Assembly (NCBI GenBank): GCA_037444125.1
Contig: JBBINA010000002.1
Location: forward strand, 6,272-70,271
DNA length: 64,000 bases
Direction of reading: 5' to 3'
Source of the DNA: a bacterium
GTDB lineage: Bacteria > Patescibacteriota > Minisyncoccia > JBBINA01
Position numbers and translations under genes: made by a program
Shown: piece by piece, positions 1 through 64,000 of the stretch
How positions within the stretch are numbered: the stretch's first letter is position 1
How the letters are laid out: the number at the start of each line of letters is the position of its first letter
The notes under the pieces: generated by a model
Told to the model about the DNA's origin: nothing
Databases searched by the model: none
Seen by the model: the letters and a program-made list of their open reading frames with translations, nothing else

Positions 1-342
1 TTTGGCCAACAATGAATTGGCTTTATTATTATAAAAAACTTTTAAGACATTTATAACTTTTTGTAAAACTGGCAAATATTCAAAATCCAATAAATCGGTT
101 AAAAATATCCTTTTGCCCAACTCTCCCTTTCTCCCCATCGATTTCCTAAACAAAGTCGAAAAACCAAGTTTTGGCTTGGTTGAAAAAAAAGAAACGCTAA
201 TCCTGTGTTTTACTAAAAGCTCGCCCAATTCTTTTACATATCTTTCGGCTCCACCTTTTAAATAGGAATATTTATTTATAAGCAAAACCTTCATAAAATA
301 AAATAAACTAGAGTTGTTATATTATATAAATATTTTATATAA

Positions 343-1587
343 ATGTCAATATCACACCTCACAATCTTGCTTTCGCTACTAACTTTTAGGTCATTTTTAG
401 ATATATTTTCCGACCTCACAATACTTAGCATTCAAAACGGCAAAATTGAATTAAATTTAAATTCTCTACTGTCTATTATTAGTTTTTTCTTCGGTCTTTA
501 CATCATTTGGTTTAACCGCAATAGCCTAATTGGATTACTAAAAAAACCAACAATTCAATGGCTTTGTCTTGCTATATTTTCGTTTTTAATCTACTCGAGT
601 CTATCTATAATTTTTTCTGAATATCAAATTGAATCCACGAGAGAAATTATTAGACTCTTTTCAACTTATCTTCTTTTTTTTAGCGGACTTCTACTAATCA
701 ATTCTGAAAAAAAATTTCTTTATACTATTAGTTTCATATTAATAAGTTCGGCGGTACCTTTTATGTTTTCTCTATATCAAATTGTTACCAATGATCAAAA
801 ATATGAATCGCGAATTTATGGCACTTTTTTTCATCCTAATCCTTTTGCTTTCTATCTTTTTCTGCTTCTTGCTTTAGGTATATCTTTATTTTTTTCTAGC
901 CATAAATCTATTGAACATCATAAAAAAACCCTGCTTTGGTTTCTAATAGTAATTTTAGGCTTAATTTTCTTTACTCAAACACGAAGTATCTGGTTTGCCA
1001 CTGGTTTATTTATACTCTTAATCGGTATACTTAAAAATTATAAGGTTTTCTTTATAACTATTTTGCTGGGCTGCCTGCTAGTAATCTTTCAAGCTGTTTT
1101 TGAAGGGTCAACTATCGAAAGCCGCGTTTTTGACATACTTTATAATCCTTTTAATTCGCTTATCTGGCGTTTGGAAATTTGGCAAGACGCTTTCAATTTG
1201 GCGCGCGAAAAATTTATATTCGGTTATGGCTTAAATACGGCTTCATCTAAACTAGAATATTTAAGAGGCATTGCATTAGGTTCAACTGAAATTCATAATG
1301 ATTATTTAAAAGTATTTTTTGAACTTGGCATCATCGGCTTATTTCTTTATCTTTTGATATTTATTTTACTTTTACGCTCGCTGGTTCAACCTCAAGTCGA
1401 TTATAATAAAAAATTAGTTTTCGGTATTTTTATTGGTATTATTCTTGTAATTTCTTTTTTTGATAATGTGCTTCGCGTAACTGCCTTTCAATACATTCTG
1501 TGGACTATACTGGGAGGTATTTTAGGGGCTTCATTTAATAAAATCAATAAACAAAAAGTCCCTACAACTGACATTAGTCAATCATAG
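343..1587 (+). CDS. O-antigen ligase/polymerase family membrane protein (Wzy_C-like)
   Basis: Polytopic membrane protein with a HNDYLKVFFELGIIGL segment typical of the O-antigen ligase/Wzy_C family. Sits beside Wzz-like and GT4 genes. Confidence 0.55.
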   Translation: MSISHLTILLSLLTFRSFLDIFSDLTILSIQNGKIELNLNSLLSIISFFFGLYIIWFNRNSLIGLLKKPTIQWLCLAIFSFLIYSSLSIIFSEYQIESTREIIRLFSTYLLFFSGLLLINSEKKFLYTISFILISSAVPFMFSLYQIVTNDQKYESRIYGTFFHPNPFAFYLFLLLALGISLFFSSHKSIEHHKKTLLWFLIVILGLIFFTQTRSIWFATGLFILLIGILKNYKVFFITILLGCLLVIFQAVFEGSTIESRVFDILYNPFNSLIWRLEIWQDAFNLAREKFIFGYGLNTASSKLEYLRGIALGSTEIHNDYLKVFFELGIIGLFLYLLIFILLLRSLVQPQVDYNKKLVFGIFIGIILVISFFDNVLRVTAFQYILWTILGGILGASFNKINKQKVPTTDISQS

Positions 1588-1599
1588 GGACTCCTATAA

Positions 1600-2304
1600 C
1601 TATAAGTAGGACCGCGCACTCTTATGCGGCGGCGGTATCATAGTTGAGCGCACTCGCGGTAACTTTACAGAGCCGACAGGCACTACATCTAAATCTTCTG
1701 CCTCCATAACCAACTCATAACCCCACTTCCCGTCTTGATCAAGGAACGGTAAACCGATTTTTTGAGATTCAATAGCTACGCAACCAAACAACTTATCAAC
1801 CTGATGCCCAGCAACCCGCCTTACCGCCGGATCCCAAAACTCAATCCAAAAGCGATCCCTGAACGACCCCTCAGGTAAAAACAATAATGATCGTAACGGC
1901 TCAGGGGTCATCTGACGCATCTGCTCAATCTGCCCTACCGCAAAGGGGTTGTGGTAGGTGAAAACAACATCCCCGAACCACTCCCTCGTGTAATAATAAT
2001 ATCCCCAGGAAAGCACTGAATTTGCTTCCCCGAGAACATTCCACTTCCAGAAACTTCTTAAAACAACGACCGTGCCATCAAGCACCGACAAGTCGCTATA
2101 AATAACTTCTCGGCCGCTCGGATCCGGAACCTCAACCGCACATCTTACTGAAACGTTGATACGCACTACCTCGTCTATTAATGCCACACGAATATTGGCA
2201 TCGCCCAACTCGTCCTTCACATCAAAGCCGAAAACGAAAACCGATCCGCCCAAGAAAATCACTAACAATATCGATAAAACAAAAAACTTCTTGCCGGGGG
2301 TCAT
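1600..2304 (-). CDS. hypothetical secreted protein, compositionally foreign (GC-rich)
   Basis: Local GC is about 50-57% against about 30% background. True start is probably the ATG giving MTPGKK, preceded by AAAGGAGGTG 7 nt upstream. The N-terminus has a signal-peptide-like hydrophobic segment. No family recognised. Confidence 0.5.
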   Translation of the reverse strand: MTPGKKFFVLSILLVIFLGGSVFVFGFDVKDELGDANIRVALIDEVVRINVSVRCAVEVPDPSGREVIYSDLSVLDGTVVVLRSFWKWNVLGEANSVLSWGYYYYTREWFGDVVFTYHNPFAVGQIEQMRQMTPEPLRSLLFLPEGSFRDRFWIEFWDPAVRRVAGHQVDKLFGCVAIESQKIGLPFLDQDGKWGYELVMEAEDLDVVPVGSVKLPRVRSTMIPPPHKSARSYL

Positions 2305-2351
2305 TTTGACCCACCTCCTTTTCAAATTAAAATGAACTTTCTGCCTGCTTT

Positions 2352-2382
2352 CTAATCACTTTTTAAGTTAAAAAGTGATTAG
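2352..2382. terminator. perfect 13-bp stem / 5-nt loop hairpin (ctaatcacttttt-aagtt-aaaaagtgattag) downstream of the Wzz-like gene
   Basis: Palindrome read directly from the sequence. It lacks a clear T-run, so it may be a terminator or a processing/regulatory hairpin. Confidence 0.35.
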
Positions 2383-2392
2383 GTAGCGGGCT

Positions 2393-3013
2393 TTATATTA
2401 ACTTCACTTTCATTGACATTAAACTTTCTTTTTCCCGCTTTACAATACTATAAAAACTGACAAAAATCAAGAGAAAAAATATACCAGCGGCTATATAATT
2501 AAAAAACTTATGCTTAATAGTAATATACGGCGGGTCTATTGGTTCTATTTTTAAATTATCTTCTTTACCATGATATTTGGAAAAATTTTCTTTTAAAGCA
2601 TACAAAACAGCACTGTTTAAAGCCAAAGAATCAAAATCATTTCTATCTTTAGTGGTAATTTTTATAATGCCGGTAAAAGGCACTACAGAAACCTTAACTT
2701 TTTTTCGCCAATTAGTCATCCTTACTTCCGGGTTATTATATTCACTTTCCTGCAAACGGAAAGGCAACGAGTAAACTGTATTAATAAAAAATTGGGTGTA
2801 AATTATTTCCTTGACTAAACGAACTAATACTTCTTGAGATTTTACCAATGAGTAAGCATCGATTTCCTTGTTCTTCTGGATAATAATAATTTTACTTTCA
2901 GCCACATGATCAAATCCTGACATCAAAGAAATAGCTATGCCAATCATAAAACCAGATATTGAAACCAAAAATATTCGCAACCAGTTATTTTTTATGAATT
3001 GCATTAAATCCAC
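2393..3013 (-). CDS. Wzz-like polysaccharide chain-length determinant (PCP) family protein
   Basis: TM helix at the N-terminus and at the C-terminus with a soluble domain between. Short PCP-like architecture next to Wzy-like and GT genes. Confidence 0.4.
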   Translation of the reverse strand: MDLMQFIKNNWLRIFLVSISGFMIGIAISLMSGFDHVAESKIIIIQKNKEIDAYSLVKSQEVLVRLVKEIIYTQFFINTVYSLPFRLQESEYNNPEVRMTNWRKKVKVSVVPFTGIIKITTKDRNDFDSLALNSAVLYALKENFSKYHGKEDNLKIEPIDPPYITIKHKFFNYIAAGIFFLLIFVSFYSIVKREKESLMSMKVKLI

Positions 3014-3044
3014 GATAGTTTGCTAAAATATTAGATTATGTTTA

Positions 3045-3073
3045 TTGACAATTAAAATGTATTCTAGTATAAT
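3045..3073 (+). promoter_or_regulatory. sigma70-like promoter TTGACA-N17-TATAAT upstream of the GT4 gene
   Basis: Exact consensus hexamers with a 17-nt spacer, about 130 nt upstream of the 3203 start. Confidence 0.5.
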
Positions 3074-3202
3074 GTAATCAATTCCTAAATAATATAGCAT
3101 ATTACACTAAAAATGTCAATAGACAAATTGACTTGTGAAAGTAAAAATATAATATACTTAGGATTTCTAACTCATTCATAACCATTAAAATAGTATGATA
3201 AT

Positions 3203-4324
3203 ATGATAATCGTCGGACAAAAATCAAATAATCAAATTTATGGAGGTGTCGAAAAGTATGTCTTCGAACTATCAAATTTTCTAGCACGCCATAAAGAACC
3301 AGTTACTCTACTTAATCGCAAGGGTTATCTTGCTATCAAACCAACAAGTCGAAATATTAAATTTATACAGGTACCAACAATACACTCTAAATACCTTGAT
3401 GGCCCAATCTATTCTTTCCTATCTGCCTTCTATTGTATTGGTATTAACGACAAAATTATAAATGTCCAAGGTATTGGCCCGGCATTTTTTTTACCCTTAT
3501 TTAAAATACTAAATCCATCTAAAAAAATAATTTTTACTTTTCATTGCCGTGATTATTTCCAGGAAAAATGGTCATCATTAGGAAAAATATTTCTAAAAGC
3601 CGGAGAATATCTAGGTTGCAAATTAAGTGATTATGTAATAACTGTCTCAAGCAATCTAGCCAATTATGTAAAAAACAAGTATGGCATAAAGCCAATAGTC
3701 ATTAAAAACGCTCTTGAGCTTAAATTAATATATTCCACAAAAAACAACCCTTCATTGTTCAAAAAATTAAAAATTGAAAAATATAAATACTTTCTAGTTA
3801 TTTCGCGCTTAGTGAAACACAAAAACATAGAAATTATTTTAAAACAATTTGCTACCCAAAAAATGAGCCCAAAAAGAAACTTTAAGCTAGTAATTGTCGG
3901 GGACGAAAAATACGAAAACCAATATAAGGCTTACCTTAAAAATCTTGTCATTGAATCAAATGCAAAAGATAAAATAATTTTCACGGGCAAACTAAAAGGC
4001 AACTATATCTATAAACTAATAAAATATGCACGGGGTATTTTAAGCGCCTCTTCTTATGAGGGATTATCTTATGCCTTAATTGAAGCTGCCGCCTTCGGTA
4101 AACCGATTTTATGCCGCTCTCTTCCTTCAAATAAAGAAATATTAGACAAGTATGGATATTATTTTAACAAAAATAAACGCAGTTTTATCTTACAAGTAAA
4201 TTCATTTATAAAAAATTGCCTTAAAAAAAACGCGGTCAATAAATCACTTGTAAACCGTATAAAAAAATTCTTCAATGCTGACAAAAACTTCCAAAAAATC
4301 TTGGAAATATTAAATAACCTATAA
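3203..4324 (+). CDS. glycosyltransferase family 4 (GT-B, GT1 superfamily)
   Basis: C-terminal EGLSYALIEAAAFGKPIL matches the E-x7-E motif of retaining GT4 enzymes. Confidence 0.7.
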   Translation: MIIVGQKSNNQIYGGVEKYVFELSNFLARHKEPVTLLNRKGYLAIKPTSRNIKFIQVPTIHSKYLDGPIYSFLSAFYCIGINDKIINVQGIGPAFFLPLFKILNPSKKIIFTFHCRDYFQEKWSSLGKIFLKAGEYLGCKLSDYVITVSSNLANYVKNKYGIKPIVIKNALELKLIYSTKNNPSLFKKLKIEKYKYFLVISRLVKHKNIEIILKQFATQKMSPKRNFKLVIVGDEKYENQYKAYLKNLVIESNAKDKIIFTGKLKGNYIYKLIKYARGILSASSYEGLSYALIEAAAFGKPILCRSLPSNKEILDKYGYYFNKNKRSFILQVNSFIKNCLKKNAVNKSLVNRIKKFFNADKNFQKILEILNNL

Positions 4325-4337
4325 CCACTTTTCCCTC

Positions 4338-4365
4338 TTGACTTCAGTTAAAAATTGTCTATAAT
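4338..4365 (+). promoter_or_regulatory. candidate rRNA promoter TTGACT-N16-TATAAT
   Basis: Consensus-like hexamers about 155 nt upstream of the 23S 5-prime processing stem. Confidence 0.4.
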
Positions 4366-4519
4366 GACTGTAGAAAATGAATATTTTAATTATACATAAA
4401 ACTAGAAGTGCAAGCGGGTAGCTTATAATTGAATTTATATTCATTTTCTAAAACCGCTTGTATCAGGCGGTTTTTAAGGTTCTCTATATTCTAAAAAAAA
4501 CGATTTCGTCTATAAATGA

Positions 4520-7604
<3,085 letters not shown>

Positions 7605-7647
7605 CCTTTTATAGACTAAATCAATTTTTTAAAAAAAATAATCAAAA

Positions 7648-7764
7648 GCCCCTTGGTAACAATACTGAAGAGGAAACGCTCCTTCTCATCCCGAACAGGA
7701 AAGCTAAGCTCTTCAAGGCCGATGATACTCGTTTAACGGGGAAAGTAGGTAATTGCCAAGGGGC
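7648..7764 (+). rRNA. rrf: 5S ribosomal RNA
   Basis: Terminal helix gccccttggtaa...ttgccaaggggc and an internal ccgaacagg...gatgatactcg pattern typical of 5S. Followed by a T-run. Confidence 0.85.
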
Positions 7765-7770
7765 TTTTTG

Positions 7771-9516
7771 TTATTTATCCGGACCAACACCATAATAATA
7801 AAAAAGGTATTCATATATCTCTCGTAAAGCTGGCACTACTGTTTCTTCGGCAAAACGAGCATTTTTAGGTTTATCCAATCGTATAAAAATAAGAAATTTA
7901 GGATCCTGATAAGGGGCAAATGATACAACGCTATGAATAAAATCTTCAGAGTAACCCTTTTTATCCTTTAAAGGTATTTGTGCTGTGCCAGTTTTAGCTC
8001 CTATGTTGTAACCGGCTATTTTTGTTCTCCGTGCTGTGCCATTTTCCACTGTTTCAATCATCAAATCTTTAATCAAATTCCTTGAATAATCATCTAAAAC
8101 CATTCTTAAAACCTGTGGCTTAGCTTCATAAATAACTTTATCGCCTATAAGTATTTTTTTTAAAAAATACGGCTTCAAAAGTTTACCTCCGTTAATTAAA
8201 CTCGAAGCCGCTGTCATAAATCTTATAGGCGTCACACTTACACCTTGCCCGAATGAAGAAACAAATTTATCAATTTCGCGATTAGAATAAACATTAATAA
8301 ATGAACCCTTAGCTTCATAAGGAATATCTATGCCCGTTAACTCAGACAAACCAAAATTCTCTAAACCCTTAATATATTCTTCATCAGATAATTTTTCAAC
8401 GATATAAACAACACCTGTATTAATAGACTTAATTAGGGCTTCCTTAAGTGGTATGTGGCCATACACCTTCTCCGCAGCATTTTTAATGATATAACTGCCT
8501 GATTTAACAAATCCTTTATCAACATACCATTCATCAGGAGTTATTTTTTTAAAAAAATATCCCAAAGCGAAAGTAAAAATTTTAAATATTGAACCCGGTT
8601 CAAAAGTATTTGAGATTAATGGATTTAAAAATAGTCTATAATCGCTTACTTCGTAATAACGATTTGGGTCAAATGAAGGCTGAGTTGATAAAGCAAGAAT
8701 AGCACCGCTATTAGGATCCATAATGGCAATAATGCCCAGTTCTGCTTTAAATTTCTTCATATAATTAGCCAATATCTCGTCGGTCTTAAAATTTAAATTC
8801 GGTTCAATAGTCAAAATTAATTTAATTTCCTCATTAATTAATGGCTTATTGACGCCGAACAAACGCAACGCTCTATTCACAACATCATTACTACCATTAC
8901 TACCGTCAAGATTGCCTATGTTGCCTTTTAAATAATCATCGTAAAATTGCTCTATGCCATATATACCTTCCTTTTCCTTACCTCTAAAACCATAATAACC
9001 AAGCAGTTGAGCTAGTTTTTCTCCAAGAGGATAATAGCGGTCATAGTAAGTAGTTAAGTATAAACCTTTAAGCTTAGCTTCTTTTATTTTAGTTATAATA
9101 GGATCGTCATTTTCTAATTTTGGTAATAAATTAACAAAATATGTATCTTTTTTTTCAACTTTATCTCTAACTTTATCTATTAATGCCGCGGCTTCATTAT
9201 TATCTTTATTCTTAGCTTCATAATACGAAAATATAATCTGCTGAATCTTATTAAGCTCATCTTCCTGAATTAAATGCGGATTAAGTGCAACATTGTAATA
9301 CAATTTATTTATAGCTACAGGATATAATGACTGATTATTTTTGTCCTCAAGGTATATCTCGCTTCTTTTATCTACTCCCCTAACTTCCCTATTAACCGCA
9401 GCTTTTGCTGGCTCCTGTTTGTTATATAAAACAACGGCAAAATAAAAAACTCGCCATAATATGGCAAGCCCAAGCAAAACTACTATAAATTGAAGAAACC
9501 CTATTTTTCTAGTCAT
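7771..9516 (-). CDS. ftsI: penicillin-binding protein 2 / FtsI-type transpeptidase
   Basis: N-terminal TM anchor. SxxK (GSIFK) and KTG (KTGTA) motifs are present. Position in the dcw cluster after ftsL. Confidence 0.85.
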   Translation of the reverse strand: MTRKIGFLQFIVVLLGLAILWRVFYFAVVLYNKQEPAKAAVNREVRGVDKRSEIYLEDKNNQSLYPVAINKLYYNVALNPHLIQEDELNKIQQIIFSYYEAKNKDNNEAAALIDKVRDKVEKKDTYFVNLLPKLENDDPIITKIKEAKLKGLYLTTYYDRYYPLGEKLAQLLGYYGFRGKEKEGIYGIEQFYDDYLKGNIGNLDGSNGSNDVVNRALRLFGVNKPLINEEIKLILTIEPNLNFKTDEILANYMKKFKAELGIIAIMDPNSGAILALSTQPSFDPNRYYEVSDYRLFLNPLISNTFEPGSIFKIFTFALGYFFKKITPDEWYVDKGFVKSGSYIIKNAAEKVYGHIPLKEALIKSINTGVVYIVEKLSDEEYIKGLENFGLSELTGIDIPYEAKGSFINVYSNREIDKFVSSFGQGVSVTPIRFMTAASSLINGGKLLKPYFLKKILIGDKVIYEAKPQVLRMVLDDYSRNLIKDLMIETVENGTARRTKIAGYNIGAKTGTAQIPLKDKKGYSEDFIHSVVSFAPYQDPKFLIFIRLDKPKNARFAEETVVPALREIYEYLFYYYGVGPDK

Positions 9517-9526
9517 AGCAATACCA

Positions 9527-9823
9527 CTATTCGGATTTAAAACTATTTCCTAACAATGAAATGCCTTTTCTTATGGTTACAAATTCAATTTTATCGCTTT
9601 TAACTAAATGTGTTCCCAAAGTAGCGAAATATTTTTCTTTCTCCTGTAAATACTTAAAATTAAGTGTTTTGTTTTGCAAACTTAAACCTTCTAAATTAGC
9701 CTTAAGCTCTTTAATCTTATAATTCAAATCTATTACTGATAAATTGAGAAAAACTTGGAAAACGAACATTAATCCCAGAATACCAGCTAAAAACAAATTA
9801 ACAATTTTAAAGTCAAACTTCAT
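9527..9823 (-). CDS. FtsL/FtsB-like cell division protein
   Basis: 98-aa bitopic protein with TM plus coiled coil. Lies between rsmH and ftsI. Confidence 0.45.
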   Translation of the reverse strand: MKFDFKIVNLFLAGILGLMFVFQVFLNLSVIDLNYKIKELKANLEGLSLQNKTLNFKYLQEKEKYFATLGTHLVKSDKIEFVTIRKGISLLGNSFKSE

Positions 9824-9892
9824 AAAACCCCCGCAAATTTATTAAGGAATCAGGGACAAATGATTTATAAAAAAATCAATTGTCTCTGACGC

Positions 9893-10813
9893 CTAATGGC
9901 TATCTTTAGCAAAGGCGCGTAGTTTTGCGGACCTAGCTGAAGGATTATTTTTTACTTCTTCTTTTGTCGGACGAACTGCCTTAAAAGTAATAACTTTTCC
10001 TTTTTTACTTTTCTGAAAAGCTTTAAAAGTGTATTTTACTAATCTGTCTTCTAATGAGTGGTATGAAACAATTACAAAACGACCTTGCGGTTCGAGAATT
10101 TGAATACCAGCATTTAAAACCCGCCTTAAATTATCCAACTCGGAATTAGCTTCAATTCTCAATGCCTGAAAAACTTTGGTCAAATAATTTATTTTTTTGT
10201 TTCGGTAAAATTTTTCTAAAGGCTTTAGAACTGCAGCCAACTGGCCTGTGGTAACTATTTTTTCCTGTCGCCGACTTTTAGCCACTAAACCCGCCGCCAA
10301 TCTTGAATGCCTTTCTTCGCCATACTCACGAAAAATTTGCTCTAAACCATCGACAGGATAATAATTCAGAATTTCATAAGCCGGCTTACCATAATTACCA
10401 TATCGCAAATCAATTATTTCATCTTTTTTAAAAGAGAATCCTCTACCTGACTTTTCAAGCAAAAAACGAGATATCCCCAAATCTATATAAACTCCAAAAA
10501 TCTTAATATCAGATAAAACTTGCCTTAATTCTTCAATAACTTCCCTGACTTCCGCGAAGTTACGATTTATATATATTACTCTTTGGCCAAATCTTTCAAG
10601 CCTTTTTTGGGCAACAAACAAAACCTTCTCATTCAAATCAAAAGCAACCACTCTACCTTGAGGACCATTTCGAGTTAAAACTTCATAAGCAAAACTACCT
10701 TCACCCAAAGTACAATCAAGATAATCTAAATTCTGCTGAACATTAAGGTAGAATAACGATTCTTTTAAAAGAACTGGGGTGTGAATAATATTGTCGTAAT
10801 TGCCATCGGTCAT
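9893..10813 (-). CDS. rsmH: 16S rRNA (cytosine1402-N4)-methyltransferase RsmH (MraW)
   Basis: N-terminal HTPVLL...LDCTLGEGS is MraW-like. Conserved dcw position. Confidence 0.85.
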   Translation of the reverse strand: MTDGNYDNIIHTPVLLKESLFYLNVQQNLDYLDCTLGEGSFAYEVLTRNGPQGRVVAFDLNEKVLFVAQKRLERFGQRVIYINRNFAEVREVIEELRQVLSDIKIFGVYIDLGISRFLLEKSGRGFSFKKDEIIDLRYGNYGKPAYEILNYYPVDGLEQIFREYGEERHSRLAAGLVAKSRRQEKIVTTGQLAAVLKPLEKFYRNKKINYLTKVFQALRIEANSELDNLRRVLNAGIQILEPQGRFVIVSYHSLEDRLVKYTFKAFQKSKKGKVITFKAVRPTKEEVKNNPSARSAKLRAFAKDSH

Positions 10814-10818
10814 TTTCG

Positions 10819-10876
10819 CTTCCCGTAGCCTGCATAAAAGTAATCTCTCTGGCTACGGCCTGTAGACTGCGGGAAG
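10819..10876 (-). other. GC-rich nested stem-loop element filling the mraZ-rsmH intergenic region
   Basis: Outer stem cttcccg/cgggaag and inner stem tagcc/ggcta read from the sequence. Unusually GC-rich in an AT-rich genome. Confidence 0.3.
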
Positions 10877-10901
10877 AAAAAATGTTTAATTTTTTTAAAT
10901 T

Positions 10902-11339
10902 TTAGAGTCCAATATTAGGTAAGCTTTGGGAAATTTTATCCATTGTCTTACCGAAATTCTTTTTATAATCGTTCCAAACCAACTCTTGCCAAACTTCAAT
11001 TTTATTATTAACACCAATAAAAATAACATTATCGCCGTTTTTAATGTTTGTCTGCTGTCTTAAATATTCAGGCAATAAAATGCGACCCTGACTATCAAGA
11101 TCGCCATCAAAAGCACTAGAAAGAAGCATCCTCTGAAAAATCCTCGTTTCCTGCTGATTAGTAGGTAAAGACGATAATGAATTTAACACTTTTTGCCATT
11201 CTTGCTTTGTATAAATAACTAAACAACCATCAAATCCTCTGGTTATAATAATTCCATCGATTAAATAAGGTCTAAATTTCGACGGTATGGCTACGCGGCC
11301 TTTATTATCAATTTTGTATAAAAATTCTCCGAAAAACAT
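10902..11339 (-). CDS. mraZ: transcriptional regulator MraZ
   Basis: 145 aa. N-terminal FGEFLYKIDNKGRVAIPSKFR is the MraZ signature. First gene of the dcw cluster. Confidence 0.85.
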   Translation of the reverse strand: MFFGEFLYKIDNKGRVAIPSKFRPYLIDGIIITRGFDGCLVIYTKQEWQKVLNSLSSLPTNQQETRIFQRMLLSSAFDGDLDSQGRILLPEYLRQQTNIKNGDNVIFIGVNNKIEVWQELVWNDYKKNFGKTMDKISQSLPNIGL

Positions 11340-11368
11340 TAGAAAATCTTATGAGTTTATAGGCTGGT

Positions 11369-11438
11369 TTAAGTTATCCACTATCTAATTATTTTTTCCC
11401 CATTTTTATCCACTATTCCCCACTTATTGACCATTCTA
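11369..11438 (-). promoter_or_regulatory. three CCACTAT (coding strand ATAGTGG) direct repeats at about 31-32 bp spacing upstream of mraZ, with a fourth at 11565; candidate MraZ boxes
   Basis: The repeats are visible directly. MraZ is known to bind GTGG-containing direct repeats in its own promoter. Confidence 0.3.
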
Positions 11439-11606
11439 AACCACTATACTTATATGTCAATAATTTAAAAACATTTATTAAAAAATTTAAAAAGCCAGCA
11501 CTCTAATAAGTTCTCTGGAGCTTGTTTTTTAAATTTCGTTCGATTTATTTTCGGTATTTTTTCGCCACTATCATTTTCACCTGTTTTCCACAACCCTATT
11601 ATTTAA

Positions 11607-12347
11607 CTATTTACCAAACCTTCTCTCTCTATTGGCGTACTCCTTAATTGCTTTGATAAACTCCGCTGGCTTAAAATCAGGCCATAATGTTTCAGTAAAA
11701 AAAAGTTGAGCATAGCGCATATGCCACATCATAAAACCAGTGGAAAGATGAGGCTCGCCGCCTGTTCTAATCAATAAATCAATATCGGGCAATTCACCAG
11801 TCAATAAGTGCTTGCGCAGTGATTCTTCTTTAAAATGCGGATTAACTGGCTCGCGACTTATTAAAATCTTCTTGATAGCTTCAAGCATTTCAACATCTCC
11901 GTTATAACCCATAAGAAAAGTTAAATTATATTTTGAAAAACTTTTTGTTTGCTTTTCAACCTCTTCAAATATTTTTTTAAGAGAGCCTGAGACAATTTCC
12001 CGCCAAAAACCAATAATACGGATTCTAACTTCTTCTTTATGAATTCTGGGATTATTTCTTAGTTCAATAAATTTACTTTCAAATAACTTAAATAAATAAT
12101 CAACTTCTCTTTTAGACCTTTTGCGCAAATTATCTAAAGATGCAATCCAAAAAGAAAAATATTTAATATTAAACTTGTAAGCGGTTTCTAAAATCTTTTC
12201 CAAGGCTTTTGCCCCATATAAATGCCCTTGGTATGGCTGAAAACCTCTTTTTACCGCCCAACGCCTGTTGCCATCTGGAATAATAGCAACATGTTGGGGA
12301 ACTATAGATATACCAGTATTATTAGCATTATCCTGATGAACTTTCAT
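11607..12347 (-). CDS. uppS: undecaprenyl diphosphate synthase (isoprenyl transferase)
   Basis: VAIIPDGNRRWA motif and overall cis-IPPS pattern. Confidence 0.9.
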   Translation of the reverse strand: MKVHQDNANNTGISIVPQHVAIIPDGNRRWAVKRGFQPYQGHLYGAKALEKILETAYKFNIKYFSFWIASLDNLRKRSKREVDYLFKLFESKFIELRNNPRIHKEEVRIRIIGFWREIVSGSLKKIFEEVEKQTKSFSKYNLTFLMGYNGDVEMLEAIKKILISREPVNPHFKEESLRKHLLTGELPDIDLLIRTGGEPHLSTGFMMWHMRYAQLFFTETLWPDFKPAEFIKAIKEYANRERRFGK

Positions 12348-13150
12348 AGATTTTCGTGTTTAGAAAAATTAACATAAGCATACACCAACAAATTATTAAG
12401 GTCAATATAGTATTCAGAAGAAACTGGTATCGTTATCTCAAAATCTCTCCGCTTAAATGGTTCTATATCATAAAGTATTGTTGAACCAGCGGTTACAATC
12501 TTTTGTGTATCTCTAGAATCGTAAAAGATAGCAATAACTTCAACCTCTTTATAATTAATAACACTATCATTAAAAAGATGACCTCTAACAATAATTCTTC
12601 TGCCAACCTCCACATCACTTTCATCAAGCTCAACGGGCTCTTTTTCTAAAACTAAATTTTTTAAAAAAACAGGTTTTTTATCGCTCTTAATAAGTTTTGC
12701 CACCTCAACTGCTGCGTCAGTTATATCATCAAAAATAAGAAATGCCGGCGACAGGACAAATCTTTTCTCAAATTGATTAAGAAATTCGGAAAAATATTTC
12801 TCCTCCACTACGCCACCACCTCCTCCTTTAAAAATTATCTTATATTCCACACTCTTATAGGCAGTATCTGGATTCAAATTCTCAGCTTCAAAAATAACGC
12901 GATAATAATTATTATTTAAACGCAAGATATTAACATTACTTATGTTTATCTGCCTCTCGCTTTTGCACGGTACGCACACTCCGCCACAATCAACATCCTC
13001 TTCATTTTGATTTTTTATTTTGTCAAAACAAGTAGCTATAACCTGCGGTGAAGAAAACATTTGATAAAGAATATAATAGAAAAATGCCAAAAACAGAAAC
13101 CATATTATGGCAATCTGGGTTTTCTTAAAAACGCGTCTTATTTCATTCAT
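12344..13150 (-). CDS. hypothetical membrane-anchored Cys-rich protein
   Basis: N-terminal TM. The stop overlaps the uppS start (ATGA). Confidence 0.45.
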   Translation of the reverse strand: MNEIRRVFKKTQIAIIWFLFLAFFYYILYQMFSSPQVIATCFDKIKNQNEEDVDCGGVCVPCKSERQINISNVNILRLNNNYYRVIFEAENLNPDTAYKSVEYKIIFKGGGGGVVEEKYFSEFLNQFEKRFVLSPAFLIFDDITDAAVEVAKLIKSDKKPVFLKNLVLEKEPVELDESDVEVGRRIIVRGHLFNDSVINYKEVEVIAIFYDSRDTQKIVTAGSTILYDIEPFKRRDFEITIPVSSEYYIDLNNLLVYAYVNFSKHENL

Positions 13151-13451
13151 AATGAAAATTATATAAAAATAGGGCTGATTTGCAAATATTAATTAAAATG
13201 GCTTACCTAAATCAGGCGTTAATTACGTGGGCTAATTTCATCTTGTTTTTCTTTCCTAGTTACATTACTATTTTAACCAGTTTTAAATTAAATTACTAAT
13301 AAAAAGTAAAAAGTAATTATGTTATTTTCTTGAAGAAAAATTAAAACAACGCATAGATTTAACACATAAAAATCTATGAAATTTTATAAATAAACGTCTT
13401 TGCTATGTTTAACTTTTTAACAATCTTGAAATAAAAAATAGATGTAATATA

Positions 13452-13471
13452 ATATCAATGCAAATTGATAT
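13452..13471. promoter_or_regulatory. perfect palindrome ATATCAAT-gcaa-ATTGATAT overlapping a TATAAT -10; candidate ArsR operator
   Basis: Read directly, about 65 nt upstream of the arsR-like start. ArsR/SmtB regulators bind inverted repeats overlapping their own promoter. Confidence 0.45.
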
Positions 13472-13534
13472 TTAAAATTAATTACTGTAAAAATAAAAAA
13501 TCAAAAAAACAATCTTAAAGAAGTAGTTAAATTT

Positions 13535-13786
13535 TTGAAGATAATTTCAGAAGAAAACCGCCTGAAAATTTTGTGCATTTTGCAAAAACAAAAAAAGTGC
13601 GTTTGCGAAATTTGGCAATTTTTAAATTTACCGCAGAACTTAACCTCCCATCATCTTAAAATATTGAAAAACGCCGGTTTAATCAATTTAAAGAAAAAAG
13701 GAACTAGAATTTTTTATTTTTTAAATAAGAAAAACATTAAAAAGTCGATATCTTTATTAAATAAATTTTTAAATAACCAAATATGA
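13535..13786 (+). CDS. arsR: ArsR/SmtB family transcriptional regulator
   Basis: 83 aa. A CVCEIW metal-binding-like segment precedes a winged-HTH pattern (LTSHHLKILKNAGLI). Confidence 0.7.
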   Translation: MKIISEENRLKILCILQKQKKCVCEIWQFLNLPQNLTSHHLKILKNAGLINLKKKGTRIFYFLNKKNIKKSISLLNKFLNNQI

Positions 13787-14022
13787 CTATCAAAATTTTA
13801 GGTTCCGGCTGTCCTAATTGCCAAAAATTAGAAGAAAACGCTAAAAAGGCTATTAAAGAACTAGGATTAAAAGATGTAAAAATTGAACACATCTACGATA
13901 TAAACAAAATAGTGGAAATGGGTATAATGTCCACGCCAGCCTTAGTAGTAAATAATCAAATAAAAATCGCCGGCAGAATTGCCGATGTAGCAGAAATCAA
14001 AGAGTTGCTAAAAAATCTCTAA
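13783..14022 (+). CDS. small thioredoxin-fold redox-active disulfide protein
   Basis: 79 aa with a GSGCPNC CxxC motif. Start overlaps the arsR stop (ATGA). Confidence 0.65.
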   Translation: MTIKILGSGCPNCQKLEENAKKAIKELGLKDVKIEHIYDINKIVEMGIMSTPALVVNNQIKIAGRIADVAEIKELLKNL

Positions 14023-14030
14023 TTCTAATT

Positions 14031-15011
14031 ATGATAAAAGCGCTTGTTGATTATTTAATTTTTCATTTGCTTAATTCCTTTCTTCAAGCTAAAGGAATTT
14101 ACCTTTCTGAACGAACTTTAGACATTATCAACTTCTTTATTTACGATGTTGTTAAAATTGGGCTTTTGCTTTTTATTATCACTTTTTTTGTTTCAATAAT
14201 TAAAGAATATTTAAGGCCGGAAAAAATAAGAAATTTTTTATCAGGTAAAAAATTGGGATTAGGTAATTTTTTGGCCGCTTGCCTTGGAGCCATTACTCCT
14301 TTTTGCACTTGCTCCGCTATCCCTTTGTTTATTGGTTTGACGAAAGCTAATATTCCTTTAGGCGTAACCTTTTCTTTTTTAATTGCTTCTCCTTTGATTA
14401 ATGAGGTAGCAGTAATGCTCCTTTTTGGTCTCTTTGGTTTTAAGTTTGTTTTAGTTTATGTTTTAGCTGGACTTATTGCCGCTGTTTTTGGCGGTTATTT
14501 TATCGGTAGGTTAAAATTAGAAAATCAAATAGAAAAAAGTGTTTTAAATCTCAAAAAAGAAGGTTCTAACCTTTCTTTTATTCCCCAAAAATATTCATTA
14601 GATCGAACAATAAGAATTGGTATAAGTTCGGCAAAACAGATTTTAAGGCAAGTTGGCCCTTATATTCTTATTGGCGTTGGAATTGGCGCTTTTATTCACG
14701 GTTATGTGCCAGCTGATTTTGTTGCAGGTATTACTAAAAAAGCAGGAATTTTAGCTGTCCCTGCTGCGGTGATTATTGGTGTTCCGCTTTATTCTCACAT
14801 TGCTGGCGTTTTGCCAATTGCCCAAGCGCTTTATGAAAAAGGTATGGCTATTGGTACTTTAATGACTTTTATTATGGCAACTGTTGGCCTTTCTTTGCCG
14901 CAAATGATAATTCTGAGTCGTTTAATAAAACTTAAACTTTTAGCTATTTTTGTTTTTACTATCTCAACATTTTTTATCATTTTTGGTTATATTTTCAACT
15001 TAATTTTTTAA
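14031..15011 (+). CDS. ArsP-like permease (DUF318/PF03773 family)
   Basis: Polytopic membrane protein with a TPFCTCSAIPLF motif resembling the ArsP TPFcSCS signature. Confidence 0.6.
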   Translation: MIKALVDYLIFHLLNSFLQAKGIYLSERTLDIINFFIYDVVKIGLLLFIITFFVSIIKEYLRPEKIRNFLSGKKLGLGNFLAACLGAITPFCTCSAIPLFIGLTKANIPLGVTFSFLIASPLINEVAVMLLFGLFGFKFVLVYVLAGLIAAVFGGYFIGRLKLENQIEKSVLNLKKEGSNLSFIPQKYSLDRTIRIGISSAKQILRQVGPYILIGVGIGAFIHGYVPADFVAGITKKAGILAVPAAVIIGVPLYSHIAGVLPIAQALYEKGMAIGTLMTFIMATVGLSLPQMIILSRLIKLKLLAIFVFTISTFFIIFGYIFNLIF

Positions 15012-15057
15012 AAGGTCGACATTTTTTATAATTAATTAAATTTATTAATAAAAATTT

Positions 15058-15324
15058 ATGAAAGTATTAAAATTCGGTGCCGAGTGGTGCTCAGGATGCA
15101 TTGTTATGAGGCCTCGGTGGAAAGAAATTGGAAATTGAAGGTGAGCTACCTTGGTTAAAACAGAATATTATGACTATGACAAAGACAAAGAAATGGTAGA
15201 AAAATACAAAATTGACAAAAATCTACCAACTTTTGTTTTTCTTGATAAAGATGGAAATGAAATCCTACGCCTTCACGGCGAACCATCTAAAGAAGAACTT
15301 TTTGAAAGTTATTGAAGAAAATAA
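15058..15324 (+). pseudogene. thioredoxin (WCSGC) reading frame interrupted by in-frame TGA codons
   Basis: The frame from the ATG gives AEWCSGC...TEYYDYDKDKEMVEKYKIDKNLPTFVFLDKDGNEIL (thioredoxin-like). It contains TGA at 15136 and 15142 and a terminal TGA at 15313. Confidence 0.5.
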
Positions 15325-15338
15325 AGATAAATAAATTT

Positions 15339-15929
15339 ATGTTAAAAAAACAATAATTTTACTTCTGGGGGTTGTTGTTGCTTTTGTTTTTTTCTTCACT
15401 TCAGTCTTTAAAACGGAAAAAAATTTTGCCGAAGAGGTCGAAGAAAAAGTAAATATTTACTTTTTCTGGGGTGAAGGTTGTCCGCATTGCGCTAAAGAAA
15501 AACTTTTTTTAGAAAAACTTGCCAATAAAATACCCACAAGTTAATATTTATGATTTTGAAGTTTGGTATAAAAACGAAAATAGACAATTACTTATTGAAG
15601 TCGGCAAAAAATTAAACGCCACTGTTCCAGGCGTCCCTTTTACAGTTTTTGGGGAAAAATATTTTACTGATTGGTATAACGAACAAAGCACCGGAGCGGC
15701 GATAGAAGATGCGGTAAAATTAGTTTTACAAAAAAGCTCTCGCGATGTGATTGGCGAGTTATTAGCTTTAAAACCGGAAGAGAAGAACTTAGAGGAAAAA
15801 TTTGAAAAAGAGAACAAAAGATCACCAATTCCTCAAAAAATTAAAGTCCCCTTTTTAGGAGAGATTGAAACAAAAAATCTATCTTTACCCGTGCTTGCAG
15901 TTATTTTTGGAAACGTTGGATGGTTTTAA
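15339..15929 (+). pseudogene. membrane-anchored thioredoxin-fold protein (FWGEGCPHC) with homopolymer frameshifts
   Basis: MLKK (frame 0) switches to a TM helix plus CPHC domain (frame +2) at an A7 run (15344-15350). It returns to frame 0 at an A4 run (15527-15530), giving YPQVNIYDFEV...VPGVPFTVFGEKYF. Confidence 0.45.
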
Positions 15930-15939
15930 CCCATGCACT

Positions 15940-16580
15940 ATGTGGGCTTTGCTATTTTTAATTAGCTTGCTTTTGGGAATGAAGGATAAGAAAAGAATGT
16001 GAATTTTGGGAAGCGCCTTTATTATTGCTTCAGCCTCTGTTTATTTTCTTTTTATGGCTGCTTGACTCAACCTTCTTTTATTTATAGGTTTTATTGTCTG
16101 GATAAGAGTAGCAATCGGCTTACTAGCTTTAGGTGGCGGCATTTATAATCTACGCGAATTTTTTATTAATAAAACAAGCGGTTGCAAAGTGACCGGTGAA
16201 AAAAGCGACAAAAAGTTTTTGAAAAACTAAAATCGATTACCCAAAAACAACAATTTTTGCTGGCTTTAGTTGGAATAATAATTTTAGCTGGAGCAGTAAA
16301 CCTGGTCGAACTGATTTGTTCAGCGGGCTTACCAGTGGTATTTATACAGATTTTAACTTTAAGTAGTTTGGCAAAATGGCAGTATTATCTTTATATGCTA
16401 ATTTATATTTTTGTTTTTATGTTAGACGGCTTGTTTGTCTTTTTTGCCGCTATGATAACCTTACAAATGACTGGCATCACCACAAAATATACTCGTTTTT
16501 CTCATCTTATTGGCGGAATTTTAATGTTGATTATAAGAATTTTGCTTATCTTAAAACCAGAATGGTTAATGTTTGGATAA
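15940..16580 (+). pseudogene. CcdA/DsbD-like disulfide-reductant membrane domain (WFNPCTMWALL and ELICSAGLPVVF Cys motifs), disrupted
   Basis: In-frame TGA at 16000 and 16063. Frameshift in an A-run near 16209-16214. Likely originally fused to the upstream thioredoxin-fold ORF through a T4-run frameshift at 15924-15927. Confidence 0.4.
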
Positions 16581-17192
16581 GTATTATAATAATATATCGT
16601 ATTTTGCGAAACCTTAAATTTATTTTTATTGAACAACAATATTTTGAGAGATGATTAGTTTTTGTTCCATTGGTTCTTCGCCTCCAGGTTCCGTTACTTT
16701 TTCATACACATTCACAACATAATTACCTGAAGGAATATTTTGAAGTTTAGCTTCTATTTTAGAAAAGCATCTACATTTACAACCAATACCACTCCACACC
16801 TCATAAATGTTTCTAACTGAATTTGCTTTTCAATCAGCTTTTCTACAGCAAAGATGGTTTATTGCCCTTAAATATAAAACTTCATTTCCTATGTTTGGTC
16901 CTTCTCAGTTTCTTTACCAAAAGATAAAGATTTAGTGACCATCCCTTTGTCAGTTTTAGCACAACCTTTTACTAAAGAAGAAAGAGTAATATTTGAAGAT
17001 TTGATGATGATAATGTTGTTAGTTTTTTTAGGAATTATCCTAAAGATAGATTCCAACTATCCCAATGATTAAGAAGACAAAAACTAATGAAACTATTATT
17101 TTTTTTGTTCATAATAAAGCAAATTTTATTTGGAGATTTTAATCTCCATAGTAGGTCCTTCAATATTTAAAAATTTTAAGTCATCGTATTTA

Positions 17193-18617
17193 CTAACCAT
17201 TTTTTAAACTCTCATAAATTAAATTATCAATTTCTTCTCGCAATTTTTTGATTTGTTCTTTGTATTGATTACTTTTTTCTTCCCGTTGCTGTATTTCTAA
17301 AACAATTTTTTGTTGAGTTTTTTTATCAATTGCCGGAATAGGGAGTTTTCTAATAGACCAGTTTGTAATTTCCTTTTGGCTTTTACCAGTTGAAAAAGCC
17401 CAGAAGAAATCTGAACCAAAAGAAGATTGTAAATAGTATTTTAGAAAAAGGGCATCATCTAAATTATTGAACTCTATAACCGCAAGGTGGTGAGACGGAA
17501 TAAATATTCGTTCATCATTGGTGTCTTTATTAAAAATAATACATTTTCCAATTGTACCAGAGCGGGTCAAGATTAAATTATTCTCATTTATTGCAATGTT
17601 TTTATATTGTTCTCCTATAACATCTTGTAAGAAAATTGGTTCTTCTAAATTCAATTCGTTTGAGGAAATATTATTGACTCTTAAATATACAAAATTTGTA
17701 TCATAAGAAGAATAATATTTCTTTGGGATATACTCTCCACTTCTAATTTTTTTAACATATTTAGTAAAAGGTATGTAATTTCCTTTTAAATTTTCTTTTA
17801 CAAATATAGGCAATTCATCCTCAATAAATCTACAAAGGTAAGTTCTAATACTTAACCAGTTTGATTTAGATATATTTTTAAAATTATTTTTCAAATTGTA
17901 TTCTTCATCTCTTTTTAGTTTTGGTCTTGTTGAATATCCATTCTTAACAAAAACATCATCAATGATATCTTGAATAGATTCAATTTTTTTCTTAGTAGAT
18001 CGAATTTTGTTTTCTATTTCTTCTATTTTTTTAACTATTGTTATTTGCTTTTGATAATTGATAAATGGAACTTTCATTGCAAGAAAATCTGGTATGTGTA
18101 TTCGTGGATGAGTTTTCCCTGATGTTAAAAGTTCTAAATCACTTCTAAAACTTTTATGAAGAAGCAAATACATTAGAAATTTGATGTCCCAACTTCTGCT
18201 TTTTAATCTATAACCAATTAGTTCTGTAGTTCCTATAATTTTTTTTGCTTTATCATTTAAAAAGCAGTGGCCTTTTTCAGGGGTGAGTTTTGAATATACA
18301 ATATCAGCATCATTGAAAAAGGTTTTGTCAGATCCTATCTCTGCAACCACAATCTCATTTTTTATAGCACCAAATCCAGGTTCAATGTCATCTAAATCGG
18401 CTAAAATCATTTCTTCTTCTAATTCACCCTTTTTTATTGTTGTAGTATTAGCAAGGTCTAAAATCTTACCTAACGGCATACCTGTTTTTCTGCTCTTTTT
18501 TAATAATTCAGTAATATTATTTTTTTCATCTTTAAAATATCTGTACTTAGAATCTAGACGTAATTGTTTTTGAAGTCCTATTTTAAAAAAGTTTGTACTA
18601 AAAATTATCTGTTCCAT
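17193..18617 (-). CDS. hsdS: restriction-modification specificity subunit (HsdS-like, two target-recognition domains)
   Basis: 474 aa. Conserved central and C-terminal coiled-coil repeats are typical of HsdS. Overlaps the MTase gene by 13 nt. Confidence 0.75.
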   Translation of the reverse strand: MEQIIFSTNFFKIGLQKQLRLDSKYRYFKDEKNNITELLKKSRKTGMPLGKILDLANTTTIKKGELEEEMILADLDDIEPGFGAIKNEIVVAEIGSDKTFFNDADIVYSKLTPEKGHCFLNDKAKKIIGTTELIGYRLKSRSWDIKFLMYLLLHKSFRSDLELLTSGKTHPRIHIPDFLAMKVPFINYQKQITIVKKIEEIENKIRSTKKKIESIQDIIDDVFVKNGYSTRPKLKRDEEYNLKNNFKNISKSNWLSIRTYLCRFIEDELPIFVKENLKGNYIPFTKYVKKIRSGEYIPKKYYSSYDTNFVYLRVNNISSNELNLEEPIFLQDVIGEQYKNIAINENNLILTRSGTIGKCIIFNKDTNDERIFIPSHHLAVIEFNNLDDALFLKYYLQSSFGSDFFWAFSTGKSQKEITNWSIRKLPIPAIDKKTQQKIVLEIQQREEKSNQYKEQIKKLREEIDNLIYESLKNG

Positions 18618-20971
18618 TTTACATATTTTCTTAAATAATCCAAAATAGTTTTTGGATTATTAGTATCGATATAAATTATTCTGTCTGAATACTCTCCTTC
18701 CGAATTAAAAAGTTGATTAGGACGTTTTTCTTCTTTGCGAACCCCTCGCTTATAGCCAATTTCTTCAGCGTGAGCCATAAATATAGGGTAGTCCTGCTCT
18801 TTAGATACATTTTTAAACACCCACCATTCAAGATCGGCTTCTTGTATATTTTCTTCATATTTCTCTTTAAGTTCTTTAAATGATAGTTTTTTATCTTCAG
18901 GGTCAAAATTTTCTTCTCCTAAAAGTTGAATTAAAAGTTCTATAAATTTCTTTTTATTTTCTTCCTTCTCTGATTTTAATAATTTTTTTATTTCAGAAAT
19001 CAGTTCTTTGTATTCATCTTCGTACTTTGACCATAACTTATTCCACTCTTCTACCTCTTCTTTGGTTTTCTTTTGCGCGAAAAGCAAGCTCGTTTTTGTT
19101 TGAGTATAAGGTGCGAAAGCTAAATGAGGTAATGAAACAACCGCTTTAATCCAAAAATATTTATAAAGGAAGAGCCGGATATCTCTATTGCTGGTTGTAT
19201 CAAAAACGCTTTCGGGGAGAACAACGCCCATTCGCCCGCCTTCTCTCAATAATTGATACCACCTTTCTATAAAAAGATTTTCTGTATCAACTTCCAATTC
19301 TTTGTTATTTTTAAGAGTCTTTGCTATTTTTTCTCCTCTCAAATAAAGCCTTGGAAACTGCTTAGCTGTATCTCTGTCTACGGTCACACTAAATGGTGGA
19401 TTAGAAACTACTACATCAAATTGTTCGTTTACAGGAAATGAATAAACTTTGCTTTCATGTTTTTCTGCTAATTTTCTGTGATAATTACTAAAATCAATTA
19501 AACCGTCGGCAGGCTCAATATTTGCGGAACCATCGCCATGGCCAACCATATTTACTTTTGAAGCCATCGCCAAATCAGAATTTATTTCAATACCATAAAT
19601 ATATTCGTCTGCCCAGGCATTTTTGCGCAATCTTTGAAAATTTTTGTCTAAAAATTCTTGTGTTGCGTAATCTTTTTTGATTTTGCCCTCCTTTTCTGCT
19701 TCCTCCTTAACTTTATCAATTAGTTTCATCGCGTGAATTAAAAATGTCCCAGAACCGCATGCAGGATCAATAATATAAGGCAATCTCGTTTCATTGTTTA
19801 TTAAGTTTAAAGTTAATTCATCTAATCTTAGAGCATACAGGATAAAATCAACTATATTCGGATGTGTAAGATATTGTCCTTTTGTTTGTTTTAGTTCTTG
19901 CCTAACAATTTTCTCAAAGAAATCACCGAGAACATCATACTTATTTTGTAAGAAAGATATGTCTTGCAGCACCTCAACAACATATTTTACTTTTGGGGCA
20001 TCAAAAATTATGTCTTTTACCTTCTCTAAATCTTCATCTTTATAATTTAATAATCGTTTTAATGCACAATCTTTATATTTTCCAGTTTTAGAATCTTTCT
20101 CGCCTTTATAAAGCTTGTTAATTCTTTTATAGGTTTTTTCTGGGGGTTCTTGGTCTAATCCTTCAAAGAAAATTTGAAATTGGTAAGGTTCGCCTTCTGG
20201 CGTTGTTTTCTCGTCGTAAATTTTTGCCAAAAACATCCCGATTAAATTAAAGAAAAGCTCGTTTTGATACTTACCCCCACCCCATAAAATATTGTGGAGT
20301 TCTCTTGCAATCCTATCTAATTCTTCCTTTTTTACATCTAATCTTAAATCTTTTTCTCCTCCTTTTATAAATGCCGGCGGCTTATCTTTAATTTCATAAT
20401 TTTTTGGAATATATCTTAAATTAGGACGACCAGCAGCCTCCCAATCATCAAAAGATTTAAATTTTGTGTAATCTATTGTCTCGTATTTTTCTTGTAATTT
20501 GCCATCATCGTCATACCAACGAGTGTAATAAATAAGAAATTTTAAAGTTCCTTTACCCTTATCTTCTGTAGCAGCAGGTTCAAAAAGTTGGGTTTTAATT
20601 GAAGATTCAAAATATCTTTCGTAATCATCTCGGGGCTTTAACTCAAAAAGCATAAATGGATTATGGTTCTCATTATAAACAACGATATCCATTTTAATAT
20701 CTGTTCTTTTGTGAGGATGCCCGATCTTTCGATATTTCTCTAATTCAATTTTATCTGGTCTGTAGTTATACTTTTCTATTAAATCTACATACAGTTCTGC
20801 TCTAACTTGCTCCTCCGGATCTAAAAAATTATCGGTATACCCTTGGGCTAAATAAGTAATTTTGAAACCATCGTGACTAATCAAAATATAACCCTTTTCT
20901 TCCCCGAGCTTAACTAAGAAAGATTTTTCACCAGTAATAATTTCTTCTTTTTGTGGTTTGTATTGTGCCAT
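18605..20971 (-). CDS. N6-adenine DNA methyltransferase (gamma class) with N-terminal PD-(D/E)xK nuclease-like domain
   Basis: Motif I DPACGSGTFL and motif IV NPPF are present. The N-terminus has a D-x13-ELK pattern (MDIVVYNENHNPFMLFELKP). 788 aa is larger than a typical HsdM. Confidence 0.7.
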   Translation of the reverse strand: MAQYKPQKEEIITGEKSFLVKLGEEKGYILISHDGFKITYLAQGYTDNFLDPEEQVRAELYVDLIEKYNYRPDKIELEKYRKIGHPHKRTDIKMDIVVYNENHNPFMLFELKPRDDYERYFESSIKTQLFEPAATEDKGKGTLKFLIYYTRWYDDDGKLQEKYETIDYTKFKSFDDWEAAGRPNLRYIPKNYEIKDKPPAFIKGGEKDLRLDVKKEELDRIARELHNILWGGGKYQNELFFNLIGMFLAKIYDEKTTPEGEPYQFQIFFEGLDQEPPEKTYKRINKLYKGEKDSKTGKYKDCALKRLLNYKDEDLEKVKDIIFDAPKVKYVVEVLQDISFLQNKYDVLGDFFEKIVRQELKQTKGQYLTHPNIVDFILYALRLDELTLNLINNETRLPYIIDPACGSGTFLIHAMKLIDKVKEEAEKEGKIKKDYATQEFLDKNFQRLRKNAWADEYIYGIEINSDLAMASKVNMVGHGDGSANIEPADGLIDFSNYHRKLAEKHESKVYSFPVNEQFDVVVSNPPFSVTVDRDTAKQFPRLYLRGEKIAKTLKNNKELEVDTENLFIERWYQLLREGGRMGVVLPESVFDTTSNRDIRLFLYKYFWIKAVVSLPHLAFAPYTQTKTSLLFAQKKTKEEVEEWNKLWSKYEDEYKELISEIKKLLKSEKEENKKKFIELLIQLLGEENFDPEDKKLSFKELKEKYEENIQEADLEWWVFKNVSKEQDYPIFMAHAEEIGYKRGVRKEEKRPNQLFNSEGEYSDRIIYIDTNNPKTILDYLRKYVKWNR

Positions 20972-21135
20972 ATTTATTTCACTTATTTTTTTTATTAATT
21001 CTATTGAATTCTTTTTTCAACCGCTTAATCTCGGCTAAAAGTTTTTCTTTTGATTGATTTTGTATCTTTTTTATAGCCATAACTTTTTACTTCAATAAAA
21101 AATCATCACAATCTAAAGAACTTTAGCTAATCTTG

Positions 21136-21207
21136 TGGACCCGAGGGGACTCGAACCCCTGACCTCCCGCGTGCAAGACGGGCGTTCTACCGCTGAACTA
21201 CAGGCCC
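21136..21207 (-). tRNA. tRNA-Ala (anticodon UGC)
   Basis: Cloverleaf folded by hand: acceptor GGGCCUG with a G3:U70 pair, anticodon loop CUUGCAC, T-arm GGTTCGAGTCC. CCA is not encoded. Confidence 0.9.
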
Positions 21208-23138
21208 TTTTCTAAATTTAATCGGTTAAGCTCTCGTCTTGCCTCAATATTATATTTATCTATCTTTAAAGATTCAATTAAATATTTCCGCGCCTCATTT
21301 AACTCGCCATTATTTCTATGTATTAACGCCAGAATATAATAAGCCTGCGACAGCTTTTCTATTAATTGAATGCTGGCGCTGCGAGCAACAATCATATCGC
21401 TAGGATAATAATCTAAAATACTCTTAATTACCCTTACGGCATCGTTTATCCTGTTATTTAGATAATAAAAAAACCCTAAATTGATATAATACTCGGGATT
21501 ATTATATTTATCAAGGGAAACGGCTTTTAAAAAATTATTCTCGGCGGAAACTAAATCTTTCTTTTCCATTAAAATTAATCCATTCAAGCTGTAAACCCTT
21601 GCATTATAAATATTATACCTCAAAGACCGAGAAACGAAATTCTCGGCTAATTCTAATCTTATGGAATCAGATGTCTGACGATAAATATTGTAATTAAGAA
21701 GGGCAAGCTGATAATTGTTTTCTTCATTATCAAAAAACCGAAGCGAATCGACAAAACTTCTTTCTGCTTGCTTAAACTGTTTAGTTTCAACATAAAATTT
21801 GCCCAACTCGAAGTAATGATGAAACCAATAACTTTTAAAAGCGCTTTTACCAAACCAAAAAATAATACCTAAACATATCAAAGTCGCTAAAATTAATTTT
21901 TTACCTGAAAACTTCAGGATATCCTTTTTAAATAAGTGCGTCAATAAACCTATATAAACCCCAAAAATAAAGAATAGACCAATGTAATGCCAAGAAACCT
22001 CAAACAACATATTCAATAAAAAAGAAAGGAAACCTAGAAAAACAAAATAAAAAAATTCGGAACACTTTTCCTGTCTAAGTTTTTTCGCTATTTTAAAAAC
22101 AAAAAGAACTGTAAATATTAAAAAAATTATACCTAGCAAACCAAGGTCAGATAGCATTTCAATAATTATATTATGCGGGTAAATAGAATATCCAACCGGG
22201 GAAACCTGATAAAATGGCAAAATTATTTTGTAAGTTCCCGGTCCTGTACCTTTTAAAATATTATCTTGAAAAATACGCCAACCTTCCACGATAAACTCAA
22301 CTCGCCCGCGCAAAGACAAGGTATAATTAAATTTAAAGCGGCCCAAAATATTCTCATACAAATTTGTGTACTGAAGAGAAATTAAAAAAAGAAAAATAAA
22401 TACAAAAAACATAAATAAAGGCAAAAGGCTTGGCATTTTTTTACGGCGCTTTAAAAAATAAGAAACTCGATTATTTATAAGTCTATCTTTAAACAAAAGC
22501 GCAAAAATCACGCTAGCTAAAAAAAAGCTAAGCAAACCCCCTCGTGATAATGTTAAAAGAAAAGCGCTAATAAAAATAACTAACTGAAAATTCCAAAAAA
22601 TATTATTTTTGGCTTTTTGTTTTAAATAATAAGAGATTGGCAGTATTAACAACAAAAACGAAGCCAAAACATTAGGATTATTAAAAACTGAACTAAAATG
22701 ATCTTTATCAATAAACAAATAATAATAATATCCAATAACCACCACCACTAAACCTAAGAAAACAAAATATTTAAGTATATTAATGATAGTTTTACTAGTA
22801 AGGTCAAAAGAGTGTATGATAAAAACCACCGCAAGAAAGACGCTGATGTAAAAAAAACTTCGTAGTGATTCAAACCTATTCACAGAAAATTCAACTGCCA
22901 TCAAATAAACAGCAACAATAATCGCTAAAATAATTAAAAATGTCTTATTGTAAGTTAACTTCTTGGAAATAACCAAATTTCTTAAAAACAAAAATGCTAA
23001 TAACGCAGCTAAAATAAGACTAAAACTTTCAGTAAAATAATAAGCCGCTTGCCGCGCAAAAATTACTGTAATACCAATAAGCAGGCAAACAAAAAAAACA
23101 CTAAGATTTTTATAAATGAATTTATCTCTTAACTCCAT
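21198..23138 (-). CDS. O-antigen ligase-like polytopic membrane protein with C-terminal TPR repeats
   Basis: About 12 TM segments followed by several TPR-like repeats. The last codons overlap the tRNA-Ala 5-prime end by 10 nt. Confidence 0.5.
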   Translation of the reverse strand: MELRDKFIYKNLSVFFVCLLIGITVIFARQAAYYFTESFSLILAALLAFLFLRNLVISKKLTYNKTFLIILAIIVAVYLMAVEFSVNRFESLRSFFYISVFLAVVFIIHSFDLTSKTIINILKYFVFLGLVVVVIGYYYYLFIDKDHFSSVFNNPNVLASFLLLILPISYYLKQKAKNNIFWNFQLVIFISAFLLTLSRGGLLSFFLASVIFALLFKDRLINNRVSYFLKRRKKMPSLLPLFMFFVFIFLFLISLQYTNLYENILGRFKFNYTLSLRGRVEFIVEGWRIFQDNILKGTGPGTYKIILPFYQVSPVGYSIYPHNIIIEMLSDLGLLGIIFLIFTVLFVFKIAKKLRQEKCSEFFYFVFLGFLSFLLNMLFEVSWHYIGLFFIFGVYIGLLTHLFKKDILKFSGKKLILATLICLGIIFWFGKSAFKSYWFHHYFELGKFYVETKQFKQAERSFVDSLRFFDNEENNYQLALLNYNIYRQTSDSIRLELAENFVSRSLRYNIYNARVYSLNGLILMEKKDLVSAENNFLKAVSLDKYNNPEYYINLGFFYYLNNRINDAVRVIKSILDYYPSDMIVARSASIQLIEKLSQAYYILALIHRNNGELNEARKYLIESLKIDKYNIEARRELNRLNLEKGL

Positions 23139-23180
23139 TTGAACATATTATATCACTACAAAAAAAATTTATATATAAAA

Positions 23181-23208
23181 AAACGCCTCAGAGGCGTATA
23201 TTTTTTAC
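23181..23208. terminator. hairpin acgcc-tcaga-ggcgt flanked by A/T runs (bidirectional rho-independent terminator) downstream of the 16S 3-prime end
   Basis: Read directly from the sequence. Confidence 0.4.
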
Positions 23209-23347
23209 TACTAATTAAACTAACTATATATTTTTTATACGCATTTTAAGTTCCACGACGAAGCAGATTTTTATAGATAATCTGCAAAATCTTTGAACAA
23301 TTTTATCAATTGTTCAAGTCGACGCTTCAAACACATAAAACGTGTTT

Positions 23348-24848
23348 GAAAGGAGGTGATCCATCGCCAGCTTCCGCTAGCGATGCCTTGTTACGACTTA
23401 TCCCCTATCACCGGGCCCACCATCATCCCGCAGAAAACGGTCTTTCCGGTGTTCCCAGCTCTCTTGGATTGACGGGCGGTGAGTACAAAGCTCGAGAACG
23501 TATTCACCGCGGCATTCTGATCCGCGATTACTAGCGATTCCAGCTTCATGAGGTCGAGTTGCAGACCTCAATCCGAACTAAGGAATGTTTTTTGGGATTA
23601 GCTCCGCCTCACGACTTCGCAGCCCTTTGTACATTCCATTGTATCGCCTGTGCAGCCCAGGTCATAAGGGCCATGCGGATTTGACGTCATCCCCTCCTTC
23701 CTCCTGGTTAACCCAGGCAGTCTCCCTAGACATCTAAAACTAAGGATGGGGGTTGCGCTCGTTACCCGACTTAACGGAACACCTCAAGGCACGAGCTGAC
23801 GACAACCATGCAACACCTCGCCATGATGTCCTTGCGGAAATCTAACTTTCGTCAGATTATCACCATGACATTCCAGACCTGGTAAGGTTTATCGGTTACC
23901 GTCGAATTAAGCCAGACGATCCACCGCTTGTGCGAGCTCCCGTCTATTCCTTTGAGTTTCGGCCTTGCGGCTGTACTACCCAGGCGGGAGACTTAACGCG
24001 TTAGCTTCGCCGCTGAAAGGGTCGACACTTCCAACGACTAGTCTCCATGGTTTAGGGCGTGGAATACAAGGGTATCTAATCCTTTTTTATGCCCACGCTT
24101 TCGTCCATGACTGTCAGGTGGCACCTAGTGAGTTGTTTTCACCTTTGGCGTTCCCCTGGGTATCAACGGATTTCACCCCTACTCCCAGAGTTCCACTCAC
24201 CCCTTTGCCCCTCTAGAAATACCGTTTGAGAAGCAGCTTAAAACTAAAGTCTTAAGATTTAACTCCTCACAAGTATTTCCAGCTGCGGACGCTTTACGCC
24301 CAGTAAATCCGGACAACGCTTGAGGTCTCTGTATTACCGCTGCTGCTGGCACAGAGTTAGCAACCTCTTATTCCTGAAGTACCGTCATTCCGAACTTGCG
24401 TTCGGAATTCTTCCCTCAGAAAAGCAGTTTACACCCCGAAGGGCTTCTTCCTGCACGCGGCGTCACTCGGTCACCCTTTCGGGCATTGCCGAATATTCTC
24501 GACTGCTGCGACCCGTAGGCCTCCGGGCAGTGTCTCAGTCCCGGTGTTGGGGAACAGCCTCTCAGCCCCCCTACCCGTCATAGGCTTGGTGAGCCGTTAC
24601 CTCACCAACTACCTGATAGGCCGCAGGCCCCTCTTGAAGCGGATTGCTCCTTTAATGAAAACCGGAATTAACCGATTCTCATACCATCTTGTATTAGCCC
24701 CAGTTTCCCGGGGTTATTCAAAACTTCAAGGTAGGTACCTACGTGTTACTAACCCGTTCGCCACTATGCGCGCTCAACACGCGCATCGTACGACTTGCAT
24801 GCCTTATCCACGCCGCCAGCGTTCGTCCTGAGCCAGGATCAAACTCTC
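23348..24848 (-). rRNA. rrs: 16S ribosomal RNA
   Basis: Reverse complement begins agagtttgatcctggctcag and ends ggatcacctcctttc. Universal blocks are present (gtgccagcagccgcggtaatac-like, 1492r region). Length is about 1501 nt. Confidence 0.95.
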
Positions 24849-24930
24849 TTATAAAAGTAGCATAAATATTCGTCTGTGGAACTTAAAATAAGTATAAACT
24901 AGCCAAATTTCAAAAGAACTTTTATTTAAA

Positions 24931-24959
24931 AGTATAAATTATCTTACCTTTCGTGTCAA
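24931..24959 (-). promoter_or_regulatory. candidate 16S promoter TTGACA-N17-TATACT (minus strand)
   Basis: Hexamers found about 85-110 nt upstream of the 16S 5-prime end. Confidence 0.4.
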
Positions 24960-24965
24960 TAGAGT

Positions 24966-26810
24966 TTAGGAACTCAAAAGACCTTCAAACATCTTAATAA
25001 GAATTTCAGCGGCTTCTTTTTCAATGGCGTTTTTCTTTTGGTATTTTTTGATGAGATTAATGGAGCTTTTTATTTGTTGGTTTATTATGGATTTAACGGC
25101 ACGAGTAAAAGTTTGGGTGGAGCGCAAAATTTCAATAGAACGAACCTTAGCCAAAAGCTGGTTTTTCAAAATTTGGCCATCCGCATTATGCCTAATTCTA
25201 CCAAGTTCATAAAATCTATTGACCGCAAATAGAATATTTTCGGGAGTTATTTTCTGCTCAACTTCACTTAAGGGTTCATTAGAATTATTAGTATTAAGAT
25301 TAAATGAATAGATTAATTTCTCTGTTTCTGATTCAAAACCGCTTATTTCCTTAAAGATATTAAGATTATCGCCAAGTAGCTGTATACCTAAATGAAACTC
25401 GCCTTCAGCTAAACCTTCAAGTTCAATTTGATATTTGCCTTGAATGGGGTTAGGTATAAAAATCATTTTGGGACCTAAAGGATCGGGCGTCTTATTGAAT
25501 TCAGCGTAAGGAATATCTATTTGATTTTCGGAAACAATATTGCCATTAGGATCCCTGATTTTGATGGTAACAGGCGAGCCAACCATCACAATCATTTCCT
25601 CGGCAAATTCCGGATATTGTGAAGAAATTTCAGCTAAATTAAGTTCTAAAATAGAGAATATATCAGAAATAGCATCATAGGGTAAATTACCATGACTGGA
25701 GGATTTAATAATCTCGCGATAATTTAATGGCAAGCCGCCAAACTGGGCATAGGCTTTTTTAATTAAATAATTAAAAAATCTTGCCAAGAGATTTTCTGAT
25801 CTGATAATTCCAAAACTACCTCCACCACTAAAACCAAAATTAAACAAAGCACTGAAAAGAAGGACTCGATTATCACCTAGCTCATCGTTTCTTTGAGGGT
25901 CTAATGGTTCGGGTTTGCCATCTATCCATAAAGGCGCTTCATTTTCATTGCGGGCTATTGTTGGGATATAATTTACTGTATAAAAACCTTCGCCGGCAAT
26001 TACTATTATTTCGCCTACTCTTTCGAATAATTTACTGATGTTTTCTTGGGTGTTTAAAGCCTGTAAAAAAATATTTTGCTCCTGCATCAAATCAAAAGGT
26101 TTAATTTCGCCGGTGGCTTTATCCTGAATATAATCATATACGGGCAACATTTCTCTAATTGAAGGGACATCCTGATGGATAACTTGGTATGAAGTACGAG
26201 CATCTTTATTGAGCCAGTTGAGGTATCTAATGTAATTTTCTATTATAAATTGCTGCCCCTTATCCCAATTCTTTGGCACATAACCGCCCTCCCAAAGAGT
26301 ATAAAGGTCTGATGAGCCGTAATTAGGAGTTCCCAACATTATGAACTTATCAATATCATTTTCATAGTGATTGGAAATAATATACGCGCGCGTCACGAGT
26401 CCCCCCATTGAATGGGCAATGATATTGACCTTGTTTTTACCAGAAACTTGTTTAGCTTTAGTAATAGTCTCTTTAAGATAGTTTAATGCTGAATTAAAAT
26501 TTTCTTTTCGCCAGTCATAAAAAGCAATAAAGAAATCCTTATTTTTTTCATAGCCAGCGTTTTCTAATGATTTAACCAAGCCATCATATACATGTGTAAA
26601 GGGCGTAAAGTTCCAGGAATCGCCAAAGATTTTGCCAACCATTACATCCCAGTTCCAGGAACCACCAATACCAGGAACAATAACTATGGGGTAAAATGGC
26701 AGTTCCTGAGCTAAAAGAAAAAATCTTATTACGACCAAACAAAAAAAGAGGATTAACCCTCCAAAAAAAATTCTTTTAGTATTCATCATCGTCATATTTA
26801 ATTTTAGCAA
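24966..26810 (-). CDS. secreted/membrane-anchored alpha/beta-hydrolase lipase (Bacillus LipA-like class 2 lipase family)
   Basis: N-terminal TM. The VPGIGGSW oxyanion region and AHSMGG nucleophile elbow are like B. subtilis LipA. Long C-terminal extension. Confidence 0.55.
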   Translation of the reverse strand: MLKLNMTMMNTKRIFFGGLILFFCLVVIRFFLLAQELPFYPIVIVPGIGGSWNWDVMVGKIFGDSWNFTPFTHVYDGLVKSLENAGYEKNKDFFIAFYDWRKENFNSALNYLKETITKAKQVSGKNKVNIIAHSMGGLVTRAYIISNHYENDIDKFIMLGTPNYGSSDLYTLWEGGYVPKNWDKGQQFIIENYIRYLNWLNKDARTSYQVIHQDVPSIREMLPVYDYIQDKATGEIKPFDLMQEQNIFLQALNTQENISKLFERVGEIIVIAGEGFYTVNYIPTIARNENEAPLWIDGKPEPLDPQRNDELGDNRVLLFSALFNFGFSGGGSFGIIRSENLLARFFNYLIKKAYAQFGGLPLNYREIIKSSSHGNLPYDAISDIFSILELNLAEISSQYPEFAEEMIVMVGSPVTIKIRDPNGNIVSENQIDIPYAEFNKTPDPLGPKMIFIPNPIQGKYQIELEGLAEGEFHLGIQLLGDNLNIFKEISGFESETEKLIYSFNLNTNNSNEPLSEVEQKITPENILFAVNRFYELGRIRHNADGQILKNQLLAKVRSIEILRSTQTFTRAVKSIINQQIKSSINLIKKYQKKNAIEKEAAEILIKMFEGLLSS

Positions 26811-26945
26811 ATATTACTTAATATAATTTACAAAGTTTCTGTAAGTTTTCCAAGTCCCCAGGCTACTAAGTATCCCCAAGTCACAAGAAGAATGATGAAC
26901 AAAATTATAGAAATTTATAGAAATTATAGAGAGAAGAAAAAGATA

Positions 26946-27266
26946 TTAGAAATCTTTTTTTGTAAATCTATTATACTTTATTTTTGCAATTAGAAATGGC
27001 GATATAGTTAAAAGTATACTTATAAATAGCTCAGTATATATCATTCCATCATCAAATATTCCAACGTAAGTATAATTATTAACCCGATCAACCAACTCTA
27101 CATAAATAAACCAAATTAACGCTCCTACAGCTCCGGACAATATATAACCCACCACAATATGCCTCCATAAAACAGGCTTAAACCTACGCCAAATAATCAA
27201 GAACGGCAAAATAACCAAAAAAACAGAAACCGTTGTAAATAGATACTGAAAAACCTTGGGCGACAA
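26946..27266 (-). CDS. small membrane protein, paralog A (TTG start)
   Basis: 106 aa with 3 predicted TM segments. The first 38 codons and the upstream region are identical to paralog B. Confidence 0.5.
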   Translation of the reverse strand: MSPKVFQYLFTTVSVFLVILPFLIIWRRFKPVLWRHIVVGYILSGAVGALIWFIYVELVDRVNNYTYVGIFDDGMIYTELFISILLTISPFLIAKIKYNRFTKKDF

Positions 27267-27424
27267 GTAAATAAATTAAATATAACCTTTAACTTGAATT
27301 TATAATTACTCAAATAATAATCAACAATCAATAATCACTCAATAATTACTCTTTTACAACAACTATACAGTACCAAAACTATTTTGCAAGGGAAAATATT
27401 TTTGGAGGCCGGACCTCCAAAAAT
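27152..27424. repeat. 273-bp direct repeat, copy 1 (promoter, leader and first 38 codons of the small membrane protein gene)
   Basis: Base-for-base identical to 27795-28067 by manual comparison. Contains a TTGCAA-N16-TATAGT promoter and a 9-bp-stem hairpin ttttggagg-ccgga-cctccaaaa on the minus strand. Confidence 0.85.
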
Positions 27425-27489
27425 CAGAAAAAAAGAGGATTAACCCTACCAGAGAAATTATTTTATTTTTATAAAAAGTCTTTATTATA

Positions 27490-27909
27490 TTATAAATCTC
27501 CCGTCAATTTACCCAAACCCCAAGCAAACAAATATCCCCAAATAATAGCTGATAAAACAAAAACAAAAATTGAAATAAATAACGAGATAAAAAATCTTTT
27601 TTTTGTGAATTTTCCATAAATTAGTTTTGTTACAAAAAATGAAGAAATAATAAACAAAAAATTACTCCATATATAGGCATAGCTTACCCCCTCTAAAAGT
27701 GCGTAGGAATAATCAATATCTCTAATTTTGTTATCTAGAAATACAAATATATACCAAATAGTAACTCCACAAAAGATCGTTATCCCACATCCTGCCACAA
27801 TATGCCTCCATAAAACAGGCTTAAACCTACGCCAAATAATCAAGAACGGCAAAATAACCAAAAAAACAGAAACCGTTGTAAATAGATACTGAAAAACCTT
27901 GGGCGACAA
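27490..27909 (-). CDS. small membrane protein, paralog B (TTG start)
   Basis: 139 aa. N-terminus is identical to paralog A. The C-terminus is diverged but similar in pattern (IW.I.V, KFTKK). Confidence 0.5.
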   Translation of the reverse strand: MSPKVFQYLFTTVSVFLVILPFLIIWRRFKPVLWRHIVAGCGITIFCGVTIWYIFVFLDNKIRDIDYSYALLEGVSYAYIWSNFLFIISSFFVTKLIYGKFTKKRFFISLFISIFVFVLSAIIWGYLFAWGLGKLTGDL

Positions 27910-28067
27910 GTAAATAAATTAAATATAACCTTTAACTTGAATTTATAATTACTCAAATAATAATCAACAATCAATAATCACTCAATAATTACTCTTTTAC
28001 AACAACTATACAGTACCAAAACTATTTTGCAAGGGAAAATATTTTTGGAGGCCGGACCTCCAAAAAT
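27795..28067. repeat. 273-bp direct repeat, copy 2
   Basis: Identical to 27152-27424. Confidence 0.85.
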
Positions 28068-28070
28068 TAA

Positions 28071-29363
28071 CTACAAATACCATAAGGGATTAACTGTTCC
28101 TTCAGGATTATATCCTGGCCATCTCTTATCTGTAATGTAAAATTCTGTATAAACTGAAAAGTGTAAATGTGGCGCAGTAGAATTTCCGCTTGAACCTTGA
28201 TAACCGACTACACTATCAACAGTAACCATTGAGCCAATCTCTAATGAGCTTGGTTGCATTAGGTGAGCGTATAAAGTAACCATTTTATTGGCATGTTCTA
28301 TTGCCACCCAGTTACCCCAACCGCCTTGACAACCGTAATCTTTAAAATTAGGGCAAGCAGTAGAATTCTTGCCAATAACTTTTCCTTCGGCAGCAGCATA
28401 TACTTTTGTCCCAAAATCACCTGCTATATCAATACCGTTATGAATAGCGCCTCCATAATAACCTTTTCGCGAAAATTCTGTTGAACCATATCTTTGAGTC
28501 AAAACAGCTCCATCAATTGGATATCTAAATAATTTTGTCCCCTGTGGTGGCCGTATATTAGTAACAGAATAAAATTTAAAATTTCTTAATCTTTTGGTCT
28601 CTTCTTCATAACGCACAATCTCGTTCATAATTTTTATCCGTTCCTTCTCTACTTCGCTTAATAGACTTTGATATCTTTTCTCTTCACCTTTAGTTTGCTG
28701 CAGAATAATAGCTTGCTGTTGTTTTTGCAAAGACAAGGCAAATTTTTTGCTTTCTTTTTCTGATTTAAAATTACTAAGCTCATATTTAGCTGTCTCAAGG
28801 GCAAGTTTTTCGCTTCTTAAATTGTCTTTTAATGATTTAAGATATCGAGCATTAAGAATTAAAGCGCTGTTGATTTTAGTAAATTGGTCTATTTTATTTG
28901 TAAATTCAGAAAGGCTTATTGAAGAAAATATAAAATAGATCAGTGGTTTTTTAAAATCATTAAGCTGATTTAATATTTTCTCGATTAGAAAAGTAGTATT
29001 TTTTATTTTTTTAGCAGTATCTTCGATAAATATATTTTTACGTTCTATCTCAAGCGCTTTTTGCTCAATATTTAACTCCAGAATTTCAATATCGTTCTCA
29101 AGCTTATTAATATTATAATTAAGATATTCTATCTCGTTTTGTAGGTTTTTTGCTTGATATTTCTTTTCTAAAATTTTCTCGCTTAACTCCTTCCGTCTAA
29201 CCTCATATCCCTGAAGTTTTTGATTCAACTCGCCAATTTTATTTTGAATCTCCTCTAAAGTCAAACCAAAACAAACAATCGGCGCCATAAAAAAAAGGAC
29301 TAAAACATAAAAAAAAGTCTTTTTAACCTTGCTTATTTGAAATTCAAATATATTACAAATCAC
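28071..29363 (-). CDS. M23 family metallopeptidase with N-terminal coiled coil (EnvC/LytM-like)
   Basis: HNGIDIAG, VTLYAHL and TAPHLHFSVY motifs of the LytM domain. Long coiled-coil N-terminal half. Confidence 0.8.
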   Translation of the reverse strand: MICNIFEFQISKVKKTFFYVLVLFFMAPIVCFGLTLEEIQNKIGELNQKLQGYEVRRKELSEKILEKKYQAKNLQNEIEYLNYNINKLENDIEILELNIEQKALEIERKNIFIEDTAKKIKNTTFLIEKILNQLNDFKKPLIYFIFSSISLSEFTNKIDQFTKINSALILNARYLKSLKDNLRSEKLALETAKYELSNFKSEKESKKFALSLQKQQQAIILQQTKGEEKRYQSLLSEVEKERIKIMNEIVRYEEETKRLRNFKFYSVTNIRPPQGTKLFRYPIDGAVLTQRYGSTEFSRKGYYGGAIHNGIDIAGDFGTKVYAAAEGKVIGKNSTACPNFKDYGCQGGWGNWVAIEHANKMVTLYAHLMQPSSLEIGSMVTVDSVVGYQGSSGNSTAPHLHFSVYTEFYITDKRWPGYNPEGTVNPLWYL

Positions 29364-29379
29364 TAATTTAATTAGGAGC

Positions 29380-30783
29380 TTAAGTTATTAATATAGCTAG
29401 CGCCTTATCAATCCTAGATAGCGATTCGTCCTTACCTAATACATAAACAATTTCAAAAGGGCTAGCGCTTGTTTTCAACCCTGATAACGCCACTCTTAAT
29501 GGCCAAAGCAATCTGCCCCTATCACCATCAAAAATACCGGCTTCTCTTAAAAAAACCTCTTTTAATTTATCACGATTATCGCTTTCAGTATTGCTCAATT
29601 TATTTATTAGCTCTTTTGCATACAAGAGGGCGCGTTTGACATCATTAAAATCCATTTCTTTCCATAAAAGCAAATCTCTAGAATAATGAGGAACTCTAAA
29701 AAGATAATGTGAATTTTTAACTATATCTACAATCGTATTAGCTCGCTCCCTTTCTATTTCAATGACTCTCGCCAAAAATGCCAAATCAAACTTAGAACCA
29801 TATTCTTTTACAAAACTTTCTCTGGTTAAATCTATTAATTCCTCTAAATTCTTTTTCCTTATATAATTACGATTAAACCACAATAATTTATCTAAATTAA
29901 ATATGGCTCCTTTCTTCTGTACATCTTTTAGAATAAATTCTCGTTCTAACTCTTGAAGCGAAAAGATTTCTCTATCATTTTTAGGATTCCAGCCTAAAAA
30001 GACCAAAAAATTAATGATAGCCTCGGGCAAAAATCCTTTTTGTTTATAAATATGCAATGCAGTATCGCCATGTCTTTTGGACATCTTTGAATAGTCTTTA
30101 CCTAAAATCAAAGGCAAATGTGCATATAAGGGTAATTTCTCAACCTTAAAGGCTTCGTATAAAAGAATTTGTTTGGGGGTATTACTTATATGGTCTTCTC
30201 CTCTTATTATATGTGAAATTTTCATTTGCCAATCATCTATCATTGCGGCAAAATTGTAAAGCGGCTCTTTCAATGATCGCGCAATAGCAAAATCACCTAA
30301 AGTCTCTGTATTTACAGTTATTCTTCCCCTTATAATATCATTAAAAACAATATCACGACCTCTTGGAGTTTTAAATCTAATAATAAAACGGTCATTAAAC
30401 CTTGGCTTTTCTCCACATTTATCTCTCAACGAACAAAAATGAGGCCCGCTAAAACCATCATCGGCAGCTCTTTTTTGGTGATTGCAATAAAAAGCTTTGC
30501 CTTCCTCTAATAGTTGTTCAAGGAATTTTCTGTATATTTCTTTTCTTTGCGACTGATAAAATATTTTGTCCCATTTTAAACCTAACCATTCCAAGCTATC
30601 TTTAATGTCTTGTTCGAATTCTTTTTTTGACCGCACTAAATCGGTGTCCTCAATCCTTAAAATAAACTGGCCATTATTTTTCTTGGCAAAAAGATAATTA
30701 AACAAGGCGGTTCGAGCGCCACCTAAATGCAAAAAACCGGTTGGCGAAGGAGCAAAACGTACTACCACTTTTGAATGTCGCAT
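29380..30783 (-). CDS. gltX: glutamyl-tRNA synthetase
   Basis: HIGH-type PSPTGFLHLGGARTALF and KMSKR motifs. Confidence 0.9.
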   Translation of the reverse strand: MRHSKVVVRFAPSPTGFLHLGGARTALFNYLFAKKNNGQFILRIEDTDLVRSKKEFEQDIKDSLEWLGLKWDKIFYQSQRKEIYRKFLEQLLEEGKAFYCNHQKRAADDGFSGPHFCSLRDKCGEKPRFNDRFIIRFKTPRGRDIVFNDIIRGRITVNTETLGDFAIARSLKEPLYNFAAMIDDWQMKISHIIRGEDHISNTPKQILLYEAFKVEKLPLYAHLPLILGKDYSKMSKRHGDTALHIYKQKGFLPEAIINFLVFLGWNPKNDREIFSLQELEREFILKDVQKKGAIFNLDKLLWFNRNYIRKKNLEELIDLTRESFVKEYGSKFDLAFLARVIEIERERANTIVDIVKNSHYLFRVPHYSRDLLLWKEMDFNDVKRALLYAKELINKLSNTESDNRDKLKEVFLREAGIFDGDRGRLLWPLRVALSGLKTSASPFEIVYVLGKDESLSRIDKALAILIT

Positions 30784-30829
30784 AATTAAAAAGATGTGGA
30801 TAGTTAACTTCTTCTAATTATATCATAAC

Positions 30830-31963
30830 TTAACTTCTTATAAGAAGGTTCATGCCATTTTCCTCAGGGTCAGGACCTAAGCACCTTAAACCCAACCCAA
30901 CACTATCAAAAAATGCCGCAGGCGTTTCAATTAAGCTCTTCCGCAATTTAGAATCTAAAGACAGACTGGAAGTATCAATATTGTTAATTTCAAAAGGATC
31001 CGGAACAACAGCTTTAACCTGATAATTCGATTCAAAATATTCTTTTAATCCCTTTACAGACGCAAATTTGCCAATCAAAAATATTTCATTAATTTTGTTT
31101 TTGTGGCTACCACTAATAGAACTATAATAATGCAACAAGCGGCTAGTTTCAGTGCGTACATTTTCAATAAAATCAACTAAATTTTTCTGAATTTGTAGAT
31201 TCTCAATTTGTCTTTGAGATTTTTGCTCAATACCATCTGTTAAAAATGTACTAATAATATATTCTTTATTCAAATTAGAAATCTTGCCAATATGATTTAT
31301 AGTATTAATTATTTTTTCTTTTAGACGATGAGTAACTAAAATCTTTCCCTTTTGAATAATGGCTATAACCACATAAGAAAAATCCATAATTATTAACAGA
31401 TAATTCTTGTCTATATGTATTATGGGCCTTAAGGCTCTATTTATTTCTTCTATAATTATAGGTAAAACTATCTTAGCCACCCCAAGATTATTGAAAGCGC
31501 CAATAATATTCTGTGCCTGATGTTTTGGCACCGCCGCCACCGATAATTCAATCATATCTTTTTCCTCATCTATATTATAATCATATAAAAGCTCGCTAAT
31601 CCTAAAAGGGAAATGTTTAGACAGTTCAACGGTTAAGAATTCGTTAATGTTTTTTTTCTTAAAAAAAGCGCTATCATATTTAATCAAATCTTGTAAAACA
31701 GGCAATTCCGGAACTAAAAGCACAACATTACGATCCACAAAGTTAAACCGCTTGATAAATTGCATAAAATCATAAGACAAAGCTGTCTTTTCAAAATTAA
31801 AAGTTGGGTACTCAAAAAACTTGTAAATCAGTCTGTTCAAAATATAATGACTGCTGCCTTTTTTTGTCAAACTCATAACTTTCAATTCATGTTGGCTTAA
31901 AACCAAAGGTACAATACTAGGCAGAGCCTGTTTAAATAAAAATAATCTTAAATTTTCAAACAT
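30830..31963 (-). CDS. pilM: PilM-like type IV pilus assembly protein (actin-like ATPase fold)
   Basis: C-terminal IFLIGKFASVKGLKEYFESNYQVKAVVPDPF resembles the PilM GGGA...P.V..NPF region. Last gene of the pilus cluster. Confidence 0.45.
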   Translation of the reverse strand: MFENLRLFLFKQALPSIVPLVLSQHELKVMSLTKKGSSHYILNRLIYKFFEYPTFNFEKTALSYDFMQFIKRFNFVDRNVVLLVPELPVLQDLIKYDSAFFKKKNINEFLTVELSKHFPFRISELLYDYNIDEEKDMIELSVAAVPKHQAQNIIGAFNNLGVAKIVLPIIIEEINRALRPIIHIDKNYLLIIMDFSYVVIAIIQKGKILVTHRLKEKIINTINHIGKISNLNKEYIISTFLTDGIEQKSQRQIENLQIQKNLVDFIENVRTETSRLLHYYSSISGSHKNKINEIFLIGKFASVKGLKEYFESNYQVKAVVPDPFEINNIDTSSLSLDSKLRKSLIETPAAFFDSVGLGLRCLGPDPEENGMNLLIRS

Positions 31964-31995
31964 ACAAAGCGACCTTAACTTTATAAAATTAATGA

Positions 31996-32466
31996 TTAAA
32001 AGGAGTCTACCTCCTCAATTTTTTCCAATTTATATCTTTGTTCTGCCCCATTTGCATCTATTTTTTTAATAGTCGCCAAAAAATTTCTCTGAACGCTCCC
32101 TGATATTCCTGTTGTTTTTATATACTTATTATCAAAACTGCTTTCAACAGGTAAAATTAAGCAAGTCATATCAGGTGATATAGCAATATTTTCATTGCCG
32201 ATGTAACTTATATTGTTTCTAAAATTAAGCAGAGCAATATCCATACACGAAACACCAGCATAATAACTTTTATGGTAAGCTATTTTCTCTGGCAGTAAAA
32301 GCATCGTAGATATCAAACTTTTCATTGTTGTTAGAAGTATGGCTGAAGAAATAGAAAAAATTATTATAATTGTAAGAAGTAATATTTGGCCAGAACTATA
32401 AAATGGTAAACTTATTTTTTTGTTCCAAATCATTATTTTACTGTTGGTCTTAAGATAAAATCCCAC
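31996..32466 (-). CDS. hypothetical membrane protein in the pilus cluster (possible PilN/PilO-like or minor pilin)
   Basis: Single N-terminal TM. Context only. Confidence 0.3.
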   Translation of the reverse strand: MGFYLKTNSKIMIWNKKISLPFYSSGQILLLTIIIIFSISSAILLTTMKSLISTMLLLPEKIAYHKSYYAGVSCMDIALLNFRNNISYIGNENIAISPDMTCLILPVESSFDNKYIKTTGISGSVQRNFLATIKKIDANGAEQRYKLEKIEEVDSF

Positions 32467-33554
32467 TTAATGAATTTCTTTGAATAAGAATCAATACGAA
32501 CTGCTGGTAAACTATCGTTTATTGACCCTGAACTTGAAAGAATAATCTTATCATTTGTTTCAGCGTTTATTACTTCTAAAGTACCCTCTAAGAGAACCAA
32601 CCCTCCAGACGACAACTGTATAACCGCTTCTTTATTGTTTTTTATTAAAATAATATTAAATCGACTATCTTGTTTAGGTAAATCCTCAGCTATAGCAAAA
32701 GCGCGAAAAGTTATCCCTTCATTATTAGTAATAAATAAAGAATTGGGAAAGCTTTGCTCTTCAAGCAATGAAGTTTTATAACCTTCGTAAACTAATATTT
32801 CATCTTTTTCTTTAACCGGCAATAAATTTTTAAGTGGGAATTCTCTAATTTCGCCAGCTTCACTACGGAAAATCTTACCTTCGCCAACAAAATTAGTAAT
32901 TCTAAAATCGCCCCTAGACATCTCTAAACTTTTCTCCTCATTAACTATTTGAAAATCATCCATATAAGCAAATTCTTCATCAATATACACTTTAACCTTC
33001 CAAACACCAATAAAACTTTTTTCATCCCGACCTTCACTCTTAAGTTCATTAAAGTTTAACATATCGCTTATCCAATAATAGATAAAGTGATCAATACCAG
33101 TTTCTAAAGGTGGCCTAGTTTTAACTGAATATTCTTTTATTAATAAACCAGATGGGTCATACCACTCCCACCTAACCAGATGCTGATCTTTGATGAAAAA
33201 TTGGCTATTGGTAATCCTCAGCCAGCTATAAATATACTTTGTCTTATTAATATTAAAGACATTAGCTCTACCAAGAGGCAAGCCGTTATCTGGATTTATT
33301 TTCGAGACAAAAGCATAATCCCAAACAACAATTTTTTCCACTGATTTTAAATTCGGCTTATTTTCTTGTTCGCTAGCTTTTGATTTTAAGGAAAAGTCAT
33401 TATAAAACTTTTTTGCCGCATAATAATATATAACTTTTATGCCAATAGCTAATAAAAAAGAGACTAAAGCCGCGCCCACAAACAATCTTGCAAGTATATC
33501 GCTTAAGGGAAATTTTTTCTTAACTTGACTTTTCTTTTTTCTTCTTTTTGTCAT
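32433..33554 (-). CDS. hypothetical bitopic membrane protein in the pilus cluster
   Basis: Basic N-terminus, one TM, beta-rich extracytoplasmic domain. No family recognised. Confidence 0.35.
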   Translation of the reverse strand: MTKRRKKKSQVKKKFPLSDILARLFVGAALVSFLLAIGIKVIYYYAAKKFYNDFSLKSKASEQENKPNLKSVEKIVVWDYAFVSKINPDNGLPLGRANVFNINKTKYIYSWLRITNSQFFIKDQHLVRWEWYDPSGLLIKEYSVKTRPPLETGIDHFIYYWISDMLNFNELKSEGRDEKSFIGVWKVKVYIDEEFAYMDDFQIVNEEKSLEMSRGDFRITNFVGEGKIFRSEAGEIREFPLKNLLPVKEKDEILVYEGYKTSLLEEQSFPNSLFITNNEGITFRAFAIAEDLPKQDSRFNIILIKNNKEAVIQLSSGGLVLLEGTLEVINAETNDKIILSSSGSINDSLPAVRIDSYSKKFIKWDFILRPTVK

Positions 33555-33565
33555 ATAGATTTTGA

Positions 33566-35374
33566 TTACATCTTTTTGTAATATGCGTTTTTAACCATTA
33601 CGCCTCCGGCAAAATAATGGCCTAAGTCAGTTTTGAGAGTATATGTTCTCACCCATATCTTCCTCTTAGATATCTGTGTAACCTTTTGAAGCACTAGCTT
33701 GCTATTTTCGCTATCTAAGATTGTCAAAAAATCACCTACTTTAATATCCCGCGCAGGCAGCCAAGCATCATTAACCCAAACTAAATGATTACCGGTTAAC
33801 TCAAGATCAAAACTATCTCCTTTAAGTCGATAAATAGTTAAGCTTGAGGGTTCTTTTGACCAAACGGCCTCTACTGTTTGATTAATAATATGCCCTTCTT
33901 TAAAGCCATAGATTGTATCTTTAGACCTTATATCTTCTATTTTCTTACCCGACCCTGAAATTATAGTGTATCCAATTACGCTTCCCCCTCCACCACCACT
34001 TCCTGGAGGCGGTGGTTCATCAGAAGGTGGCGGTTCTTCTATGTCGCTACAACGTATACCAATACATTCGCATCGAATAAATGGTCGACATAAACAATCT
34101 TCGCCAATACATTGGTCAATAAATACTCTAACTTCTACCTGCCTACTGATTTCGCTATTATCCCCATAACAAGTTAAATTATAAGTTGTAGTATACAATG
34201 GACTTACTTGCTGTGAACCCATAACAGGCTTATTGCCGCTCCATCCTCCTGAAGCAACACAAAAATTAGTATTAGACGACGACCAAATTAAAGTAGAACT
34301 TTCTCCCTTTTGAATACTAGTTGGATCAGCGCTAAATGTTAATGTAGGTGGTAGAGGATTAATTTTAATCTGGCAGCTGGTGGAAACAGTTTGCGTGCCA
34401 GAACTTACTTGCACTGTAGCTGTGTAATTCCCTGAGCTTGAAAATGATTTAGTGCAGGACGAATTACTTCCTGTGCAAGCTCCTGACCAGGAATAAGTAT
34501 AAGTTCCTGTTCCTCCTGAAGCTGAGGCAGTAAAGGTAACTGGTTGATTGACTAGGGCAGGATTGGGTGAAGCAGAACAAGAAACGCTGAGTCTAGGGAT
34601 AACCCTTACTACCACTGATTCAACACTGCTGCCGCCTTCTCCAGCGCAAGATAAAATATAGGTTGTAGTCAGAGTAGGTTTAATTATTTGTGTTCCGCTT
34701 GTATTTTGAGCTTCCTTCCAGCCTCCGGAAGCACTACAGCTATCAGCATATTGCGTTGACCAAACCAGAATAGAACTGTCGCCTTCCACAATAACATCAG
34801 GGCTAGCTGAAAAAGTGATTACAGGCGGCGGGACTAAAACAATAATAGTTTCATCTTCCGGGAAACTACTATAAGTCTGAGAAGATTCAACAGACTTATT
34901 GTCTTTTTTGAAAGTAATTTTCAAATCTATTTTAATATCTTTACTGCCGGGATCATTAGAAATATTAGTAAAATTTAGCGACTCAACCAGAAAATAATTT
35001 GCATTTATTTTTTTCCTCACATAACTTTGACCTGCTCCTTCTTCAAGATATAAATCATTATTAACCGTGGAAAAAATAGTTGGGTCGCGCACTGATTCAC
35101 TATATCTTAATATTAACCTGTTACTTGTGCTAGCTGGAAGCGGCTCCAAAACAAAATCTGCCTCTTTAATTTTATTTTCAATAAGATTATAAATTGATTC
35201 AAGATCATCGGATAACTCCTTCTCTATCCTAATATCATGCGCCTTGGGAAAAAATGTCAAAAACGAACCTATGACGCTTACAGCAATAATTGAAAAAATA
35301 CCAAGCGCAATACTCACTTCCATTATAGTAAAACCGTTTGTTTTCAGTTTGCAATAATCTCTGTCTTTCATCAT
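33566..35374 (-). CDS. type IV pilin-like protein with Ig-like repeats, Cys-rich/Pro-Gly linker and C-terminal Hint (intein/Hedgehog-like) domain
   Basis: N-terminal prepilin motif NGFTIMEVSIALGIFSIIA. Two copies of an about 85-aa repeat (TFSA.P..I..G.SS.L.WS...C.ASGGW...TTY.L.C) flank a PKD-like repeat (YTYSWSG). The C-terminus has Hint blocks: S465 VIGYTIISG (A), LTGNHLVW (B, TxxH), DIKVGDFL, VRTYTLKTDLGHYFAGGVMVKN (F/G). Confidence 0.55.
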   Translation of the reverse strand: MMKDRDYCKLKTNGFTIMEVSIALGIFSIIAVSVIGSFLTFFPKAHDIRIEKELSDDLESIYNLIENKIKEADFVLEPLPASTSNRLILRYSESVRDPTIFSTVNNDLYLEEGAGQSYVRKKINANYFLVESLNFTNISNDPGSKDIKIDLKITFKKDNKSVESSQTYSSFPEDETIIVLVPPPVITFSASPDVIVEGDSSILVWSTQYADSCSASGGWKEAQNTSGTQIIKPTLTTTYILSCAGEGGSSVESVVVRVIPRLSVSCSASPNPALVNQPVTFTASASGGTGTYTYSWSGACTGSNSSCTKSFSSSGNYTATVQVSSGTQTVSTSCQIKINPLPPTLTFSADPTSIQKGESSTLIWSSSNTNFCVASGGWSGNKPVMGSQQVSPLYTTTYNLTCYGDNSEISRQVEVRVFIDQCIGEDCLCRPFIRCECIGIRCSDIEEPPPSDEPPPPGSGGGGGSVIGYTIISGSGKKIEDIRSKDTIYGFKEGHIINQTVEAVWSKEPSSLTIYRLKGDSFDLELTGNHLVWVNDAWLPARDIKVGDFLTILDSENSKLVLQKVTQISKRKIWVRTYTLKTDLGHYFAGGVMVKNAYYKKM

Positions 35375-35493
35375 AAATAAAAACCAAAACCCATCTATTT
35401 TTTATATTATAATTATTATAAATAATTAAAGTTTGTTTTAAAGACATTTTAAAACCATTCATAACTACCGTCGCTTTCTAAAACAATTTTCAT

Positions 35494-35943
35494 CTAATCT
35501 TCGCTCAACTTAGCAATATACAAACTCACAGTTGATTTAGGTTTTATTCCAGAAACAAAGTCTTCTTTCGTATAAATATTGATAATCACTTTTTTTAAAT
35601 CCTTTTTTTCATCTTCAATAATCACTTCTTTAATAAAATATTTATCGTCCTGTTCTAAACTAAAAGGTACAAGAACCCAATCTTTCAATAAATGGTCAAA
35701 CCTAAGATAATATCTTCCGGCGACAAGGTTATCAAATGATTTTTTCCTTAATGAAAGAATGGCCTCAGCGTTTTGTCTGAGTTCAATTGATACCAAAAAA
35801 TTTTTATAATTAATAGCGCTACTAACGCCTACTTCAATTAAAAAATAAATTATTAAAAACGAAAAAGCGGTTAAAATACCAACTGCGATTAATATTTCAA
35901 TAAGAGAAAAGCCATTTTTTCTATTAAACATTCTATTAAGCAT
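35494..35943 (-). CDS. type IV (pseudo)pilin
   Basis: N-terminal KNGFSLIEILIAVGIL class III signal / N-methylation motif. Confidence 0.7.
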   Translation of the reverse strand: MLNRMFNRKNGFSLIEILIAVGILTAFSFLIIYFLIEVGVSSAINYKNFLVSIELRQNAEAILSLRKKSFDNLVAGRYYLRFDHLLKDWVLVPFSLEQDDKYFIKEVIIEDEKKDLKKVIINIYTKEDFVSGIKPKSTVSLYIAKLSED

Positions 35944-35944
35944 A

Positions 35945-36403
35945 TCATTGGATATAATTGGTTAAACCAAGATGATTAATCTGAATTTTTTTTGTTTTAT
36001 CACCAAAAACTATAATAAACTCCACCTGATCATAATCTTTAAGATAACCTGTGCGTCTTTCAAACACAAATTCAGTTATACTACCAACAATCTTTATTGA
36101 AGAAGGAATGACAAACTTCTCATCTTTAGCTGAGTTTCTCGATAAATAACTTTGTCCCTCAAAAATATAGTATTCGCCATCAAAAATTTTTATACCATAT
36201 TCAGTATTGCGATAAATCGCATACGATCGTGCCTTATTAAGCTGAATAGAGAAATCTTGCACAAAACTATCAAGGTTCTGACTTCTATAGAAATTAACCG
36301 ATGTTAGAAACAAGATGCCAATTAAACTAGACAAAATAAACATGACTATAGCCATTTCTATTAATGAAAACCCCCCAATCTCTCTCATACTATTATTCAA
36401 CAT
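35945..36403 (-). CDS. type IV (pseudo)pilin
   Basis: N-terminal IGGFSLIEMAIVMFIL prepilin motif. Confidence 0.7.
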   Translation of the reverse strand: MLNNSMREIGGFSLIEMAIVMFILSSLIGILFLTSVNFYRSQNLDSFVQDFSIQLNKARSYAIYRNTEYGIKIFDGEYYIFEGQSYLSRNSAKDEKFVIPSSIKIVGSITEFVFERRTGYLKDYDQVEFIIVFGDKTKKIQINHLGLTNYIQ

Positions 36404-37463
36404 TAAGTACTTGGATAAACCGTAAAATCGGCAAAAGCACAGAAAAAGCTAAAAACAAAACCACTCCTCCCGTAAACATCAACATAAATGGTTCAAGTAA
36501 ATTGGTAACTTTTAATATAAAATCTTTGATTTCGCCTTCATAAAATTCACCTAGATACCTAAAGGAATTTTTTAAATTACCAGTCTCCTCGCCAATTTTT
36601 ATAACCTCAACCGCTAGTTCATCAAAAAAAAATGTGTTTGCTTCTTTTAATGATTCGGACAAATACTTTCCGCCCACAACTTTATGATTAATCTCGTCCA
36701 AAATATTTCGAAAATACAAATTAGCACTATTCTCTTCTATTACCCTTAATCCCACATTCAAGCTCAAACCACTCTTTAAAGTAATGGCAAGATTGTTATA
36801 AAAAATTGACAAAACGGTATTTTTCAAAAAGTTACCGACAATAGGCAGTTTAAAAACAAAACGATGAACTAAAAATCTAAACTTAAGGACAGTAGCATAA
36901 AGAAAATAAAATATGGCGCTTAAAACAAAAATGCCGATGATAAAAGAAAAAACAAGAAAAGGCGAACTTAAAATCCTGCCCAAGGCAAGCAAAATTCTAG
37001 TTTGCATTGGCAGCTCCATTGGAAATTGCTGAAAAACGCTAAGCAGTTTTGGGAAAACATAAAAAATAATAAATAAACAAATCGCTAAAACTAGCCCCAG
37101 AACCAACAAGGGATATGTCATAGCATTAATAATCTCCTTTTCCAACTTCAGATTTTTCTCGTAATACTTCTTTAATATCTCTAGACCATCCTCTAGCTTG
37201 CCTGAAGACTCGGCAATTCTGATAATATTAATAAACATCTTATCAAACAATTTGGGAAATTTAGCAAAAGAATTAGCTAAAGTATTACCTCGTTTAATCG
37301 AAATAGAGATTTCCCCCAATTCATTATTAATACTGTTGATATATCTTTGTTTTGTTAAAAAATCAAAAGCCATCAAAATAGAAACGCCTGATTTAAGCAA
37401 AAGCATAAGGTTATGAACCAAAAAAATCTTTTTCTCAAAATTAATTTTTGGCCTAAACAACAT
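36393..37463 (-). CDS. pilC: type IV pilus platform protein PilC (GspF family)
   Basis: Polytopic membrane protein with two GspF-like repeats. Lies immediately downstream of pilB. Confidence 0.8.
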   Translation of the reverse strand: MLFRPKINFEKKIFLVHNLMLLLKSGVSILMAFDFLTKQRYINSINNELGEISISIKRGNTLANSFAKFPKLFDKMFINIIRIAESSGKLEDGLEILKKYYEKNLKLEKEIINAMTYPLLVLGLVLAICLFIIFYVFPKLLSVFQQFPMELPMQTRILLALGRILSSPFLVFSFIIGIFVLSAIFYFLYATVLKFRFLVHRFVFKLPIVGNFLKNTVLSIFYNNLAITLKSGLSLNVGLRVIEENSANLYFRNILDEINHKVVGGKYLSESLKEANTFFFDELAVEVIKIGEETGNLKNSFRYLGEFYEGEIKDFILKVTNLLEPFMLMFTGGVVLFLAFSVLLPILRFIQVLNVE

Positions 37464-37466
37464 ATT

Positions 37467-39176
37467 TTATTCAAGAGTAAGTCTGATAACCTCTTCGAAA
37501 GTAGTAATACCCTGCTTAATCTTCTTCGCTGCATCATCTAACATAGTTTGCATCCCGTTTTTATTTATAGCTATTTTATTGATTTCGTCAGAATTGGCTC
37601 TTTTCATAATTAAAGATCGTATTAAATCATTTGTTTCCAAAAGCTCAAAAACGCCGGTTCTACCATAATAACCAGTGAATGAACATTTTTGACAACCCTC
37701 GCCCCGATATATGTATTTAATCTTGTTGCGGATAAGCTTTTCAAGAATTTTTTTAGACAACCCGCTTAAATATTTGTATTTCTTTTTATAGATTGAAATC
37801 TGGCTTTCTTTCTTGCATCTATCACAAATTTTCCTAACAAGCCTTTGACCAATTACTAAATTTATTGATGAAGCAATTAAAAATGGCTCAACGCCAAAAT
37901 CTAATAAGCGAACAAACGATGAGGCAGCATTATTTGTATGAAGCGTAGAAAGCACCAAATGGCCAGTTAACGAAGCATTAATGGAGATAAATGCTGTATC
38001 ACGGTCCCGTATCTCGCCCACCATAATAATATTCGGGTCTTGCCTTAAAATCGAACGAAGCCCTTTTGCAAAAGTAAGATTAACGGTTTCGTTTACCTCT
38101 ATTTGGTTAACCATAGAAATTGTATATTCAATTGGATCTTCTATGGTCATAATATTTACATTTTCATTATTAAGTCGTCTGGCTATACCATATAAAGTGG
38201 TTGTCTTGCCCGAACCTGTGGGTCCTGTCGATAAAATCATACCATAAGATTTAGTAATGTTTCTTTCTATTATTTCCAATTTAGATTTATCTAGTCCCAT
38301 ATTATCTAAACTCAATCCCTCTTTCTCCTCTTTTAAAATTCTAAAAACTATCTTCTCGCCATAATAAACAGGTATAATCGATACTCGTATATCAAAATTT
38401 TCTTCTCCAAACTTATAACGAAACTTTCCGTCTTGAGGCCTTAAATGCTCATCAATACGCATCTTTGATAATATTTTTACACGCATCAGTAATAATTTAA
38501 GAGCGTACAAAGGAATTTCAAAAATTTTATGCAGTAAACCGTCAATCCTGAATCTTAAATAAGCAGAGTTTTCCTGAGGTTCAATATGCAAATCTGAGGC
38601 TCTAGCCTGAATGGAATATTTAATCAAATTGTTTAAAAGGCTTATAATAGTATCGTCAGGTATATTTTCCTCTTTGGTTTCTTTTATTTTATCTATATTA
38701 GAATGAATTAACTCGTATATGGAAAAACCTGCTCCAGCAACTGAACTTACAACTCTAACTTTAGCACTTGAATCATCGATAAACTTCTTTAAAAATTTCT
38801 CAATATAAGCAGTAGGTGCATAATACATTCTCACATTTTTATTTATTTTGGCTTTAATCAGTTCAGCCAAAAGCTCGTTATTTGGTTTACTTGTAATTAT
38901 CTTCACTGTTTCATCCTCAATATCAATAGGAATTATCTTTCTGTATTTTAAAAACTCTATAGGAAAAAGTTCAAGAACTTCCTGTTTAATAAATTTAATC
39001 GTTTCAGGATCAATATAGTTAATAGAAAATGCGCTCCGAGCAATAAAATCTAAAAGGCGAAAGTCGATTTGCTTTTTGGCTCGTTCAATTATTTTATCTA
39101 ATAACTCAGGCTTTCTTGAAAATATTGCAGACTCTCTAGCAATTTTATCTTTTTCCTCAGTAGTTAAATCTGACAA
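37467..39176 (-). CDS. pilB: type IV pilus assembly ATPase PilB (GspE family)
   Basis: Walker A GPTGSGKTTT, Asp/His boxes, and a C-terminal tetracysteine motif CDRC...CQKC. Confidence 0.9.
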   Translation of the reverse strand: MSDLTTEEKDKIARESAIFSRKPELLDKIIERAKKQIDFRLLDFIARSAFSINYIDPETIKFIKQEVLELFPIEFLKYRKIIPIDIEDETVKIITSKPNNELLAELIKAKINKNVRMYYAPTAYIEKFLKKFIDDSSAKVRVVSSVAGAGFSIYELIHSNIDKIKETKEENIPDDTIISLLNNLIKYSIQARASDLHIEPQENSAYLRFRIDGLLHKIFEIPLYALKLLLMRVKILSKMRIDEHLRPQDGKFRYKFGEENFDIRVSIIPVYYGEKIVFRILKEEKEGLSLDNMGLDKSKLEIIERNITKSYGMILSTGPTGSGKTTTLYGIARRLNNENVNIMTIEDPIEYTISMVNQIEVNETVNLTFAKGLRSILRQDPNIIMVGEIRDRDTAFISINASLTGHLVLSTLHTNNAASSFVRLLDFGVEPFLIASSINLVIGQRLVRKICDRCKKESQISIYKKKYKYLSGLSKKILEKLIRNKIKYIYRGEGCQKCSFTGYYGRTGVFELLETNDLIRSLIMKRANSDEINKIAINKNGMQTMLDDAAKKIKQGITTFEEVIRLTLE

Positions 39177-39272
39177 TAACCTGCCGCTCTTAACTATTTT
39201 TTCGATAAAGCTGTTTTTTTATTTTTTATCCTTTTTGTCCATAGTAAAATTATAAAAACAAAAAAATGAAAA

Positions 39273-41135
39273 TCAACTTTTGGCAATTTCTCTACCCTCT
39301 ATCTTGCTGGCTAGCTTTAACAACATACTTGCTGACCACAATTGAATAGGCGAACCATTGGGATTAAAAGTTCCGGCATCGGAAAGTTCACTTGAAAAAG
39401 CTAAACCATTAAACCAGAAAAAATCACTTACAAGCTTCTTATATATTGTTAGGGCTTTAGCAATATATTTTTTAAAATCCAACAAGCAAAAAGCAGTAAT
39501 AGCATTTAAAAAAAACCAGCTGTCCCCATTATGATAACTCAAGGGGTTTTCGCCTGTATGGCAGGATTGATAAGAAAGACTACTTCTTGCCACGCTTGCT
39601 AATCCTCCCCAATCAAGCCAAAGATTTTCTAATGTTTTATCTATGACTCTCTGCCAATCAACCTTGCTCAGTAGATCAGGAAAAAAATAATAAGCCAAAA
39701 AAATATTGGGTCTAATTTCAGTAAAATAATTGGCTCTATCGGCTAATACCAAACCATTCCAAAATGTTTTTAGAATATGTTCCTGACGGACCCTTAACAT
39801 CTTAAACCACTTAGGATTTTTACTTAGTCTACCAGCTTGTTTTAACAAAGCCAAAATCAAGGCCTCAATTTCAATTAGGGATCCGTTTCTCTCCTTAAGA
39901 GAATCCATCCACTGCGAATAAGCTGACACAGAAGAAAGAGAAAGTATATTGCCCTTCAAATTACCATCAATAAATTTTTTTAACCACTTGAAGAATATTT
40001 CTAATGCAAGCTCTTTTAAATTGCCATCAATCTTATTCCGCGAACCAAATGTCTCTAGTATTTTTAGGAAAAAAATTAATGTGCCATCGTAGCTTGGCGC
40101 CTCAGAAAAAGTTAAATCTAGATTAAAATAATTAGGCAAAAATGTATTCCTCTCGACAAAATCCAAACGCCATTTAAGAAAGTCGCAAAGCTCTTTTTTT
40201 GATAGAACTTTTAATAAAACATCAAGAGAAATAGCTTCATCGCGCAGCCAAAACTGAGTAAACCATGGTAAACCAGCATAAAAAAAGGGTATACCGCCAA
40301 CCATTACTTTGAGGCGCGATATTGATTCCTTAATCTCTTGCTCCAAAAAAGAATAGCTAATATCGTCAACACTAACATTGATAGGCTTAAGGGTAAGCGT
40401 TTGAACAAAAGATGCGTCTTTGTCAACCTCCATATTCTTTATCAACTGATTTAAATTTTTCTCCGCTGTTATTAAAAATCCTTTGGAAACAAAAGCAATT
40501 TTCTTACAAGTATATAAAGTATCAGGAAACGAGCGCCGATGCCAATCATATAAATATTCCCTCCTTACCCATTCATCAAAGATCTCAATATCTCCCAAAA
40601 AATCTCCAGTTATTGCTTTTATGCCAATAAACAAAGTATAGCTATTAGCATTTTGCGTATAATCATACTTTAAAATAATTGATTGGGTATTTTTGCTTAT
40701 AATCTCAAAATGTCTACCAAATTCTGGATATTCAAAAATTCTTCTAGGATCTAAAAAAAGCGTTTGCTTTTTCCTAACCGACAAACAATAAATGAACGCG
40801 TTCTCGCTGGTAATGAATTTAAAACCCTCATTAACCTCTTTATACAGCCTCCCACCTATATTGCCAAAAACATTAAGCAAACCTATGGGTCTAGTATTTT
40901 CGATTTCAATATCCTCTAAAATCTTAAAAAGTTTCCCATCTAAATTAAAATAAAGACCCTGAAAACGAGTAGCAAAATTATCACTCTCTAAAAAAAATCC
41001 ACCAATACCATTACTTACGCATATAAAACGATTACCACTATTACTATCAACTTCTTTAGTTATCAGTCTATTTTTATACAGATGTGCAAGAATCATAATA
41101 TTACTTAACCTCATATTACTTAACCTCCTTCGCAA
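39273..41135 (-). CDS. glycogen debranching enzyme-like protein (amylo-alpha-1,6-glucosidase / six-hairpin glycosidase family)
   Basis: C-terminal SYHNGDSWFF-type segment and context with glycogen synthase, GH57 and GalT-like genes. Family assignment is from pattern memory only. Confidence 0.45.
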   Translation of the reverse strand: MRRRLSNMRLSNIMILAHLYKNRLITKEVDSNSGNRFICVSNGIGGFFLESDNFATRFQGLYFNLDGKLFKILEDIEIENTRPIGLLNVFGNIGGRLYKEVNEGFKFITSENAFIYCLSVRKKQTLFLDPRRIFEYPEFGRHFEIISKNTQSIILKYDYTQNANSYTLFIGIKAITGDFLGDIEIFDEWVRREYLYDWHRRSFPDTLYTCKKIAFVSKGFLITAEKNLNQLIKNMEVDKDASFVQTLTLKPINVSVDDISYSFLEQEIKESISRLKVMVGGIPFFYAGLPWFTQFWLRDEAISLDVLLKVLSKKELCDFLKWRLDFVERNTFLPNYFNLDLTFSEAPSYDGTLIFFLKILETFGSRNKIDGNLKELALEIFFKWLKKFIDGNLKGNILSLSSVSAYSQWMDSLKERNGSLIEIEALILALLKQAGRLSKNPKWFKMLRVRQEHILKTFWNGLVLADRANYFTEIRPNIFLAYYFFPDLLSKVDWQRVIDKTLENLWLDWGGLASVARSSLSYQSCHTGENPLSYHNGDSWFFLNAITAFCLLDFKKYIAKALTIYKKLVSDFFWFNGLAFSSELSDAGTFNPNGSPIQLWSASMLLKLASKIEGREIAKS

Positions 41136-42019
41136 GATAAAAAAAATCGCGTCGCCTCCTCAGGAGATACGCTAATAATATATTCGTCGGTACCCAATTC
41201 ATAAGCGCCGTGAATATTGATTCTAGGTATAACCTTTAGATGAAAATGCAAATAATCATCAGAGGAAAACACATTATGAAAATAAATATTATAGGCACAA
41301 TCTAGTTTTTTAAGACCTTTTAATAAAAAATACAGGTGAGACGATAACTCTCTAAGTTCTGTTTCATTTAAAGCAATAAAGGATAAATTGTGATGCCTAG
41401 ACATAACAATAGTTTCATAATTAAATCGCGGGGCATAAACAGTTAAAGTGACAAAATTGTCGGTTGTTTTTATATTTCTTTGTGAGTCAAGTTCATTATT
41501 TAAAAGCTCACAATAATGACAAATGCCATTTTCATATGCTTTTTTCGTTTCAAAAATAAGTTTATCCGGTTTAAATTGCATAACAAGCAGTTGGCTATGC
41601 GAATGAGCAATAGATGCGCCCGCTTCTTTACCACGATTTTTAAAAAGAAAAATATAAACCGGCTTAAACTCAGATTTGAGAAATCGACATGAGTCCTGCC
41701 AAAAAAGAATAATTTGCAAAAGCTCATCTTGAGAAAAATCCCAAAACTCTTTACTATGAATAGGCGTCTCAATAATAACAAAATGATCTCCCAAACTCCC
41801 GCTTATAAAAGGATATTTATTCAAAATTAGCCGTTGGTGCCAGTAATATTTAGACCCTTTGCTCAAATACTCCTGGGTAGTCAAGTGTTCTTCGCCGGGG
41901 CAAAAAACACAAGATAACCCTTGACTTTGTTTGTTGTCATCATAATATTGAGGGCGTTTAGAACGCGCTTCTACGATTATACTTTTATGCCCTAAAATTT
42001 TATCTCGCCGCACCTCCAT
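41120..42019 (-). CDS. GalT-like nucleotidyltransferase (HIT superfamily; hexose-1-phosphate uridylyl/ADP-glucose phosphorylase-like)
   Basis: Zinc motif CVFCPGEE and HxHxQ active-site motif AHSHSQ. Confidence 0.6.
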   Translation of the reverse strand: MEVRRDKILGHKSIIVEARSKRPQYYDDNKQSQGLSCVFCPGEEHLTTQEYLSKGSKYYWHQRLILNKYPFISGSLGDHFVIIETPIHSKEFWDFSQDELLQIILFWQDSCRFLKSEFKPVYIFLFKNRGKEAGASIAHSHSQLLVMQFKPDKLIFETKKAYENGICHYCELLNNELDSQRNIKTTDNFVTLTVYAPRFNYETIVMSRHHNLSFIALNETELRELSSHLYFLLKGLKKLDCAYNIYFHNVFSSDDYLHFHLKVIPRINIHGAYELGTDEYIISVSPEEATRFFLSCEGG

Positions 42020-42083
42020 ATATAATAAAACAAAATTAACGATTTATTACTTCTATGTCAAAATTTTATAAAATTAATTTAAA

Positions 42084-43274
42084 TTAATTAGCTAATTTTA
42101 ACTTTAAATCCTCCAAGACATTCATATAACTGAGGTAAGCTTCGTAAGGTGATTCATAAGGGTTAAAATATTTATGAACATCACCATCAGCAAACCATTT
42201 AGTACACATATAGTAAAAATGATCGGATGTCTGAAGATGTCTAAACAGATGAATTAAATCAGCTTTTCTTGTTTTAAAAACCTTACCATATAAACTATAC
42301 AGCTCCCTCGCGGCATCTCGCTGCAAATCATTACCTAGCCATGCCGATAAATCCCTTTCTATATCTGCCCAAGTAACTATCTGATGGCTATTATAAGTAG
42401 AGTATGGTTTTAATTTTTTAAAAGCTTCCATAGGTGTCACAAATTCAAAACCCCTAAATATAATCTCGCTTATAAAGCACTCAAGAAAATTAAAAATACC
42501 TGTTTCTTTTTTATGATGTTCGCCAAAAGTTTCAAAATCCATCATTAAACAAATTAAATCACCTGGTGCGCTTTCCAACCAATATAAATATTTATCCACA
42601 GTCAAAGGCCATTCTGGCCAACTTCTCTCTGAAAAACGAAACGCAATATCATCAGAAAGCCTGTAATTCTTCACTAATAAATAAGTTTTGCCATCTGTAG
42701 CCTGATACAAATAATTTGGAGACCTACCATTTAAAACCCTATCCGCTCCTTCTACCAATATAGCTTTAAAACCAAGCCGTGAAACCGTATAAGCAAGGTC
42801 ATTATTAAATAAAAGCTCGGTATTGCGAAAAGTTACTGGTTCAAAATCAAAAAGTTCACGAAATAAATTTTTTTGTTGTCTTACCTGACAATTGAATTCT
42901 TTAAGATTAAATATATATGATAAAGAGTGAAAATATGTTTCGGCAATTAACTCAACATTTTTATGTTCCACCAGAAATTTTATTTTTTCAATGATAGTGG
43001 GGAAAAATAGCTGAAGCTGCTCAATCAAAACGCCGCTAATCGACAGCGCTATCTTAAACCTGTTATGAAAATAACGACTAGCTTTTAAAAAGATATCAAG
43101 GGTTGGAAGATAACTTTCAAATGCCACCCTTTTTAAGATAGATTGATTTTTTTCTACATTAAAATAGTTATTAATATCCCGCTGTCCAATATCAAAAATA
43201 GTAAATCTTCTAAGACGTTTTGGCTGATGTAGATGTAAATAAAGTAGAACTTTTTTATTTTTTGTCATAACCAA
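42084..43274 (-). CDS. glycoside hydrolase family 57-like alpha-glucan enzyme
   Basis: N-terminal LHLHQP segment typical of GH57. Sits in the glycogen cluster. Confidence 0.5.
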   Translation of the reverse strand: MVMTKNKKVLLYLHLHQPKRLRRFTIFDIGQRDINNYFNVEKNQSILKRVAFESYLPTLDIFLKASRYFHNRFKIALSISGVLIEQLQLFFPTIIEKIKFLVEHKNVELIAETYFHSLSYIFNLKEFNCQVRQQKNLFRELFDFEPVTFRNTELLFNNDLAYTVSRLGFKAILVEGADRVLNGRSPNYLYQATDGKTYLLVKNYRLSDDIAFRFSERSWPEWPLTVDKYLYWLESAPGDLICLMMDFETFGEHHKKETGIFNFLECFISEIIFRGFEFVTPMEAFKKLKPYSTYNSHQIVTWADIERDLSAWLGNDLQRDAARELYSLYGKVFKTRKADLIHLFRHLQTSDHFYYMCTKWFADGDVHKYFNPYESPYEAYLSYMNVLEDLKLKLAN

Positions 43275-43292
43275 AAATTTAACCCTGCTATC

Positions 43293-44525
43293 TCAAGCAA
43301 AATTGAAAACATTTGATTCTAAAAGTGTGCTTATTTGTCTTGCAGAGCTAAGCCAACATGCTCCTAATGAATCCTTAAATACATTCATAGACATTTCACG
43401 CGATAATGGTTTATACTTCAAAAGGCCAACCACTTTATTGGAAAATTCTTTTGTATCCCAAAAATCAATCAAGAAAACATTTTTCAATATTTCTTTTACG
43501 CCGGAATTTTTGGAAAGTATAATTGGTACACCACAGGATGCCGCCTCTAAAGCCGCAATGCCAAACGGTTCAGATAAGGAAGGCATAACAAAAATATCAG
43601 CTCTACGGTACAATGAATATAGCTCATTATCCCGAAGGAAACCGGTAAAATAAATATGGCGCTGTAGCCCCAATTTACAAACCAAATTAAGCAACCTTCC
43701 CTCTTGCTCACCGGAACCAGCTATAACAAAGACAACACCCTTAACTCGCTTCAAAACATCTTCAGCTGCTCTAATCAAAAATTCAGCGCCCTTTTGAAAA
43801 GATAATCTACCCACAAACAAAACAACTCTTTTGCCGGCAAAAAATTTTATATCCAGAAGCGCATTCCTGTTCTTGGTAAAACCGTCAAAACCATTATAAA
43901 CTACATAAGTATTGGCGTCGCCGGCACCGTAATACTTTTTAAGAATATCTTTCTCATATTCGCTTACAGTTATAAGCAAATCGGAATTAGCTATCATCAT
44001 TTTTTCTATTTTATAAATAAGAGGGTCAACAAAAACAAAACCGCCAATATCATATGCCGTTGCATGAATATGCGAAATTAAGGGCTTGCCTGTTCTCTTC
44101 TTAATTAAATAAGCAGGTAAAAAAGTAAGCCAATCATGGTGGTAAATATAATCAAAATAACCAATTTTTTCCAGTAATTCTTCTATAGCGGAACAATAAA
44201 AAGATATTGTTTTAAAAACAAAGTCGTTCCTAAATTCCCAAAAACATTTATCTTTATTTTTTAAACAAAAACTGGCGCTACTAACCGGCAAATAGGCCGA
44301 TGGTTGCCCTTGAAATTCAACCAAACCTCCCGGCAATATATCTTCCAAAAAAATAAATTTAATTTCCGGAGATTCAATATCTAATTTTCTTGGTAGCACA
44401 AAAATGATCTCATAACCCAGCTCACCCAACGACTCGGCTATTCCTTTTGAAGCAGGCCCAAGACCTCCACTATTATATGGTGGCCACTCCCAACCCAACA
44501 TAAGAATTTTTTTTCTCCAACCCAC
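43293..44525 (-). CDS. glycogen synthase-like glycosyltransferase (GT-B)
   Basis: N-terminal GWEWPPYNSGGLG and C-terminal EPFGIAALEAASCGVPII (E-x7-E) motifs. Confidence 0.6.
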   Translation of the reverse strand: MGWRKKILMLGWEWPPYNSGGLGPASKGIAESLGELGYEIIFVLPRKLDIESPEIKFIFLEDILPGGLVEFQGQPSAYLPVSSASFCLKNKDKCFWEFRNDFVFKTISFYCSAIEELLEKIGYFDYIYHHDWLTFLPAYLIKKRTGKPLISHIHATAYDIGGFVFVDPLIYKIEKMMIANSDLLITVSEYEKDILKKYYGAGDANTYVVYNGFDGFTKNRNALLDIKFFAGKRVVLFVGRLSFQKGAEFLIRAAEDVLKRVKGVVFVIAGSGEQEGRLLNLVCKLGLQRHIYFTGFLRDNELYSLYRRADIFVMPSLSEPFGIAALEAASCGVPIILSKNSGVKEILKNVFLIDFWDTKEFSNKVVGLLKYKPLSREMSMNVFKDSLGACWLSSARQISTLLESNVFNFA

Positions 44526-44618
44526 AATAGCCTCTTTTAAAAATTTACCTACATTATAAAATATTAACTTTTTTTTGCAAGTAGCTTTCTAGCTCCAACT
44601 ACTTATAAATGGCTTAAA

Positions 44619-45743
44619 TCAAGCAATATCCACAATATTATCTCCACTTCTCACTAAATTGCTTCGCAAATTGAAAATAATTCCAATAAGAATCATATAA
44701 GATAATTGGTTTGAACCTCCATAGGACAAGAAAGGTAAGGAATTTCCACTTACCGGCAAAACACCTAATGCGCCTCCAATATTCAAAACAATCGAGGAAG
44801 CAAAAAAAAGAACAAATGATAAAATAAAAATCTTATGACTAACCGATAAACCGGTTTCAACTAAATAAGAAAGCAAAATTTTGATTATAAGAAAATAAAT
44901 TAATACTAAATATATACCTCCCACCAGCCCAAAACCTTCAATAAAAGTCGAGAAAATAAAATCGTTATAAGCATTAGGCAAAAATCCATACTTTGATTGA
45001 TTAATATTGACCAAACCTTTACCCCATAACCCACCAGAACTTATAGCTACACGTGACTGAATAATGCTGTAGCCCTTGCCTAATGGATCCTCGTAAGGAA
45101 AAAGGGGACCAACTATTCTCTCTTTCTGATAATCCTTCAAAACATAATTCCAAGAGAAAAAAGCCAAAACAATGAATGAAATAAAAAACAAAATAAGTTG
45201 AACTGGTTTTATTTTTAAATAGAGCAATAAAAAAAACCAATATAATAAAAATAAAACGGCTGAGGAAAAATCCGGCTCTAAAATAATTAATAAAATCACT
45301 GGCAATAGATACACTAACGACCCAACAATATGTATAAAACGATAGGCTTCAAAATATCTTTTGGAAAAAAACTTAGCATAAAGAAAAATAAGCGCAATTT
45401 TCATAAACTCAGACGGTTGCAAGGTAAATAAACCTGTCTCTATCCATCGCCTAGAACCTTTTATAGGCTCAAACATTAACGGATACAGCAACAATCCCAA
45501 CGAAATAAAGTACAAACCAAAAACAAAAATCTTATTATCTTTTAATTTATTAAAGTCAAATAAGCTAGCCAAACCAAACATCAATAAAATAGATGAAACA
45601 GAATAAACTATAGAACGGATGAAAATACCACGACCATCATTAATATAATCTTTAAGAACAAAAAGTATTAAAACTTGAAAAAAAAATAAGCAGAAAATTA
45701 AAAAAACCACCCGCAAATCTGCTTTTTTAAAAATGTCTAACAT
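44619..45743 (-). CDS. SEDS family peptidoglycan glycosyltransferase (FtsW/RodA)
   Basis: 10-TM protein with the conserved PNAYNDFIFSTFIEGFGLVGG region. Confidence 0.8.
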   Translation of the reverse strand: MLDIFKKADLRVVFLIFCLFFFQVLILFVLKDYINDGRGIFIRSIVYSVSSILLMFGLASLFDFNKLKDNKIFVFGLYFISLGLLLYPLMFEPIKGSRRWIETGLFTLQPSEFMKIALIFLYAKFFSKRYFEAYRFIHIVGSLVYLLPVILLIILEPDFSSAVLFLLYWFFLLLYLKIKPVQLILFFISFIVLAFFSWNYVLKDYQKERIVGPLFPYEDPLGKGYSIIQSRVAISSGGLWGKGLVNINQSKYGFLPNAYNDFIFSTFIEGFGLVGGIYLVLIYFLIIKILLSYLVETGLSVSHKIFILSFVLFFASSIVLNIGGALGVLPVSGNSLPFLSYGGSNQLSYMILIGIIFNLRSNLVRSGDNIVDIA

Positions 45744-45758
45744 ATGAAAAAACTATAA

Positions 45759-46184
45759 TCAGTCCTTCACTTCTATACCCATATTTTTTGCCGTAGCTGT
45801 AATAATTTTAATTGCCCGATCAAGGTCAGCAGTGTTTAAATCAGACATTTTCAATTTAGCTATTTCCTGTACCTGAGCAAAAGTTATATTACCGACTATT
45901 TCTTTTTTAGAATTTTTAGAACCAGACTCAACCTTGGCAAATTTTTTAATCAAATCTGATGTTTTCGGCGTTTTAACAATAATATCAAAAGATCTATCTT
46001 CATATATGAGTACCCTAACATTCAAAAGATAACCCTTCTTATCCTTAGTCATCTCGTTAAATCTCTTGGTAAACTCACCTATGTTAATAGCATTTTGACC
46101 TAAAATTGGTCCCAACGGATGCGCAGGAGTAGCTTCACCTCCTTTAATTTCAAGTTTCAGTATTGATTTAATTTTTTTTGCCAT
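45759..46184 (-). CDS. rplK: 50S ribosomal protein L11
   Basis: KLEIKGGEATPAHPLGPILGQ signature. Follows nusG. Confidence 0.95.
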   Translation of the reverse strand: MAKKIKSILKLEIKGGEATPAHPLGPILGQNAINIGEFTKRFNEMTKDKKGYLLNVRVLIYEDRSFDIIVKTPKTSDLIKKFAKVESGSKNSKKEIVGNITFAQVQEIAKLKMSDLNTADLDRAIKIITATAKNMGIEVKD

Positions 46185-46205
46185 TTTAACAATAAGTTAT
46201 AACAG

Positions 46206-46751
46206 CTATAATTTTTTAACTTGTAAAAAATCTAACTCCAAGGGTGTCTCTCGACCAAAAAGATTAATTAAAATCTTTACCTTTCCCTTGTTATAATCAA
46301 TATTTTCAACCTTACCTTCATAGTCTTTAAATGGACCCTCAAGTATTTTAACCGTATCGCCAATAGCAAGATCAACTTTATATGATGGGTCCTTTGTTTC
46401 CATCAAATTTTTGATAACATCAACTTGTTCCTTAGGAATAGCTAGCGGAGTTGAACCTGCACCAACAAAGCCAGTCACTCTCTGAGTATTACGAACCACA
46501 TACCACGATTCATCATCGACAACCATATCAACAAAAACATAGCCAGGATATAATTTTTCTTCAATAACTTTCCTTTTATTGCCCACAACTTTAATTTTTT
46601 TTATCTTGGGCACAATTACATTAAAAATTTTATTTTCCATATTAAGGGTCTTAATTCTAGTCTTTAAATTCCTTAAAACCGCATCCTCGTATCCTGAATA
46701 TGTATGAACAGCATACCAATTCCGACCCAAACTTAAAACTTGTTTTGGCAT
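46206..46751 (-). CDS. nusG: transcription termination/antitermination factor NusG
   Basis: NGN domain (NWYAVHTYSGYE) plus KOW motif. Confidence 0.9.
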   Translation of the reverse strand: MPKQVLSLGRNWYAVHTYSGYEDAVLRNLKTRIKTLNMENKIFNVIVPKIKKIKVVGNKRKVIEEKLYPGYVFVDMVVDDESWYVVRNTQRVTGFVGAGSTPLAIPKEQVDVIKNLMETKDPSYKVDLAIGDTVKILEGPFKDYEGKVENIDYNKGKVKILINLFGRETPLELDFLQVKKL

Positions 46752-46770
46752 ATTACCTTTTTATTTAATT

Positions 46771-46959
46771 TTATTTAATTATAAATCTTAATAAAATTCT
46801 ATTCAAAACAAAATCAAGCAATCCTAAATAAACTGCCACTAAACCTGAAATAACAATAACAATCACCGATGACCTGGTGAGCTCTTCCCTGTTTAACCAA
46901 GTAACCTGCCTCATTTCCTCCCTAACGCCTAAAAGATAATCTTTAATTTTACCCAACAT
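46771..46959 (-). CDS. secE: preprotein translocase subunit SecE
   Basis: 62 aa with a single C-terminal TM. Conserved position upstream of nusG. Confidence 0.7.
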   Translation of the reverse strand: MLGKIKDYLLGVREEMRQVTWLNREELTRSSVIVIVISGLVAVYLGLLDFVLNRILLRFIIK

Positions 46960-47043
46960 TTAACTAATAATATAATTAAAAAACACAACTTTGTAATATA
47001 TTATACTTACAGCTACTAAAAATTGCAATAATTAAACTAAAAA

Positions 47044-48243
47044 TTATTGGAAAAACTTTATTGCTTCTTCAAGAATTTCGTCAATATTATTATCCGGGAT
47101 ATCCTTTACTTCTAAATCTGGCGTTATACCTTTGTTGTTAATAATCTCTCCCGAGGGCCGCGACCATTCAGCTATTGTGTATTTAAGAGAAGATTCATCA
47201 TGTAATCTCTCAAGGGTCTGCACTGAACCTTTGCCAAATGATTTTTGACCGATAATATATGCACCTAAATGATCCTTGAGAGCGCCAGCTAAAATCTCAG
47301 CCGCTGAAGCTGTCCCATTATTAATGAGAACTACTATTTTAACTTTTCCAAGGCTACCGGGCCCGGGCGAATATAAACTTCTCATTACTTTATCTAACCT
47401 GACTTCGCTTGTAACAACCTTATCTTTTTCCAAAAACCAACCAGCAATTTCCACACTTGCATCTAGTAAACCACCAGGATTATTACGCAAATCCAAAATT
47501 AAACCATTTAATTTGTTCTGACTTGTCAGTTCACGGCCAGCTTTTGAAAATTCACGTACTGAATTCTCGTTAAAATTAAATAACTTTAAATAGTAAATTC
47601 CTGGTTTTGGTTGAGATAAATTATATACCGGTATTTTAATCTTTCGACGAATAATATTAAATTCCTTAGCTTCCTTAAATTCATCTCTGAATATCAACAA
47701 TTTGACTCCAGTGCCTTCTCTACCCCTAATAAGACTCACGGCACTTTCCAAAGTCATATCCTGTGTTTCTTTATCATTAATCTTTAAAATCTTATCTCCA
47801 GCTTTTAAGCCAGCTACTTGCGCCGGCGTGCCTTCAAGCGGCGCCACTACAGTCAAAATGCCGTTCCTAATTCCAATCTCAATACCAATACCACTAAATT
47901 CGCCTGAAATATCATCATAAAAACGCTTCGCTAGCGAAGGCTCAAGGAATTCCGTATAAGGATCGTCTAAACTTCTCGTCATACCCTGTATGGCTCCGTA
48001 TAAAGATTTTTTAGGCTCAAGTTTCTCTGGTTTATAATAATTTTTCTTCAAGATATTATAAACTTCCCAAAACAATGACATATCAAAACCATCAACATCA
48101 ATACCATTAGTTGTGATATCAGTAACGCTTAAATCGTTACTATTCCTAGCTAATAAATCAAATTTATCCTCCACCAAAATCCCGATTGTAAATGAAAAAA
48201 TAAAAAAAACAATTAGTATTAAATTAGAAAATACTTTTTTCAT
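47044..48243 (-). CDS. ctpA: C-terminal processing peptidase (S41 family, PDZ domain)
   Basis: PDZ segment plus the S41 catalytic region GTASAAEILAGALKD. Confidence 0.8.
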   Translation of the reverse strand: MKKVFSNLILIVFFIFSFTIGILVEDKFDLLARNSNDLSVTDITTNGIDVDGFDMSLFWEVYNILKKNYYKPEKLEPKKSLYGAIQGMTRSLDDPYTEFLEPSLAKRFYDDISGEFSGIGIEIGIRNGILTVVAPLEGTPAQVAGLKAGDKILKINDKETQDMTLESAVSLIRGREGTGVKLLIFRDEFKEAKEFNIIRRKIKIPVYNLSQPKPGIYYLKLFNFNENSVREFSKAGRELTSQNKLNGLILDLRNNPGGLLDASVEIAGWFLEKDKVVTSEVRLDKVMRSLYSPGPGSLGKVKIVVLINNGTASAAEILAGALKDHLGAYIIGQKSFGKGSVQTLERLHDESSLKYTIAEWSRPSGEIINNKGITPDLEVKDIPDNNIDEILEEAIKFFQ

Positions 48244-49287
48244 TTATTTAAATAAAGAATTCCTCAATTTAATAAATTCATCCCTAATCGGCAACAAAAC
48301 ATATTGCCCGCCAACATTAGTTTGAATAATAGATGCTCCATCAGGCAAAAGGGTGCGTGTTTGTATCTTATCAAAATTAATTTTATCGTGCAATAAATTG
48401 TAATAAAAAATAATATTAGATAACCCAACATCGGTCTTAATATGCTTACCTATAGTCATATATAGCTGAGTTATTTTATTAATGTCATCAAAACCCAATA
48501 AACGCGCCTTATCAGCAACTGCCTTTATCACCATTACAACTCGCTGTTGCCTATCAAAATCTGAACTTGAAAATCTTGACCGAATAAATTTTAAAGCAAC
48601 CTCGCCCTCTAAATGATTGACGCCTTTTGGCAAAACAAATTTCTCGCAATTTCTGCCATAAATATCGCAATCCCACTGCTTATCTTCTATAAAATCATTT
48701 TCTAGAGTGATATCGATACCGCCAACCAAATCTACAATCTGCAAAAACATATTAAAATCTACAACAACTACATGATTAATATAGACACCCAACAACCTTG
48801 AGAAAAAGTGCCTGGAAAAAGCTAAACCTTCCTTAATGCCGCCATTAACCATACCATAGTTATAAACAGCATTAACCTTTTCCCTTTTGCCTAAACCCGG
48901 GACGTAAACAAAAAGGTCTCTGGGTATAATAGTAATATTAGAATTTCCACTCTTAAAATCATAAGAAAATAATAAAATAGTATCTGTAAGCAAACCCCCG
49001 TTATTGTCATTCTCGCCTCTTATGCCTAGAATTAATAAATTAATAGTGTCGCTATTATCAACGGGCATTTTTTTTAAAAGTATATTGTCATCGGTTAGTA
49101 TAAATTGATTGCCACTATTCTTGAACGAAAAATCGCCTTTAAATTTTTCGAAGATAATTGATTTATTTGAACTAATACTAAAAGATCGTTTATATAAATT
49201 AGCGGCACTTAAAAATAAAACAGCAAAAACAAATATTAAGATTAGTATTGCCAAAATAAAAAAATATTGTCGTATTCTAACTATCAT
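48244..49287 (-). CDS. LytR-CpsA-Psr (LCP) family cell-envelope phosphotransferase
   Basis: N-terminal TM. ILGIRGEN...GLLTDTILLFSYD core is LCP-like. Confidence 0.7.
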   Translation of the reverse strand: MIVRIRQYFFILAILILIFVFAVLFLSAANLYKRSFSISSNKSIIFEKFKGDFSFKNSGNQFILTDDNILLKKMPVDNSDTINLLILGIRGENDNNGGLLTDTILLFSYDFKSGNSNITIIPRDLFVYVPGLGKREKVNAVYNYGMVNGGIKEGLAFSRHFFSRLLGVYINHVVVVDFNMFLQIVDLVGGIDITLENDFIEDKQWDCDIYGRNCEKFVLPKGVNHLEGEVALKFIRSRFSSSDFDRQQRVVMVIKAVADKARLLGFDDINKITQLYMTIGKHIKTDVGLSNIIFYYNLLHDKINFDKIQTRTLLPDGASIIQTNVGGQYVLLPIRDEFIKLRNSLFK

Positions 49288-49304
49288 TTCGCAAATAATA
49301 AGTT

Positions 49305-51842
49305 TTAATAAATTTTCTTAATTTCCGTATTAAAATAATATTTGTTTAAAATGTCTTCGGATTTAAAACTATATAAAGCCATCTCGCGAGCGCCCTGCAA
49401 TGATAAACCAACACCATGACTTATTTTCATATAATCTGTAAGGTGTTTTGTGCTTGGCAAATCTTCAACGCCTCCCCATAAAAAAGGGTATTTTTCATAT
49501 TCAGAACCTAAAACTTGTCTAGCATCCTTACTTAAACCACCAGTATCTAACGACAACCTCGCAAAAGCAATATCGCCATCATACCATATAACATAGCCAT
49601 TAGTACTATCTACTGCTTTAGCTAAATTAGGTAAAGAAACTTCATTATCATAACCTATATAAATTAAACCTTCTTCACTCCTGTTAATATCATAATATTT
49701 ACGCGCCAAACTAGAAGAATAAAACTTAAATAAGACATAACTCCGCAAAGCTATAATTGCTGCTTTTAAAAATTCATCCCGATCATCGTCACCAAATCCC
49801 GCTATTCCTTTAAGATAATCCTCGATCTTTAATTGATTAATAATCAAAAAACTGCCATTACCATATGGATTATAATCAATTAGAATTTTGCCTCGTAACT
49901 TAATATTCTGCGCCACATCCAAACTACCTCCAAAACTAACTTCCATCACCACTTCATCTGAATCCCCTTGTAAAACAATAGGCAAGTTATAACCTCTTAA
50001 TATATCACCGATTCTAAAAGTTAAAGTGTTATCTTTAGTGAAACTTTCAATCTTTTTATTTTGGCCATCAGCTAAATTAAAAAAACCATTAGCTTTCACC
50101 CTAACAACCTCTTCTAGCGCTGCCGACGAAAATTCATATGACTTTAACAAAACTTTTATCTCAGGATTTATCTTATCCCTTTTTTCAAGATTTAACAACA
50201 TTTCGCGAATTTCCCTCAAATCATTCTCGCTAAATATATTACCGCTATTTTCATAAAAATTAAGTTCGCTAACATCAACTCGTCTTATATTTTTATTGTT
50301 TAAACCTAATTTTGTCAATATAGACTGATTTTCTATTTTAATCTTTTTGCCACCTTCAATATAATAAATATTATCACTATCTGGAGTTTTAAGAAGCGAA
50401 CCATCTTGATGATAAAGTGGTTTACCTGTAGGTATATTTCTTAATTCGTCATCAGGCAAAACCAAGATTTTGGCTGAAGAAAATTTATACTGCTTAAACA
50501 CATCATAACTAACTATGTGTCTCTTTTTGCCTTTTTCTAAGTAATAAATTTTAAAGGAATCGGCGCTTTTTACAATTGTACCATCAGGCAGATAAATAGG
50601 TTCGCCTATTTTAAGAAGTTTAAAATTAGCTGGTTCTATTTCAATTAAGTTTAACCCTGCAAATCTCTTGTCTTCTTTTAAAATTATGTTGTTTGAAATA
50701 TGGCGTAAGGTACTATTTTGCGAAAAGTAAATTTTATAATCTCCTTTTTGTCTTACCAAAAAACCGTCTGGAAACGGCGCTGATTCGCCTAAAGTATATT
50801 TTGCTAGCTTGACTTCGTCAACTTCTATTTTTTTTAAATCCTTATACGGCTCCAATGACAACATTTCCGGAATAACTAGATACGCAGAATTTTCCTTAAC
50901 AAAATAATAAAAGGGTTTATGGCGAATTTTAACTATGCTATTATTGATATTCAAATCAGTCTTTACGTCAAAGAAAGATGCCAATTCTGAATCAAGCTCC
51001 AAAACAAGATTACCTATTTTTGTTTTTTCAACCAATTGACCATTTGAAAACTCATACAACTTTTTTCTAGCCACGCTTCCCTCGCCTTTTATAGAAAATA
51101 AGTAATTAGAGTATCTTTTGGCTTCCTCAAAAACTTCAACGCGAAATTTTTTTAAATCCAAACTCTCCAAATCTCTGTGCAATCTATCCAAATCACTATG
51201 TTTTAATATAGAACTTCCGCTATATCGATATCTAAAAGCGCCGCCTCCTAAACAAGAACTGGCAACCTTATCATCCTGCCACAACATCTGGCTAGTGACC
51301 GATGACATATTATTAGCATAAATAAGGAAACCAACTAGTTTTTTTAACGCTTCATATTGAGAAGCAGGAATAGCCTCCTTCTCATAATTACCTATTAAAG
51401 CAATACTGATTGAGCCATAATCATAATTAACACACTTTTCCTTATCGTAAGCATCGGCTCCGATTATTCCATTTTGACCATCTCTTCCGCGGTAAATATT
51501 GCCTAAACGATCAATAATAAAATGATAACCTATATCATCGTATTTCTTAACATAGCGGTGAAAAAGATAAGTATTATAAATAATAGAAGCGGCATTAACT
51601 GTACCGCTATTGCAATTTGGATTTCTCTGGCCGTCATCTAGCAACACCTCACATTCTAAATCATGCAGTATAATAAGTTCTGGTTTTTTATAGACTGTAG
51701 TGGTAGCTAAAGGAGACGCTACGCCCTTAAACCAAACTGAGCGACTTAAAACCTTTGGCAACACACCATCTTGCCCATAGGCTAAAAGAGGCGCACCACC
51801 AAAAAATAATAATAATAGAGACAAAAAAATCTTAAACCGCAT
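49305..51842 (-). CDS. secreted peptidoglycan hydrolase: N-acetylmuramoyl-L-alanine amidase (amidase_2) fused to SpoIID/LytB domain
   Basis: The N-terminal IGYHFIIDRLGNIYRGR is amidase_2-like. The C-terminal EDYLKGIAG, ALRSY, AVDSTNGYVIWYDG and HGVGLSLQGA match the SpoIID/LytB pattern. Confidence 0.6.
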   Translation of the reverse strand: MRFKIFLSLLLLFFGGAPLLAYGQDGVLPKVLSRSVWFKGVASPLATTTVYKKPELIILHDLECEVLLDDGQRNPNCNSGTVNAASIIYNTYLFHRYVKKYDDIGYHFIIDRLGNIYRGRDGQNGIIGADAYDKEKCVNYDYGSISIALIGNYEKEAIPASQYEALKKLVGFLIYANNMSSVTSQMLWQDDKVASSCLGGGAFRYRYSGSSILKHSDLDRLHRDLESLDLKKFRVEVFEEAKRYSNYLFSIKGEGSVARKKLYEFSNGQLVEKTKIGNLVLELDSELASFFDVKTDLNINNSIVKIRHKPFYYFVKENSAYLVIPEMLSLEPYKDLKKIEVDEVKLAKYTLGESAPFPDGFLVRQKGDYKIYFSQNSTLRHISNNIILKEDKRFAGLNLIEIEPANFKLLKIGEPIYLPDGTIVKSADSFKIYYLEKGKKRHIVSYDVFKQYKFSSAKILVLPDDELRNIPTGKPLYHQDGSLLKTPDSDNIYYIEGGKKIKIENQSILTKLGLNNKNIRRVDVSELNFYENSGNIFSENDLREIREMLLNLEKRDKINPEIKVLLKSYEFSSAALEEVVRVKANGFFNLADGQNKKIESFTKDNTLTFRIGDILRGYNLPIVLQGDSDEVVMEVSFGGSLDVAQNIKLRGKILIDYNPYGNGSFLIINQLKIEDYLKGIAGFGDDDRDEFLKAAIIALRSYVLFKFYSSSLARKYYDINRSEEGLIYIGYDNEVSLPNLAKAVDSTNGYVIWYDGDIAFARLSLDTGGLSKDARQVLGSEYEKYPFLWGGVEDLPSTKHLTDYMKISHGVGLSLQGAREMALYSFKSEDILNKYYFNTEIKKIY

Positions 51843-51849
51843 AGTAACT

Positions 51850-53247
51850 TCAAAATCTAATCAATTTATAAATTTCATTAATCGAGCCTGCTCCTATAGT
51901 TAAAACAACACATTTTTCTTTATATTTTTTCCTGATAAAACTAGCTGCCTGGTTATAGTCCATAAAATTTTGAGCTTTAACTAAACGGCTAGCTAACCCT
52001 TTTACCAATGCCTCTGAACTAATCATTTTTTTTAAAACTGAGTCTTCTCTACCACTTACTTCAAAAATGGGCAAAATTCCAACAAAATCAGCTTTCGAAA
52101 GACTATCCACCAACATATCCTTCAGATAATATGTGCGCTGAATTTGATGGGGCTCAAAAATAACATACACTGGCCTTCCCCTAAACATTGTCCGGCTAGA
52201 CTCAATCGCCGCTGTAATTTTTTGAGGATTATGAGCATAATCATCAATCAAAACAAAACCACTCTGCTCATTTATATATTTTAACTCTAATCTCCTATGG
52301 GCTCCTGAGTAACTCCTAAATACTTTAAATATCGTTTTATCATCTATTCCATAACTTTTAGCCAAATAGTAACTGGCTAAATAATCTTCTAAAATTATAT
52401 TTCCCTTAATCTGACGGTTTGCATCAATTAATTTAACTAATGACTGCCCCCGGTAAAACTTGATTGTCTTAATTTTCTTAGCCTTAATAAATTTTAATAA
52501 AGAACGCTTCCGCAATAATCTCTGCACATTAAAATTATCATAATTCACCACTAATGTTCCTGAGTGCGGCAATTTCATTATAAAATCTCTAAATAAGTTT
52601 ATGATTTCATCGATATTTTTGAAACAATCCGGGTGATCATAATCCAAATTAGTAATACAAATAGCCTCGGGTTTATAATTTAAAAAGTCTCCTTGCCACT
52701 CGTCAGACTCAAGAACAAAATAACCATTTTCATTCTTTTTATCATAATATAAATTAAGACCATTGAATTCTTTTAAAGCCGTACCAACAAATGAAAGTTC
52801 TAATAAACCAGCTTCTTTAAAAATTAAAGATGTTAAAGCTGTTGTGGTGCCTTTTCCGTGGGTACCGGCAATACATATTGTGCGAAAATATTCAGTAAAT
52901 ATTCCTAAAACCTGCGGCGCAGATAAAACAGGAATATCAAGATAGCGCGCACTAACCATTTCAGGGTTATCGTAACCTATTGCTAAACTATGAATCACAA
53001 GCTGAACATTCCTATCGATATGCTCCCTCTTATGTTTACCTAAATAAATTTTTATTTTTAAATCTTTTTTTAAACGCCTTGTAAAATAGTTCTCAACCAA
53101 ATTTGATCCACTCACCTCAGCTTTAAGATAATGTTTAAAAAAATAAGCTAGATACGACACCTTAGATCCGCCAATACCAATAAAATGAACGCGCTTTATA
53201 TTTTTGAAACCTTCTTCTATGGATTTTGTTTTTTTATATATAACCAT
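51850..53247 (-). CDS. murC: UDP-N-acetylmuramate--L-alanine ligase
   Basis: HFIGIGGS and GTHGKGTTT Mur ligase motifs. The ORF-track start at 53316 is probably too far upstream; the Met at MVIYKK (53247) is preferred. Confidence 0.8.
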   Translation of the reverse strand: MVIYKKTKSIEEGFKNIKRVHFIGIGGSKVSYLAYFFKHYLKAEVSGSNLVENYFTRRLKKDLKIKIYLGKHKREHIDRNVQLVIHSLAIGYDNPEMVSARYLDIPVLSAPQVLGIFTEYFRTICIAGTHGKGTTTALTSLIFKEAGLLELSFVGTALKEFNGLNLYYDKKNENGYFVLESDEWQGDFLNYKPEAICITNLDYDHPDCFKNIDEIINLFRDFIMKLPHSGTLVVNYDNFNVQRLLRKRSLLKFIKAKKIKTIKFYRGQSLVKLIDANRQIKGNIILEDYLASYYLAKSYGIDDKTIFKVFRSYSGAHRRLELKYINEQSGFVLIDDYAHNPQKITAAIESSRTMFRGRPVYVIFEPHQIQRTYYLKDMLVDSLSKADFVGILPIFEVSGREDSVLKKMISSEALVKGLASRLVKAQNFMDYNQAASFIRKKYKEKCVVLTIGAGSINEIYKLIRF

Positions 53248-54047
53248 GGAAAAAATATTACTGCTTTTATAATACGAGAAAGCCGCTTTGGCTCGAAAAA
53301 AAACCTCCATAACCACTCTATACCAAGATTTTGAAGAATAATTGGTGCCCTTGGGATTTTGCCGCCAATATAATCAAAAGTGCCTCCCACTCCCATAGCA
53401 AACTTCAAAGTCTTAACTTTACTTAAAACATAATTAGCAAAATACTCCTGTTTTGGATGACCCAAACCGATAAAAATTATATCGGGCTTAAGACTATTTA
53501 ATTGAGCTAAAAAAAAAGGCTCTTGAAAAATCTTAATCTGCTTCTTTTTTAATACAACCTTAATCTTATCATCATAGCCTACTATATGCAAATTTTTATT
53601 CAGCTTTAATAAATATTTTTCCGCCCCCTCAAGGACGCTTAACTTGCCTCCTAAAAAAAAAATTTTGTATTGATTAATCCTTTTATCGCTCAAAAGTTTA
53701 ACAAAAAAATCAGCGCCTGCCAATCTTTTGCGCGCAAAGCTAAAAACATTTCTAGCCACAAAAATATAAAACCTAATTTGATTTAAAACATTATTTAAAA
53801 AACAAAATCTAATTATCTGCTTTTTATTAAAATAATATGCTCCAACTAAACCTATACCATCAACAAAATTGCTTTTTGATTTTTGTAGAATCTTCCTATA
53901 CTTGGCATCTTTAATTGACTCAAGCAGAATTTCGGGATTTGCGCTAACAAAATAAAATTTCTCGCCGCGGTTAATATGATCAAAAAACCGCCCAAGAAGC
54001 TCTTGAAAACTCAAAATTTCCACAGGAACACTAAAAATTTTTTGCAA
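53217..54047 (-). CDS. WecB/TagA/CpsF family glycosyltransferase
   Basis: FIGLGHPKQE motif. Confidence 0.75.
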   Translation of the reverse strand: MQKIFSVPVEILSFQELLGRFFDHINRGEKFYFVSANPEILLESIKDAKYRKILQKSKSNFVDGIGLVGAYYFNKKQIIRFCFLNNVLNQIRFYIFVARNVFSFARKRLAGADFFVKLLSDKRINQYKIFFLGGKLSVLEGAEKYLLKLNKNLHIVGYDDKIKVVLKKKQIKIFQEPFFLAQLNSLKPDIIFIGLGHPKQEYFANYVLSKVKTLKFAMGVGGTFDYIGGKIPRAPIILQNLGIEWLWRFFFEPKRLSRIIKAVIFFPWLYIKKQNP

Positions 54048-54115
54048 ATTAAATCTTTAAATTTTAAAAATATAAAACTAATGAATGCGTAAATATTTTA
54101 AAACATCAGTAATAT

Positions 54116-54655
54116 TCAAGCAACTTTTCGATATTCAGAGCCGCTTTTTTTCAGAATACTTTCGTATATATGGATTCCTTGGATGTATGTCGTATAATTT
54201 AGTCCGGTCATTATTGGTATATTAAAATCCCATTTTTGGCCTCCCCTCAACCTAGCAATAGTTATATGTAATAAAAAGGGTCTTTCCTCAAGAAATTTTC
54301 GCAAAATCTGAGATTGATATATCTTAAAATCGATAGTCTTTTTATATTCCTGAAGGTCTTTTGACTCGCCTTCAATCCAAAGAAGTCTTGGATTTGAAGC
54401 AATTGGCCCGGGCTTAATGACTTGAAGTCTCAAGGTCATTAACTTCATTCCAAAATCATTAAGACTTTCTTGCTTAATTTGTCTTATAGCTATCAGTTCC
54501 TCCGCGCTAACTTCACCAAAAAACATTAAGGTAATATGCAAATTCTCTGCTGGCACTAGCCTTAAACAATCAAAACTTGCATATTTTTTCTGCCAGTTTT
54601 TTATCGTTACTATAGTATCAGACGGAAAATCCGCAGCTAAAAAAATTCTCGCCAT
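54116..54655 (-). CDS. RNA 2',3'-cyclic phosphodiesterase (2H family, LigT/ThpR)
   Basis: Two HxT motifs (HITLMFFG and HITIARL). Confidence 0.75.
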   Translation of the reverse strand: MARIFLAADFPSDTIVTIKNWQKKYASFDCLRLVPAENLHITLMFFGEVSAEELIAIRQIKQESLNDFGMKLMTLRLQVIKPGPIASNPRLLWIEGESKDLQEYKKTIDFKIYQSQILRKFLEERPFLLHITIARLRGGQKWDFNIPIMTGLNYTTYIQGIHIYESILKKSGSEYRKVA

Positions 54656-54727
54656 TTTTTATTAAACTTTTAAACTTTATTTTTACCAATAAGTTAGTTA
54701 ACAATTCAAGCTATATTCGAGATGTTT

Positions 54728-57700
54728 TTATCCTCCTCCTTCTGCATTGCTATTTTTTAATTCCTGTAGGTTCTCTTCTGTTTCTTGCATCTCTTCGTTC
54801 GCGCTTGTGTTTTGCGAATTTGTATTTTGCTCATTATAAGAATCTTGAACACTGTTATCAATTTGCTCATTATTTGTGTTTGGCAAATTTGTATTCTGAT
54901 TATTAACTATTGTTTCTTCGTTTTTATCATCTTGGCTTTGATAATTAGAGTTTCCCTCACTCTCTTGCGAAGACAAGTTTTCTGATGAATATCCATTTAA
55001 ATCCGAAGAACTTGTACCTTTAGGATAGATACCCGATTTTTCAAGCAACTGCCTAAGCTCCTCTTTTGTTATGCAAATATCCTCAAGACAAATTTTTTGA
55101 GCTTCAATTTCCTTAGCAGAAAGCCTTTCAAAAAGCCAATTGCCTGCAGTTTTGATTGTGCCCGTAAGTTGCGAAATAGCATCCTTAAGATAGGTTAAAA
55201 GCAGTGTCAAAAATGATTGATTATTAACTTGTAAGTTAACTTCTACCCCATCTTGAATTAGATTGCCGTTTTGGCTGATAGCCAGTTTCAAGCCTTCAAT
55301 TTGTTTTGAAAGTTCTTGGATGGCGTTAACTAAAAATGGAGTAAAGCCGATATAATTTAAACTTTTTGAACCATCAGATGCAGTTAAAACAAGTTCAGGA
55401 ATTATCTCTTCTACTTCTTGAGCTCCAAAGCCAAAACGCAAAGCATTATCAGTTTGGTTTTTCCAACGATAGATAATTGGATTTAAAGCCATAATTTTTT
55501 CCAAAGAACCTGAAAGAGAACCAATTACCTCCTTTGCTCTAATATCAGAGGAACAAATTAAAGCGGTATTAGTTGGATTAATAGTGCAGGTGCCATTTGC
55601 GTCAGTAAAACCAGCTACATCGCCATCAGTACTGCGAGAAACATGCAAAAGATAGCCAGGGGCGGTCGTCCCGATGCCGACATTACCACCAAGTGGTGCC
55701 AATAATAAATTAGTGCCTTGCTCTGGTATGATTTTAAACCCTCCAGTTCCAAGTTGTATATATCCATATCTGGTAAAAGGTCCTCCAGCTGTTGTTTGCT
55801 TCTCAAAGTTTATATACAAATCTTCATTGTTTGAAGCAGTATAACTTTTCCTAAATGTAGCCAATGTTCCCCATTCAGAAACTCTATTGAAAAGGGCATG
55901 ATCAATTACTTCCAAATGCGCCCCCGGGCTCGTCGTCCCGATGCCCAATCTCTTATTCGTATTATCCCAGAATAAATTAGTATTATCTTGAGAAATTGCG
56001 CCTCCTGAACCAGCAAATAAAATTGAACCAATAGTTAATCCTGAAAGATTAAGACCAGAAAAAGTAGGAGAAGCTCCAGTATGAATATCTTGGGGCAAAG
56101 ACAAAGTGACATTTCCGCCAATTACTCTGCCAGTCCCATTGGTGACTGTTATTTGATTGGCTGTACCTAAAATATCTGAAAGAGCAGTCACTCCTGTGCC
56201 GCCATAATTTATTGAAATTGTATTTCCTTGCCAAGTTCCAGAATTAACTATTCCTAAACTAGAAGTTCCAACTATGTTGATAGACTGAGCGTTAAGAACT
56301 CCATTAATAGTAGTAGTTGCTAAGGAAACTTGTCCGCCTGACTGAACTAAAGGACCCGAAAAAGTAGAAGTTGCGCTTCCTACAACAGTCAAAGCACCTT
56401 GAGTTATAATATCTCCGTTCGCATTAACCCTAAACTTCTCTAAATTATTAACAGATAAGCCAAGCAAAGAAAAAGTTGAATCTGCGCTTGTTGGATTTAT
56501 GTATAAAGATGACTCATTTATATTACTAGATGTCGGCTGGTAAGTAATGATTTGTTGTCCGTTTGTGGACAAACTATTTACTGATAAATTTTGAGCATAA
56601 ACTGTATTCCATTTATTTGTATCAGATCCTAAGTTATAAACATTATTAGCTGCCGGAATAAAAGAACCGCCTAATGTTAATACATTATTATCAGGAGAAA
56701 TACTGCTTAATGAATTGATATTTTTACCTGATAAAATCATTTCACCGACTCTTATTTTTGCAGGTATAAGCGAATCATCTTCAAAAGCATTCTTAACGCC
56801 TCCTATGTAACCTAAAACATTTGCAGCTGAAGAAACTGCTACCGGCGCAGATTGATAACCGAATATTGGCAGTGGTATCAATCTATTTCTTTCCTGAAAT
56901 TTTTCAACAAGAGTTTTTAATTGTAAAAGGTCATAGCTTAACTTTTGAAAATGTTCCTTAATATCAAGTAGTTCCTGAAAAATAGACTGGTCTGACGTTT
57001 TATTTAGGCTTAGTACTTTAAGTTCCAAATTTGAAATTCTTTTATTAATGTCACCGATAGAAGAAAAATCACTAATCTTACCACTGTAAAATAAACTATT
57101 TTTATTTGGTTTTGGAGTTTCTTGCCCAATAGTGCCACTAAAATTATTGACCTTTGCTTCAAGAGACAAAAGCTTCTCTTGAAGTTTACCAAGTTCTTGA
57201 CGATTTTCATTTAGATTTTGGCTAACAATTTTTATTAGATTTAATGGGAAATCTAAGCTTAAGGGTGTTTTTATTTGTTGAGAATTTATAAAGTCCGCTA
57301 ACCTGAAAAAGCTTTTAATATTAGAAAGCGCTTTTTGAGAAAAAATTTCTTCTTTATTTATAGCTACTCTTGATTGAACATTTTCTAAAATTTCTTTTAC
57401 TATAGGCCTTACATTGTTTACAAAATTGACTATCAATGTGCTTATATTTTCGTTCAAAATTTCACCAAATTCATTGATATTAATTGGTCTCGTAATGCTT
57501 AAACCGATATTTAACAAATCATTTACTTTGACTACATATCCAGTAGCAAGTCTATCTGTTAAATTAACTGCCTTGCTGAAAATTTTTTCAACCTCTGAAA
57601 ATAATCTGCTAGGCTTTGAAAAATCTGAAAAATAAGCTAAAGTTTCTAATGGTTTAGAATAAAAAAAGGAGAGAACAGATATAACAGCAAAAATACTCCA

Positions 57701-57973
57701 AACAATTTTTAAAATAGGCAAAGAAAGGTCTCTTTGCCAAAAATTTTGCCTAAAAGCAGGAAAAGCGGAAGAAGAAAAATTAATATATTCTCTTACCCAT
57801 TCTTCGGTAGTAAAATAAAAATTGCCTATCTTTACTCCTTTAAGTTTTTTCAATCGAATTAACAGCAATAAATGCTGCCTGGAATAATTAAAAATCTTCG
57901 CAGCTTGCGCTATGGAAATAAATTTTTGGGCTGTTTGGTATATTTTTTGATTTAACTCGCGATCTTTCCCCAT
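54728..57973 (-). CDS. large surface fibre protein: N-terminal HTH (excisionase/MerR-like) + TM + coiled coil + tailspike-like beta repeats + C-terminal S74 intramolecular-chaperone autoprocessing domain + acidic N/Q/E-rich tail
   Basis: HTH-like FISIAQAAKIFNYSRQHLLLLIRLKKLKGVKIGNFYFTTEEWV. TM ILKIVWSIFAVISVLSFFY. GIGTTSPGAHLEV and GIGTTAPGYLLHV repeats. S74 signature SSDIRAKEV...NPIIYRWK...RFGFGAQEVEEIIPELV. Confidence 0.6.
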   Translation of the reverse strand: MGKDRELNQKIYQTAQKFISIAQAAKIFNYSRQHLLLLIRLKKLKGVKIGNFYFTTEEWVREYINFSSSAFPAFRQNFWQRDLSLPILKIVWSIFAVISVLSFFYSKPLETLAYFSDFSKPSRLFSEVEKIFSKAVNLTDRLATGYVVKVNDLLNIGLSITRPININEFGEILNENISTLIVNFVNNVRPIVKEILENVQSRVAINKEEIFSQKALSNIKSFFRLADFINSQQIKTPLSLDFPLNLIKIVSQNLNENRQELGKLQEKLLSLEAKVNNFSGTIGQETPKPNKNSLFYSGKISDFSSIGDINKRISNLELKVLSLNKTSDQSIFQELLDIKEHFQKLSYDLLQLKTLVEKFQERNRLIPLPIFGYQSAPVAVSSAANVLGYIGGVKNAFEDDSLIPAKIRVGEMILSGKNINSLSSISPDNNVLTLGGSFIPAANNVYNLGSDTNKWNTVYAQNLSVNSLSTNGQQIITYQPTSSNINESSLYINPTSADSTFSLLGLSVNNLEKFRVNANGDIITQGALTVVGSATSTFSGPLVQSGGQVSLATTTINGVLNAQSINIVGTSSLGIVNSGTWQGNTISINYGGTGVTALSDILGTANQITVTNGTGRVIGGNVTLSLPQDIHTGASPTFSGLNLSGLTIGSILFAGSGGAISQDNTNLFWDNTNKRLGIGTTSPGAHLEVIDHALFNRVSEWGTLATFRKSYTASNNEDLYINFEKQTTAGGPFTRYGYIQLGTGGFKIIPEQGTNLLLAPLGGNVGIGTTAPGYLLHVSRSTDGDVAGFTDANGTCTINPTNTALICSSDIRAKEVIGSLSGSLEKIMALNPIIYRWKNQTDNALRFGFGAQEVEEIIPELVLTASDGSKSLNYIGFTPFLVNAIQELSKQIEGLKLAISQNGNLIQDGVEVNLQVNNQSFLTLLLTYLKDAISQLTGTIKTAGNWLFERLSAKEIEAQKICLEDICITKEELRQLLEKSGIYPKGTSSSDLNGYSSENLSSQESEGNSNYQSQDDKNEETIVNNQNTNLPNTNNEQIDNSVQDSYNEQNTNSQNTSANEEMQETEENLQELKNSNAEGGG

Positions 57974-58054
57974 TCAAAATCGCGGTCCACAGGCAATATT
58001 ACATTCTTAATATTATAATTTTAAAAAAAAGCATGTCAATAAGTAAATTTAAAC

Positions 58055-58094
58055 AATATTTTAAAACTAATTTAGAATATAATTAAGGTATCAA
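58055..58094. repeat. 40-bp direct repeat (copy 1) aatattttaaaactaatttagaatataattaaggtatcaaa
   Basis: Matches 60118-60160 with one indel. Corresponds to the 3-prime coding end of the GT4 gene at 60132. Confidence 0.6.
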
Positions 58095-58098
58095 ATTT

Positions 58099-59976
58099 TT
58101 ATTTAACTCTTATAATCAGTGATTTACTTATTTTTCCGCCAAGACCGCCAAGACCTGAACATGTTAATCGATATGTTGTTTTTTTTGAAGGAGAAACCAT
58201 TTCTGACCCTGAAGGGGGCTTTGTTCCTGACCAACCTTTTGAAGCTTTACAAGAAATGGCATTGGTTGATGACCAAGAAAGAATTGAAGATTCTCCTTTT
58301 TTAATAGTAGTTGGATTAGCGTTAAAAGTAAGAGTGGGTTTCTCTGCTTTTTTTATAATTCTAATTTGGAAAGAATTTAACCATTCTGATTCTGCATTGT
58401 GAGGGTCGATAACTTTTGCTGTTATGAAAAATGTGCCTGTCTTTTTATATTTCTTTTTTTGTAAAAGCTCCTGGCCTTCTCCATTAATCTTAGCTCCAGA
58501 AGTGACTATACTTCCATCACCCCAATCAATAGTTAATTTAAGACTTTTGTCATTATAATCAAATGCTTTAAAATAAAATTCAAGGTTTTTATTAACTTCG
58601 CCGATGCTTGGACCTCTGATAGATATTATTTGAGGAGGAATATTAATTTTAGGTAATTTAGGTCCAAATCTGGCAGTAAGAACCTTGAGAAAATGATTTT
58701 TCCCAACAGGACCAAAATCTGCTACACTCAAATTCCGCATAAGGGAGTACTCTACACTCTTGTACCAATCACTGGCAGTACAACCAGCATAGCAACTAGT
58801 ACCGCTAATCCCTTCCCATTTAGTACAATTACTAACATCACAATTTGGGCTAGTTGATATGTCTCTCCATAAGAAATCCTTGGAAGTACACTCCCTGTTA
58901 TTGCAATTATTATATACATATTCATCCCAAAGACCACCAATAGAATGACCTGCCTCGTGAGCAAAAATATAAGGGTAATCACCGGTATAGATTGGTCCGG
59001 TATTAAACCAGGCCAGTCCTTGTACATTATTATTTTTCATTACAACAACAAGATCAGTAGGACAAACACTAATTAGGTGGGAATAATTAAAACAATTCAT
59101 TATTTTGTTTATTGATGACCCAATGCAATCTGCCTCAAAAGAACTAACATAGTGGACATTAAAACCAGTCCAATATTGATCCAATGGATTTAGCTTGAAG
59201 AATCTTAAGGTTTCTCTGAGAATATCCCAGACAAATTCTGATTCTCCAGCAGTGTTATAATCTTTATCACCAATAAAAGTTATATCATAATTATTAGTGG
59301 GTGGTCCATTATTCAATAAAGTCTTACACTGAGCATTAGCAGCTGCCTTAGCAGAAGAAACGGCAAAAGAAGAGAGATTTTTTGTATTTGTTTTTAAGCT
59401 CTGAGGGGGCCAAAGGGTAGTTTCAAAAAATGGTTTTTGAAGATTGTCTTTTGAATAAATCTGGATTTTCTCACTTTCCTTACTATAAGGGATAGTAATG
59501 TAAAACTCAGTTTTTTCAGGAAAATCTATATTGCCAGAAATATCTCCTTCCTCAAATACTTCAGTAATAATAGCTTCTGAAATATTGAAAGAAGAAGTAT
59601 AAATGATATCTCCTTGCTTGTTAAAAACTTTGAGAATATAGTTATCCTCTGGAAAAATAGGCTGCTCCTGAATATAACCTTTTGAAAATTCAATGTTTTT
59701 AAGAGTAAAAGTTCCGGTTTTATTATCTTTTTCCAAACTAAGTAAATAAATATCCTGGTCAGGTAGATAGATGTTTTGAGTTTTTATTCCCTCTTTTACC
59801 TCTTTAATCTGAGGATTTAGCTCGCTGGAAGTAATTTCAGTCAATTTTTCTAAATAGAAAGTTAAATAGAAATAGATTAATAAACTCAAGATTAAAAAAA
59901 GAAGAATTATTATACCAATGGAAGAAATTAATGACTTTTGTTTTTGGTTCATTATTTTGTGTAAGAGATGATACAT
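58099..59976 (-). CDS. secreted zinc metalloprotease (HExxH) with PKD domain and C-terminal Ig-like repeat
   Basis: N-terminal TM. FAHEAGHSIGGLWDEY zinc-binding motif. TIDWGDGS PKD motif. The C-terminal repeat is homologous to those in the pilin-Hint protein. Confidence 0.65.
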   Translation of the reverse strand: MYHLLHKIMNQKQKSLISSIGIIILLFLILSLLIYFYLTFYLEKLTEITSSELNPQIKEVKEGIKTQNIYLPDQDIYLLSLEKDNKTGTFTLKNIEFSKGYIQEQPIFPEDNYILKVFNKQGDIIYTSSFNISEAIITEVFEEGDISGNIDFPEKTEFYITIPYSKESEKIQIYSKDNLQKPFFETTLWPPQSLKTNTKNLSSFAVSSAKAAANAQCKTLLNNGPPTNNYDITFIGDKDYNTAGESEFVWDILRETLRFFKLNPLDQYWTGFNVHYVSSFEADCIGSSINKIMNCFNYSHLISVCPTDLVVVMKNNNVQGLAWFNTGPIYTGDYPYIFAHEAGHSIGGLWDEYVYNNCNNRECTSKDFLWRDISTSPNCDVSNCTKWEGISGTSCYAGCTASDWYKSVEYSLMRNLSVADFGPVGKNHFLKVLTARFGPKLPKINIPPQIISIRGPSIGEVNKNLEFYFKAFDYNDKSLKLTIDWGDGSIVTSGAKINGEGQELLQKKKYKKTGTFFITAKVIDPHNAESEWLNSFQIRIIKKAEKPTLTFNANPTTIKKGESSILSWSSTNAISCKASKGWSGTKPPSGSEMVSPSKKTTYRLTCSGLGGLGGKISKSLIIRVK

Positions 59977-60117
59977 TCTTAGATTTAATAATATTAAAAT
60001 AAAAATTTCATGTCAATTCTATTCTAATTTATAATTCTAATCTATATTCAATATTCATGTTATTATTTCAATATGTCTATATTCAATTGTCTATGCATAA
60101 ACAATTTCCTAGAATAT

Positions 60118-60160
60118 AGAATATTTTAAAACTAATTTAGAATATAATTTAAGGTATCAA
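60118..60160. repeat. 40-bp direct repeat (copy 2), overlapping the stop of the GT4 gene
   Basis: See copy 1. Confidence 0.6.
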
Positions 60161-61268
60161 AAGCAACGCTACGCCAATCATTGAATCGTTTAAGATTATA
60201 AACACCTGATTTAATTAATTTTCTTCTTACAGTTTTGTTTTCTAAAATTATCTTTAATTTAGTTTTAATATCTTCACAATTATAAGGATCAGCTGTCAAA
60301 ACTCCTTTACCAGCTATCTCTGATGAAGCGCCATTTTTTGAAACTAAAATGGGAATCCTTAGACTTTGCATCTCAAGTACCGGCATACCAAATCCTTCGT
60401 AACAAGAAACAAAATAAAAAACACCAGTTTGACTCAATATTTTGTTTTTTTCTTTATCGTTAATATACCTATCAATAAATCTTATCTGCTTTGAATTTTT
60501 TACAATAAAATCTTTAATTTTATTATAACCATATCCATTTGTGCCGCCGATAAAAATTTTATACTTAGCCAAAACTGGCTTCTCTTTAATTATCAAATTA
60601 AAAGATTTAATCAAGTTTGTTAAATTCTTTTTATATTCGATCCTGCCAATAAAAGTAATGTATTTTTTGTCTTTCTTCTGCCATTCTTTAAAACTATGTT
60701 TTGTCTTTTCTATACCATGATATATTACTTTTATCTTATCGCTTTCTACCTTATACAAATTTATAAGATCACTCTTAGTCGTTTCTGAAACAGCTATGAT
60801 TTTAGTTGCCTTTTTAACTGAAAATTTAGTAACTAAGCGTAAATACCATCTATGGAAAAAAGAATAACAAAAAGGGGCCTTTTCGTATTCCAAGCCGTGA
60901 ATAGTCACAACTCGTTCCTTTGGCAGTATAAGCGGAAAATTATGCGCCGGGCAAAATAAAATTATCCGACTATATTTTCTCTTAAAATAATTCAGTAGCA
61001 AGGTTTTTACTATCTCAAAAGATAAGCCAAAAATCGTCCAAAATCTTTGGCACCTTATATTTTTAAAAATTAATCCTTGCCTAGAAGTAAATTCTCCGTC
61101 TATATATACTACAACATCAACTAAGGCGGCAAACTTACTTTTTTCTCTATTTTCAAAAATATCAATTAGCTGGCTAACCAATTCAAAAACATATCTCTCA
61201 ACACCGGTTTTTTCTTTATATAAAAAAGACTTGGCATGAATTAATAATAATGTTTTTGGCTGCTTCAT
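60132..61268 (-). CDS. glycosyltransferase family 4
   Basis: EGFGMPVLEMQSLRIPIL E-x7-E motif. Confidence 0.75.
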   Translation of the reverse strand: MKQPKTLLLIHAKSFLYKEKTGVERYVFELVSQLIDIFENREKSKFAALVDVVVYIDGEFTSRQGLIFKNIRCQRFWTIFGLSFEIVKTLLLNYFKRKYSRIILFCPAHNFPLILPKERVVTIHGLEYEKAPFCYSFFHRWYLRLVTKFSVKKATKIIAVSETTKSDLINLYKVESDKIKVIYHGIEKTKHSFKEWQKKDKKYITFIGRIEYKKNLTNLIKSFNLIIKEKPVLAKYKIFIGGTNGYGYNKIKDFIVKNSKQIRFIDRYINDKEKNKILSQTGVFYFVSCYEGFGMPVLEMQSLRIPILVSKNGASSEIAGKGVLTADPYNCEDIKTKLKIILENKTVRRKLIKSGVYNLKRFNDWRSVAFDTLNYILN

Positions 61269-61285
61269 TTTGTTATTTTGTTTTT

Positions 61286-62272
61286 TTATATTATTTCTAT
61301 CTCCACTTCCGGTTCAAATCCAAATTCAGTTAAAAATTTATCTTTAACTCTAGCAATCAAGTCCAAAATATCACGAGCTTTTGCGCCTCCAGTATTAATA
61401 ATAAAATTTGCATGCTTAAGAGATATTTGAGCGCCTCCACTTTTAAAACCTGTTAGATTAAATCTATTTATTATATAACCAATTGGAATTTTGCCATACC
61501 ACTTTTTCTCCACATTCACCTTTAAGTCAGGCCACTTATTTAAAATAATCTCCACATTTTTTTTATCTCTGATATTTTTAAAAACCGAACCGCAATTTGG
61601 ATAATCTAGGGGGTGATTCTTTAACCTATAAGCTATGTGTTCATAATATTTGTTTTTTGCTTTTGTCAATAAAGACGAACTTAAAGTCTTATTTAATTGT
61701 AAAGTAACATTAATTACCACGCCCTTAGTCTGTTTTACTAAAGAATCCCTGTAGGCAAATCTAATTTCTTTATTAGTTAATGTTTGTCTTTTTACATAAC
61801 CGCCACCATCTTCTCTCCACCAAACAACATCAGCTTCAACAACAACATCTTTTATCTCGCCACCAAAGGCGCCAACATTACCTCTTAAACCGGCTCCAAC
61901 TGTACCCGGAAGTCCACCAGCCCATTCTAAACCAATTAACCCGTTTTTAAAAGAGTATTTTATAATATCATCCAAAATCACTCCGCCAAAAACTACTAAT
62001 TTACCATCTGAACGAAGGGTTATATTTTTTGTTTTATTCTTAATATCAGTAATAGCTATTTGAAACACTAAACCCTTAAACCTCTCGCTGCTAAATAAAA
62101 CATTAGAACCCAAACCAAGCGGCATAATTCTTTCAATTTTATTTTTATAACAAAATTCAAATACTTCTAATATTTCATCGCTGCTATTTACTTTAACAAA
62201 ATATTCAGCAACAACTGGTATCTTATAAAATATCAAATCCCCCAGCTGATAATTTTTATGAATCTCAAGCAT
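61286..62272 (-). CDS. murB: UDP-N-acetylenolpyruvoylglucosamine reductase
   Basis: FAD-binding GLGSNVL and C-terminal GGAQISLKHANFIINTGGAKARD. Confidence 0.85.
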   Translation of the reverse strand: MLEIHKNYQLGDLIFYKIPVVAEYFVKVNSSDEILEVFEFCYKNKIERIMPLGLGSNVLFSSERFKGLVFQIAITDIKNKTKNITLRSDGKLVVFGGVILDDIIKYSFKNGLIGLEWAGGLPGTVGAGLRGNVGAFGGEIKDVVVEADVVWWREDGGGYVKRQTLTNKEIRFAYRDSLVKQTKGVVINVTLQLNKTLSSSLLTKAKNKYYEHIAYRLKNHPLDYPNCGSVFKNIRDKKNVEIILNKWPDLKVNVEKKWYGKIPIGYIINRFNLTGFKSGGAQISLKHANFIINTGGAKARDILDLIARVKDKFLTEFGFEPEVEIEII

Positions 62273-62313
62273 TTAATCAAATATCATCGTTACAATTAAG
62301 AAGAATTCAAAAG

Positions 62314-63102
62314 TTATTGGCAAAGCTCAATAAAGAAACTATTAACCAATCTTTGGTATAACTCGTTTGCTGTATATGCTCTCCAACTATCATCAAGAAA
62401 CTCCTCAGGCAATTGAGGATCTTCTTTTAAAATTGCCAAATACTGAATCTGCCCAAGGAAAGAATGTTTTAAATCTTTAGCCAAACTGAAATTTGTAATA
62501 AACTCGTTATATAAATCATTTACCATCTCAGTTCGCCAAATATTATTGGCGAATTTTTTATAATCAGTAGCTCCAAGAACGTCCCCTTTAAACAAATTAA
62601 CAAAAGATCTATCTATATTAAGTCGGCTCAATGCTCTTAATAAATCTTCAGAGTAATCAAAGACACTAATCCACACTGAATCATGCAATAAACCAAATTT
62701 TCTATCTTTCAAAAATTTCCTCAGGGCTTCTCTTTTTGGCTTTAATTCCTCGGGAATATCAAAAGAAACAAAGTAAAAACAACCATCCCATCTTCTTTTG
62801 CCATAGTACCTAGGTATAATATTCCTAATTCGATTAAAACCTTTTTGGTTTAAAACAAAATTTTCTGATAAATAATCCTTAAAAAAAGATGAAGCTATGC
62901 TCCGCTCGAGCCCAAAATAACCAGTAAATTTTTGAAATAAGTCTTTACGAGATAAATTAAGTTTACTACCTTGCAAAAAAGAATCGAGTATACCAAAAAA
63001 GTAAAGGAACAAATCTATTTTTTTAAATCCTAGACTTCTAGCAACTTCTTCTAAATGAGAACTCTCTGTTAAATTATTCATATAAAATAAATGCGACAGC
63101 AA
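62314..63102 (-). CDS. hypothetical protein, possibly PaaX-like regulator (internal Cas2-like fold segment)
   Basis: RRWDGCFYFVSFDIPEELKPKREALRKFLKDRKFGLLHDSVWI resembles the PaaX middle domain. Weak. Confidence 0.3.
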   Translation of the reverse strand: MLSHLFYMNNLTESSHLEEVARSLGFKKIDLFLYFFGILDSFLQGSKLNLSRKDLFQKFTGYFGLERSIASSFFKDYLSENFVLNQKGFNRIRNIIPRYYGKRRWDGCFYFVSFDIPEELKPKREALRKFLKDRKFGLLHDSVWISVFDYSEDLLRALSRLNIDRSFVNLFKGDVLGATDYKKFANNIWRTEMVNDLYNEFITNFSLAKDLKHSFLGQIQYLAILKEDPQLPEEFLDDSWRAYTANELYQRLVNSFFIELCQ

Positions 63103-63205
63103 TAATTTTTTTATCTGATTTATTCTAAAAAATAAATATGAAAAATCAATATGTTTAGTGCAACTAAAAGTTCAAAAATATAAACTAAACGCGACCGCTT
63201 GAAAA

Positions 63206-63970
63206 TTATATTCCTAGTTTCTTTTTTATGTCCTCAATCATACTGTTCACCATCTCATTATCGGCATTATACTTGGCTATAATCTCTAAGTGTTTTAGCG
63301 CCTCTTGCAAGTTACCTTCCTGATTATATATAAGTGCCAAAATATAACGAGCATCTGAATAATTAGGCAATAATCCTATTGATCTTAATAAATTCTCTTT
63401 TGCCTTTGCTAAATCTTGTTTTTGCCAATAAAGTAGACCCAATTGATAGTAAATCTGTGGATTTGGATTTAAAAGAGCTGAATTTGAATAACTTTGTATT
63501 GCTTTATCGAGCTGGTTACCCAAAACACTAAAATCGCCTAATAAATTATACGCTTGAACAAAAAAAGGCTTAATTTGAAGTGCCTTCTTTAGAAATGCCT
63601 CTCCTCTAGAAATATAACTATTTATTAAAAAACGCAATGATTCATCTTTTTCAATGTTTCTGACTCGCGATAATATCTCTTTGTAGTAACTTCTAGCTAT
63701 AGAATAATTAATCTCAGGATTATTAGTCGAAAAATTTAAAGCGTCATTATAATGTTTTAAAGCTTCATAAAAACTACCATCAGCATAACCAATAATTGAC
63801 TCATAAATAAAACCGGCAAACTGATAATTCAAATAATTTGATGGGTTAAGTTGTATTGCCCGTTTTGCATAAGAAATGGTGTTCTGTAAATAACCAAAAA
63901 CTTCTATATTATTTATATCCTCTTTTTCCTTAGGTGTTGTATTTTCGCTTAATTTTTTAATTCTTTCCAA
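63206..63970 (-). CDS. TPR repeat protein
   Basis: Multiple 34-aa TPR-like repeats (AIQLNP..., ALKHYNDAL..., ALQIKP...). Confidence 0.6.
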   Translation of the reverse strand: MERIKKLSENTTPKEKEDINNIEVFGYLQNTISYAKRAIQLNPSNYLNYQFAGFIYESIIGYADGSFYEALKHYNDALNFSTNNPEINYSIARSYYKEILSRVRNIEKDESLRFLINSYISRGEAFLKKALQIKPFFVQAYNLLGDFSVLGNQLDKAIQSYSNSALLNPNPQIYYQLGLLYWQKQDLAKAKENLLRSIGLLPNYSDARYILALIYNQEGNLQEALKHLEIIAKYNADNEMVNSMIEDIKKKLGI

Positions 63971-64000
63971 AGCTAGATTTAGATAAACTAAACTTATTTC

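Follow-up and report, generated by a model that had tools for sequence, protein, structure and literature searches.

Near the start of the window (the entire 64,000-nucleotide stretch of DNA analyzed here) lies a surface-glycan locus in which six cluster genes were identified, namely GT4a, Wzz-like, X, Wzy_C, GT4b, and DUF4012 (Table 1). Gene X follows the Wzz-like gene as the second member of a two-gene operon in this Wzy_C/GT4/DUF4012 locus. The AT-rich bacterium to which the locus belongs is probably an ultra-small one of the Patescibacteria (CPR), possibly Moranbacteria-like. Its ATG is found at 2302-2304 and its TAG at 1600-1602, specifying a 234-residue product; an initial annotation of this DNA had the frame and the quoted protein right and requires correction as to the strand, which is minus. 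To place X in an evolutionary context, we compared the window (lineage W) with two other AT-rich lineages (B and C) and with a relative's contig of 51% GC (L001). W and B differ in X by a pN of 0.16-0.17 and a pS of 0.72-0.74, dN/dS is ≈0.06-0.08, and identities at codon positions 1, 2, and 3 are 0.75, 0.90, and 0.47. From this codon-position pattern of substitution and the low dN/dS, X is judged to be a genuine protein-coding gene on which purifying selection acts.

Table 1 Features of gene X and its surroundings, in window coordinates
Feature	Position	Strand	Basis and remarks
GT4b, 5' part of second GT4 gene	1..294	-	Runs past window start; DUF4012 gene follows in L003
Wzy_C-family polymerase/ligase-like membrane protein, convergent to X	343..1587	+	PF04932, E = 1e-20
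Terminator-like hairpin with T-run	1544..1595	-	Consensus scan: 19-pair stem, tail TGTTTATTGA; inverted repeat I7
Gene X	1600..2304	-	ORF and translation, GC/GC3, dN/dS, homologues, invariant columns
Predicted initiation-region hairpin	2296..2315	-	Pairs last GG of SD and UG of AUG (GG.GGGUCA/UGACCC.CC)
Shine-Dalgarno AAGGAGGT of gene X	2313..2320	-	Sequence; GGAGG at 2314-2318, 9 nt before ATG
Strong stem-loop, 14 perfect pairs plus extension	2343..2391	-	Fold energy; Wzz-like/X spacer
Wzz-like 203-residue membrane protein, upstream operon partner of X	2393..3004	-	Hydrophobic stretches at both ends
Promoter, 12/12 consensus, for divergent GT4 gene	3045-3073	+	Consensus match only
Sigma-70-like promoter TTGACA-17-TATATT with TG	3091..3119	-	Consensus match only; could drive Wzz-like/X operon
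GT4a glycosyltransferase, divergent from Wzz-like/X operon	3203..4324	+	PF00534, PF13439

The base composition of X is set sharply apart from that of its surroundings. GC over the whole ORF is 47.8%, versus ≈29-30% in the neighbors (30.2% in the Wzy_C gene at 343-1587, 29.5% over 2393-3013, and 29.9% in the GT4 gene at 3203-4324), and GC3 is 0.52 versus 0.19-0.32 in the 47 other non-rRNA ORFs of the window, such that X is the only one of 48 to exceed 0.33. A 705-nt window placed on the gene, at 0.478, stands 5.4 sd over the non-rRNA mean (0.317, sd 0.030, maximum 0.431), and codon usage correlates with that of the host at an RSCU r of 0.23. The foreign-looking composition reported in the initial annotation is thus confirmed, as is the GC elevation over the full ORF, with its size overstated: the ratio to the neighbors is 1.6 rather than "nearly double," and the 50-57% GC given there compares with a best 200-nt window of 51% and a best change-point segment (1609-2251) of 49.3%. 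A sharp shift beside a neighboring stop codon, previously described for both ends, holds for the 3' edge, where the stop of X at 1600 faces the convergent Wzy stop at 1587. On the 5' side the GC-rich part instead fades within the signal-peptide codons (boundary ≈2251, support 2248-2326), and an AT-rich spacer of 88 nt separates the gene from the upstream stop at 2393. The rRNA genes are the sole other GC-rich stretches in the window.

The leader of X, which reads AAAGGAGGTG, GGTCAAA, and ATG in that order, contains a strong Shine-Dalgarno (SD) sequence, as had been remarked previously. Such sites are scarce in the window: 2 of 47 ORFs (X and 39273-41135) show a strong SD before a plausible start, and the full 8-nt motif is carried by X and one glucosidase gene. 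The 16S 3' end nonetheless retains CACCTCCTTTC, with CCTCC kept. SD motifs precede ≈4 of 10 genes in L001 versus these 2 of 47. The arrangement AGGAGGTGGGTCAAA(A)ATG is conserved in W and B, and L001 has AGGAGG; W and B are identical from the SD through the spacer to the third codon despite synonymous saturation, and C differs solely in having one A fewer in the spacer. A hairpin predicted to form over the initiation region, folded in its W, B, and C versions, has an energy of -11.4 to -12 kcal/mol (z ≈ -2); this start-codon hairpin is a candidate structure and a lead only, the bases being invariant and covariation therefore uninformative. The stem-loop farther upstream is stronger (-24.6 kcal/mol, z = -6.7) and falls within a ≈70-nt insertion, specific to the window lineage, that lies between the Wzz-like gene and X; in lineages B and C, 14-15 nt separate the upstream stop from the ATG of X. 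It is present as a single copy in the window, and we rejected the idea that it is a repeated mobile element. Finally, the terminator-like hairpin lies directly past the stop of X, within the 3'-terminal part of the Wzy gene, which converges on X.

The X protein begins with a signal peptide or anchor (approximately residues 1-26), continues into an aromatic-rich domain of ≈190 residues that harbors two invariant Cys, C55 and C175, and ends in a Pro-rich tail with RSYL as its last residues. By inspection of the alignment, the N-terminal MTPGKK and FFVLSILLVIFLGGSVFVFG provide the basic n-region, the ≈20-residue hydrophobic h-region, and the small residues at -3/-1 of a Sec signal; AVA in B and AGA in L001 precede a conserved FDVKDE. 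Signal peptide and both Cys are conserved among the homologues, and X is probably secreted or membrane anchored, with ≈208 mature residues. The initial annotation had described a signal-peptide product of no recognizable family, and the searches bear this out. Homologues (P0002 and P0003 among them) amount to a handful of sequences among ≈15 billion proteins. No family match was obtained in Pfam, NCBIfam, PHROGs, or PADLOC, the last of which lends no support to an earlier suggestion of an immunity-type factor. A sequence-profile search of the PDB gave chance matches only (E at least 0.48), hmmsearch of 1.84 billion representatives with a three-sequence X profile recovered the family's own cluster only, and neither the X alignment against JGI metagenome contigs and IMG/VR nor tblastn against phages and plasmids returned anything. 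AlphaFold2 models at pLDDT 35 (full length, three sequences) and 43 (mature part, five sequences) were both unusable, and Foldseek of these models against the PDB gave no match below E = 1. As judged by these sequence searches, X is an orphan family.

Three other descriptions of the segment were tried and rejected. Six weak tblastn matches of X (E 0.012-0.6) all fall on the GT4 motif ETFGLIALEA..GKPF, which resembles DKLFGCIALEAQKVGLPF in X and corresponds to the EX7E region; a relic of a GT4 glycosyltransferase was rejected because hhalign gave a profile-profile probability of just 11% over 31 columns, and Pfam returned no GT match at E up to 10. A structured or antisense RNA was rejected with no Rfam match within 1600-2300 (E up to 5) and an unexceptional whole-gene fold (z = -1.5 on both strands). 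The target of a diversity-generating retroelement, or of multicopy gene conversion, was rejected as well, since within the 64-kb window X has no paralogue and none of its segments of more than 15 nt occurs twice.

The description of the neighbors as Wzy, Wzz, and GT genes is supported by Pfam for Wzy_C and GT4. For five homologues of the Wzz-like protein, Wzz (PF02706) is absent from the Pfam and NCBIfam results even at E up to 10, and a profile search of the genome contigs with the Wzz-like alignment found nothing; the protein is Wzz/PCP-like in its topology of two terminal hydrophobic segments only, judged by eye. In W, B, C, and L001 alike, X directly follows this gene. W, B, and L001 share the order GT4a(-)/Wzz-like(+)/X(+)/Wzy(-)/GT4b/DUF4012, and the short, partial C contigs show GT4a/Wzz-like/X. 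A Wzy-family gene and glycosyltransferases therefore adjoin X in conserved synteny, as looked for in an accessory gene of a Wzy locus. This context suggests that X may assist Wzy-dependent glycan assembly as an extracytoplasmic accessory protein, which would act at the outer face of the membrane alongside the Wzy-type enzyme and the co-polymerase-like protein and probably contact the glycan via its conserved aromatic motifs.

GC in X is 47.8% in W, 44.3-44.6% in B, 48.7% in C, and 57.7% in L001, whereas the flanks range over 27-32% in W, B, and C and 48-56% in L001. The flanking genes of W, B, and C share 63-88% protein identity, with synonymous sites saturated (4-fold p-distance 0.47-0.66). 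X is 83% identical between B and C, 79% between W and C, and 74% between W and B, the same ranking as in GT4a (75%, 68%, and 66%, respectively); the tree ((B,C),W) is common to both genes, and dN in X is 0.18 compared with 0.07-0.26 in the neighbors. These sequence comparisons are consistent with vertical descent of X within the AT-rich clade. More distant relatives (L007 and L008) have Wzz-like homologues next to DUF4012 without X. A scan with a DUF4012 alignment retrieved 80 loci at ≈24-38% identity, mostly labeled Moranbacteria, in which tblastn of X gave weak, nonsignificant matches only, falling in GT4 genes. Differences among close strains are concentrated within X: L009 and L011 match over 1050 nt bar one 3-nt indel and then show 19 mismatches in 115 nt, and L002 has a patch of nine differences in 43 nt. 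Lineage B also has a mer operon, at 39-43% GC.

The GC-richness and strong SD of X are old traits, common to W, B, and C as judged from their sequences, and are not marks of a recent insertion. We give an even chance to the reading in which a higher-GC relative was long ago the source of X, by transfer or replacement, amelioration is still incomplete, and the product is an extracytoplasmic accessory of glycan assembly. X, or a replacement allele of it, would have come from a higher-GC, more SD-using, L001-like lineage with the same cluster, would have entered the locus before the split of W, B, and C, and would since have drifted just partly toward the AT-rich composition of its host. Several observations argue for this. 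In X, d(W-L001) is 1.8 times d(W-B), versus 3.0-10.2 times in five neighboring genes, so that the window copy is 2-5 times more similar to that of L001 than expected, the taxa being too few for a tree test. Codon usage of X fits its own host in L001 (r = 0.59) and fits neither genome in W. At codon positions 1 and 2, GC-to-AT and AT-to-GC changes (S>W and W>S below) number 42:27 in X versus 75:96 in the neighbors (Fisher p = 0.022). The mer operon of lineage B indicates that these genomes do acquire GC-richer DNA. Of the features taken to mark horizontal transfer, deviant composition and codon usage were found in X; absence from close relatives was not, X being present in W, B, C, and L001, and the junctions show no insertion scars (no meaningful flanking repeats, integrase, or nearby tRNA). 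Against a transfer stand the want of a donor, the sole homologue outside the AT-rich clade being 58% identical, and the same intergenic site in L001, which requires homologous replacement or coincidence. In addition, each of the three codon positions has shifted by ≈36-46% from L001-like toward host values (an arithmetic estimate), and these similar shifts count against amelioration because third positions are expected to shift faster.

The main alternative, in our judgment possible though on the whole unlikely, is that the GC of X is actively maintained at an equilibrium GC3 of ≈0.48, whether by selection or, at a local recombination hotspot, by GC-biased gene conversion. To distinguish amelioration from stationarity at W/B/C third positions, we compared star-tree parsimony with two-state maximum likelihood models, with or without invariant sites and with shared branch lengths. 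A stationary model (GC ≈0.49) is compatible with the free model (p = 0.31), and amelioration with g* fixed to the neighbors' 0.258 fits worse (2dlnL = 8.5, p = 0.0035); with shared branch lengths and an equal number of parameters, the stationary model is ahead by 2.8-3.2 lnL units. When invariant sites are allowed, however, amelioration fits equally or slightly better, and the outcome thus hinges on whether such sites are permitted. The equal fit needs 15-17% invariant sites and an ancestral GC3 of 0.82-0.92, which exceeds both the L001 copy (0.667) and the expectation for the 80 loci (maximum 57% GC). By parsimony, X has 42 S>W and 54 W>S changes, a balance that the neighbors, with their per-site S>W bias, do not show, but parsimony is itself biased at saturated sites, where the neighbors yield a GC* of 0.34-0.38 versus the real 0.26. 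The recent substitutions that could be polarized, 15 in clade B (6 of them S>W) and 14 in clade C (9 of them S>W), are too few to discriminate.

Other evidence bears on maintained GC from both sides. X is the GC-richest gene on the L001 contig as well, and in W, B, and C it favors GAG over GAA, with AAG at least as frequent as AAA, contrary to the host's preference; enrichment of AAG and GAG is, however, an atypical signature for translational selection. Selection might act, for example, on SD-led structured initiation or on properties of the mRNA for a strongly expressed surface protein. The near invariance of SD, spacer, and first three codons across W, B, and C speaks for maintenance, and the unexceptional whole-gene RNA fold on either strand speaks against it. 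The clustering of close-strain differences within X points to recombination but may stem from strain-chimeric metagenome contigs. A GC3 excess of ≈25 points on a single gene would be unusually large, and maintenance leaves the 2-5-fold excess similarity to the L001 copy unexplained. The fuller proposition, that selection or biased conversion keeps X GC-rich, SD-led, and start-codon-hairpinned in an otherwise SD-poor genome of 30% GC, strikes us as doubtful.

Recent horizontal acquisition, as proposed in the initial annotation, would make X a new insertion between resident polysaccharide genes from a higher-GC donor. The sharp compositional contrast, the unusual SD, and the absence of X from L007 and L008 fit such an event. 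We nevertheless regard it as very improbable, since the same site, SD, and GC excess recur in three synonymously saturated lineages, in which X codiverges with its neighbors; direct repeats, mobility genes, and phage or plasmid homologues were not found, and no identified donor has a codon usage like that of X. A higher-GC source survives as the best explanation, and recency does not. Scarcely credible is an artefact, that is, a chimeric assembly or a structured noncoding RNA of the kind that GC islands in AT-rich genomes, including the rRNA stretches here, usually represent: the junctions of X recur in L003, another assembly of this sequence that matches the reverse complement of window 1-5091 at 100% identity and reaches beyond the window start, and, on diverged contigs, in at least six other sequencing runs, which disposes of the chimera named earlier as a possible refutation, and the Rfam, folding, and codon-position results given above speak against an RNA.

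An old gene of this kind corrects a textbook inference, as a GC island with a strong SD need not signal recent import. If incompletely ameliorated, X would provide a calibration case for slow amelioration in small CPR genomes; if its GC is maintained, it would be a rare instance of gene-specific GC equilibrium, a surface protein with a dedicated expression or recombination regime and a synonymous equilibrium separate from that of the chromosome. In either case, an orphan, well-conserved secreted protein is tied to glycan-assembly genes of presumed episymbionts, which probably contact their hosts through surface structures. This is of modest practical value pending the function or expression level of X.

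Four known systems invite comparison. The amelioration model for horizontally acquired genes was reportedly set out by Lawrence and Ochman in 1997. X resembles ameliorating genes as a single gene with deviant GC, codon usage, and ribosome-binding signal, in its net GC-to-AT flux at nonsynonymous positions, and in its excess similarity to a GC-richer copy. Unlike them, its anomaly has outlived synonymous saturation in three lineages, its third positions show no clear net decay, and it comes without donor, mobility gene, or insertion scar, with the GC-richer homologue in the same position of an equivalent cluster. O-antigen and capsule Wzx/Wzy-dependent loci of Enterobacteria and streptococci are compositionally atypical and recombining; there the whole cluster is atypical, usually with lower GC, and serotype-specific genes are variably present. 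The X locus shares with them a Wzy-family gene, GT4 transferases, atypical GC, and signs of allele exchange between strains, but differs in having one higher-GC accessory gene amid host-like transferases and Wzy and an unconfirmed Wzz identity. Lassalle and colleagues are said to have ascribed in 2015 the GC3 elevation of recombining bacterial genes to GC-biased gene conversion, with effects reportedly of a few GC3 points across many genes. X likewise has a locally raised GC3 and tract-like close-strain differences confined to the gene, but its excess is ≈25 points on one gene and its recombination is deduced from short metagenome contigs only. A passage of PMC12455944 cites Lawrence and Ochman 1997 for the amelioration of horizontally acquired genes. 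Finally, SD-poor lineages that keep the anti-SD (e.g. Bacteroidia) have been described, along with Parcubacteria subgroups without the anti-SD motif (PMC9297842); the window resembles the former in that nearly all genes are without SD and the 16S 3' end retains CCTCC, and differs in that X and one glucosidase gene harbor the full 8-nt SD, that of X being conserved and accompanied by a predicted start-codon hairpin.

The orphan gene runs on the minus strand from an ATG at 2302-2304 to a TAG at 1600-1602 and encodes the 234-aa protein quoted in the initial annotation. Its GC1/2/3 values are 0.54/0.37/0.52 in a window of 33.1% GC. Among the 48 non-rRNA ORFs of at least 80 aa, it alone has a GC3 above 0.33 (the others span 0.19-0.32), and a 705-nt window at 0.478 GC lies 5.4 sd over the non-rRNA mean, with the next-highest at 0.431. 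A two-change-point fit delimits a block of 49.3% vs 29.7% GC, with support for its left boundary across 1552-1614 and for its right boundary across 2248-2326. The GC island reported initially is real, at a level of 48% rather than 50-57% and at 1.6 times the GC of the neighboring genes rather than nearly double; the sharp edge beside a neighboring stop codon is borne out at the 3′ boundary and not at the 5′ boundary. Outside the rRNA genes, local GC is next highest (0.43 at ~33943) in the gene of a 602-aa PKD-domain protein of unusually high GC2 (0.449), where it stems from amino acid composition, not GC3.

Features of the window and their coordinates
Feature	Position	Strand	Remark
Wzy_C gene	343-1587		GC 30.2%; convergent to orphan gene
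Terminator-like hairpin and T-run	1595-1544	minus	after orphan gene stop
Orphan gene	1600-2304	minus	GC 47.8%
GC-rich block	1609-2251
Start-region hairpin	2296-2315	minus	predicted
Insertion hairpin	2343-2391	minus
Membrane-protein gene (Wzz-like)	2393-3013		GC 29.5%; upstream of orphan gene
Near-consensus promoter pair	3045-3119		divergent region
GT4 gene	3203-4324		GC 29.9%
23S and 5S rRNA	4528-7761	plus
Methyltransferase fusion	18605-20971	minus
Wzy_C and TPR protein gene	21198-23138	minus
16S rRNA	23349-24854	minus
106-aa ORF	26946-27266	minus
139-aa ORF	27490-27909	minus
PKD-domain protein gene	33566-35374	minus
GDE_C gene	39273-41135	minus
Peptidase_S74 protein gene	54728-57973	minus

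This locus is a gene, neither an artefact nor an RNA. The window copy compared with homologues of 72-74% identity gives pN of 0.16-0.17 and pS of 0.72-0.74; identity is 0.75 and 0.90 at the first and second codon positions and 0.47 at the third. All copies share a basic/hydrophobic N terminus with small residues after it (AVA and AGA in one lineage each), two invariant cysteines, the aromatic motifs LRSFWKWN, SWGYYYYTREWFGD, EFWD, and DKLFGC, and a Pro-rich tail that ends in RSYL. A structured RNA was considered and rejected: Rfam yields zero matches within 1600-2300 even at E = 5, and shuffled versions of the 741-nt region fold as well as the original on either strand (z = -1.5). A chimeric assembly, which the initial annotation had named as a refutation, is ruled out, since a second assembly of the window lineage (L003; run SRR11582170) spans both junctions with 100% identity over 5091 nt, and the same arrangement recurs, in diverged sequence, in contigs of six or more further runs.

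As the initial annotation held, the protein belongs to no recognizable family and is an orphan in all family and fold searches. A word-indexed search of 5.8 billion clusters retrieved three matching clusters, and from 1.84 billion representatives a full hmmsearch recovered the family's own representative only. Cluster look-ups and neighbor-guided fetching enlarged the set to about eight sequences from four lineages: the window lineage; the AT-rich sister lineages B (L002, L004, and L010; mutual identity 97.6-99%) and C (L011, L012, and L009, the last 89% identical to L011); and a GC-richer relative, L001. We obtained zero matches in Pfam, NCBIfam, PHROGs, PADLOC, and PDB sequences and likewise in phages, plasmids, IMG/VR, and JGI contigs. 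The AlphaFold2 models, at pLDDT 35 and 43, were not usable, and Foldseek gave no match. A link to GT4 enzymes through a local 'ETFGLIALEA..GKPF' resemblance was discarded, since the profiles aligned across 31 columns with a probability of 11%.

In the window lineage, lineage B, and L001, the gene order, in the orientation of these loci, is GT4a(-), Wzz-like(+), orphan gene(+), Wzy_C(-), GT4b(+), DUF4012(+), where GT4a and GT4b are two GT4 glycosyltransferase genes. The Wzz-like protein (203 aa) has a hydrophobic stretch at each end and no Wzz Pfam match. A distance of 14-15 nt separates its stop codon from the orphan ATG in lineages B and C, where the stop directly abuts the AGGAGG; the pair is therefore an operon. 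The window lineage alone has ~70 extra nt between the two genes; the hairpin within them is very stable (-24.6 kcal/mol, z = -6.7) and has no further copy in the window. The signal peptide and the surrounding genes bear out the placement in a glycan locus of a protein that is probably secreted; the suggested immunity-type role finds zero support (PADLOC without match). On the basis of the signal peptide, the invariant Cys pair, the aromatic motifs, the operon with a bitopic membrane protein, and the Wzy_C/GT4 adjacency, we tentatively propose that the protein acts outside the cytoplasm as an accessory to Wzy-dependent assembly of the surface glycan.

The recent acquisition initially proposed does not hold. 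Across the six cluster genes, the window lineage and lineage B differ by 12-37% at the protein level, with synonymous sites at or near saturation (pS 0.56-0.76; 4-fold p-distance 0.47-0.66), and the orphan gene diverges in step with its neighbors (dN 0.18; neighbors 0.07-0.26). Its pairwise identities rank as ((B,C),window), the same as GT4a, and its GC is 44-49% (GC3 0.42-0.52) in all three lineages, with flanks of 27-32%. This shared GC excess and the codivergence at saturated distance mean that the ancestor shared by the three had the gene in place and in GC-rich form; it is an old, vertically inherited part of the locus. The more distant relatives L007 and L008 harbor Wzz-like homologues (34-37% identity) beside DUF4012 without the orphan gene, which is also not detectable in 80 GTDB loci with DUF4012 homologues (~24-38% identity). 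These loci (L013-L092), which range from 30% to 57% GC, mostly bear Moranbacteria/Moraniibacteriota labels; surprisingly many are labeled 'uncultured Bdellovibrionales', with single Bathyarchaeia, Fimivivens, and Gammaproteobacteria entries, and these odd labels probably mark mislabeled CPR bins.

Several features taken together fit an old transfer or allelic replacement with partial amelioration thereafter. The L001 contig (11 kb, 51% GC) has the same six-gene order; the orphan gene is, by a slight margin, its GC-richest gene (57.7%), with codon usage matching its host (r = 0.59), and about four of ten L001 genes carry SD-like motifs. Between the window lineage and L001, the orphan protein is 58% identical and the five neighbors are 23-40% identical; the ratio of this distance to that between the window lineage and B is 1.8 for the orphan gene and 3.0-10.2 for the neighbors. 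At codon positions 1 and 2, G/C-to-A/T vs reverse changes number 42:27 in the orphan gene, a net flux toward A/T, and 75:96 in the neighbors (Fisher p = 0.022). The gene, or a replacement allele, would thus have come long ago from a GC-richer relative with the same cluster, its composition then being partly ameliorated. No mobility signature was found at the gene. Lineage B also has, elsewhere, a foreign island of a more conventional kind, distinct from the orphan gene: a mercury-resistance-like operon of 39-43% GC in a ~30%-GC genome, which encodes HMA, MerT, and a MerA-like reductase (L004 7317-9528). In the window lineage, HTH_5 and DUF2024 genes occupy the equivalent site following DUF4012 (L003 7699-8271).

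Alternatively, a GC-favoring force possibly acts on the gene. In a two-state (G/C vs A/T) third-position model on a star tree of the window, B, and C lineages, the free model is no significant improvement over a stationary GC of 0.49 (p = 0.31), and an equilibrium forced to the neighbors' 0.258 fits worse (2dlnL = 8.5, p = 0.0035) and requires GC3 to be 0.71 at the root. When the gene and its neighbors share branch lengths, the stationary model leads by 2.8-3.2 lnL at equal parameter number. Adding an invariant-site class makes amelioration equal or slightly better at a required root GC3 of 0.82-0.92, which exceeds both the L001 copy (0.667) and the value implied by any of the 80 loci (≤57% GC). 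Star parsimony, visibly biased at saturation, gives balanced third-position counts (42 G/C-to-A/T vs 54 reverse). Among the few recent differences that could be polarized, G/C-to-A/T changes make up 6 of 15 in B and 9 of 14 in C. A candidate mechanism comes from strain differences clustered inside the gene: L009 and L011 are identical over 1050 nt save one 3-nt indel, after which 19 mismatches fall within 115 nt (L009 1053-1167), and L002 834-876 differs from L004/L010 at 9 of 43 nt. The short contigs L002, L009, and L012 end within or beside the gene, and these ends and tracts suggest strain-level hypervariability or recombination. Either the gene is a recombination hotspot, where GC could rise through biased conversion, or strains have been mixed within the short metagenome contigs. 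We regard it as an orphan gene of atypical composition that probably arrived laterally; the foreign gene initially described stands in its composition and likely source, not in its recency.

Elsewhere in the window, the rRNA genes are unlinked, with 23S and 5S ~16 kb from 16S in opposite orientation; the 23S match spans 3070 nt vs a 2925-position model and may contain insertions. A 646-aa Wzy_C and TPR protein is encoded between 16S and tRNA-Ala(TGC) (region 21135-24854, minus strand). The 106- and 139-aa ORFs share the same 25-nt upstream sequence, TAAAGGTTATATTTAATTTATTTAC, suggestive of tandem duplication within this region. A probable type IIG restriction-modification enzyme joins an Eco57I-like N6-methyltransferase to an HSDR_N-type domain. 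In a chromosomal context, a 1081-aa protein harbors a Peptidase_S74 (endosialidase intramolecular chaperone) domain, of a type found in phage tail fibers and spikes.

Finally, the start of the orphan gene reads AAAGGAGGTGGGTCAAA-ATG on the minus strand, with GGAGG at 2314-2318, nine bases 5′ of the ATG. When any candidate start within the first third of each of 47 window ORFs was scanned, only the orphan gene and one further ORF had a strong SD at a plausible start, in agreement with the initial contrast to neighboring genes; that further ORF encodes a GDE_C amylo-alpha-1,6-glucosidase, with GAAGGAGGTTAAGTAATATG at its seventh codon. Judged from these ORFs, the genome is almost devoid of SD sites. 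The stretch AGGAGGTGGGTCAAA(A)ATGACCCCC is identical in the window lineage and B, and C has one A fewer, in the loop of a predicted hairpin (~-12 kcal/mol), where the last bases of the SD pair with the UG of AUG. Its paired bases being invariant, this hairpin is only a lead; its possible roles are to gate translation or to couple translation with that of the upstream gene. The anti-SD motif is reported missing from some Parcubacteria (PMC9297842), whereas the organism studied here retains it at the 16S 3′ end, GGATCACCTCCTTTC (CACCTCCTTTC).

Follow-up and report, generated by a model that had tools for sequence, protein, structure and literature searches.

Recent pseudogene formation as the likely origin of a redox gene block with TGA codons in an AT-rich, standard-code bacterium

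When recognizable genes are interrupted by TGA codons and frameshifts at close intervals, their state could reflect sense codons brought in from an organism with another genetic code, a regulatory device, an error of sequencing, or decay. Which of these applies is the question raised by positions 15058-16580 of a 64,000-nucleotide stretch of contig JBBINA010000002.1 (assembly GCA_037444125.1); the whole stretch is referred to here as the window. An initial annotation had reported broken redox genes with WCSGC, CPHC, FNPC and ELICSAGLP motifs in this segment, which our alignments bore out, and had considered both a decaying pseudogene block and DNA from a UGA-recoding donor. We found it highly probable that positions 15058-17112 contain three genuine, fairly recent pseudogenes, and that the bacterium uses the standard code, is AT-rich (33% GC) and probably belongs to the Patescibacteria (CPR). 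The TGA codons in the block are stops, not sense codons.

The window was densely coding. It contained 47 ORFs, nearly all of at least 100 aa, with a total of 52.6 kb, as well as unlinked rRNA genes, namely 23S and 5S (plus strand, 4528-7761) and 16S (minus strand, 23349-24854). In the 47 intact ORFs there were 183 TGG codons and no internal stop codons (TGA included), and the ORFs terminated with TAA in 27 cases, TAG in 11 and TGA in 9. Since TGA is used as a stop and TGG as Trp in these genes, the host uses the standard code, in agreement with what had been proposed from the first reading of the sequence. Within the window, a single stretch of over 400 nt, 15012-17192 (2181 nt), had neither an intact ORF nor an RNA gene, and because of this uniqueness the broken stretch exceeds chance. 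Its base composition was that of its surroundings: GC content at 15058-16580 was 33.2% versus a window mean of 33.1%, and not the elevated 38-40% that had been reported.

The broken thioredoxin gene, together with a gene for a membrane protein designated here gene B, closes a locus that starts with genes for an ArsR-family regulator, a small Thioredoxin_3 protein and an ArsP-family permease (Table 1). The first three genes are still open. The ArsR ORF was open, but its homologous N-terminus was found to be without a canonical start codon; homology extended 5' of the TTG at 13535 as far as a stop codon, and this extension contained no ATG, GTG or TTG. An identical gene order (ArsR, Trx_3, ArsP, Trx, gene B), with all genes intact, was observed in locus L018, and a 90-aa thioredoxin orthologue was located directly 5' of gene B in approximately half of 80 related loci. 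In the closest relative, L005, the thioredoxin partner was likewise decayed.

Table 1. Coordinates of the genes of the locus, the probable pseudogenes and their individual lesions. Positions are those of the window; L numbers denote loci used for comparison.
Feature	Position	Strand	Basis or detail
ArsR-family regulator, gene 1 of the locus	13535-13786	+	Pfam HTH_5, E=7.8e-16
Small Thioredoxin_3 protein with CPNC motif, intact	13783-14022	+	Pfam PF13192, E=4.7e-25, full-length
ArsP_1-family permease, intact	14031-15011	+	Pfam PF03773, E=7.7e-65, profile 5-293 of 294
Pseudogene of 90-aa cytoplasmic-type thioredoxin with WCSGC motif	15058-15334	+	Three edits give a perfect 90-codon ORF
7-bp tandem duplication GAAATTG/GAAATTG, +1 frame	15124-15137	+	7-nt gap in L002, DNA alignment
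TGA triplets at 15136 and 15142, out of frame	15136-15144	+	Frame 2 reads KKLEIEGELPWLK; repaired ORF
1-nt deletion, TGG TT^AAAA, restoring the original frame	15155-15160	+	DNA alignment; repair test
T5 run with one T too many, +1 frameshift 11 codons before the natural stop	15299-15303	+	Translation of frames 1 and 2
Gene B, pseudogene of ~410-aa membrane protein	15339-16580	+	N-terminal TM helix, extracytoplasmic CPHC thioredoxin fold, 6-helix domain
1-nt deletion between ATG and the end of A7, codons 2-4	15342-15350	+	ATG TTA AAA AAA CAA TAA versus ATG AAT AAA AAA ACA in L001 and L002
1-nt insertion, AAA to AAAA, in ...LANK/YPQV...	15527-15530	+	Alignment to orthologues
1-nt insertion at the VIFG / LDGFNPC junction	15912-15915	+	AACG versus one Gly/Ala codon in orthologues; alignment
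TGA nonsense codon for Trp TGG	16000-16002	+	W in 84/84 related loci; TGG in L001 and L002
TGA nonsense codon for Trp TGG	16063-16065	+	W in 84/84 related loci; TGG in L001 and L002
1-nt deletion in GGT GAA (G)AA AAG CGA, VTG-[DE]-EKRQ	16199-16204	+	Alignment to orthologues
Third pseudogene, ~163-aa Cys-rich hypothetical-protein family, N-terminal TM helix	17112 (start) to 16626 (stop)	-	Best homologue 72% identity, E=1e-48
A7 to A8 insertion right after the third-gene start	17106-17099	-	Alignment, three-frame map
TGG to TAG at a Trp column of the third pseudogene	17042-17040	-	Alignment, three-frame map

After the thioredoxin gene was repaired by the three edits, its product matched the Pfam Thioredoxin family (PF00085) with 39.2 bits (E=7.5e-10; the gathering cut-off is 23.5), retained the WCSGC motif and showed 65-75% identity to its orthologues. 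The repaired ORF reads MKVLKFGAEWCSGCIVMRPRWKEIEGELPWxKTEYYDYD...EELLKVIEENKDK and then stops, and it was the removal of one T from the T5 run that returned this conserved C-terminus. Deletion of one copy of the 7-bp duplication gave RWKEIEGELPWLKTE, which matched the L012 orthologue exactly over that segment. The “EIGNGRGATLVK” reading, which had been offered as a plausible recoded peptide, is the out-of-frame product of this duplication. Similarly, the four TGA codons reported as in-frame are all present in the DNA, and those at 16000 and 16063 in gene B are true in-frame nonsense codons; the pair at 15136 and 15142 is duplication-shifted and, since it is situated between the 7-bp duplication and the compensating 1-nt deletion, these triplets were never codons.

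Three genes had been recognized in 15058-16580, with the CPHC and polytopic membrane domains counted separately. Our analysis of homologues reduced this number to two. The repaired gene B product (412 aa) had more than 4600 matching proteins, the best of which was 78% identical over 100% of its length. The homologues were single proteins of 398-416 aa (most of those listed had approximately 400-410 aa) and, where the source was named, nearly all came from Patescibacteria. As each homologue is encoded by one ORF, we assign both domains to one and the same protein. Its N-terminal domain was found to have a thioredoxin fold with a CxxC motif, and conserved Cys residues are predicted to be in helices 1 and 4 of the 6-helix domain. 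We mapped the lesions by aligning DNA and protein sequences with those of intact orthologues, and for the thioredoxin gene and gene B together this gave seven frame-disrupting indels and two nonsense codons, i.e., nine lesions in 1.52 kb. Four frameshifts had been noted previously; the three in the thioredoxin gene had gone unnoticed, and two of the others were relocated by alignment, from a T4 run at 15924 to 15912-15915 and from the vicinity of 16209 to 16199-16204.

A third pseudogene, on the minus strand, falls beyond the 15058-16580 segment that had drawn attention. It belongs to a family of Cys-rich hypothetical proteins whose named members were from DPANN archaea and Patescibacteria. 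Besides the A8 insertion and the TAG codon listed in Table 1, it had at least four further frameshifts as well as in-frame deletions, which brings the gene to at least five indels and at least six lesions overall. The TGA triplets at 16907 and 16832 were frameshift by-products and did not coincide with Trp or Gly columns. We also considered the minus-strand region 17198-16626 as one ORF with UGA read as Trp (code 4); this candidate was rejected, as its frame mixes TAA, TAG and TGA stops. We also asked whether the ~163-aa family might be a partner of the redox pair by synteny, or its substrate; neither the two genomic contexts inspected nor the 84 related loci showed any linkage.

Are these lesions present in the organism, or were they introduced by sequencing or assembly, for example by homopolymer miscalls or in a low-coverage patch, with the genes themselves intact? 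Most of the 1-nt indels are indeed located in or beside short A/T runs. Against such an origin, the Logan contig SRR11582170_3118 (L085, 3527 nt) aligned to window positions 13713-17239 with no gaps and 2 mismatches, and all indels and both gene-B TGA codons were common to the window and this independently built assembly, which may share the window's sample and hence perhaps represents the same population. Both mismatches were within the dead thioredoxin gene. One, G-to-T at 15259, changes GAA to TAA and adds one more stop; the other, C-to-A at 15274, replaces His with Asn, a residue found in several orthologues including that of L002. Look-ups with exact proteins returned this contig as the only other one, or none. 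In addition, the other ORFs (52.6 kb) contain 4034 homopolymer runs of at least 3 nt, 113 of them of at least 7 nt, and show no comparable gap. The 7-bp duplication, the three G-to-A nonsense changes and the in-frame 9-nt deletions are atypical of homopolymer miscalls, and the repaired protein has replacements at otherwise invariant columns. These comparisons argue indirectly for genuine lesions rather than an assembly artefact, and we regard a sequencing or assembly origin as very unlikely. The same data bear on the idea, raised initially as slipped-strand regulation, that the genes remain functional through phase variation, programmed frameshifting or stop read-through. The A7 tract that follows the gene B start codon and the A8 tract at the corresponding place in the third gene are where such a switch could be situated, and the intact orthologues share this A7 tract and have it in frame. 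In the thioredoxin gene and gene B, where A7 is the longest tract, nine or more separate lesions would have to be corrected, among them the 7-bp duplication, which would have to be lost, and two stops, which would have to be read through. None of the three ORFs was restored by any single tract change, and the variant Logan contig has a further stop codon. We give almost no weight to continued function of this kind.

The proposal that the block was acquired from a donor reading UGA as Trp (code 4) or Gly (code 25), with TGA codons that once were sense codons, draws on a more specific coincidence: both gene-B TGA codons are exactly at conserved Trp columns, and distant homologues occur in Bacilli and 'Tenericutes' MAGs. 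This is also the likeness to known UGA-recoded lineages (code 25 in Gracilibacteria/Absconditabacteria; code 4 in Mollicutes and some reduced symbionts), in that two TGA codons correspond to Trp in relatives. However, TGG was found at both columns, and no internal stop (translation table 11), in 84 of the 84 related loci, and this conservation extended to the MAGs of Bacilli and 'Tenericutes', which were 42-49% identical. The relatives nearest in sequence, at 77-78% identity, were Patescibacteria that use the standard code; they have TGG at the two sites, and the gene order of the locus agrees with theirs. A scan of genome contigs revealed nothing closer than 78% identity; of two metagenome DNA scans, one was without matches and the other contained one 77%-identical relative. 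In contrast to the recoded lineages, the intact genes of the window stop at TGA and use TGG for Trp, no relative has TGA at the two sites, and the TGA triplets of the block other than 16000 and 16063, including the out-of-frame pair in the thioredoxin gene, are frameshift by-products. In the third pseudogene a Trp column is occupied by TAG, the TGA triplets are off the Trp and Gly columns, and the local GC content matches the background. The Trp columns themselves have an ordinary explanation, as Trp codons are the chief target of G-to-A nonsense mutation. A mutation spectrum biased from G:C to A:T is established for bacteria. In gene B, TGG codons were the origin of 60-67% of the G:C-to-A:T transition paths to a stop, and of only approximately 10% of all single-base paths to a stop. 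All three nonsense substitutions (two in gene B and one in the third pseudogene) occurred at Trp codons, as the biased spectrum predicts. We therefore consider the recoded donor exceedingly improbable. Of the explanations considered at the outset, the decaying pseudogene block is the one that the nine lesions in two genes, relative to intact orthologues, favor.

The pseudogenes appear to have lost function fairly recently. Pairwise dN/dS of gene B versus its relatives was 0.08-0.14 and did not differ from that between intact relatives; dS was about 1, a saturated value that makes the comparison uninformative with regard to relaxed selection. We infer from the low ratio that most of the divergence arose under selection, and therefore that inactivation was recent compared with the split from any sampled relative. 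The repaired gene B product was changed at 4 of the 58 columns that were invariant in 100 homologues (G111D, T336I, D364G and G400R); in the other sequences the median number of deviations at these 58 columns was 0, and the highest number was 3. Judged from the aligned sequences, relaxed selection would thus show solely as a small excess of changes at invariant columns.

The sequence of events may have been a simple one. The pathway would no longer have been needed, or a first hit would have been taken, after which ordinary spontaneous lesions would have piled up. The lesions observed are short indels of the slippage type, the 7-bp tandem duplication and G-to-A transitions from TGG to TGA or TAG. 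The genome may have an intact second copy elsewhere. We consider the block an already known, ordinary kind of pseudogene block. With the ordinary gene decay of host-restricted and reduced bacterial genomes it shares several independent lesions in adjacent, functionally linked genes, indels at short homopolymers and nonsense codons at TGG, approximately 78% identity to intact orthologues, and polymorphism concentrated in a dead gene. It differs from that pattern in that the surrounding window is streamlined and densely coding, and that three neighboring genes were hit, whereas genes 1-3 of the locus are open. Literature searches yielded nothing that deals specifically with the gene B family or with blocks of pseudogenes in bacteria of this kind.

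What the genes did before they decayed can be proposed from their arrangement. The thioredoxin and gene B products would have been a co-functional pair, in which electrons would have moved from the small thioredoxin to the membrane cysteines of gene B and then to the external CPHC domain, following the logic of DsbD/CcdA. As a dedicated small thioredoxin is encoded directly upstream of gene B, a link that is one of genomic position only, DsbD/CcdA-like transfer of reductant across the membrane would be the simplest mechanism by analogy. Assignment of the gene B membrane domain to DsbD/CcdA by sequence was rejected: neither the full-length protein nor its TM part matched Pfam DsbD (PF02683) or DsbD_2 (PF13386) at E values up to 10, the membrane domain had no NCBIfam match, a profile sequence search of the PDB with gene B gave no CcdA or DsbD chain, and hhalign comparison with E. 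coli DsbD gave a probability of 0.6%. In a structural comparison that used a low-confidence model, the predicted match to the DsbD/CcdA fold ranked 15th among generic helical matches; the domain may have a six-helix (3+3) core. More generally, the membrane domain matched no sequence family in Pfam, NCBIfam or the PDB. Gene B is also unlike DsbD/CcdA in that its Trx domain precedes the membrane domain and that a third invariant Cys is present in a predicted cytoplasmic loop. The module consists of a dedicated 90-aa thioredoxin and a protein with an anchor, a CPHC Trx fold, six helices and buried Cys residues. One possible reading, which we hold tentatively and with somewhat less than even credence, is that the decayed pair represents a very widespread unclassified module, mainly of Patescibacteria and perhaps a highly divergent or new branch of CcdA-like electron transporters of the envelope, and that the window and L005 catch its loss in one lineage.

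These results remove a false lead: neither a change of genetic code nor recoded foreign DNA is present at 15058-16580. They also exemplify the way in which a frameshift can give the appearance of in-frame TGA codons. Besides, the block offers a limited view of the spectrum of spontaneous mutations in an uncultivated, streamlined bacterium. A side observation is possibly more useful, namely the intact gene B family, which has thousands of members, mostly in Patescibacteria, an unclassified membrane domain and a small thioredoxin of its own as a consistent partner.

Intact gene B (the membrane-anchored CPHC thioredoxin-fold protein whose pseudogene lies in the window) was a member of a very large family, with more than 4600 matches at E<1e-5. 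Named members were mostly from Patescibacteria, and distant ones were found in Bacilli MAGs. Invariant Cys residues of the family were located at CPHC, GFNPC, SGCKV and ELICSAG, and the six-helix membrane domain had no match in Pfam, NCBIfam or PDB sequences. A dedicated 90-aa thioredoxin was encoded directly upstream of gene B in approximately half of the related loci. The closest relative among the genome contigs searched was the WWE3 locus L005 (PCQY01000022), in which gene B was intact and the upstream thioredoxin partner was decayed too, having lost a large internal segment and undergone frame changes (translation: MRILKFGAVWCSGCLVMKK...DKEGKEILRLNGEPSKEELLKVIEENKDK*). Restriction-modification genes flanked the thioredoxin/gene B pair in this locus. 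A restriction-modification pair adjoined the pseudogene block of the window; its N6-methyltransferase was a 788-aa protein with an HSDR_N_2 domain, and the two genes of the pair overlapped by 13 nt.

Coordinates of features in the window and in the WWE3 locus L005
Feature	Location	Strand	Description
23S and 5S rRNA	window 4528-7761	plus	
ArsR N-terminal region without canonical start	window 13475-13540		homology to orthologue N-termini
Third pseudogene	window 16626-17112	minus	decayed member of ~163-aa Cys-rich hypothetical-protein family, N-terminal TM helix
Restriction-modification pair	window 17193-20971	minus	specificity subunit (Methylase_S) and N6-methyltransferase
16S rRNA	window 23349-24854	minus	
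Decayed thioredoxin partner, upstream of gene B	L005:3430-3620		candidate division WWE3 MAG PCQY01000022

The third pseudogene of the block was located beyond the coordinates given in the initial annotation. Named members of its family were from DPANN archaea (Aenigmarchaeota and Micrarchaeota) and Patescibacteria, and the pseudogene had no match among Pfam or NCBIfam models. The reading frame of the ArsR regulator was homologous to the N-termini of its orthologues 5' of the TTG at 13535, its earliest canonical start codon, and no ATG, GTG or TTG was present between the preceding stop and that codon. The gene may therefore have lost its start codon, may use a non-canonical start, or may encode a regulator truncated by ~18 residues. 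Elsewhere in the window, the rRNA genes were unlinked, with 16S ~15.6 kb from 23S/5S and on the opposite strand. The 23S match was 3070 nt long versus a model of 2925 positions, so an insertion may be present inside this gene.

Comparison of the window with L085, a Logan contig from SRR11582170, revealed only two differences over 3.5 kb (15259 and 15274), one of which created an additional stop codon. Both were located in the dead thioredoxin gene upstream of gene B, and this confinement fits neutral polymorphism of a pseudogene.

What the first reader, a model, noticed from the sequence alone, without database searches (positions are those of the whole stretch)
17193..20971. Restriction-modification pair without HsdR: nuclease-like domain fused to the methyltransferase, plus an HsdS-like subunit (BcgI/type IIB-like architecture)
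The 788-aa protein has a gamma-class N6-adenine MTase core (DPACGSGTFL, NPPF). It is preceded by about 200 residues containing a PD-(D/E)xK-like signature (D-x13-ELK) and followed by a long Lys/Glu-rich C-terminal extension. The only partner is a two-TRD HsdS-like protein with a 13-nt gene overlap. This resembles BcgI-type IIB systems (A subunit = endonuclease+MTase, B subunit = HsdS-like) or an HsdR_N-fused type I MTase. Either way the restriction activity, if any, must reside in the MTase polypeptide. A 33-codon ORF sits 8 nt upstream of the MTase start.
Basis: partly seen in the sequence, partly recalled or inferred. Interest (0 to 1): 0.55.

Follow-up and report, generated by a model that had tools for sequence, protein, structure and literature searches.

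The report
BsaXI-family Type IIB restriction-modification gene pair
These two overlapping genes encode an ordinary but intact member of the known BsaXI family of Type IIB restriction-modification enzymes, in which one protein both cuts and methylates DNA and a second protein picks the target, so no separate HsdR nuclease is needed.

Summary
The closest characterised relative is BsaXI rather than BcgI.

- **RM protein (788 aa):** it matches the BsaXI RM subunit (PDB 8w0p_A) at E=5.5e-148 over residues 52-758. The AlphaFold model superposes on BsaXI (TM 0.73).
- **Nuclease site:** the four residues shown by mutagenesis to be essential in BsaXI (E73, D90, E105, K107) align to E78, D95, E110, K112 here. 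They are invariant or conservatively kept in 36 homologues. The domain is under purifying selection (dN/dS 0.05-0.09).
- **S protein (474 aa):** a profile of it and its relatives hits S.BsaXI (476 aa) best (E=1e-29).
- **C-terminal region:** the "Lys/Glu-rich C-terminal extension" is the BsaXI "knob" domain. The BsaXI "paddle" is absent. The protein therefore belongs to the short, knob-only subgroup already described computationally (Shen et al. 2025).
- **No HsdR:** neither the 64-kb window nor about 25 related loci carry an HsdR-like gene.
- **Mobility:** the pair behaves as a mobile two-gene cassette with shuffled target-recognition domains.
- **The 33-codon ORF:** it is not a cassette gene. 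It is a vestige of the 5' end of a displaced beta-class DNA methyltransferase gene.

Verdict: a new member of a known kind, of low to moderate interest.

The parts
18605..20971 (-). RM gene: 788-aa bifunctional endonuclease-methyltransferase subunit, BsaXI family
   Evidence: ORF. phmmer to 8w0p_A RM.BsaXI gives E=5.5e-148 over residues 52-758. AlphaFold2 model has pLDDT 84.3 and pTM 0.78. Foldseek top hit is BsaXI, TM 0.73.
20432..20929 (-). N-terminal PD-(D/E)xK endonuclease domain (residues about 15-180)
   Evidence: Pfam HSDR_N_2 at 52-113, 31.5 bits against a cut-off of 25. The domain model alone has pLDDT 87.7 and matches the BsaXI nuclease domain with TM 0.65-0.72, E 2.5e-11 to 7e-9. 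dN/dS is 0.05-0.09.
20636..20740 (-). Catalytic signature E78 ... D95-x14-E110-L-K112
   Evidence: These align to BsaXI E73, D90, E105, K107, whose alanine mutants lose cleavage (PMC11997821). D95, E110 and K112 are invariant, and E78 is E in 32 and D in 4 of 36 homologues. Coordinates checked.
19892..20374 (-). Multi-helical connector (residues about 200-360)
   Evidence: Helices 215-359 in the model. Corresponds to BsaXI residues 193-348.
19064..19891 (-). Gamma-class N6-adenine methyltransferase domain (residues about 361-636). Motif I DPACGSGTFL is at 19739-19768 and motif IV NPPF at 19391-19402.
   Evidence: Pfam N6_Mtase E 1.6e-25 and Eco57I E 3e-13. Motif residues are invariant in 36 homologues. 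Coordinates checked.
18791..19063 (-).
   Evidence: A long helix at 637-665 plus four shorter helices lie between MTase strands. This aligns to the BsaXI knob, residues 626-742.
18608..18790 (-). C-terminal beta-rich piece and last helix (residues 728-788); no 'paddle'
   Evidence: The model shows only short strands and helix 776-783. The alignment to BsaXI ends at query 758 / BsaXI 774 of 916. The only C-terminal insertions seen in longer homologues fall between query residues 758 and 775.
17193..18617 (-). S gene: 474-aa specificity subunit. TRD1 is at 18033-18617, CR1 at 17910-18032, TRD2 at 17328-17909 and CR2 at 17196-17327. Its start overlaps the RM gene by 13 nt.
   Evidence: Pfam Methylase_S, two stretches. 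A profile of 14 family S proteins hits 8w0p_C S.BsaXI best, E 1e-29. An S gene follows the RM gene in nearly all related loci.
20979..21080 (-). 33-codon ORF. It is a vestige of the 5' end of a beta-class (PF01555) DNA methyltransferase gene and is not part of the cassette.
   Evidence: Cassette homology to related loci stops at 20962-20967. The first 25 codons are 68% identical to the N-terminus of 561/564-aa PF01555 methyltransferases in L033/L032. Nucleotide identity is about 77% for some 88 nt and then collapses near 20990.
20972..21134 (-). Upstream non-cassette DNA between tRNA-Ala and the RM start codon; presumed promoter region (inferred)
   Evidence: No gene other than the vestige lies here. 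The promoter scan gave no enrichment over shuffles.

Best explanation
This is a two-gene Type IIB restriction-modification system of the BsaXI family, in its short 'knob-only' form.

**Assembly (inferred from BsaXI).** The S protein (TRD1-CR1-TRD2-CR2) reads a bipartite, probably asymmetric, DNA sequence. Two copies of the RM protein dock on its two target-recognition domains to give an (RM)2S complex.

**Modification (inferred).** Each RM copy uses its gamma-class S-adenosylmethionine-dependent domain (DPACGSGTFL / NPPF) to methylate one adenine per half-site on host DNA.

**Restriction (inferred).** On unmethylated foreign DNA, the N-terminal PD-(D/E)xK domains (E78, D95, E110, K112) cut with Mg2+ at fixed short distances outside the site, most likely on both sides. 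There is no ATP-dependent translocation and no HsdR.

**Origin.** The pair is a horizontally mobile cassette whose specificity changes by swapping target-recognition domains. Here it sits in a probable Patescibacteria (CPR) genome next to tRNA-Ala, where it appears to have displaced most of an older DNA methyltransferase gene.

**Shown versus inferred.** Shown: homology, fold, conserved catalytic and cofactor motifs, gene linkage, and absence of HsdR nearby. Inferred: stoichiometry, cleavage on both sides, the recognition sequence, and activity in the absence of the paddle.
For: - Sequence: phmmer to RM.BsaXI gives E=5.5e-148 and 498 bits, query 52-758 against BsaXI 47-774.
- Structure: the full-length model (pLDDT 84.3) has BsaXI as top hit, E 1.8e-58, TM 0.73, 40% identity. 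The next hits are Type I HsdM proteins at E about 1e-13. The N-terminal domain alone matches the BsaXI nuclease domain, TM 0.72.
- Catalytic residues: they align to the BsaXI residues whose mutation abolishes cleavage. They are conserved in 36 homologues of 47-89% identity.
- Selection: dN/dS of the nuclease domain is 0.05-0.09.
- S subunit: the family profile hits S.BsaXI best at E 1e-29, against 5.5e-17 for the best Type I HsdS. Lengths are similar, 474 and 476 aa.
- Gene linkage: among the loci with sequence downstream of the RM gene, all but two (L001, L013) have an S-like gene directly after it. No HsdR is seen next to it in the seven annotated contexts.
- Window: none of the 42 other ORFs of 120 aa or more that were scanned is helicase- or HsdR-like.
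- Cassette limits: nucleotide similarity to related loci covers only 17151/17200..20967.
- Precedent: short, paddle-less BsaXI homologues with a knob are described in PMC11997821.
Against: - No biochemical or methylome data exist for this protein or, as far as the papers read show, for any paddle-less member.
- In BsaXI itself two paddle residues (D816, E823) are needed for cleavage, and this protein has no paddle.
- Only 64 kb of the genome is visible, so an HsdR elsewhere cannot be excluded.
- The window's own S protein does not hit S.BsaXI as a single sequence. Only the family profile does.
- No convincing promoter or terminator was found.
Confidence: 0.85

Rival explanations
1. The pair is essentially a methyltransferase. 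Without the BsaXI paddle the short form cannot make double-strand breaks, or only nicks. It would then act as an orphan or epigenetic bipartite m6A methylase whose nuclease domain is silent or has another role.
For: Paddle mutants D816A and E823A inactivate BsaXI cleavage, and this protein has no paddle. No paddle-less member has reported activity in the papers read.
Against: The nuclease catalytic residues are invariant across 36 homologues and the domain has dN/dS 0.05-0.09, which is unexpected for a dead domain. Other active RM+S Type IIB enzymes (BcgI and others) also lack a paddle. The paddle residues are not conserved even among BsaXI homologues, and the authors favour an indirect role.
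Confidence: 0.1
2. The pair is a Type I M+S methylase core that works with an HsdR translocase-nuclease encoded elsewhere in the genome. The N-terminal HSDR_N-like domain would be accessory.
For: Public annotations call the homologues 'type I restriction enzyme M protein'. PADLOC's best full-length model is labelled MTase_I. The S subunit has Type I HsdS architecture. Only 64 kb of the genome can be inspected.
Against: - The TIGR00497 hsdM score is 47 bits against a cut-off of 243.
- The closest solved relative by about 135 orders of magnitude in E-value is a Type IIB enzyme that needs no HsdR.
- No HsdR lies next to the pair in the seven annotated gene contexts from about five lineages, nor in the window.
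- The nuclease residues are conserved.
Confidence: 0.03
3. The pair is part of a methylation-associated defence system (MADS), as the MAD2 methyltransferase and MAD5 specificity subunit.
For: The best NCBIfam names are MADS2 (206 bits) and MADS5 (63 bits). PADLOC mad2 and mad5 models also hit.
Against: The scores are far below the curated cut-offs (720 and 400). The MAD2 hit covers only residues 213-645, that is the connector and methyltransferase core. No other mad genes are present in the window or in related loci.
Confidence: 0.01

Closest known systems
BsaXI (Type IIB; RM 916 aa + S 476 aa; PDB 8w0p/8w2p/8w2q; Shen et al., NAR 2025, PMC11997821)
   Same: - Same two-gene RM + S architecture.
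- Same domain order: PD-(D/E)xK nuclease, helical connector, gamma-class N6A methyltransferase, knob.
- About 40% identity over 700 residues.
- All four catalytic nuclease residues conserved.
- S subunit of the same length and TRD1-CR1-TRD2-CR2 plan.
   Different: - Lacks the C-terminal two-helix 'paddle' of roughly 125 residues, which includes D816 and E823.
- The target-recognition domains are unrelated at the single-sequence level, so the recognition sequence differs from AC(N5)CTCC and is unknown.
Short (<800 aa) knob-only BsaXI homologues (Fig. 9 of PMC11997821)
   Same: Same length class (788 aa) and the same predicted knob without paddle. Most homologues found here are 760-800 aa.
   Different: That group is known only from sequence and AlphaFold models. 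This copy adds a further host lineage (probably Patescibacteria) and its own pair of target-recognition domains.
BcgI / CspCI-type Type IIB enzymes (RM + S, 2RM:1S)
   Same: Same logic: an N-terminal PD-(D/E)xK domain fused to a gamma-class methyltransferase, a separate HsdS-like subunit, and no ATP or HsdR (general knowledge; PMC4081073).
   Different: According to PMC11997821, BcgI-type RM subunits have a Type I-like methyltransferase with a C-terminal helix that joins the S coiled coil, and they have no knob. Direct similarity to BcgI was not tested here because no sequence was available.
Type I restriction-modification M2S core (HsdM/HsdS, e.g. EcoKI, EcoR124I)
   Same: Homologous methyltransferase core and S subunit (Foldseek E about 1e-13 to HsdM structures; HsdS structures hit by the S profile). 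Bipartite recognition through two target-recognition domains.
   Different: Here the nuclease is fused to the methyltransferase. No HsdR motor subunit is present. Cleavage is expected at fixed positions near the site rather than far away.

Membership tests
Type IIB restriction-modification, BsaXI family | N-terminal PD-(D/E)xK endonuclease domain with the catalytic E...D...E-x-K residues | tested here: met
   E78, D95, E110, K112 align to BsaXI E73, D90, E105, K107 and are conserved in 36 homologues. The domain model matches the BsaXI nuclease domain, TM 0.72.
Type IIB restriction-modification, BsaXI family | Gamma-class N6-adenine methyltransferase in the same polypeptide (motif I then NPPF/Y/W) | tested here: met
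   DPACGSGTFL at 402-411 and NPPF at 524-527. Pfam N6_Mtase E 1.6e-25.
Type IIB restriction-modification, BsaXI family | Separate S subunit with two target-recognition domains and two conserved helices, related to S.BsaXI, encoded next to RM | tested here: met
   Two Methylase_S stretches. The family profile's best PDB hit is S.BsaXI, E 1e-29. The genes overlap by 13 nt. The linkage is conserved in nearly all related loci.
Type IIB restriction-modification, BsaXI family | Knob domain inserted in the methyltransferase fold (it cradles the target-recognition domain in BsaXI) | tested here: met
   Helical bundle at 637-726 in the model, aligned to the BsaXI knob.
Type IIB restriction-modification, BsaXI family | C-terminal antiparallel two-helix paddle (a feature of BsaXI itself and of the >850-aa homologues, not of the whole family) | tested here: not met
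   Only 30 residues follow the last BsaXI-aligned position, and there is no long helical hairpin in the model.
Type IIB restriction-modification, BsaXI family | No ATP-dependent translocase or HsdR partner | tested here: inconclusive
   None is present in the 64-kb window or beside homologues. The rest of the genome is not visible.
Type IIB restriction-modification, BsaXI family | Cleaves both strands on both sides of a bipartite site, and hemimethylation blocks cleavage | not testable with these tools
   This needs enzyme assays or run-off sequencing.
Type I restriction-modification (HsdM) | Reaches the curated hsdM model score and works with an HsdR helicase-nuclease | tested here: not met
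   TIGR00497 gives 47.2 bits against a cut-off of 242.75. No HsdR-like ORF is present in the window.
MADS (methylation-associated defence system) | MAD2 and MAD5 at curated score, plus the other mad genes in the locus | tested here: not met
   206 bits against 720, and 63 bits against 400. No further mad genes nearby.
BcgI-type Type IIB | Type I-like methyltransferase with a C-terminal helix that joins the S coiled coil; no knob | not tested
   No BcgI sequence or structure was available in the tools. The model here has a knob and no C-terminal long helix, which argues for the BsaXI branch.

The most novel reading that the evidence does not exclude
The paddle-less form may be a fully active Type IIB endonuclease that makes double-strand cuts on both sides of its site using only the N-terminal PD-(D/E)xK domains. 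It would then be a natural control showing that the BsaXI paddle is not a second active site. That would settle the choice between the mechanisms left open by Shen et al. 2025. The vestigial methyltransferase 5' end in front of it would mark a recurrent spot where restriction-modification genes replace one another.
Probability: 0.5. Interest if true: 0.4.

Novelty: new member of a known kind. Interest (0 to 1): 0.22.

Why it matters
- **Annotation:** public annotation calls these proteins 'type I restriction enzyme M protein' or 'N-6 DNA methylase'. Recognising them as complete, self-sufficient Type IIB nuclease-methylases changes how defence repertoires and methylomes of uncultured lineages, here probably a CPR bacterium, are read.
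- **Enzymology:** a short knob-only relative with 40% identity to BsaXI is a ready test of whether the paddle is needed for cleavage.
- **Possible tools:** the family's naturally shuffled target-recognition domains are a source of new Type IIB specificities, for example for 2b-RAD-type methods.
- **Overall:** none of this is conceptually new.

Tried and rejected
- **Contig look-up:** looking up the contig that encodes the window's own RM protein gave nothing on record.
- **Repeats:** a repeat search over 13000-23400 found no flanking direct repeats, no inverted hsdS copies and no shufflon-like structure, only short AT-rich chance matches.
- **Promoters and terminators:** 18 promoter-like sites were found against 21.9 expected, and no terminators. 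This is uninformative.
- **MADS:** rejected on score and context.
- **Small ORF as RadC remnant:** the alignment was unconvincing, and the methyltransferase 5' end explanation fits far better.
- **Rest of the displaced gene:** a tblastn search for the remainder of the displaced methyltransferase gene, or for DUF3644 or RadC, elsewhere in the window found nothing.
- **S protein alone:** a single-sequence search of the S protein against the PDB did not reach S.BsaXI. Only the family profile did.
Full report
**Observation.** The ORFs exist as described. A 788-aa ORF lies at 18605..20971 (-). A 474-aa ORF lies at 17193..18617 (-) and overlaps the first by 13 nt. A 33-codon ORF lies at 20979..21080 (-), 7 nt upstream of the 788-aa ORF. 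Pfam finds HSDR_N_2 at residues 52-113 (31.5 bits, cut-off 25), N6_Mtase at 344-683 and Eco57I in the large protein, and two Methylase_S stretches in the small one. The motifs DPACGSGTFL (402-411) and NPPF (524-527) are present.

**What the large protein is.**
- A sequence search of all PDB chains gives one outstanding hit: RM.BsaXI (8w0p_A, 916 aa), E=5.5e-148, aligned over query 52-758 and BsaXI 47-774. The next hits, Type I HsdM proteins, are at E=8e-10 or weaker.
- BsaXI is a biochemically and structurally characterised Type IIB enzyme. It is an (RM)2S complex that recognises AC(N5)CTCC and cuts on both sides of the site, without ATP or HsdR (PMC11997821).
- An AlphaFold2 model built on 36 homologues (pLDDT 84.3, pTM 0.78) has BsaXI as top Foldseek hit (E 1.8e-58, TM 0.73, 40% identity).
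- The model shows the BsaXI domain order:
  - an alpha/beta nuclease domain (about 15-180);
  - a helical connector (215-359);
  - the methyltransferase (about 361-636);
  - a helical 'knob' (637-726);
  - a small beta-rich C-terminus.
In BsaXI the knob helps cradle the target-recognition domains of S.

**The nuclease.**
- In BsaXI, alanine substitutions at E73, D90, E105 and K107 abolish cleavage. In the alignment these are E78, D95, E110 and K112 of the window protein.
- In an alignment of 36 homologues (47-89% identical), D95, E110 and K112 are invariant, and position 78 is E in 32 and D in 4.
- The N-terminal 200 residues modelled alone (pLDDT 87.7) superpose on the BsaXI nuclease domain (TM 0.65-0.72, E down to 2.5e-11). 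The weak, non-significant hits that follow are mostly other PD-(D/E)xK proteins, such as AddAB nuclease, RecE, a Cas4-family protein and DrdV.
- Against three relatives of 87-89% protein identity, the nuclease domain has dN/dS 0.05-0.09, with synonymous sites near saturation. It is being kept by selection.

**The S protein.**
- As a single sequence it does not reach S.BsaXI. This is expected because target-recognition domains diverge fast.
- A profile of 14 S proteins taken from downstream of RM homologues hits S.BsaXI (8w0p_C, 476 aa) best, at E 1e-29. Type I HsdS structures follow at E 5.5e-17 and weaker.
- The layout is TRD1 (1-195), CR1 (196-236), TRD2 (237-430) and CR2 (431-474).

**Context and linkage.**
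- Seven annotated gene contexts from public assemblies and 19 loci from species-representative genomes were examined.
- Among the loci that extend past the RM gene, all but two have an S-like gene directly after it, usually overlapping. In the seven annotated contexts no HsdR or helicase gene lies next to it.
- The exceptions are 1031-1043-aa relatives (P0015, P0032; L001) in which RM is fused to one target-recognition domain and no separate S gene follows. L013 probably belongs with them; this was not checked.
- Nucleotide similarity between the window and every related locus is limited to 17151/17200..20967, which is exactly the two genes. The flanks are never shared.
- Relatives of 87-90% protein identity occur in assemblies labelled WOR-3, Omnitrophica, Paceibacterota, Brachyspira and Aenigmatarchaeota.
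- The window's glutamyl-tRNA synthetase is at most 77% identical to anything, and about 47-49% identical to named Patescibacteria proteins. The host is thus probably a CPR bacterium, and the pair is a horizontally moving cassette.
- Target-recognition domains are visibly shuffled between S genes. Some are shared in one half only, some are permuted, and some sit next to an identical CR2.
- In the window itself, none of the 42 other ORFs of 120 aa or more that were scanned has helicase, HsdR or other restriction-modification domains.

**What differs from BsaXI.**
- The protein ends 30 residues after the last BsaXI-aligned position. It lacks the paddle, a long two-helix hairpin of roughly 125 residues.
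- In the longer homologues sampled, the extra residues lie in an enlarged knob, in an N-terminal extension, or in a 50-residue insertion between query residues 758 and 775.
- In BsaXI the paddle mutants D816A and E823A lose cleavage. However, those residues are not conserved among homologues, and the authors lean towards an indirect role.
- The same paper already reports, from AlphaFold models, that BsaXI homologues under 800 residues have the knob but no paddle.
- The window protein is one of these. That makes it a new member of a known kind. No activity is reported for any short member in the papers read.

**Mechanism.**
- Shown: homology, fold, intact cofactor and catalytic motifs, purifying selection, conserved RM-S linkage, and no HsdR nearby.
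- Inferred from BsaXI and Type IIB knowledge (PMC11997821; PMC4081073):
  - an (RM)2S assembly;
  - m6A methylation of one adenine per half-site of a bipartite target;
  - protection by hemimethylation;
  - Mg2+-dependent cuts at fixed distances outside the site, probably on both sides.
- The recognition sequence is unknown. TRD1+CR1 has the same length as in S.BsaXI, which is compatible with a similar short spacer. This is weak evidence, because deletions in BsaXI's CR1 did not change the spacer.

**The 33-codon ORF.**
- It lies outside the block shared with related cassettes.
- A sensitive search found a 50-nt match (84% identity) in the same position, 9 nt upstream of the RM gene, in a Nitrospinae locus (L026), where it forms a 35-codon ORF.
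- A scan of metagenome contigs for the 24-nt core gave six loci:
  - three further contigs carrying the same sequence as the Nitrospinae locus;
  - two in which the motif is the true 5' end of 561/564-aa beta-class DNA methyltransferase genes (PF01555, E 1e-35 and 8e-40);
  - one with a 26-codon stump and no restriction-modification gene after it.
- The window ORF's first 25 codons are 68% identical to those methyltransferase N-termini. Nucleotide identity is about 77% for some 88 nt from the ATG and then falls to random near 20990, about 20 nt before the RM start.
- No other part of such a methyltransferase gene is left in the window.
- The ORF is therefore best read as the stump of an older methyltransferase gene, most of which was displaced when, or after, the cassette arrived. 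It may still supply the promoter; that part is inferred.

**Rivals.**
- A Type I M+S core with a distant HsdR is very unlikely (hsdM model 47 bits against 243; context as above).
- MADS is excluded on score and context.
- The only serious rival is that paddle-less forms methylate but do not cleave. Conservation of the nuclease residues and of the domain argues against it, but only an assay can settle it.

**Verdict.** This is a new member of a known kind. Interest is low to moderate.

Noticed in passing
window 4528-7761 (+), 21135-21207 (-), 21198-23138 (-), 23349-24854 (-): The rRNA genes are unlinked. 16S is on the minus strand, and 23S-5S are about 15.6 kb away on the plus strand. Between 16S and tRNA-Ala(UGC) sits a 646-aa membrane protein gene (Wzy_C O-antigen-ligase domain plus TPR repeats) whose last 10 nt overlap the tRNA. 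No tRNA-Ile was found.
   Followed up: partly
window 20979-21080; L026 5869-5976; L031 about 10555-10635; L032 223-1917; L033 2554-4239: The conserved 5' end of a PF01555 beta-class DNA methyltransferase gene survives as a 26-35-codon stump in front of unrelated downstream genes. This is seen before two different BsaXI-like cassettes and once before a glycosyltransferase. It suggests repeated gene replacement at this spot.
   Followed up: yes
L002 6440-8004; L007 7330-8004; L012 5390-5995; L016 1178-1675; L018 5569-5952; L031 11040-11750; L033 4607-5290: A RadC-like JAB-domain gene lies directly upstream of the BsaXI-like RM gene in several bacterial and archaeal loci. It is sometimes accompanied by a DUF5655 gene, and the gene adjoining RM often overlaps the RM start by 4 nt. 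RadC also lies upstream of the PF01555 methyltransferase loci. The window has no RadC.
   Followed up: partly
L001 8001-11111 (P0015, 1036 aa); P0032 (1043 aa); probably L013: Close relatives (87% identity) have RM fused to a single target-recognition domain resembling BsaXI TRD1, with no separate S gene. These single-chain forms would be expected to read a symmetric bipartite site as dimers.
   Followed up: partly
S genes of L002, L009, L011, L012, L020 compared with window 17193-18617: Target-recognition domains are shuffled between S genes. L002 and L011 share TRD2-CR2 with the window (68-71%) but carry a different TRD1. L009 carries a window-TRD2-like domain in first position. L020 has an identical CR2 and different target-recognition domains.
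   Followed up: partly
window 15012-17192: A 2.2-kb stretch between the ArsR-thioredoxin-ArsP permease genes and the S gene has no long ORF. It holds only several short same-strand ORFs, one with a thioredoxin-like sequence and others hydrophobic. None of the three scanned had a Pfam hit. This may be a frameshifted or decaying membrane-protein gene, or an assembly error.
   Followed up: partly
window 54728-57973 (-): A 1081-aa protein with a Peptidase_S74 domain (intramolecular chaperone of endosialidase and tail fibres), which is typical of phage tail-spike proteins. It sits among cell-wall genes.
   Followed up: no
window, whole: The host is probably a Patescibacteria (CPR) bacterium. GltX is at most 77% identical to any protein in the collection, and its named relatives (about 47-49%) are Parcubacteria-type. 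GC is 31.9% outside the rRNA genes and the cassette, 32.3% in RM and 27.1% in S.
   Followed up: partly

What the first reader, a model, noticed from the sequence alone, without database searches (positions are those of the whole stretch)
26946..28067. Perfect 273-bp tandem-spaced duplication gives two small membrane-protein genes an identical promoter/leader/N-terminus but diverged C-termini
Positions 27152-27424 and 27795-28067 are identical base-for-base. Each copy carries a hairpin (ttttggagg-ccgga-cctccaaaa), a TTGCAA-N16-TATAGT promoter, an A/T-rich leader with short internal repeats, a TTG start and the first 38 codons (LSPKVFQYLFTTVSVFLVILPFLIIWRRFKPVLWRHIV). Downstream of the repeat the two ORFs are clearly homologous but only about 35-40% identical. 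A perfectly conserved 5-prime cassette beside strongly diverged 3-prime bodies is unusual. It suggests recent gene conversion or a recombination-based switching mechanism that exchanges variable C-terminal cassettes onto a constant expression/N-terminal module. The alternative is a very recent segmental duplication. The repeat would also support deletion or inversion between copies.
Basis: seen in the sequence. Interest (0 to 1): 0.7.

Follow-up and report, generated by a model that had tools for sequence, protein, structure and literature searches.

The report
Tandem gene copies with homogenised starts
A small membrane-protein gene that normally sits in front of a lipase gene is duplicated in tandem in this candidate-phyla-radiation-type bacterium, and the first 273 bases of the two otherwise strongly diverged copies are identical, most likely through recent gene conversion; this is an ordinary evolutionary process, not a switching device.

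Summary
Positions 27152-27424 and 27795-28067 are identical over 273 bp, and this is the only long exact repeat in the window. The genes lie on the minus strand. Each repeat carries a terminator-like hairpin, a promoter-like site, a leader of about 90-110 nt, a TTG start and 38 codons.

The repeat is the 5' part of a larger tandem duplication of about 643-690 bp. The rest of the unit is 51-63% identical in DNA and 30% in protein over the body. It ends in a relic of the 5' end of the downstream lipase gene.

The gene belongs to a rare, unannotated family of four-helix membrane proteins. A member lies next to an LCAT/PGAP1-like lipase gene in all six independent loci examined. Three relatives have one copy.

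The upstream copy (139 aa) is intact. The lipase-proximal copy is cut to 106 aa by two frameshifts in slippage-prone tracts.

The best explanation is an older tandem duplication followed by recent gene conversion of the 5' segment. An unrelated lineage (L008) shows the same patchwork of perfect runs between tandem copies.

Cassette switching is not supported. Both copies have their own promoter and start, the repeats are direct, and I found no recombinase, silent cassette or further copy. An independent k=31 assembly branches exactly at the repeat edge, which argues against an artefact.

The parts
27795..28067 (-). Repeat copy 2 (upstream unit): terminator-like hairpin, promoter-like site, leader, TTG start and codons 1-38 of the intact gene
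   Evidence: 273/273 identical to 27152-27424
27152..27424 (-). Repeat copy 1 (downstream unit): the same module in front of the truncated gene and, further on, the lipase gene
28041..28067 (-). Hairpin ATTTTTGGAGGTCCGGCCTCCAAAAAT followed by ATTTTCCC. It lies 4 nt after the stop of the M23 peptidase gene and is the likely intrinsic terminator of that gene. Its 5' edge is also the edge of the duplicated unit.
   Evidence: terminator scan; fold of the identical downstream copy of this hairpin (27385-27440) -15.1 kcal/mol, z -3.5; ORF map
27398..27424 (-). The same hairpin, 65 nt after the stop of the intact copy. It is the likely terminator of that gene and separates the two transcription units.
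28005..28032 (-). Promoter-like TTGCAA-N16-TATAGT (upstream unit)
   Evidence: 9/12; consensus match only. A similar TTGTAA-N16-TACAAT lies upstream of the orthologue in L002.
27362..27389 (-). Promoter-like TTGCAA-N16-TATAGT (downstream unit). By inference it also drives the lipase gene.
   Evidence: in relatives the small gene and the lipase gene are 7-24 nt apart
27490..27909 (-). Intact copy, 139 aa: four-helix membrane protein of an unannotated family
   Evidence: ORF; 17 homologues found by exhaustive HMMER, aligned end to end; AlphaFold2 pLDDT 91 with four helices
26946..27266 (-). Truncated copy, 106 aa as it stands. It retains helices 1-3 and the ISPF..KIKY motif and ends at a premature stop.
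26828..26945 (-). Out-of-frame remainder of the truncated copy. Frame +2 reads KKRFLISFSSL.., then frame +1 reads ..ISIILFIILLVTWGYLVAWGLGKLTETL*. The first frameshift site is the T7 run at 26955-26961 (T8 in the intact copy, 27597-27604). The second lies at the 9-10-nt tandem repeat 26902-26930.
   Evidence: three-frame translation; tblastn hit of P0002 at 26831-26884, 83%; run lengths; TRF
27428..27470 (-). Relic of the 5' end of the lipase gene at the tail of the upstream unit. It has no start codon. It shows that the original duplication ran from the hairpin into the lipase gene.
   Evidence: 36/43 identical to 26741-26783, including a perfect 20-nt run
24966..26795 (-). LCAT/PGAP1-like alpha/beta-hydrolase (lipase-like, AHSMGG motif, N-terminal signal/anchor). 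It is the conserved neighbour of the small gene.
   Evidence: Pfam; distant match to B. subtilis lipase A and LPLA2; 72% identical to the L002 neighbour
28071..29363 (-). Coiled-coil M23 peptidase gene upstream. It is not part of the duplicated unit, but its terminator hairpin is.
   Evidence: Pfam; NCBIfam

Best explanation
This is an older tandem duplication, with one recent gene-conversion tract laid over it.

The ancestral state, still seen in relatives, was a single small four-helix membrane-protein gene transcribed together with the LCAT/PGAP1-like lipase gene just downstream. In this lineage a segment running from the M23 gene's terminator hairpin to about 45 nt into the lipase gene was duplicated in tandem. 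The two units then diverged. The body diverged fastest, as it also does between orthologues. The lipase-proximal copy picked up two frameshifts in slippage-prone tracts.

Recently, homologous recombination between the two units copied one 5' segment onto the other. The tract reaches from the unit edge to codon 38, at most 273 bp. It left two identical terminator-promoter-leader-first-helix modules.

Consequences, all inferred:
- Both copies are expressed from identical signals.
- The downstream module also serves as the promoter of the lipase gene.
- The hairpin between the units makes them separate transcripts.
- The 273-bp direct repeat makes the 643-bp unit prone to deletion or amplification. 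Deletion would remove the only intact copy and should be selected against.

What is shown: the repeat, the mosaic identity, the family, the conserved pairing with the lipase gene, and the frameshifts. What is inferred: the order and timing of events, the conversion mechanism, promoter and terminator activity, and the direction of conversion (unknown).
For: 1. Segment-wise incongruence. For codons 1-38 the paralogs are 100% identical to each other and 58% to the L002 orthologue. For codons 39-104 they are 30% identical to each other and 39-42% to L002. For the C-terminus the values are 63% and 60-63%. Without the anomaly the N-terminus would be expected near 55-60%.
2. The boundary is abrupt: 100% falls to 30-57% within one 15-nt step.
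3. Homology of the whole unit, including the lipase-gene relic, shows a full-unit duplication and not a copied promoter.
4. The 5' edge of the repeat coincides with the edge of the duplicated unit. Only the codon-38 edge is a true recombination breakpoint.
5. Three relatives have one copy directly upstream of the lipase gene (L002, L004, L005), so the duplication is lineage-specific.
6. The same process appears in an independent lineage. In L008 the gene pair is tandemly duplicated, and perfect runs of 73 (cut by the contig end), 41, 36 and 54 nt sit in a 64% background, each with P between 1e-5 and 1e-12. One lipase copy there is a pseudogene.
7. The repeat is real in the reads. A Logan contig of run SRR11582170 is identical to the window and stops exactly 30 nt (k-1 for k=31) into the repeat, as expected at a branching node.
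8. The mismatch spectrum in the diverged part is unbiased, so there is no adenine-specific mutagenesis.
Against: - Gene conversion needs pre-existing similarity, and the surviving flanks are only about 50-60% identical. The 5' segment must therefore have been better conserved before the event, or repeatedly homogenised.
- A tract that reaches the very last base of homology is unusual for double-strand-break repair. The hairpin end may already have been identical.
- The lipase-gene relic (36/43, with a perfect 20-nt run) is much better preserved than the body. It is closer to the window's own lipase gene than to the orthologue (36 versus 29 of 43). One duplication plus clock-like decay plus one tract does not explain this. 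It needs a second, older patch, selection on the relic, or an imported body (note 4).
- No strain-level or read-level data were available. The neighbouring proteins are singletons at 90% identity, and the collection scans found no close relative.
Confidence: 0.6

Rival explanations
1. A divergent allele was captured. The upstream body and its lipase-gene relic came from another lineage or strain and were integrated next to the resident gene by recombination anchored in the conserved 5' module. The identical repeat would then be the footprint of that event (a Campbell-like or unequal exchange) and not of later conversion.
For: The two bodies are more diverged from each other (30%) than either is from the L002 orthologue (39-42%), although the lipases are 72% identical. 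The structure is R-X-R, which a single crossover with a circular or sister molecule would produce. Identity is uneven along the unit.
Against: The relic at the tail of the supposedly imported piece matches the window's own lipase gene better than the orthologue's (36 versus 29 of 43). This implies a donor closer than L002, while the body implies a more distant one. Both window copies simply show longer branches than L002 against the outgroup P0001, consistent with acceleration after duplication. A crossover with a diverged donor would leave hybrid, non-identical repeats. No mobile-element genes lie nearby.
Confidence: 0.15
2. Assembly artefact. Either two strain alleles of a single-copy gene were threaded in tandem, or two similar but non-identical 5' segments collapsed to one consensus.
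For: The source is evidently a short-read metagenome assembly. The proteins are known only from one NCBI contig of 80 kb and one Logan run. A 273-bp repeat exceeds usual k-mer sizes, so its resolution depended on read pairs. Bubble-popping can erase a few real differences.
Against: The junction from the relic into the repeat (27425-27427 and flanks) is unique sequence that can exist only if the upstream unit is followed by a second copy of the module. With four distinct edges (M23 to R, relic to R, R to body B, R to body A), the tandem path is the simplest single linear path that uses every edge. A second assembler's contig breaks exactly k-1 nt into the repeat. The relic and the out-of-frame C-terminus are diverged, real homologous sequence and not duplicated text.
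Confidence: 0.07
3. Very recent partial (segmental) duplication of the 273-bp module alone, placed in front of an already existing old paralogue.
For: Perfect identity is what a new duplication gives.
Against: The module sits in exactly the homologous position in both units, in register with homologous bodies and tails. A copy-and-paste that replaces the homologous segment precisely is gene conversion by definition. An insertion would have left the old 5' segment beside it, and none is present.
Confidence: 0.05
4. Programmed variation: a constant expression and N-terminal module used to exchange variable bodies, or phase variation of the lipase-proximal copy through its homopolymer and tandem repeat.
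For: There is a constant 5' part and a variable 3' part. Both frameshifts in the truncated copy lie in slippage-prone tracts, T7/T8 and a 9-10-nt repeat in 3 copies. A similar 5'-identical pattern occurs at the start of L008.
Against: There is no silent cassette, because both copies have a promoter and a start. The repeats are direct, so only deletion or amplification is possible. No recombinase or reverse transcriptase was found among the ORFs of 100 aa or more between about 7.8 and 39 kb that gave Pfam hits. There are only two copies. Two independent frameshifts would have to revert together, and a 7-8-nt run is short for efficient slippage (general knowledge).
Confidence: 0.03

Closest known systems
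Concerted evolution by gene conversion between bacterial paralogues (classic case tufA/tufB, from my own knowledge; survey of prokaryotes in PMC6053082)
   Same: The paralogues are more alike to each other than to orthologues over a delimited tract with sharp edges. The most likely cause is homologous recombination between copies in one genome. PMC6053082 attributes such patterns to recurrent gene conversion and notes tandem pairs among its cases.
   Different: Here only the 5' quarter of the unit is affected (non-coding signals plus 38 codons). The rest is near saturation, one partner is frameshifted, and the genes are small, fast-evolving and of unknown function, unlike conserved housekeeping genes.
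Cassette-based antigenic variation and toxin-tip exchange (Neisseria pilE/pilS, Borrelia vlsE, CDI/Rhs orphan modules; from my own knowledge)
   Same: A constant 5' part lies next to variable 3' parts. A shared homologous segment could anchor recombination.
   Different: Those systems have one expression site plus promoterless silent cassettes, usually many, and show population heterogeneity. Here both copies are complete transcription units, there are only two, and the repeats are direct.
Tandem duplication, amplification and deletion at direct repeats (RecA-dependent and RecA-independent; general knowledge)
   Same: The R-X-R layout with a 273-bp direct repeat and a 643-bp period is the standard substrate for unit loss or gain.
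   Different: The units are not fresh copies. Only the repeat is identical, so the array is old and has been partly re-homogenised.
Lipase genes paired with a small membrane-bound accessory gene (for example the lipase-specific foldase Lif of Pseudomonas and Burkholderia; from my own knowledge, resemblance only)
   Same: A small membrane protein gene is tightly linked to, and probably co-transcribed with, a secreted or anchored lipase-like hydrolase. This holds in six of six independent loci.

Membership tests
Gene conversion / concerted evolution between paralogues | Within a delimited tract, the paralogues are more similar to each other than to orthologues, while the flanking parts show the opposite or normal relation | tested here: met
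   Codons 1-38: 100% between the paralogues versus 58% to L002. Codons 39-104: 30% versus 39-42%.
Gene conversion / concerted evolution between paralogues | Abrupt tract boundary and a perfect run far longer than the background identity allows | tested here: met
   100% falls to 30-57% within 15 nt. A run of 273 has P of about 1e-67 at 56% background.
Gene conversion / concerted evolution between paralogues | Both copies lie in the same genome on one molecule, so they are not alleles of different strains | tested here: inconclusive
   The unique relic-to-repeat junction makes the tandem path the simplest linear one that uses every edge, and a second assembler breaks k-1 nt into the repeat. No reads could be examined.
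Gene conversion / concerted evolution between paralogues | Non-reciprocal transfer with an identifiable donor and recipient | not testable with these tools
   This needs an outgroup strain with the unconverted state. No close strain exists in the collections.
Cassette switching (pilE/pilS-, vlsE- or CDI-orphan-like) | One expression locus plus silent, promoterless or 5'-truncated donor cassettes | tested here: not met
   Both copies have the identical hairpin, promoter-like site, leader and start. tblastn finds no further body-like sequence in the window.
Cassette switching (pilE/pilS-, vlsE- or CDI-orphan-like) | Population heterogeneity at the variable part | not testable with these tools
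   No read data. Only one sample carries this organism.
Site-specific inversion / shufflon systems | Inverted repeats flanking the variable segment and a nearby recombinase gene | tested here: not met
   The repeats are direct. There are no exact inverted 30-mers in the window. No recombinase was found among the ORFs of 100 aa or more between about 7.8 and 39 kb that gave Pfam hits.
Diversity-generating retroelement | Template/variable repeat pair differing almost only at adenines, plus a reverse transcriptase | tested here: not met
   Mismatches are spread over all bases (A 43, T 40, G 31, C 23 in unit 1) and divergence is about 49%. No reverse transcriptase was found among the scanned neighbours.
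Fresh tandem (segmental) duplication | The whole period is identical or near-identical between the units | tested here: not met
   Only 273 bp of the 643-bp period are identical. The remainder is 51-67% identical with indels.
Small four-helix membrane protein family linked to LCAT/PGAP1-like lipases (unnamed) | End-to-end homology with the conserved motifs PF.II..KFKP..WRHI, ISPF.ITKIKY, KRFFISL and AWGLGQIG | tested here: met
   17 hits in 1.84 billion representatives with E down to 6e-29, aligned over residues 3-136. The intact copy has all motifs. The truncated copy has the last two only out of frame.
Small four-helix membrane protein family linked to LCAT/PGAP1-like lipases (unnamed) | Adjacent to an LCAT/PGAP1-like hydrolase gene | tested here: met
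   Window, L002, L004, L005 and L008 (twice) have the lipase gene 7-32 nt downstream. L009 has it 4 nt upstream.

The most novel reading that the evidence does not exclude
The small membrane protein could be a fast-evolving specificity or immunity-like partner of the secreted lipase. Its constant terminator-promoter-first-helix module would be kept identical by frequent conversion and would serve as a portable homology anchor. Divergent bodies from the population would be captured, duplicated or lost at this anchor. That would be a simple two-unit analogue of orphan-module exchange in toxin/immunity loci, in ultra-small candidate-phyla-radiation bacteria. The near-identical 5' stretch at the edge of the duplicated pair in L008, and the bodies being more diverged than orthologues, are compatible with this reading but do not require it.
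Probability: 0.07. Interest if true: 0.6.

Novelty: new member of a known kind. Interest (0 to 1): 0.25.

Why it matters
As an evolutionary event this is a textbook-style example of partial gene conversion between tandem paralogues. It matters mainly for annotation and assembly. The repeat breaks short-read contigs. The lipase-proximal copy should be annotated as frameshifted. The two identical promoters imply separate transcripts.

The by-product is more useful. It defines a previously unannotated, rare family of four-helix membrane proteins that is linked to an LCAT/PGAP1-like lipase gene in every locus examined, at least one of them a Paceibacterota genome. Bacteria of this kind are generally thought to lack lipid synthesis and to depend on host lipids (my own knowledge, not tested here). 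A conserved lipase-plus-membrane-partner pair that duplicates, decays and is re-homogenised is therefore a reasonable candidate for work on membrane lipid acquisition or on self-protection from the lipase.

Tried and rejected
- Word-indexed homology search with the 139-aa protein found nothing. The exhaustive HMMER search was needed to find the family.
- Exact-product look-ups of both small ORFs, of two alternative N-termini and of the lipase protein were all 'not on record'. The second repeat boundary could therefore not be checked in the Logan assembly.
- A genome-contig scan with the lipase protein found nothing. With the family alignment it found one Paceibacterota MAG.
- A metagenome scan for a 26-mer of the module found nothing. 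The family scan returned the same MAG contig. No strain-level comparison was possible, because the neighbouring proteins are singletons at 90% identity.
- An alternative start at the GTG of codon 38, which follows a GGAGG six nt upstream, was considered and rejected. The GGAGG is the conserved W-R codon pair, the GTG is absent in L002, and homologues conserve the first helix.
- A regulatory RNA in the leader was rejected: no Rfam match at E up to 1 and fold z = -0.05.
- A DGR was rejected on the mismatch spectrum.
- An integron attC or dif-like site at the repeat edge was rejected: I saw no core-site match on reading the sequence.
- Pfam gave only a sub-threshold ECF_trnsprt match (20.7 bits against a cut-off of 30.7), which I did not accept.
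Full report
OBSERVATION

The claimed repeat exists exactly as stated. Positions 27152-27424 and 27795-28067 are identical over 273 bp with a spacing of 643 bp, and the bases just outside both ends differ. No 16-mer of the module occurs elsewhere in the 64-kb window on either strand. The only other exact repeat of 30 nt or more is an unrelated 30-mer.

All features read on the minus strand. In the 5'-to-3' direction each copy contains:
- a 27-nt palindromic hairpin, ATTTTTGGAGGTCCGGCCTCCAAAAAT, followed by ATTTTCCC. The scan calls it terminator-like, and it folds at -15.1 kcal/mol, z = -3.5;
- a TTGCAA-N16-TATAGT promoter-like site, 9 of 12 matches. Such matches are no more frequent here than in shuffled sequence;
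- an A/T-rich leader of about 90-110 nt with short tandem repeats and no notable fold (z = -0.05) and no Rfam match;
- a TTG start and 38 codons.

THE REPEAT IS PART OF A LARGER, OLDER DUPLICATION

Aligning 26735-27430 with 27422-28075 on the minus strand shows homology along the whole unit. Identity by segment:
- repeat: 273/273;
- codons 39-104: 51% in DNA;
- C-terminal region: 63%, with a 20-nt indel;
- short 3' spacer: 67%, with a large gap;
- relic of the lipase gene's 5' end: 32/37 to 36/43.

The relic is 27428-27470. It copies the first codons after the start of the downstream lipase-like gene (26741-26783) but lacks the start codon. The original duplication therefore ran from the hairpin just after the M23 peptidase gene (stop at 28071) to about 45 nt into the lipase gene.

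The 5' edge of the perfect repeat coincides with the edge of that unit. Beyond it lie the M23 stop on one side and the relic on the other. Only the edge at codon 38/39 is a real recombination breakpoint. There, identity drops from 100% to 30-57% within one 15-nt step.

THE TWO GENES

The upstream ORF (27490-27909, 139 aa) is intact.

The downstream ORF (26946-27266) stops after 106 codons. Frame +2 then continues with KKRFLISFSSL.., and frame +1 continues with ..ISIILFIILLVTWGYLVAWGLGKLTETL*, ending at 26828. tblastn with a homologue detects this out-of-frame end at 83% identity.

The two frameshifts lie in slippage-prone tracts. One is a T7 run (26955-26961) where the intact copy has T8 (27597-27604). 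The other is a 9-10-nt tandem repeat in about three copies (26902-26930).

The truncated copy still has the family's ISPF..KIKY motif, and its out-of-frame end is hardly decayed. The inactivation therefore looks recent (inference).

THE FAMILY AND ITS CONTEXT

The word-indexed search found nothing. An exhaustive HMMER search of 1.84 billion representatives found 17 homologues, with E down to 6e-29. Most are 139-163 aa and align from residue about 3 to about 136. They share four motifs: PF.II..KFKP..WRHI in and after helix 1, then ISPF.ITKIKY, KRFFISL and AWGLGQIG.

This settles that the 38 shared codons are coding and that the TTG is the start. The position matches the ATG of P0001 and a GTG in L002, where the gene caller had chosen an internal ATG.

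A member sits next to an LCAT/PGAP1-like alpha/beta-hydrolase gene in all six independent loci examined. The lipase gene is 7-32 nt downstream in the window, L002, L004, L005 (a Candidatus Paceibacterota MAG) and L008. It is 4 nt upstream in L009. L002, L004 and L005 have a single copy.

The window looks like a candidate-phyla-radiation genome. It has 33% G+C and unlinked 16S and 23S rRNA genes, and the one named relative (L005) is a Paceibacterota MAG. This is an inference.

WHY GENE CONVERSION

Identities by segment, with the truncated copy's C-terminus reconstructed:

| Segment | Paralogue vs paralogue | Either paralogue vs L002 orthologue |
|---|---|---|
| Codons 1-38 | 100% | 58% |
| Codons 39-104 | 30% | 39-42% |
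| C-terminus | 63% | 60-63% |

The neighbouring lipases of the window and L002 are 72% identical. So the small protein evolves fast everywhere, with the body fastest. Apart from the first 38 codons and their upstream signals, the two copies look like old paralogues.

A perfect run of 273 nt in a 56% background has a probability of about 1e-67. Selection on the promoter, leader or helix 1 cannot remove every neutral difference. A fresh tandem duplication would make the whole 643-bp period identical. The remaining explanation is recombinational homogenisation of a homologous segment.

Independent support comes from L008, a distant relative. There the pair (small gene plus lipase gene) is tandemly duplicated, and one lipase copy is a pseudogene with AHSMGG changed to AHRMGG followed by a stop. 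The two copies show perfect runs of 73 nt (cut by the contig start), 41, 36 and 54 nt in a 64% background, each with P between 1e-5 and 1e-12. Patchy conversion between tandem copies thus recurs at this locus type.

WHAT DOES NOT FIT NEATLY

The relic of the lipase gene's 5' end (36/43, with a perfect 20-nt run, P of about 1e-3) is far better preserved than the body. It is also closer to the window's own lipase gene than to the L002 orthologue (36 versus 29 of 43). One duplication, clock-like decay and one tract do not explain this.

Three additions could explain it: an older second conversion patch, selection on the relic (a weak stem plus T7 just before the strong hairpin), or an imported body. 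I could not decide among them (note 4). The pattern in L008 favours repeated patches.

Conversion between flanks that are now only 50-60% identical also implies that the 5' segment was better conserved before the event.

RIVALS

Import of a divergent allele anchored in the module remains possible (0.15). It gives contradictory donor distances, though: the relic implies a donor closer than L002, and the body implies a more distant one.

An assembly artefact is unlikely (0.07). The relic-to-repeat junction is unique sequence that requires a second module after the upstream unit, so the tandem path is the simplest linear path through the four observed edges. The Logan contig of SRR11582170 is identical to the window and ends exactly 30 nt into the repeat. 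That is k-1 for Logan's k=31, a value I give from my own knowledge. It is the behaviour expected at a true branching node. A consensus may still hide a few differences between the copies.

Programmed switching (0.03) fails its defining tests. There is no silent cassette. The repeats are direct and not inverted. No recombinase or reverse transcriptase was found among the ORFs of 100 aa or more between about 7.8 and 39 kb that gave Pfam hits. The mismatches are not adenine-biased. There are only two copies.

HOW IT WORKS (INFERRED)

Each unit is a self-contained transcription unit in the order terminator, promoter, leader, gene. The hairpin 65 nt after the intact gene ends its transcript. The second module then drives the truncated gene and, as in relatives where the small gene and the lipase gene are 7-24 nt apart, the lipase gene.

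Recombination between the 273-bp direct repeats would delete or amplify the 643-bp unit. Deletion would leave only the frameshifted copy, so selection should hold the array in place if the membrane protein is needed by the lipase.

VERDICT

The phenomenon is a known kind, concerted evolution between tandem paralogues (compare PMC6053082). The gene family and its strict pairing with a lipase gene are new but uncharacterised. Interest is low to moderate.

Noticed in passing
L008:1-3834 (JGI 3300033062, Ga0346718_11115126): In a distant relative the whole pair (small membrane gene plus LCAT-like lipase gene) is tandemly duplicated with a period of about 2.8 kb. The copies form a patchwork of perfect runs (73+, 41, 36, 54 nt) in a 64% background. 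One lipase copy is a pseudogene (AHSMGG changed to AHRMGG followed by a stop). The contig starts inside the longest perfect run, as if the assembler broke at a repeat.
   Followed up: partly
window 26902-26930 and 26955-26961 (compare 27597-27604): Both frameshifts that truncate the lipase-proximal copy lie in slippage-prone tracts: a 9-10-nt unit in about 3 copies, and T7 versus T8. Read-level length variation (phase variation) was not testable.
   Followed up: partly
window 58053-58095 and 60118-60160: A 42-nt intergenic sequence (AATATTTTAAAACTAATTTAGAATATAA(T)TTAAGGTATCAAA) is repeated upstream of two adjacent, unrelated minus-strand genes. One is a 1081-aa protein with a Peptidase_S74 chaperone domain and the other a 625-aa M64-like protein. 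It may be a shared promoter or operator.
   Followed up: partly
window 4528-7761 (+), 23349-24854 (-), 21135-21207 (-): The rRNA genes are unlinked. 23S-5S lies about 15.6 kb from 16S and on the opposite strand. tRNA-Ala(TGC) is separated from 16S by a 646-aa Wzy_C/TPR ORF (21198-23138) whose 3' end overlaps the tRNA by about 10 nt.
   Followed up: no
L005:4816-4902 and 7829-7915: An 87-nt repeat rich in hairpins (90% identical) brackets the small-gene/lipase block of the Paceibacterota MAG. Its GGAGGCTCAGCCTCC hairpin resembles the window's GGAGGTCCGGCCTCC hairpin. This suggests a common terminator-type element in these genomes.
   Followed up: no
P0011 (203 aa): One family member carries an internal duplication of the third-helix segment (..LPLTPFIFSAVRSSRFSK.. 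and ..LPLTPFVYYEFRHQEFTRKG..). This is another sign that the gene is prone to local duplication.
   Followed up: no
window 17193-20971 (-): Type I restriction-modification genes lie about 6 kb from the locus: an N6_Mtase/HsdR_N fusion of 788 aa and an HsdS-like protein of 474 aa. I saw no link to the repeat.
   Followed up: no
window 27798-27812 / 27155-27169 (minus strand TGGAGGCATATTGTG): A GGAGG lies six nt before an in-frame GTG (codon 38), exactly at the 3' end of the repeat. It mimics a strong ribosome-binding site and start, and could mislead gene callers into predicting N-terminally truncated proteins. Neither small ORF is on record in the protein collection with any start that I tried.
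   Followed up: partly
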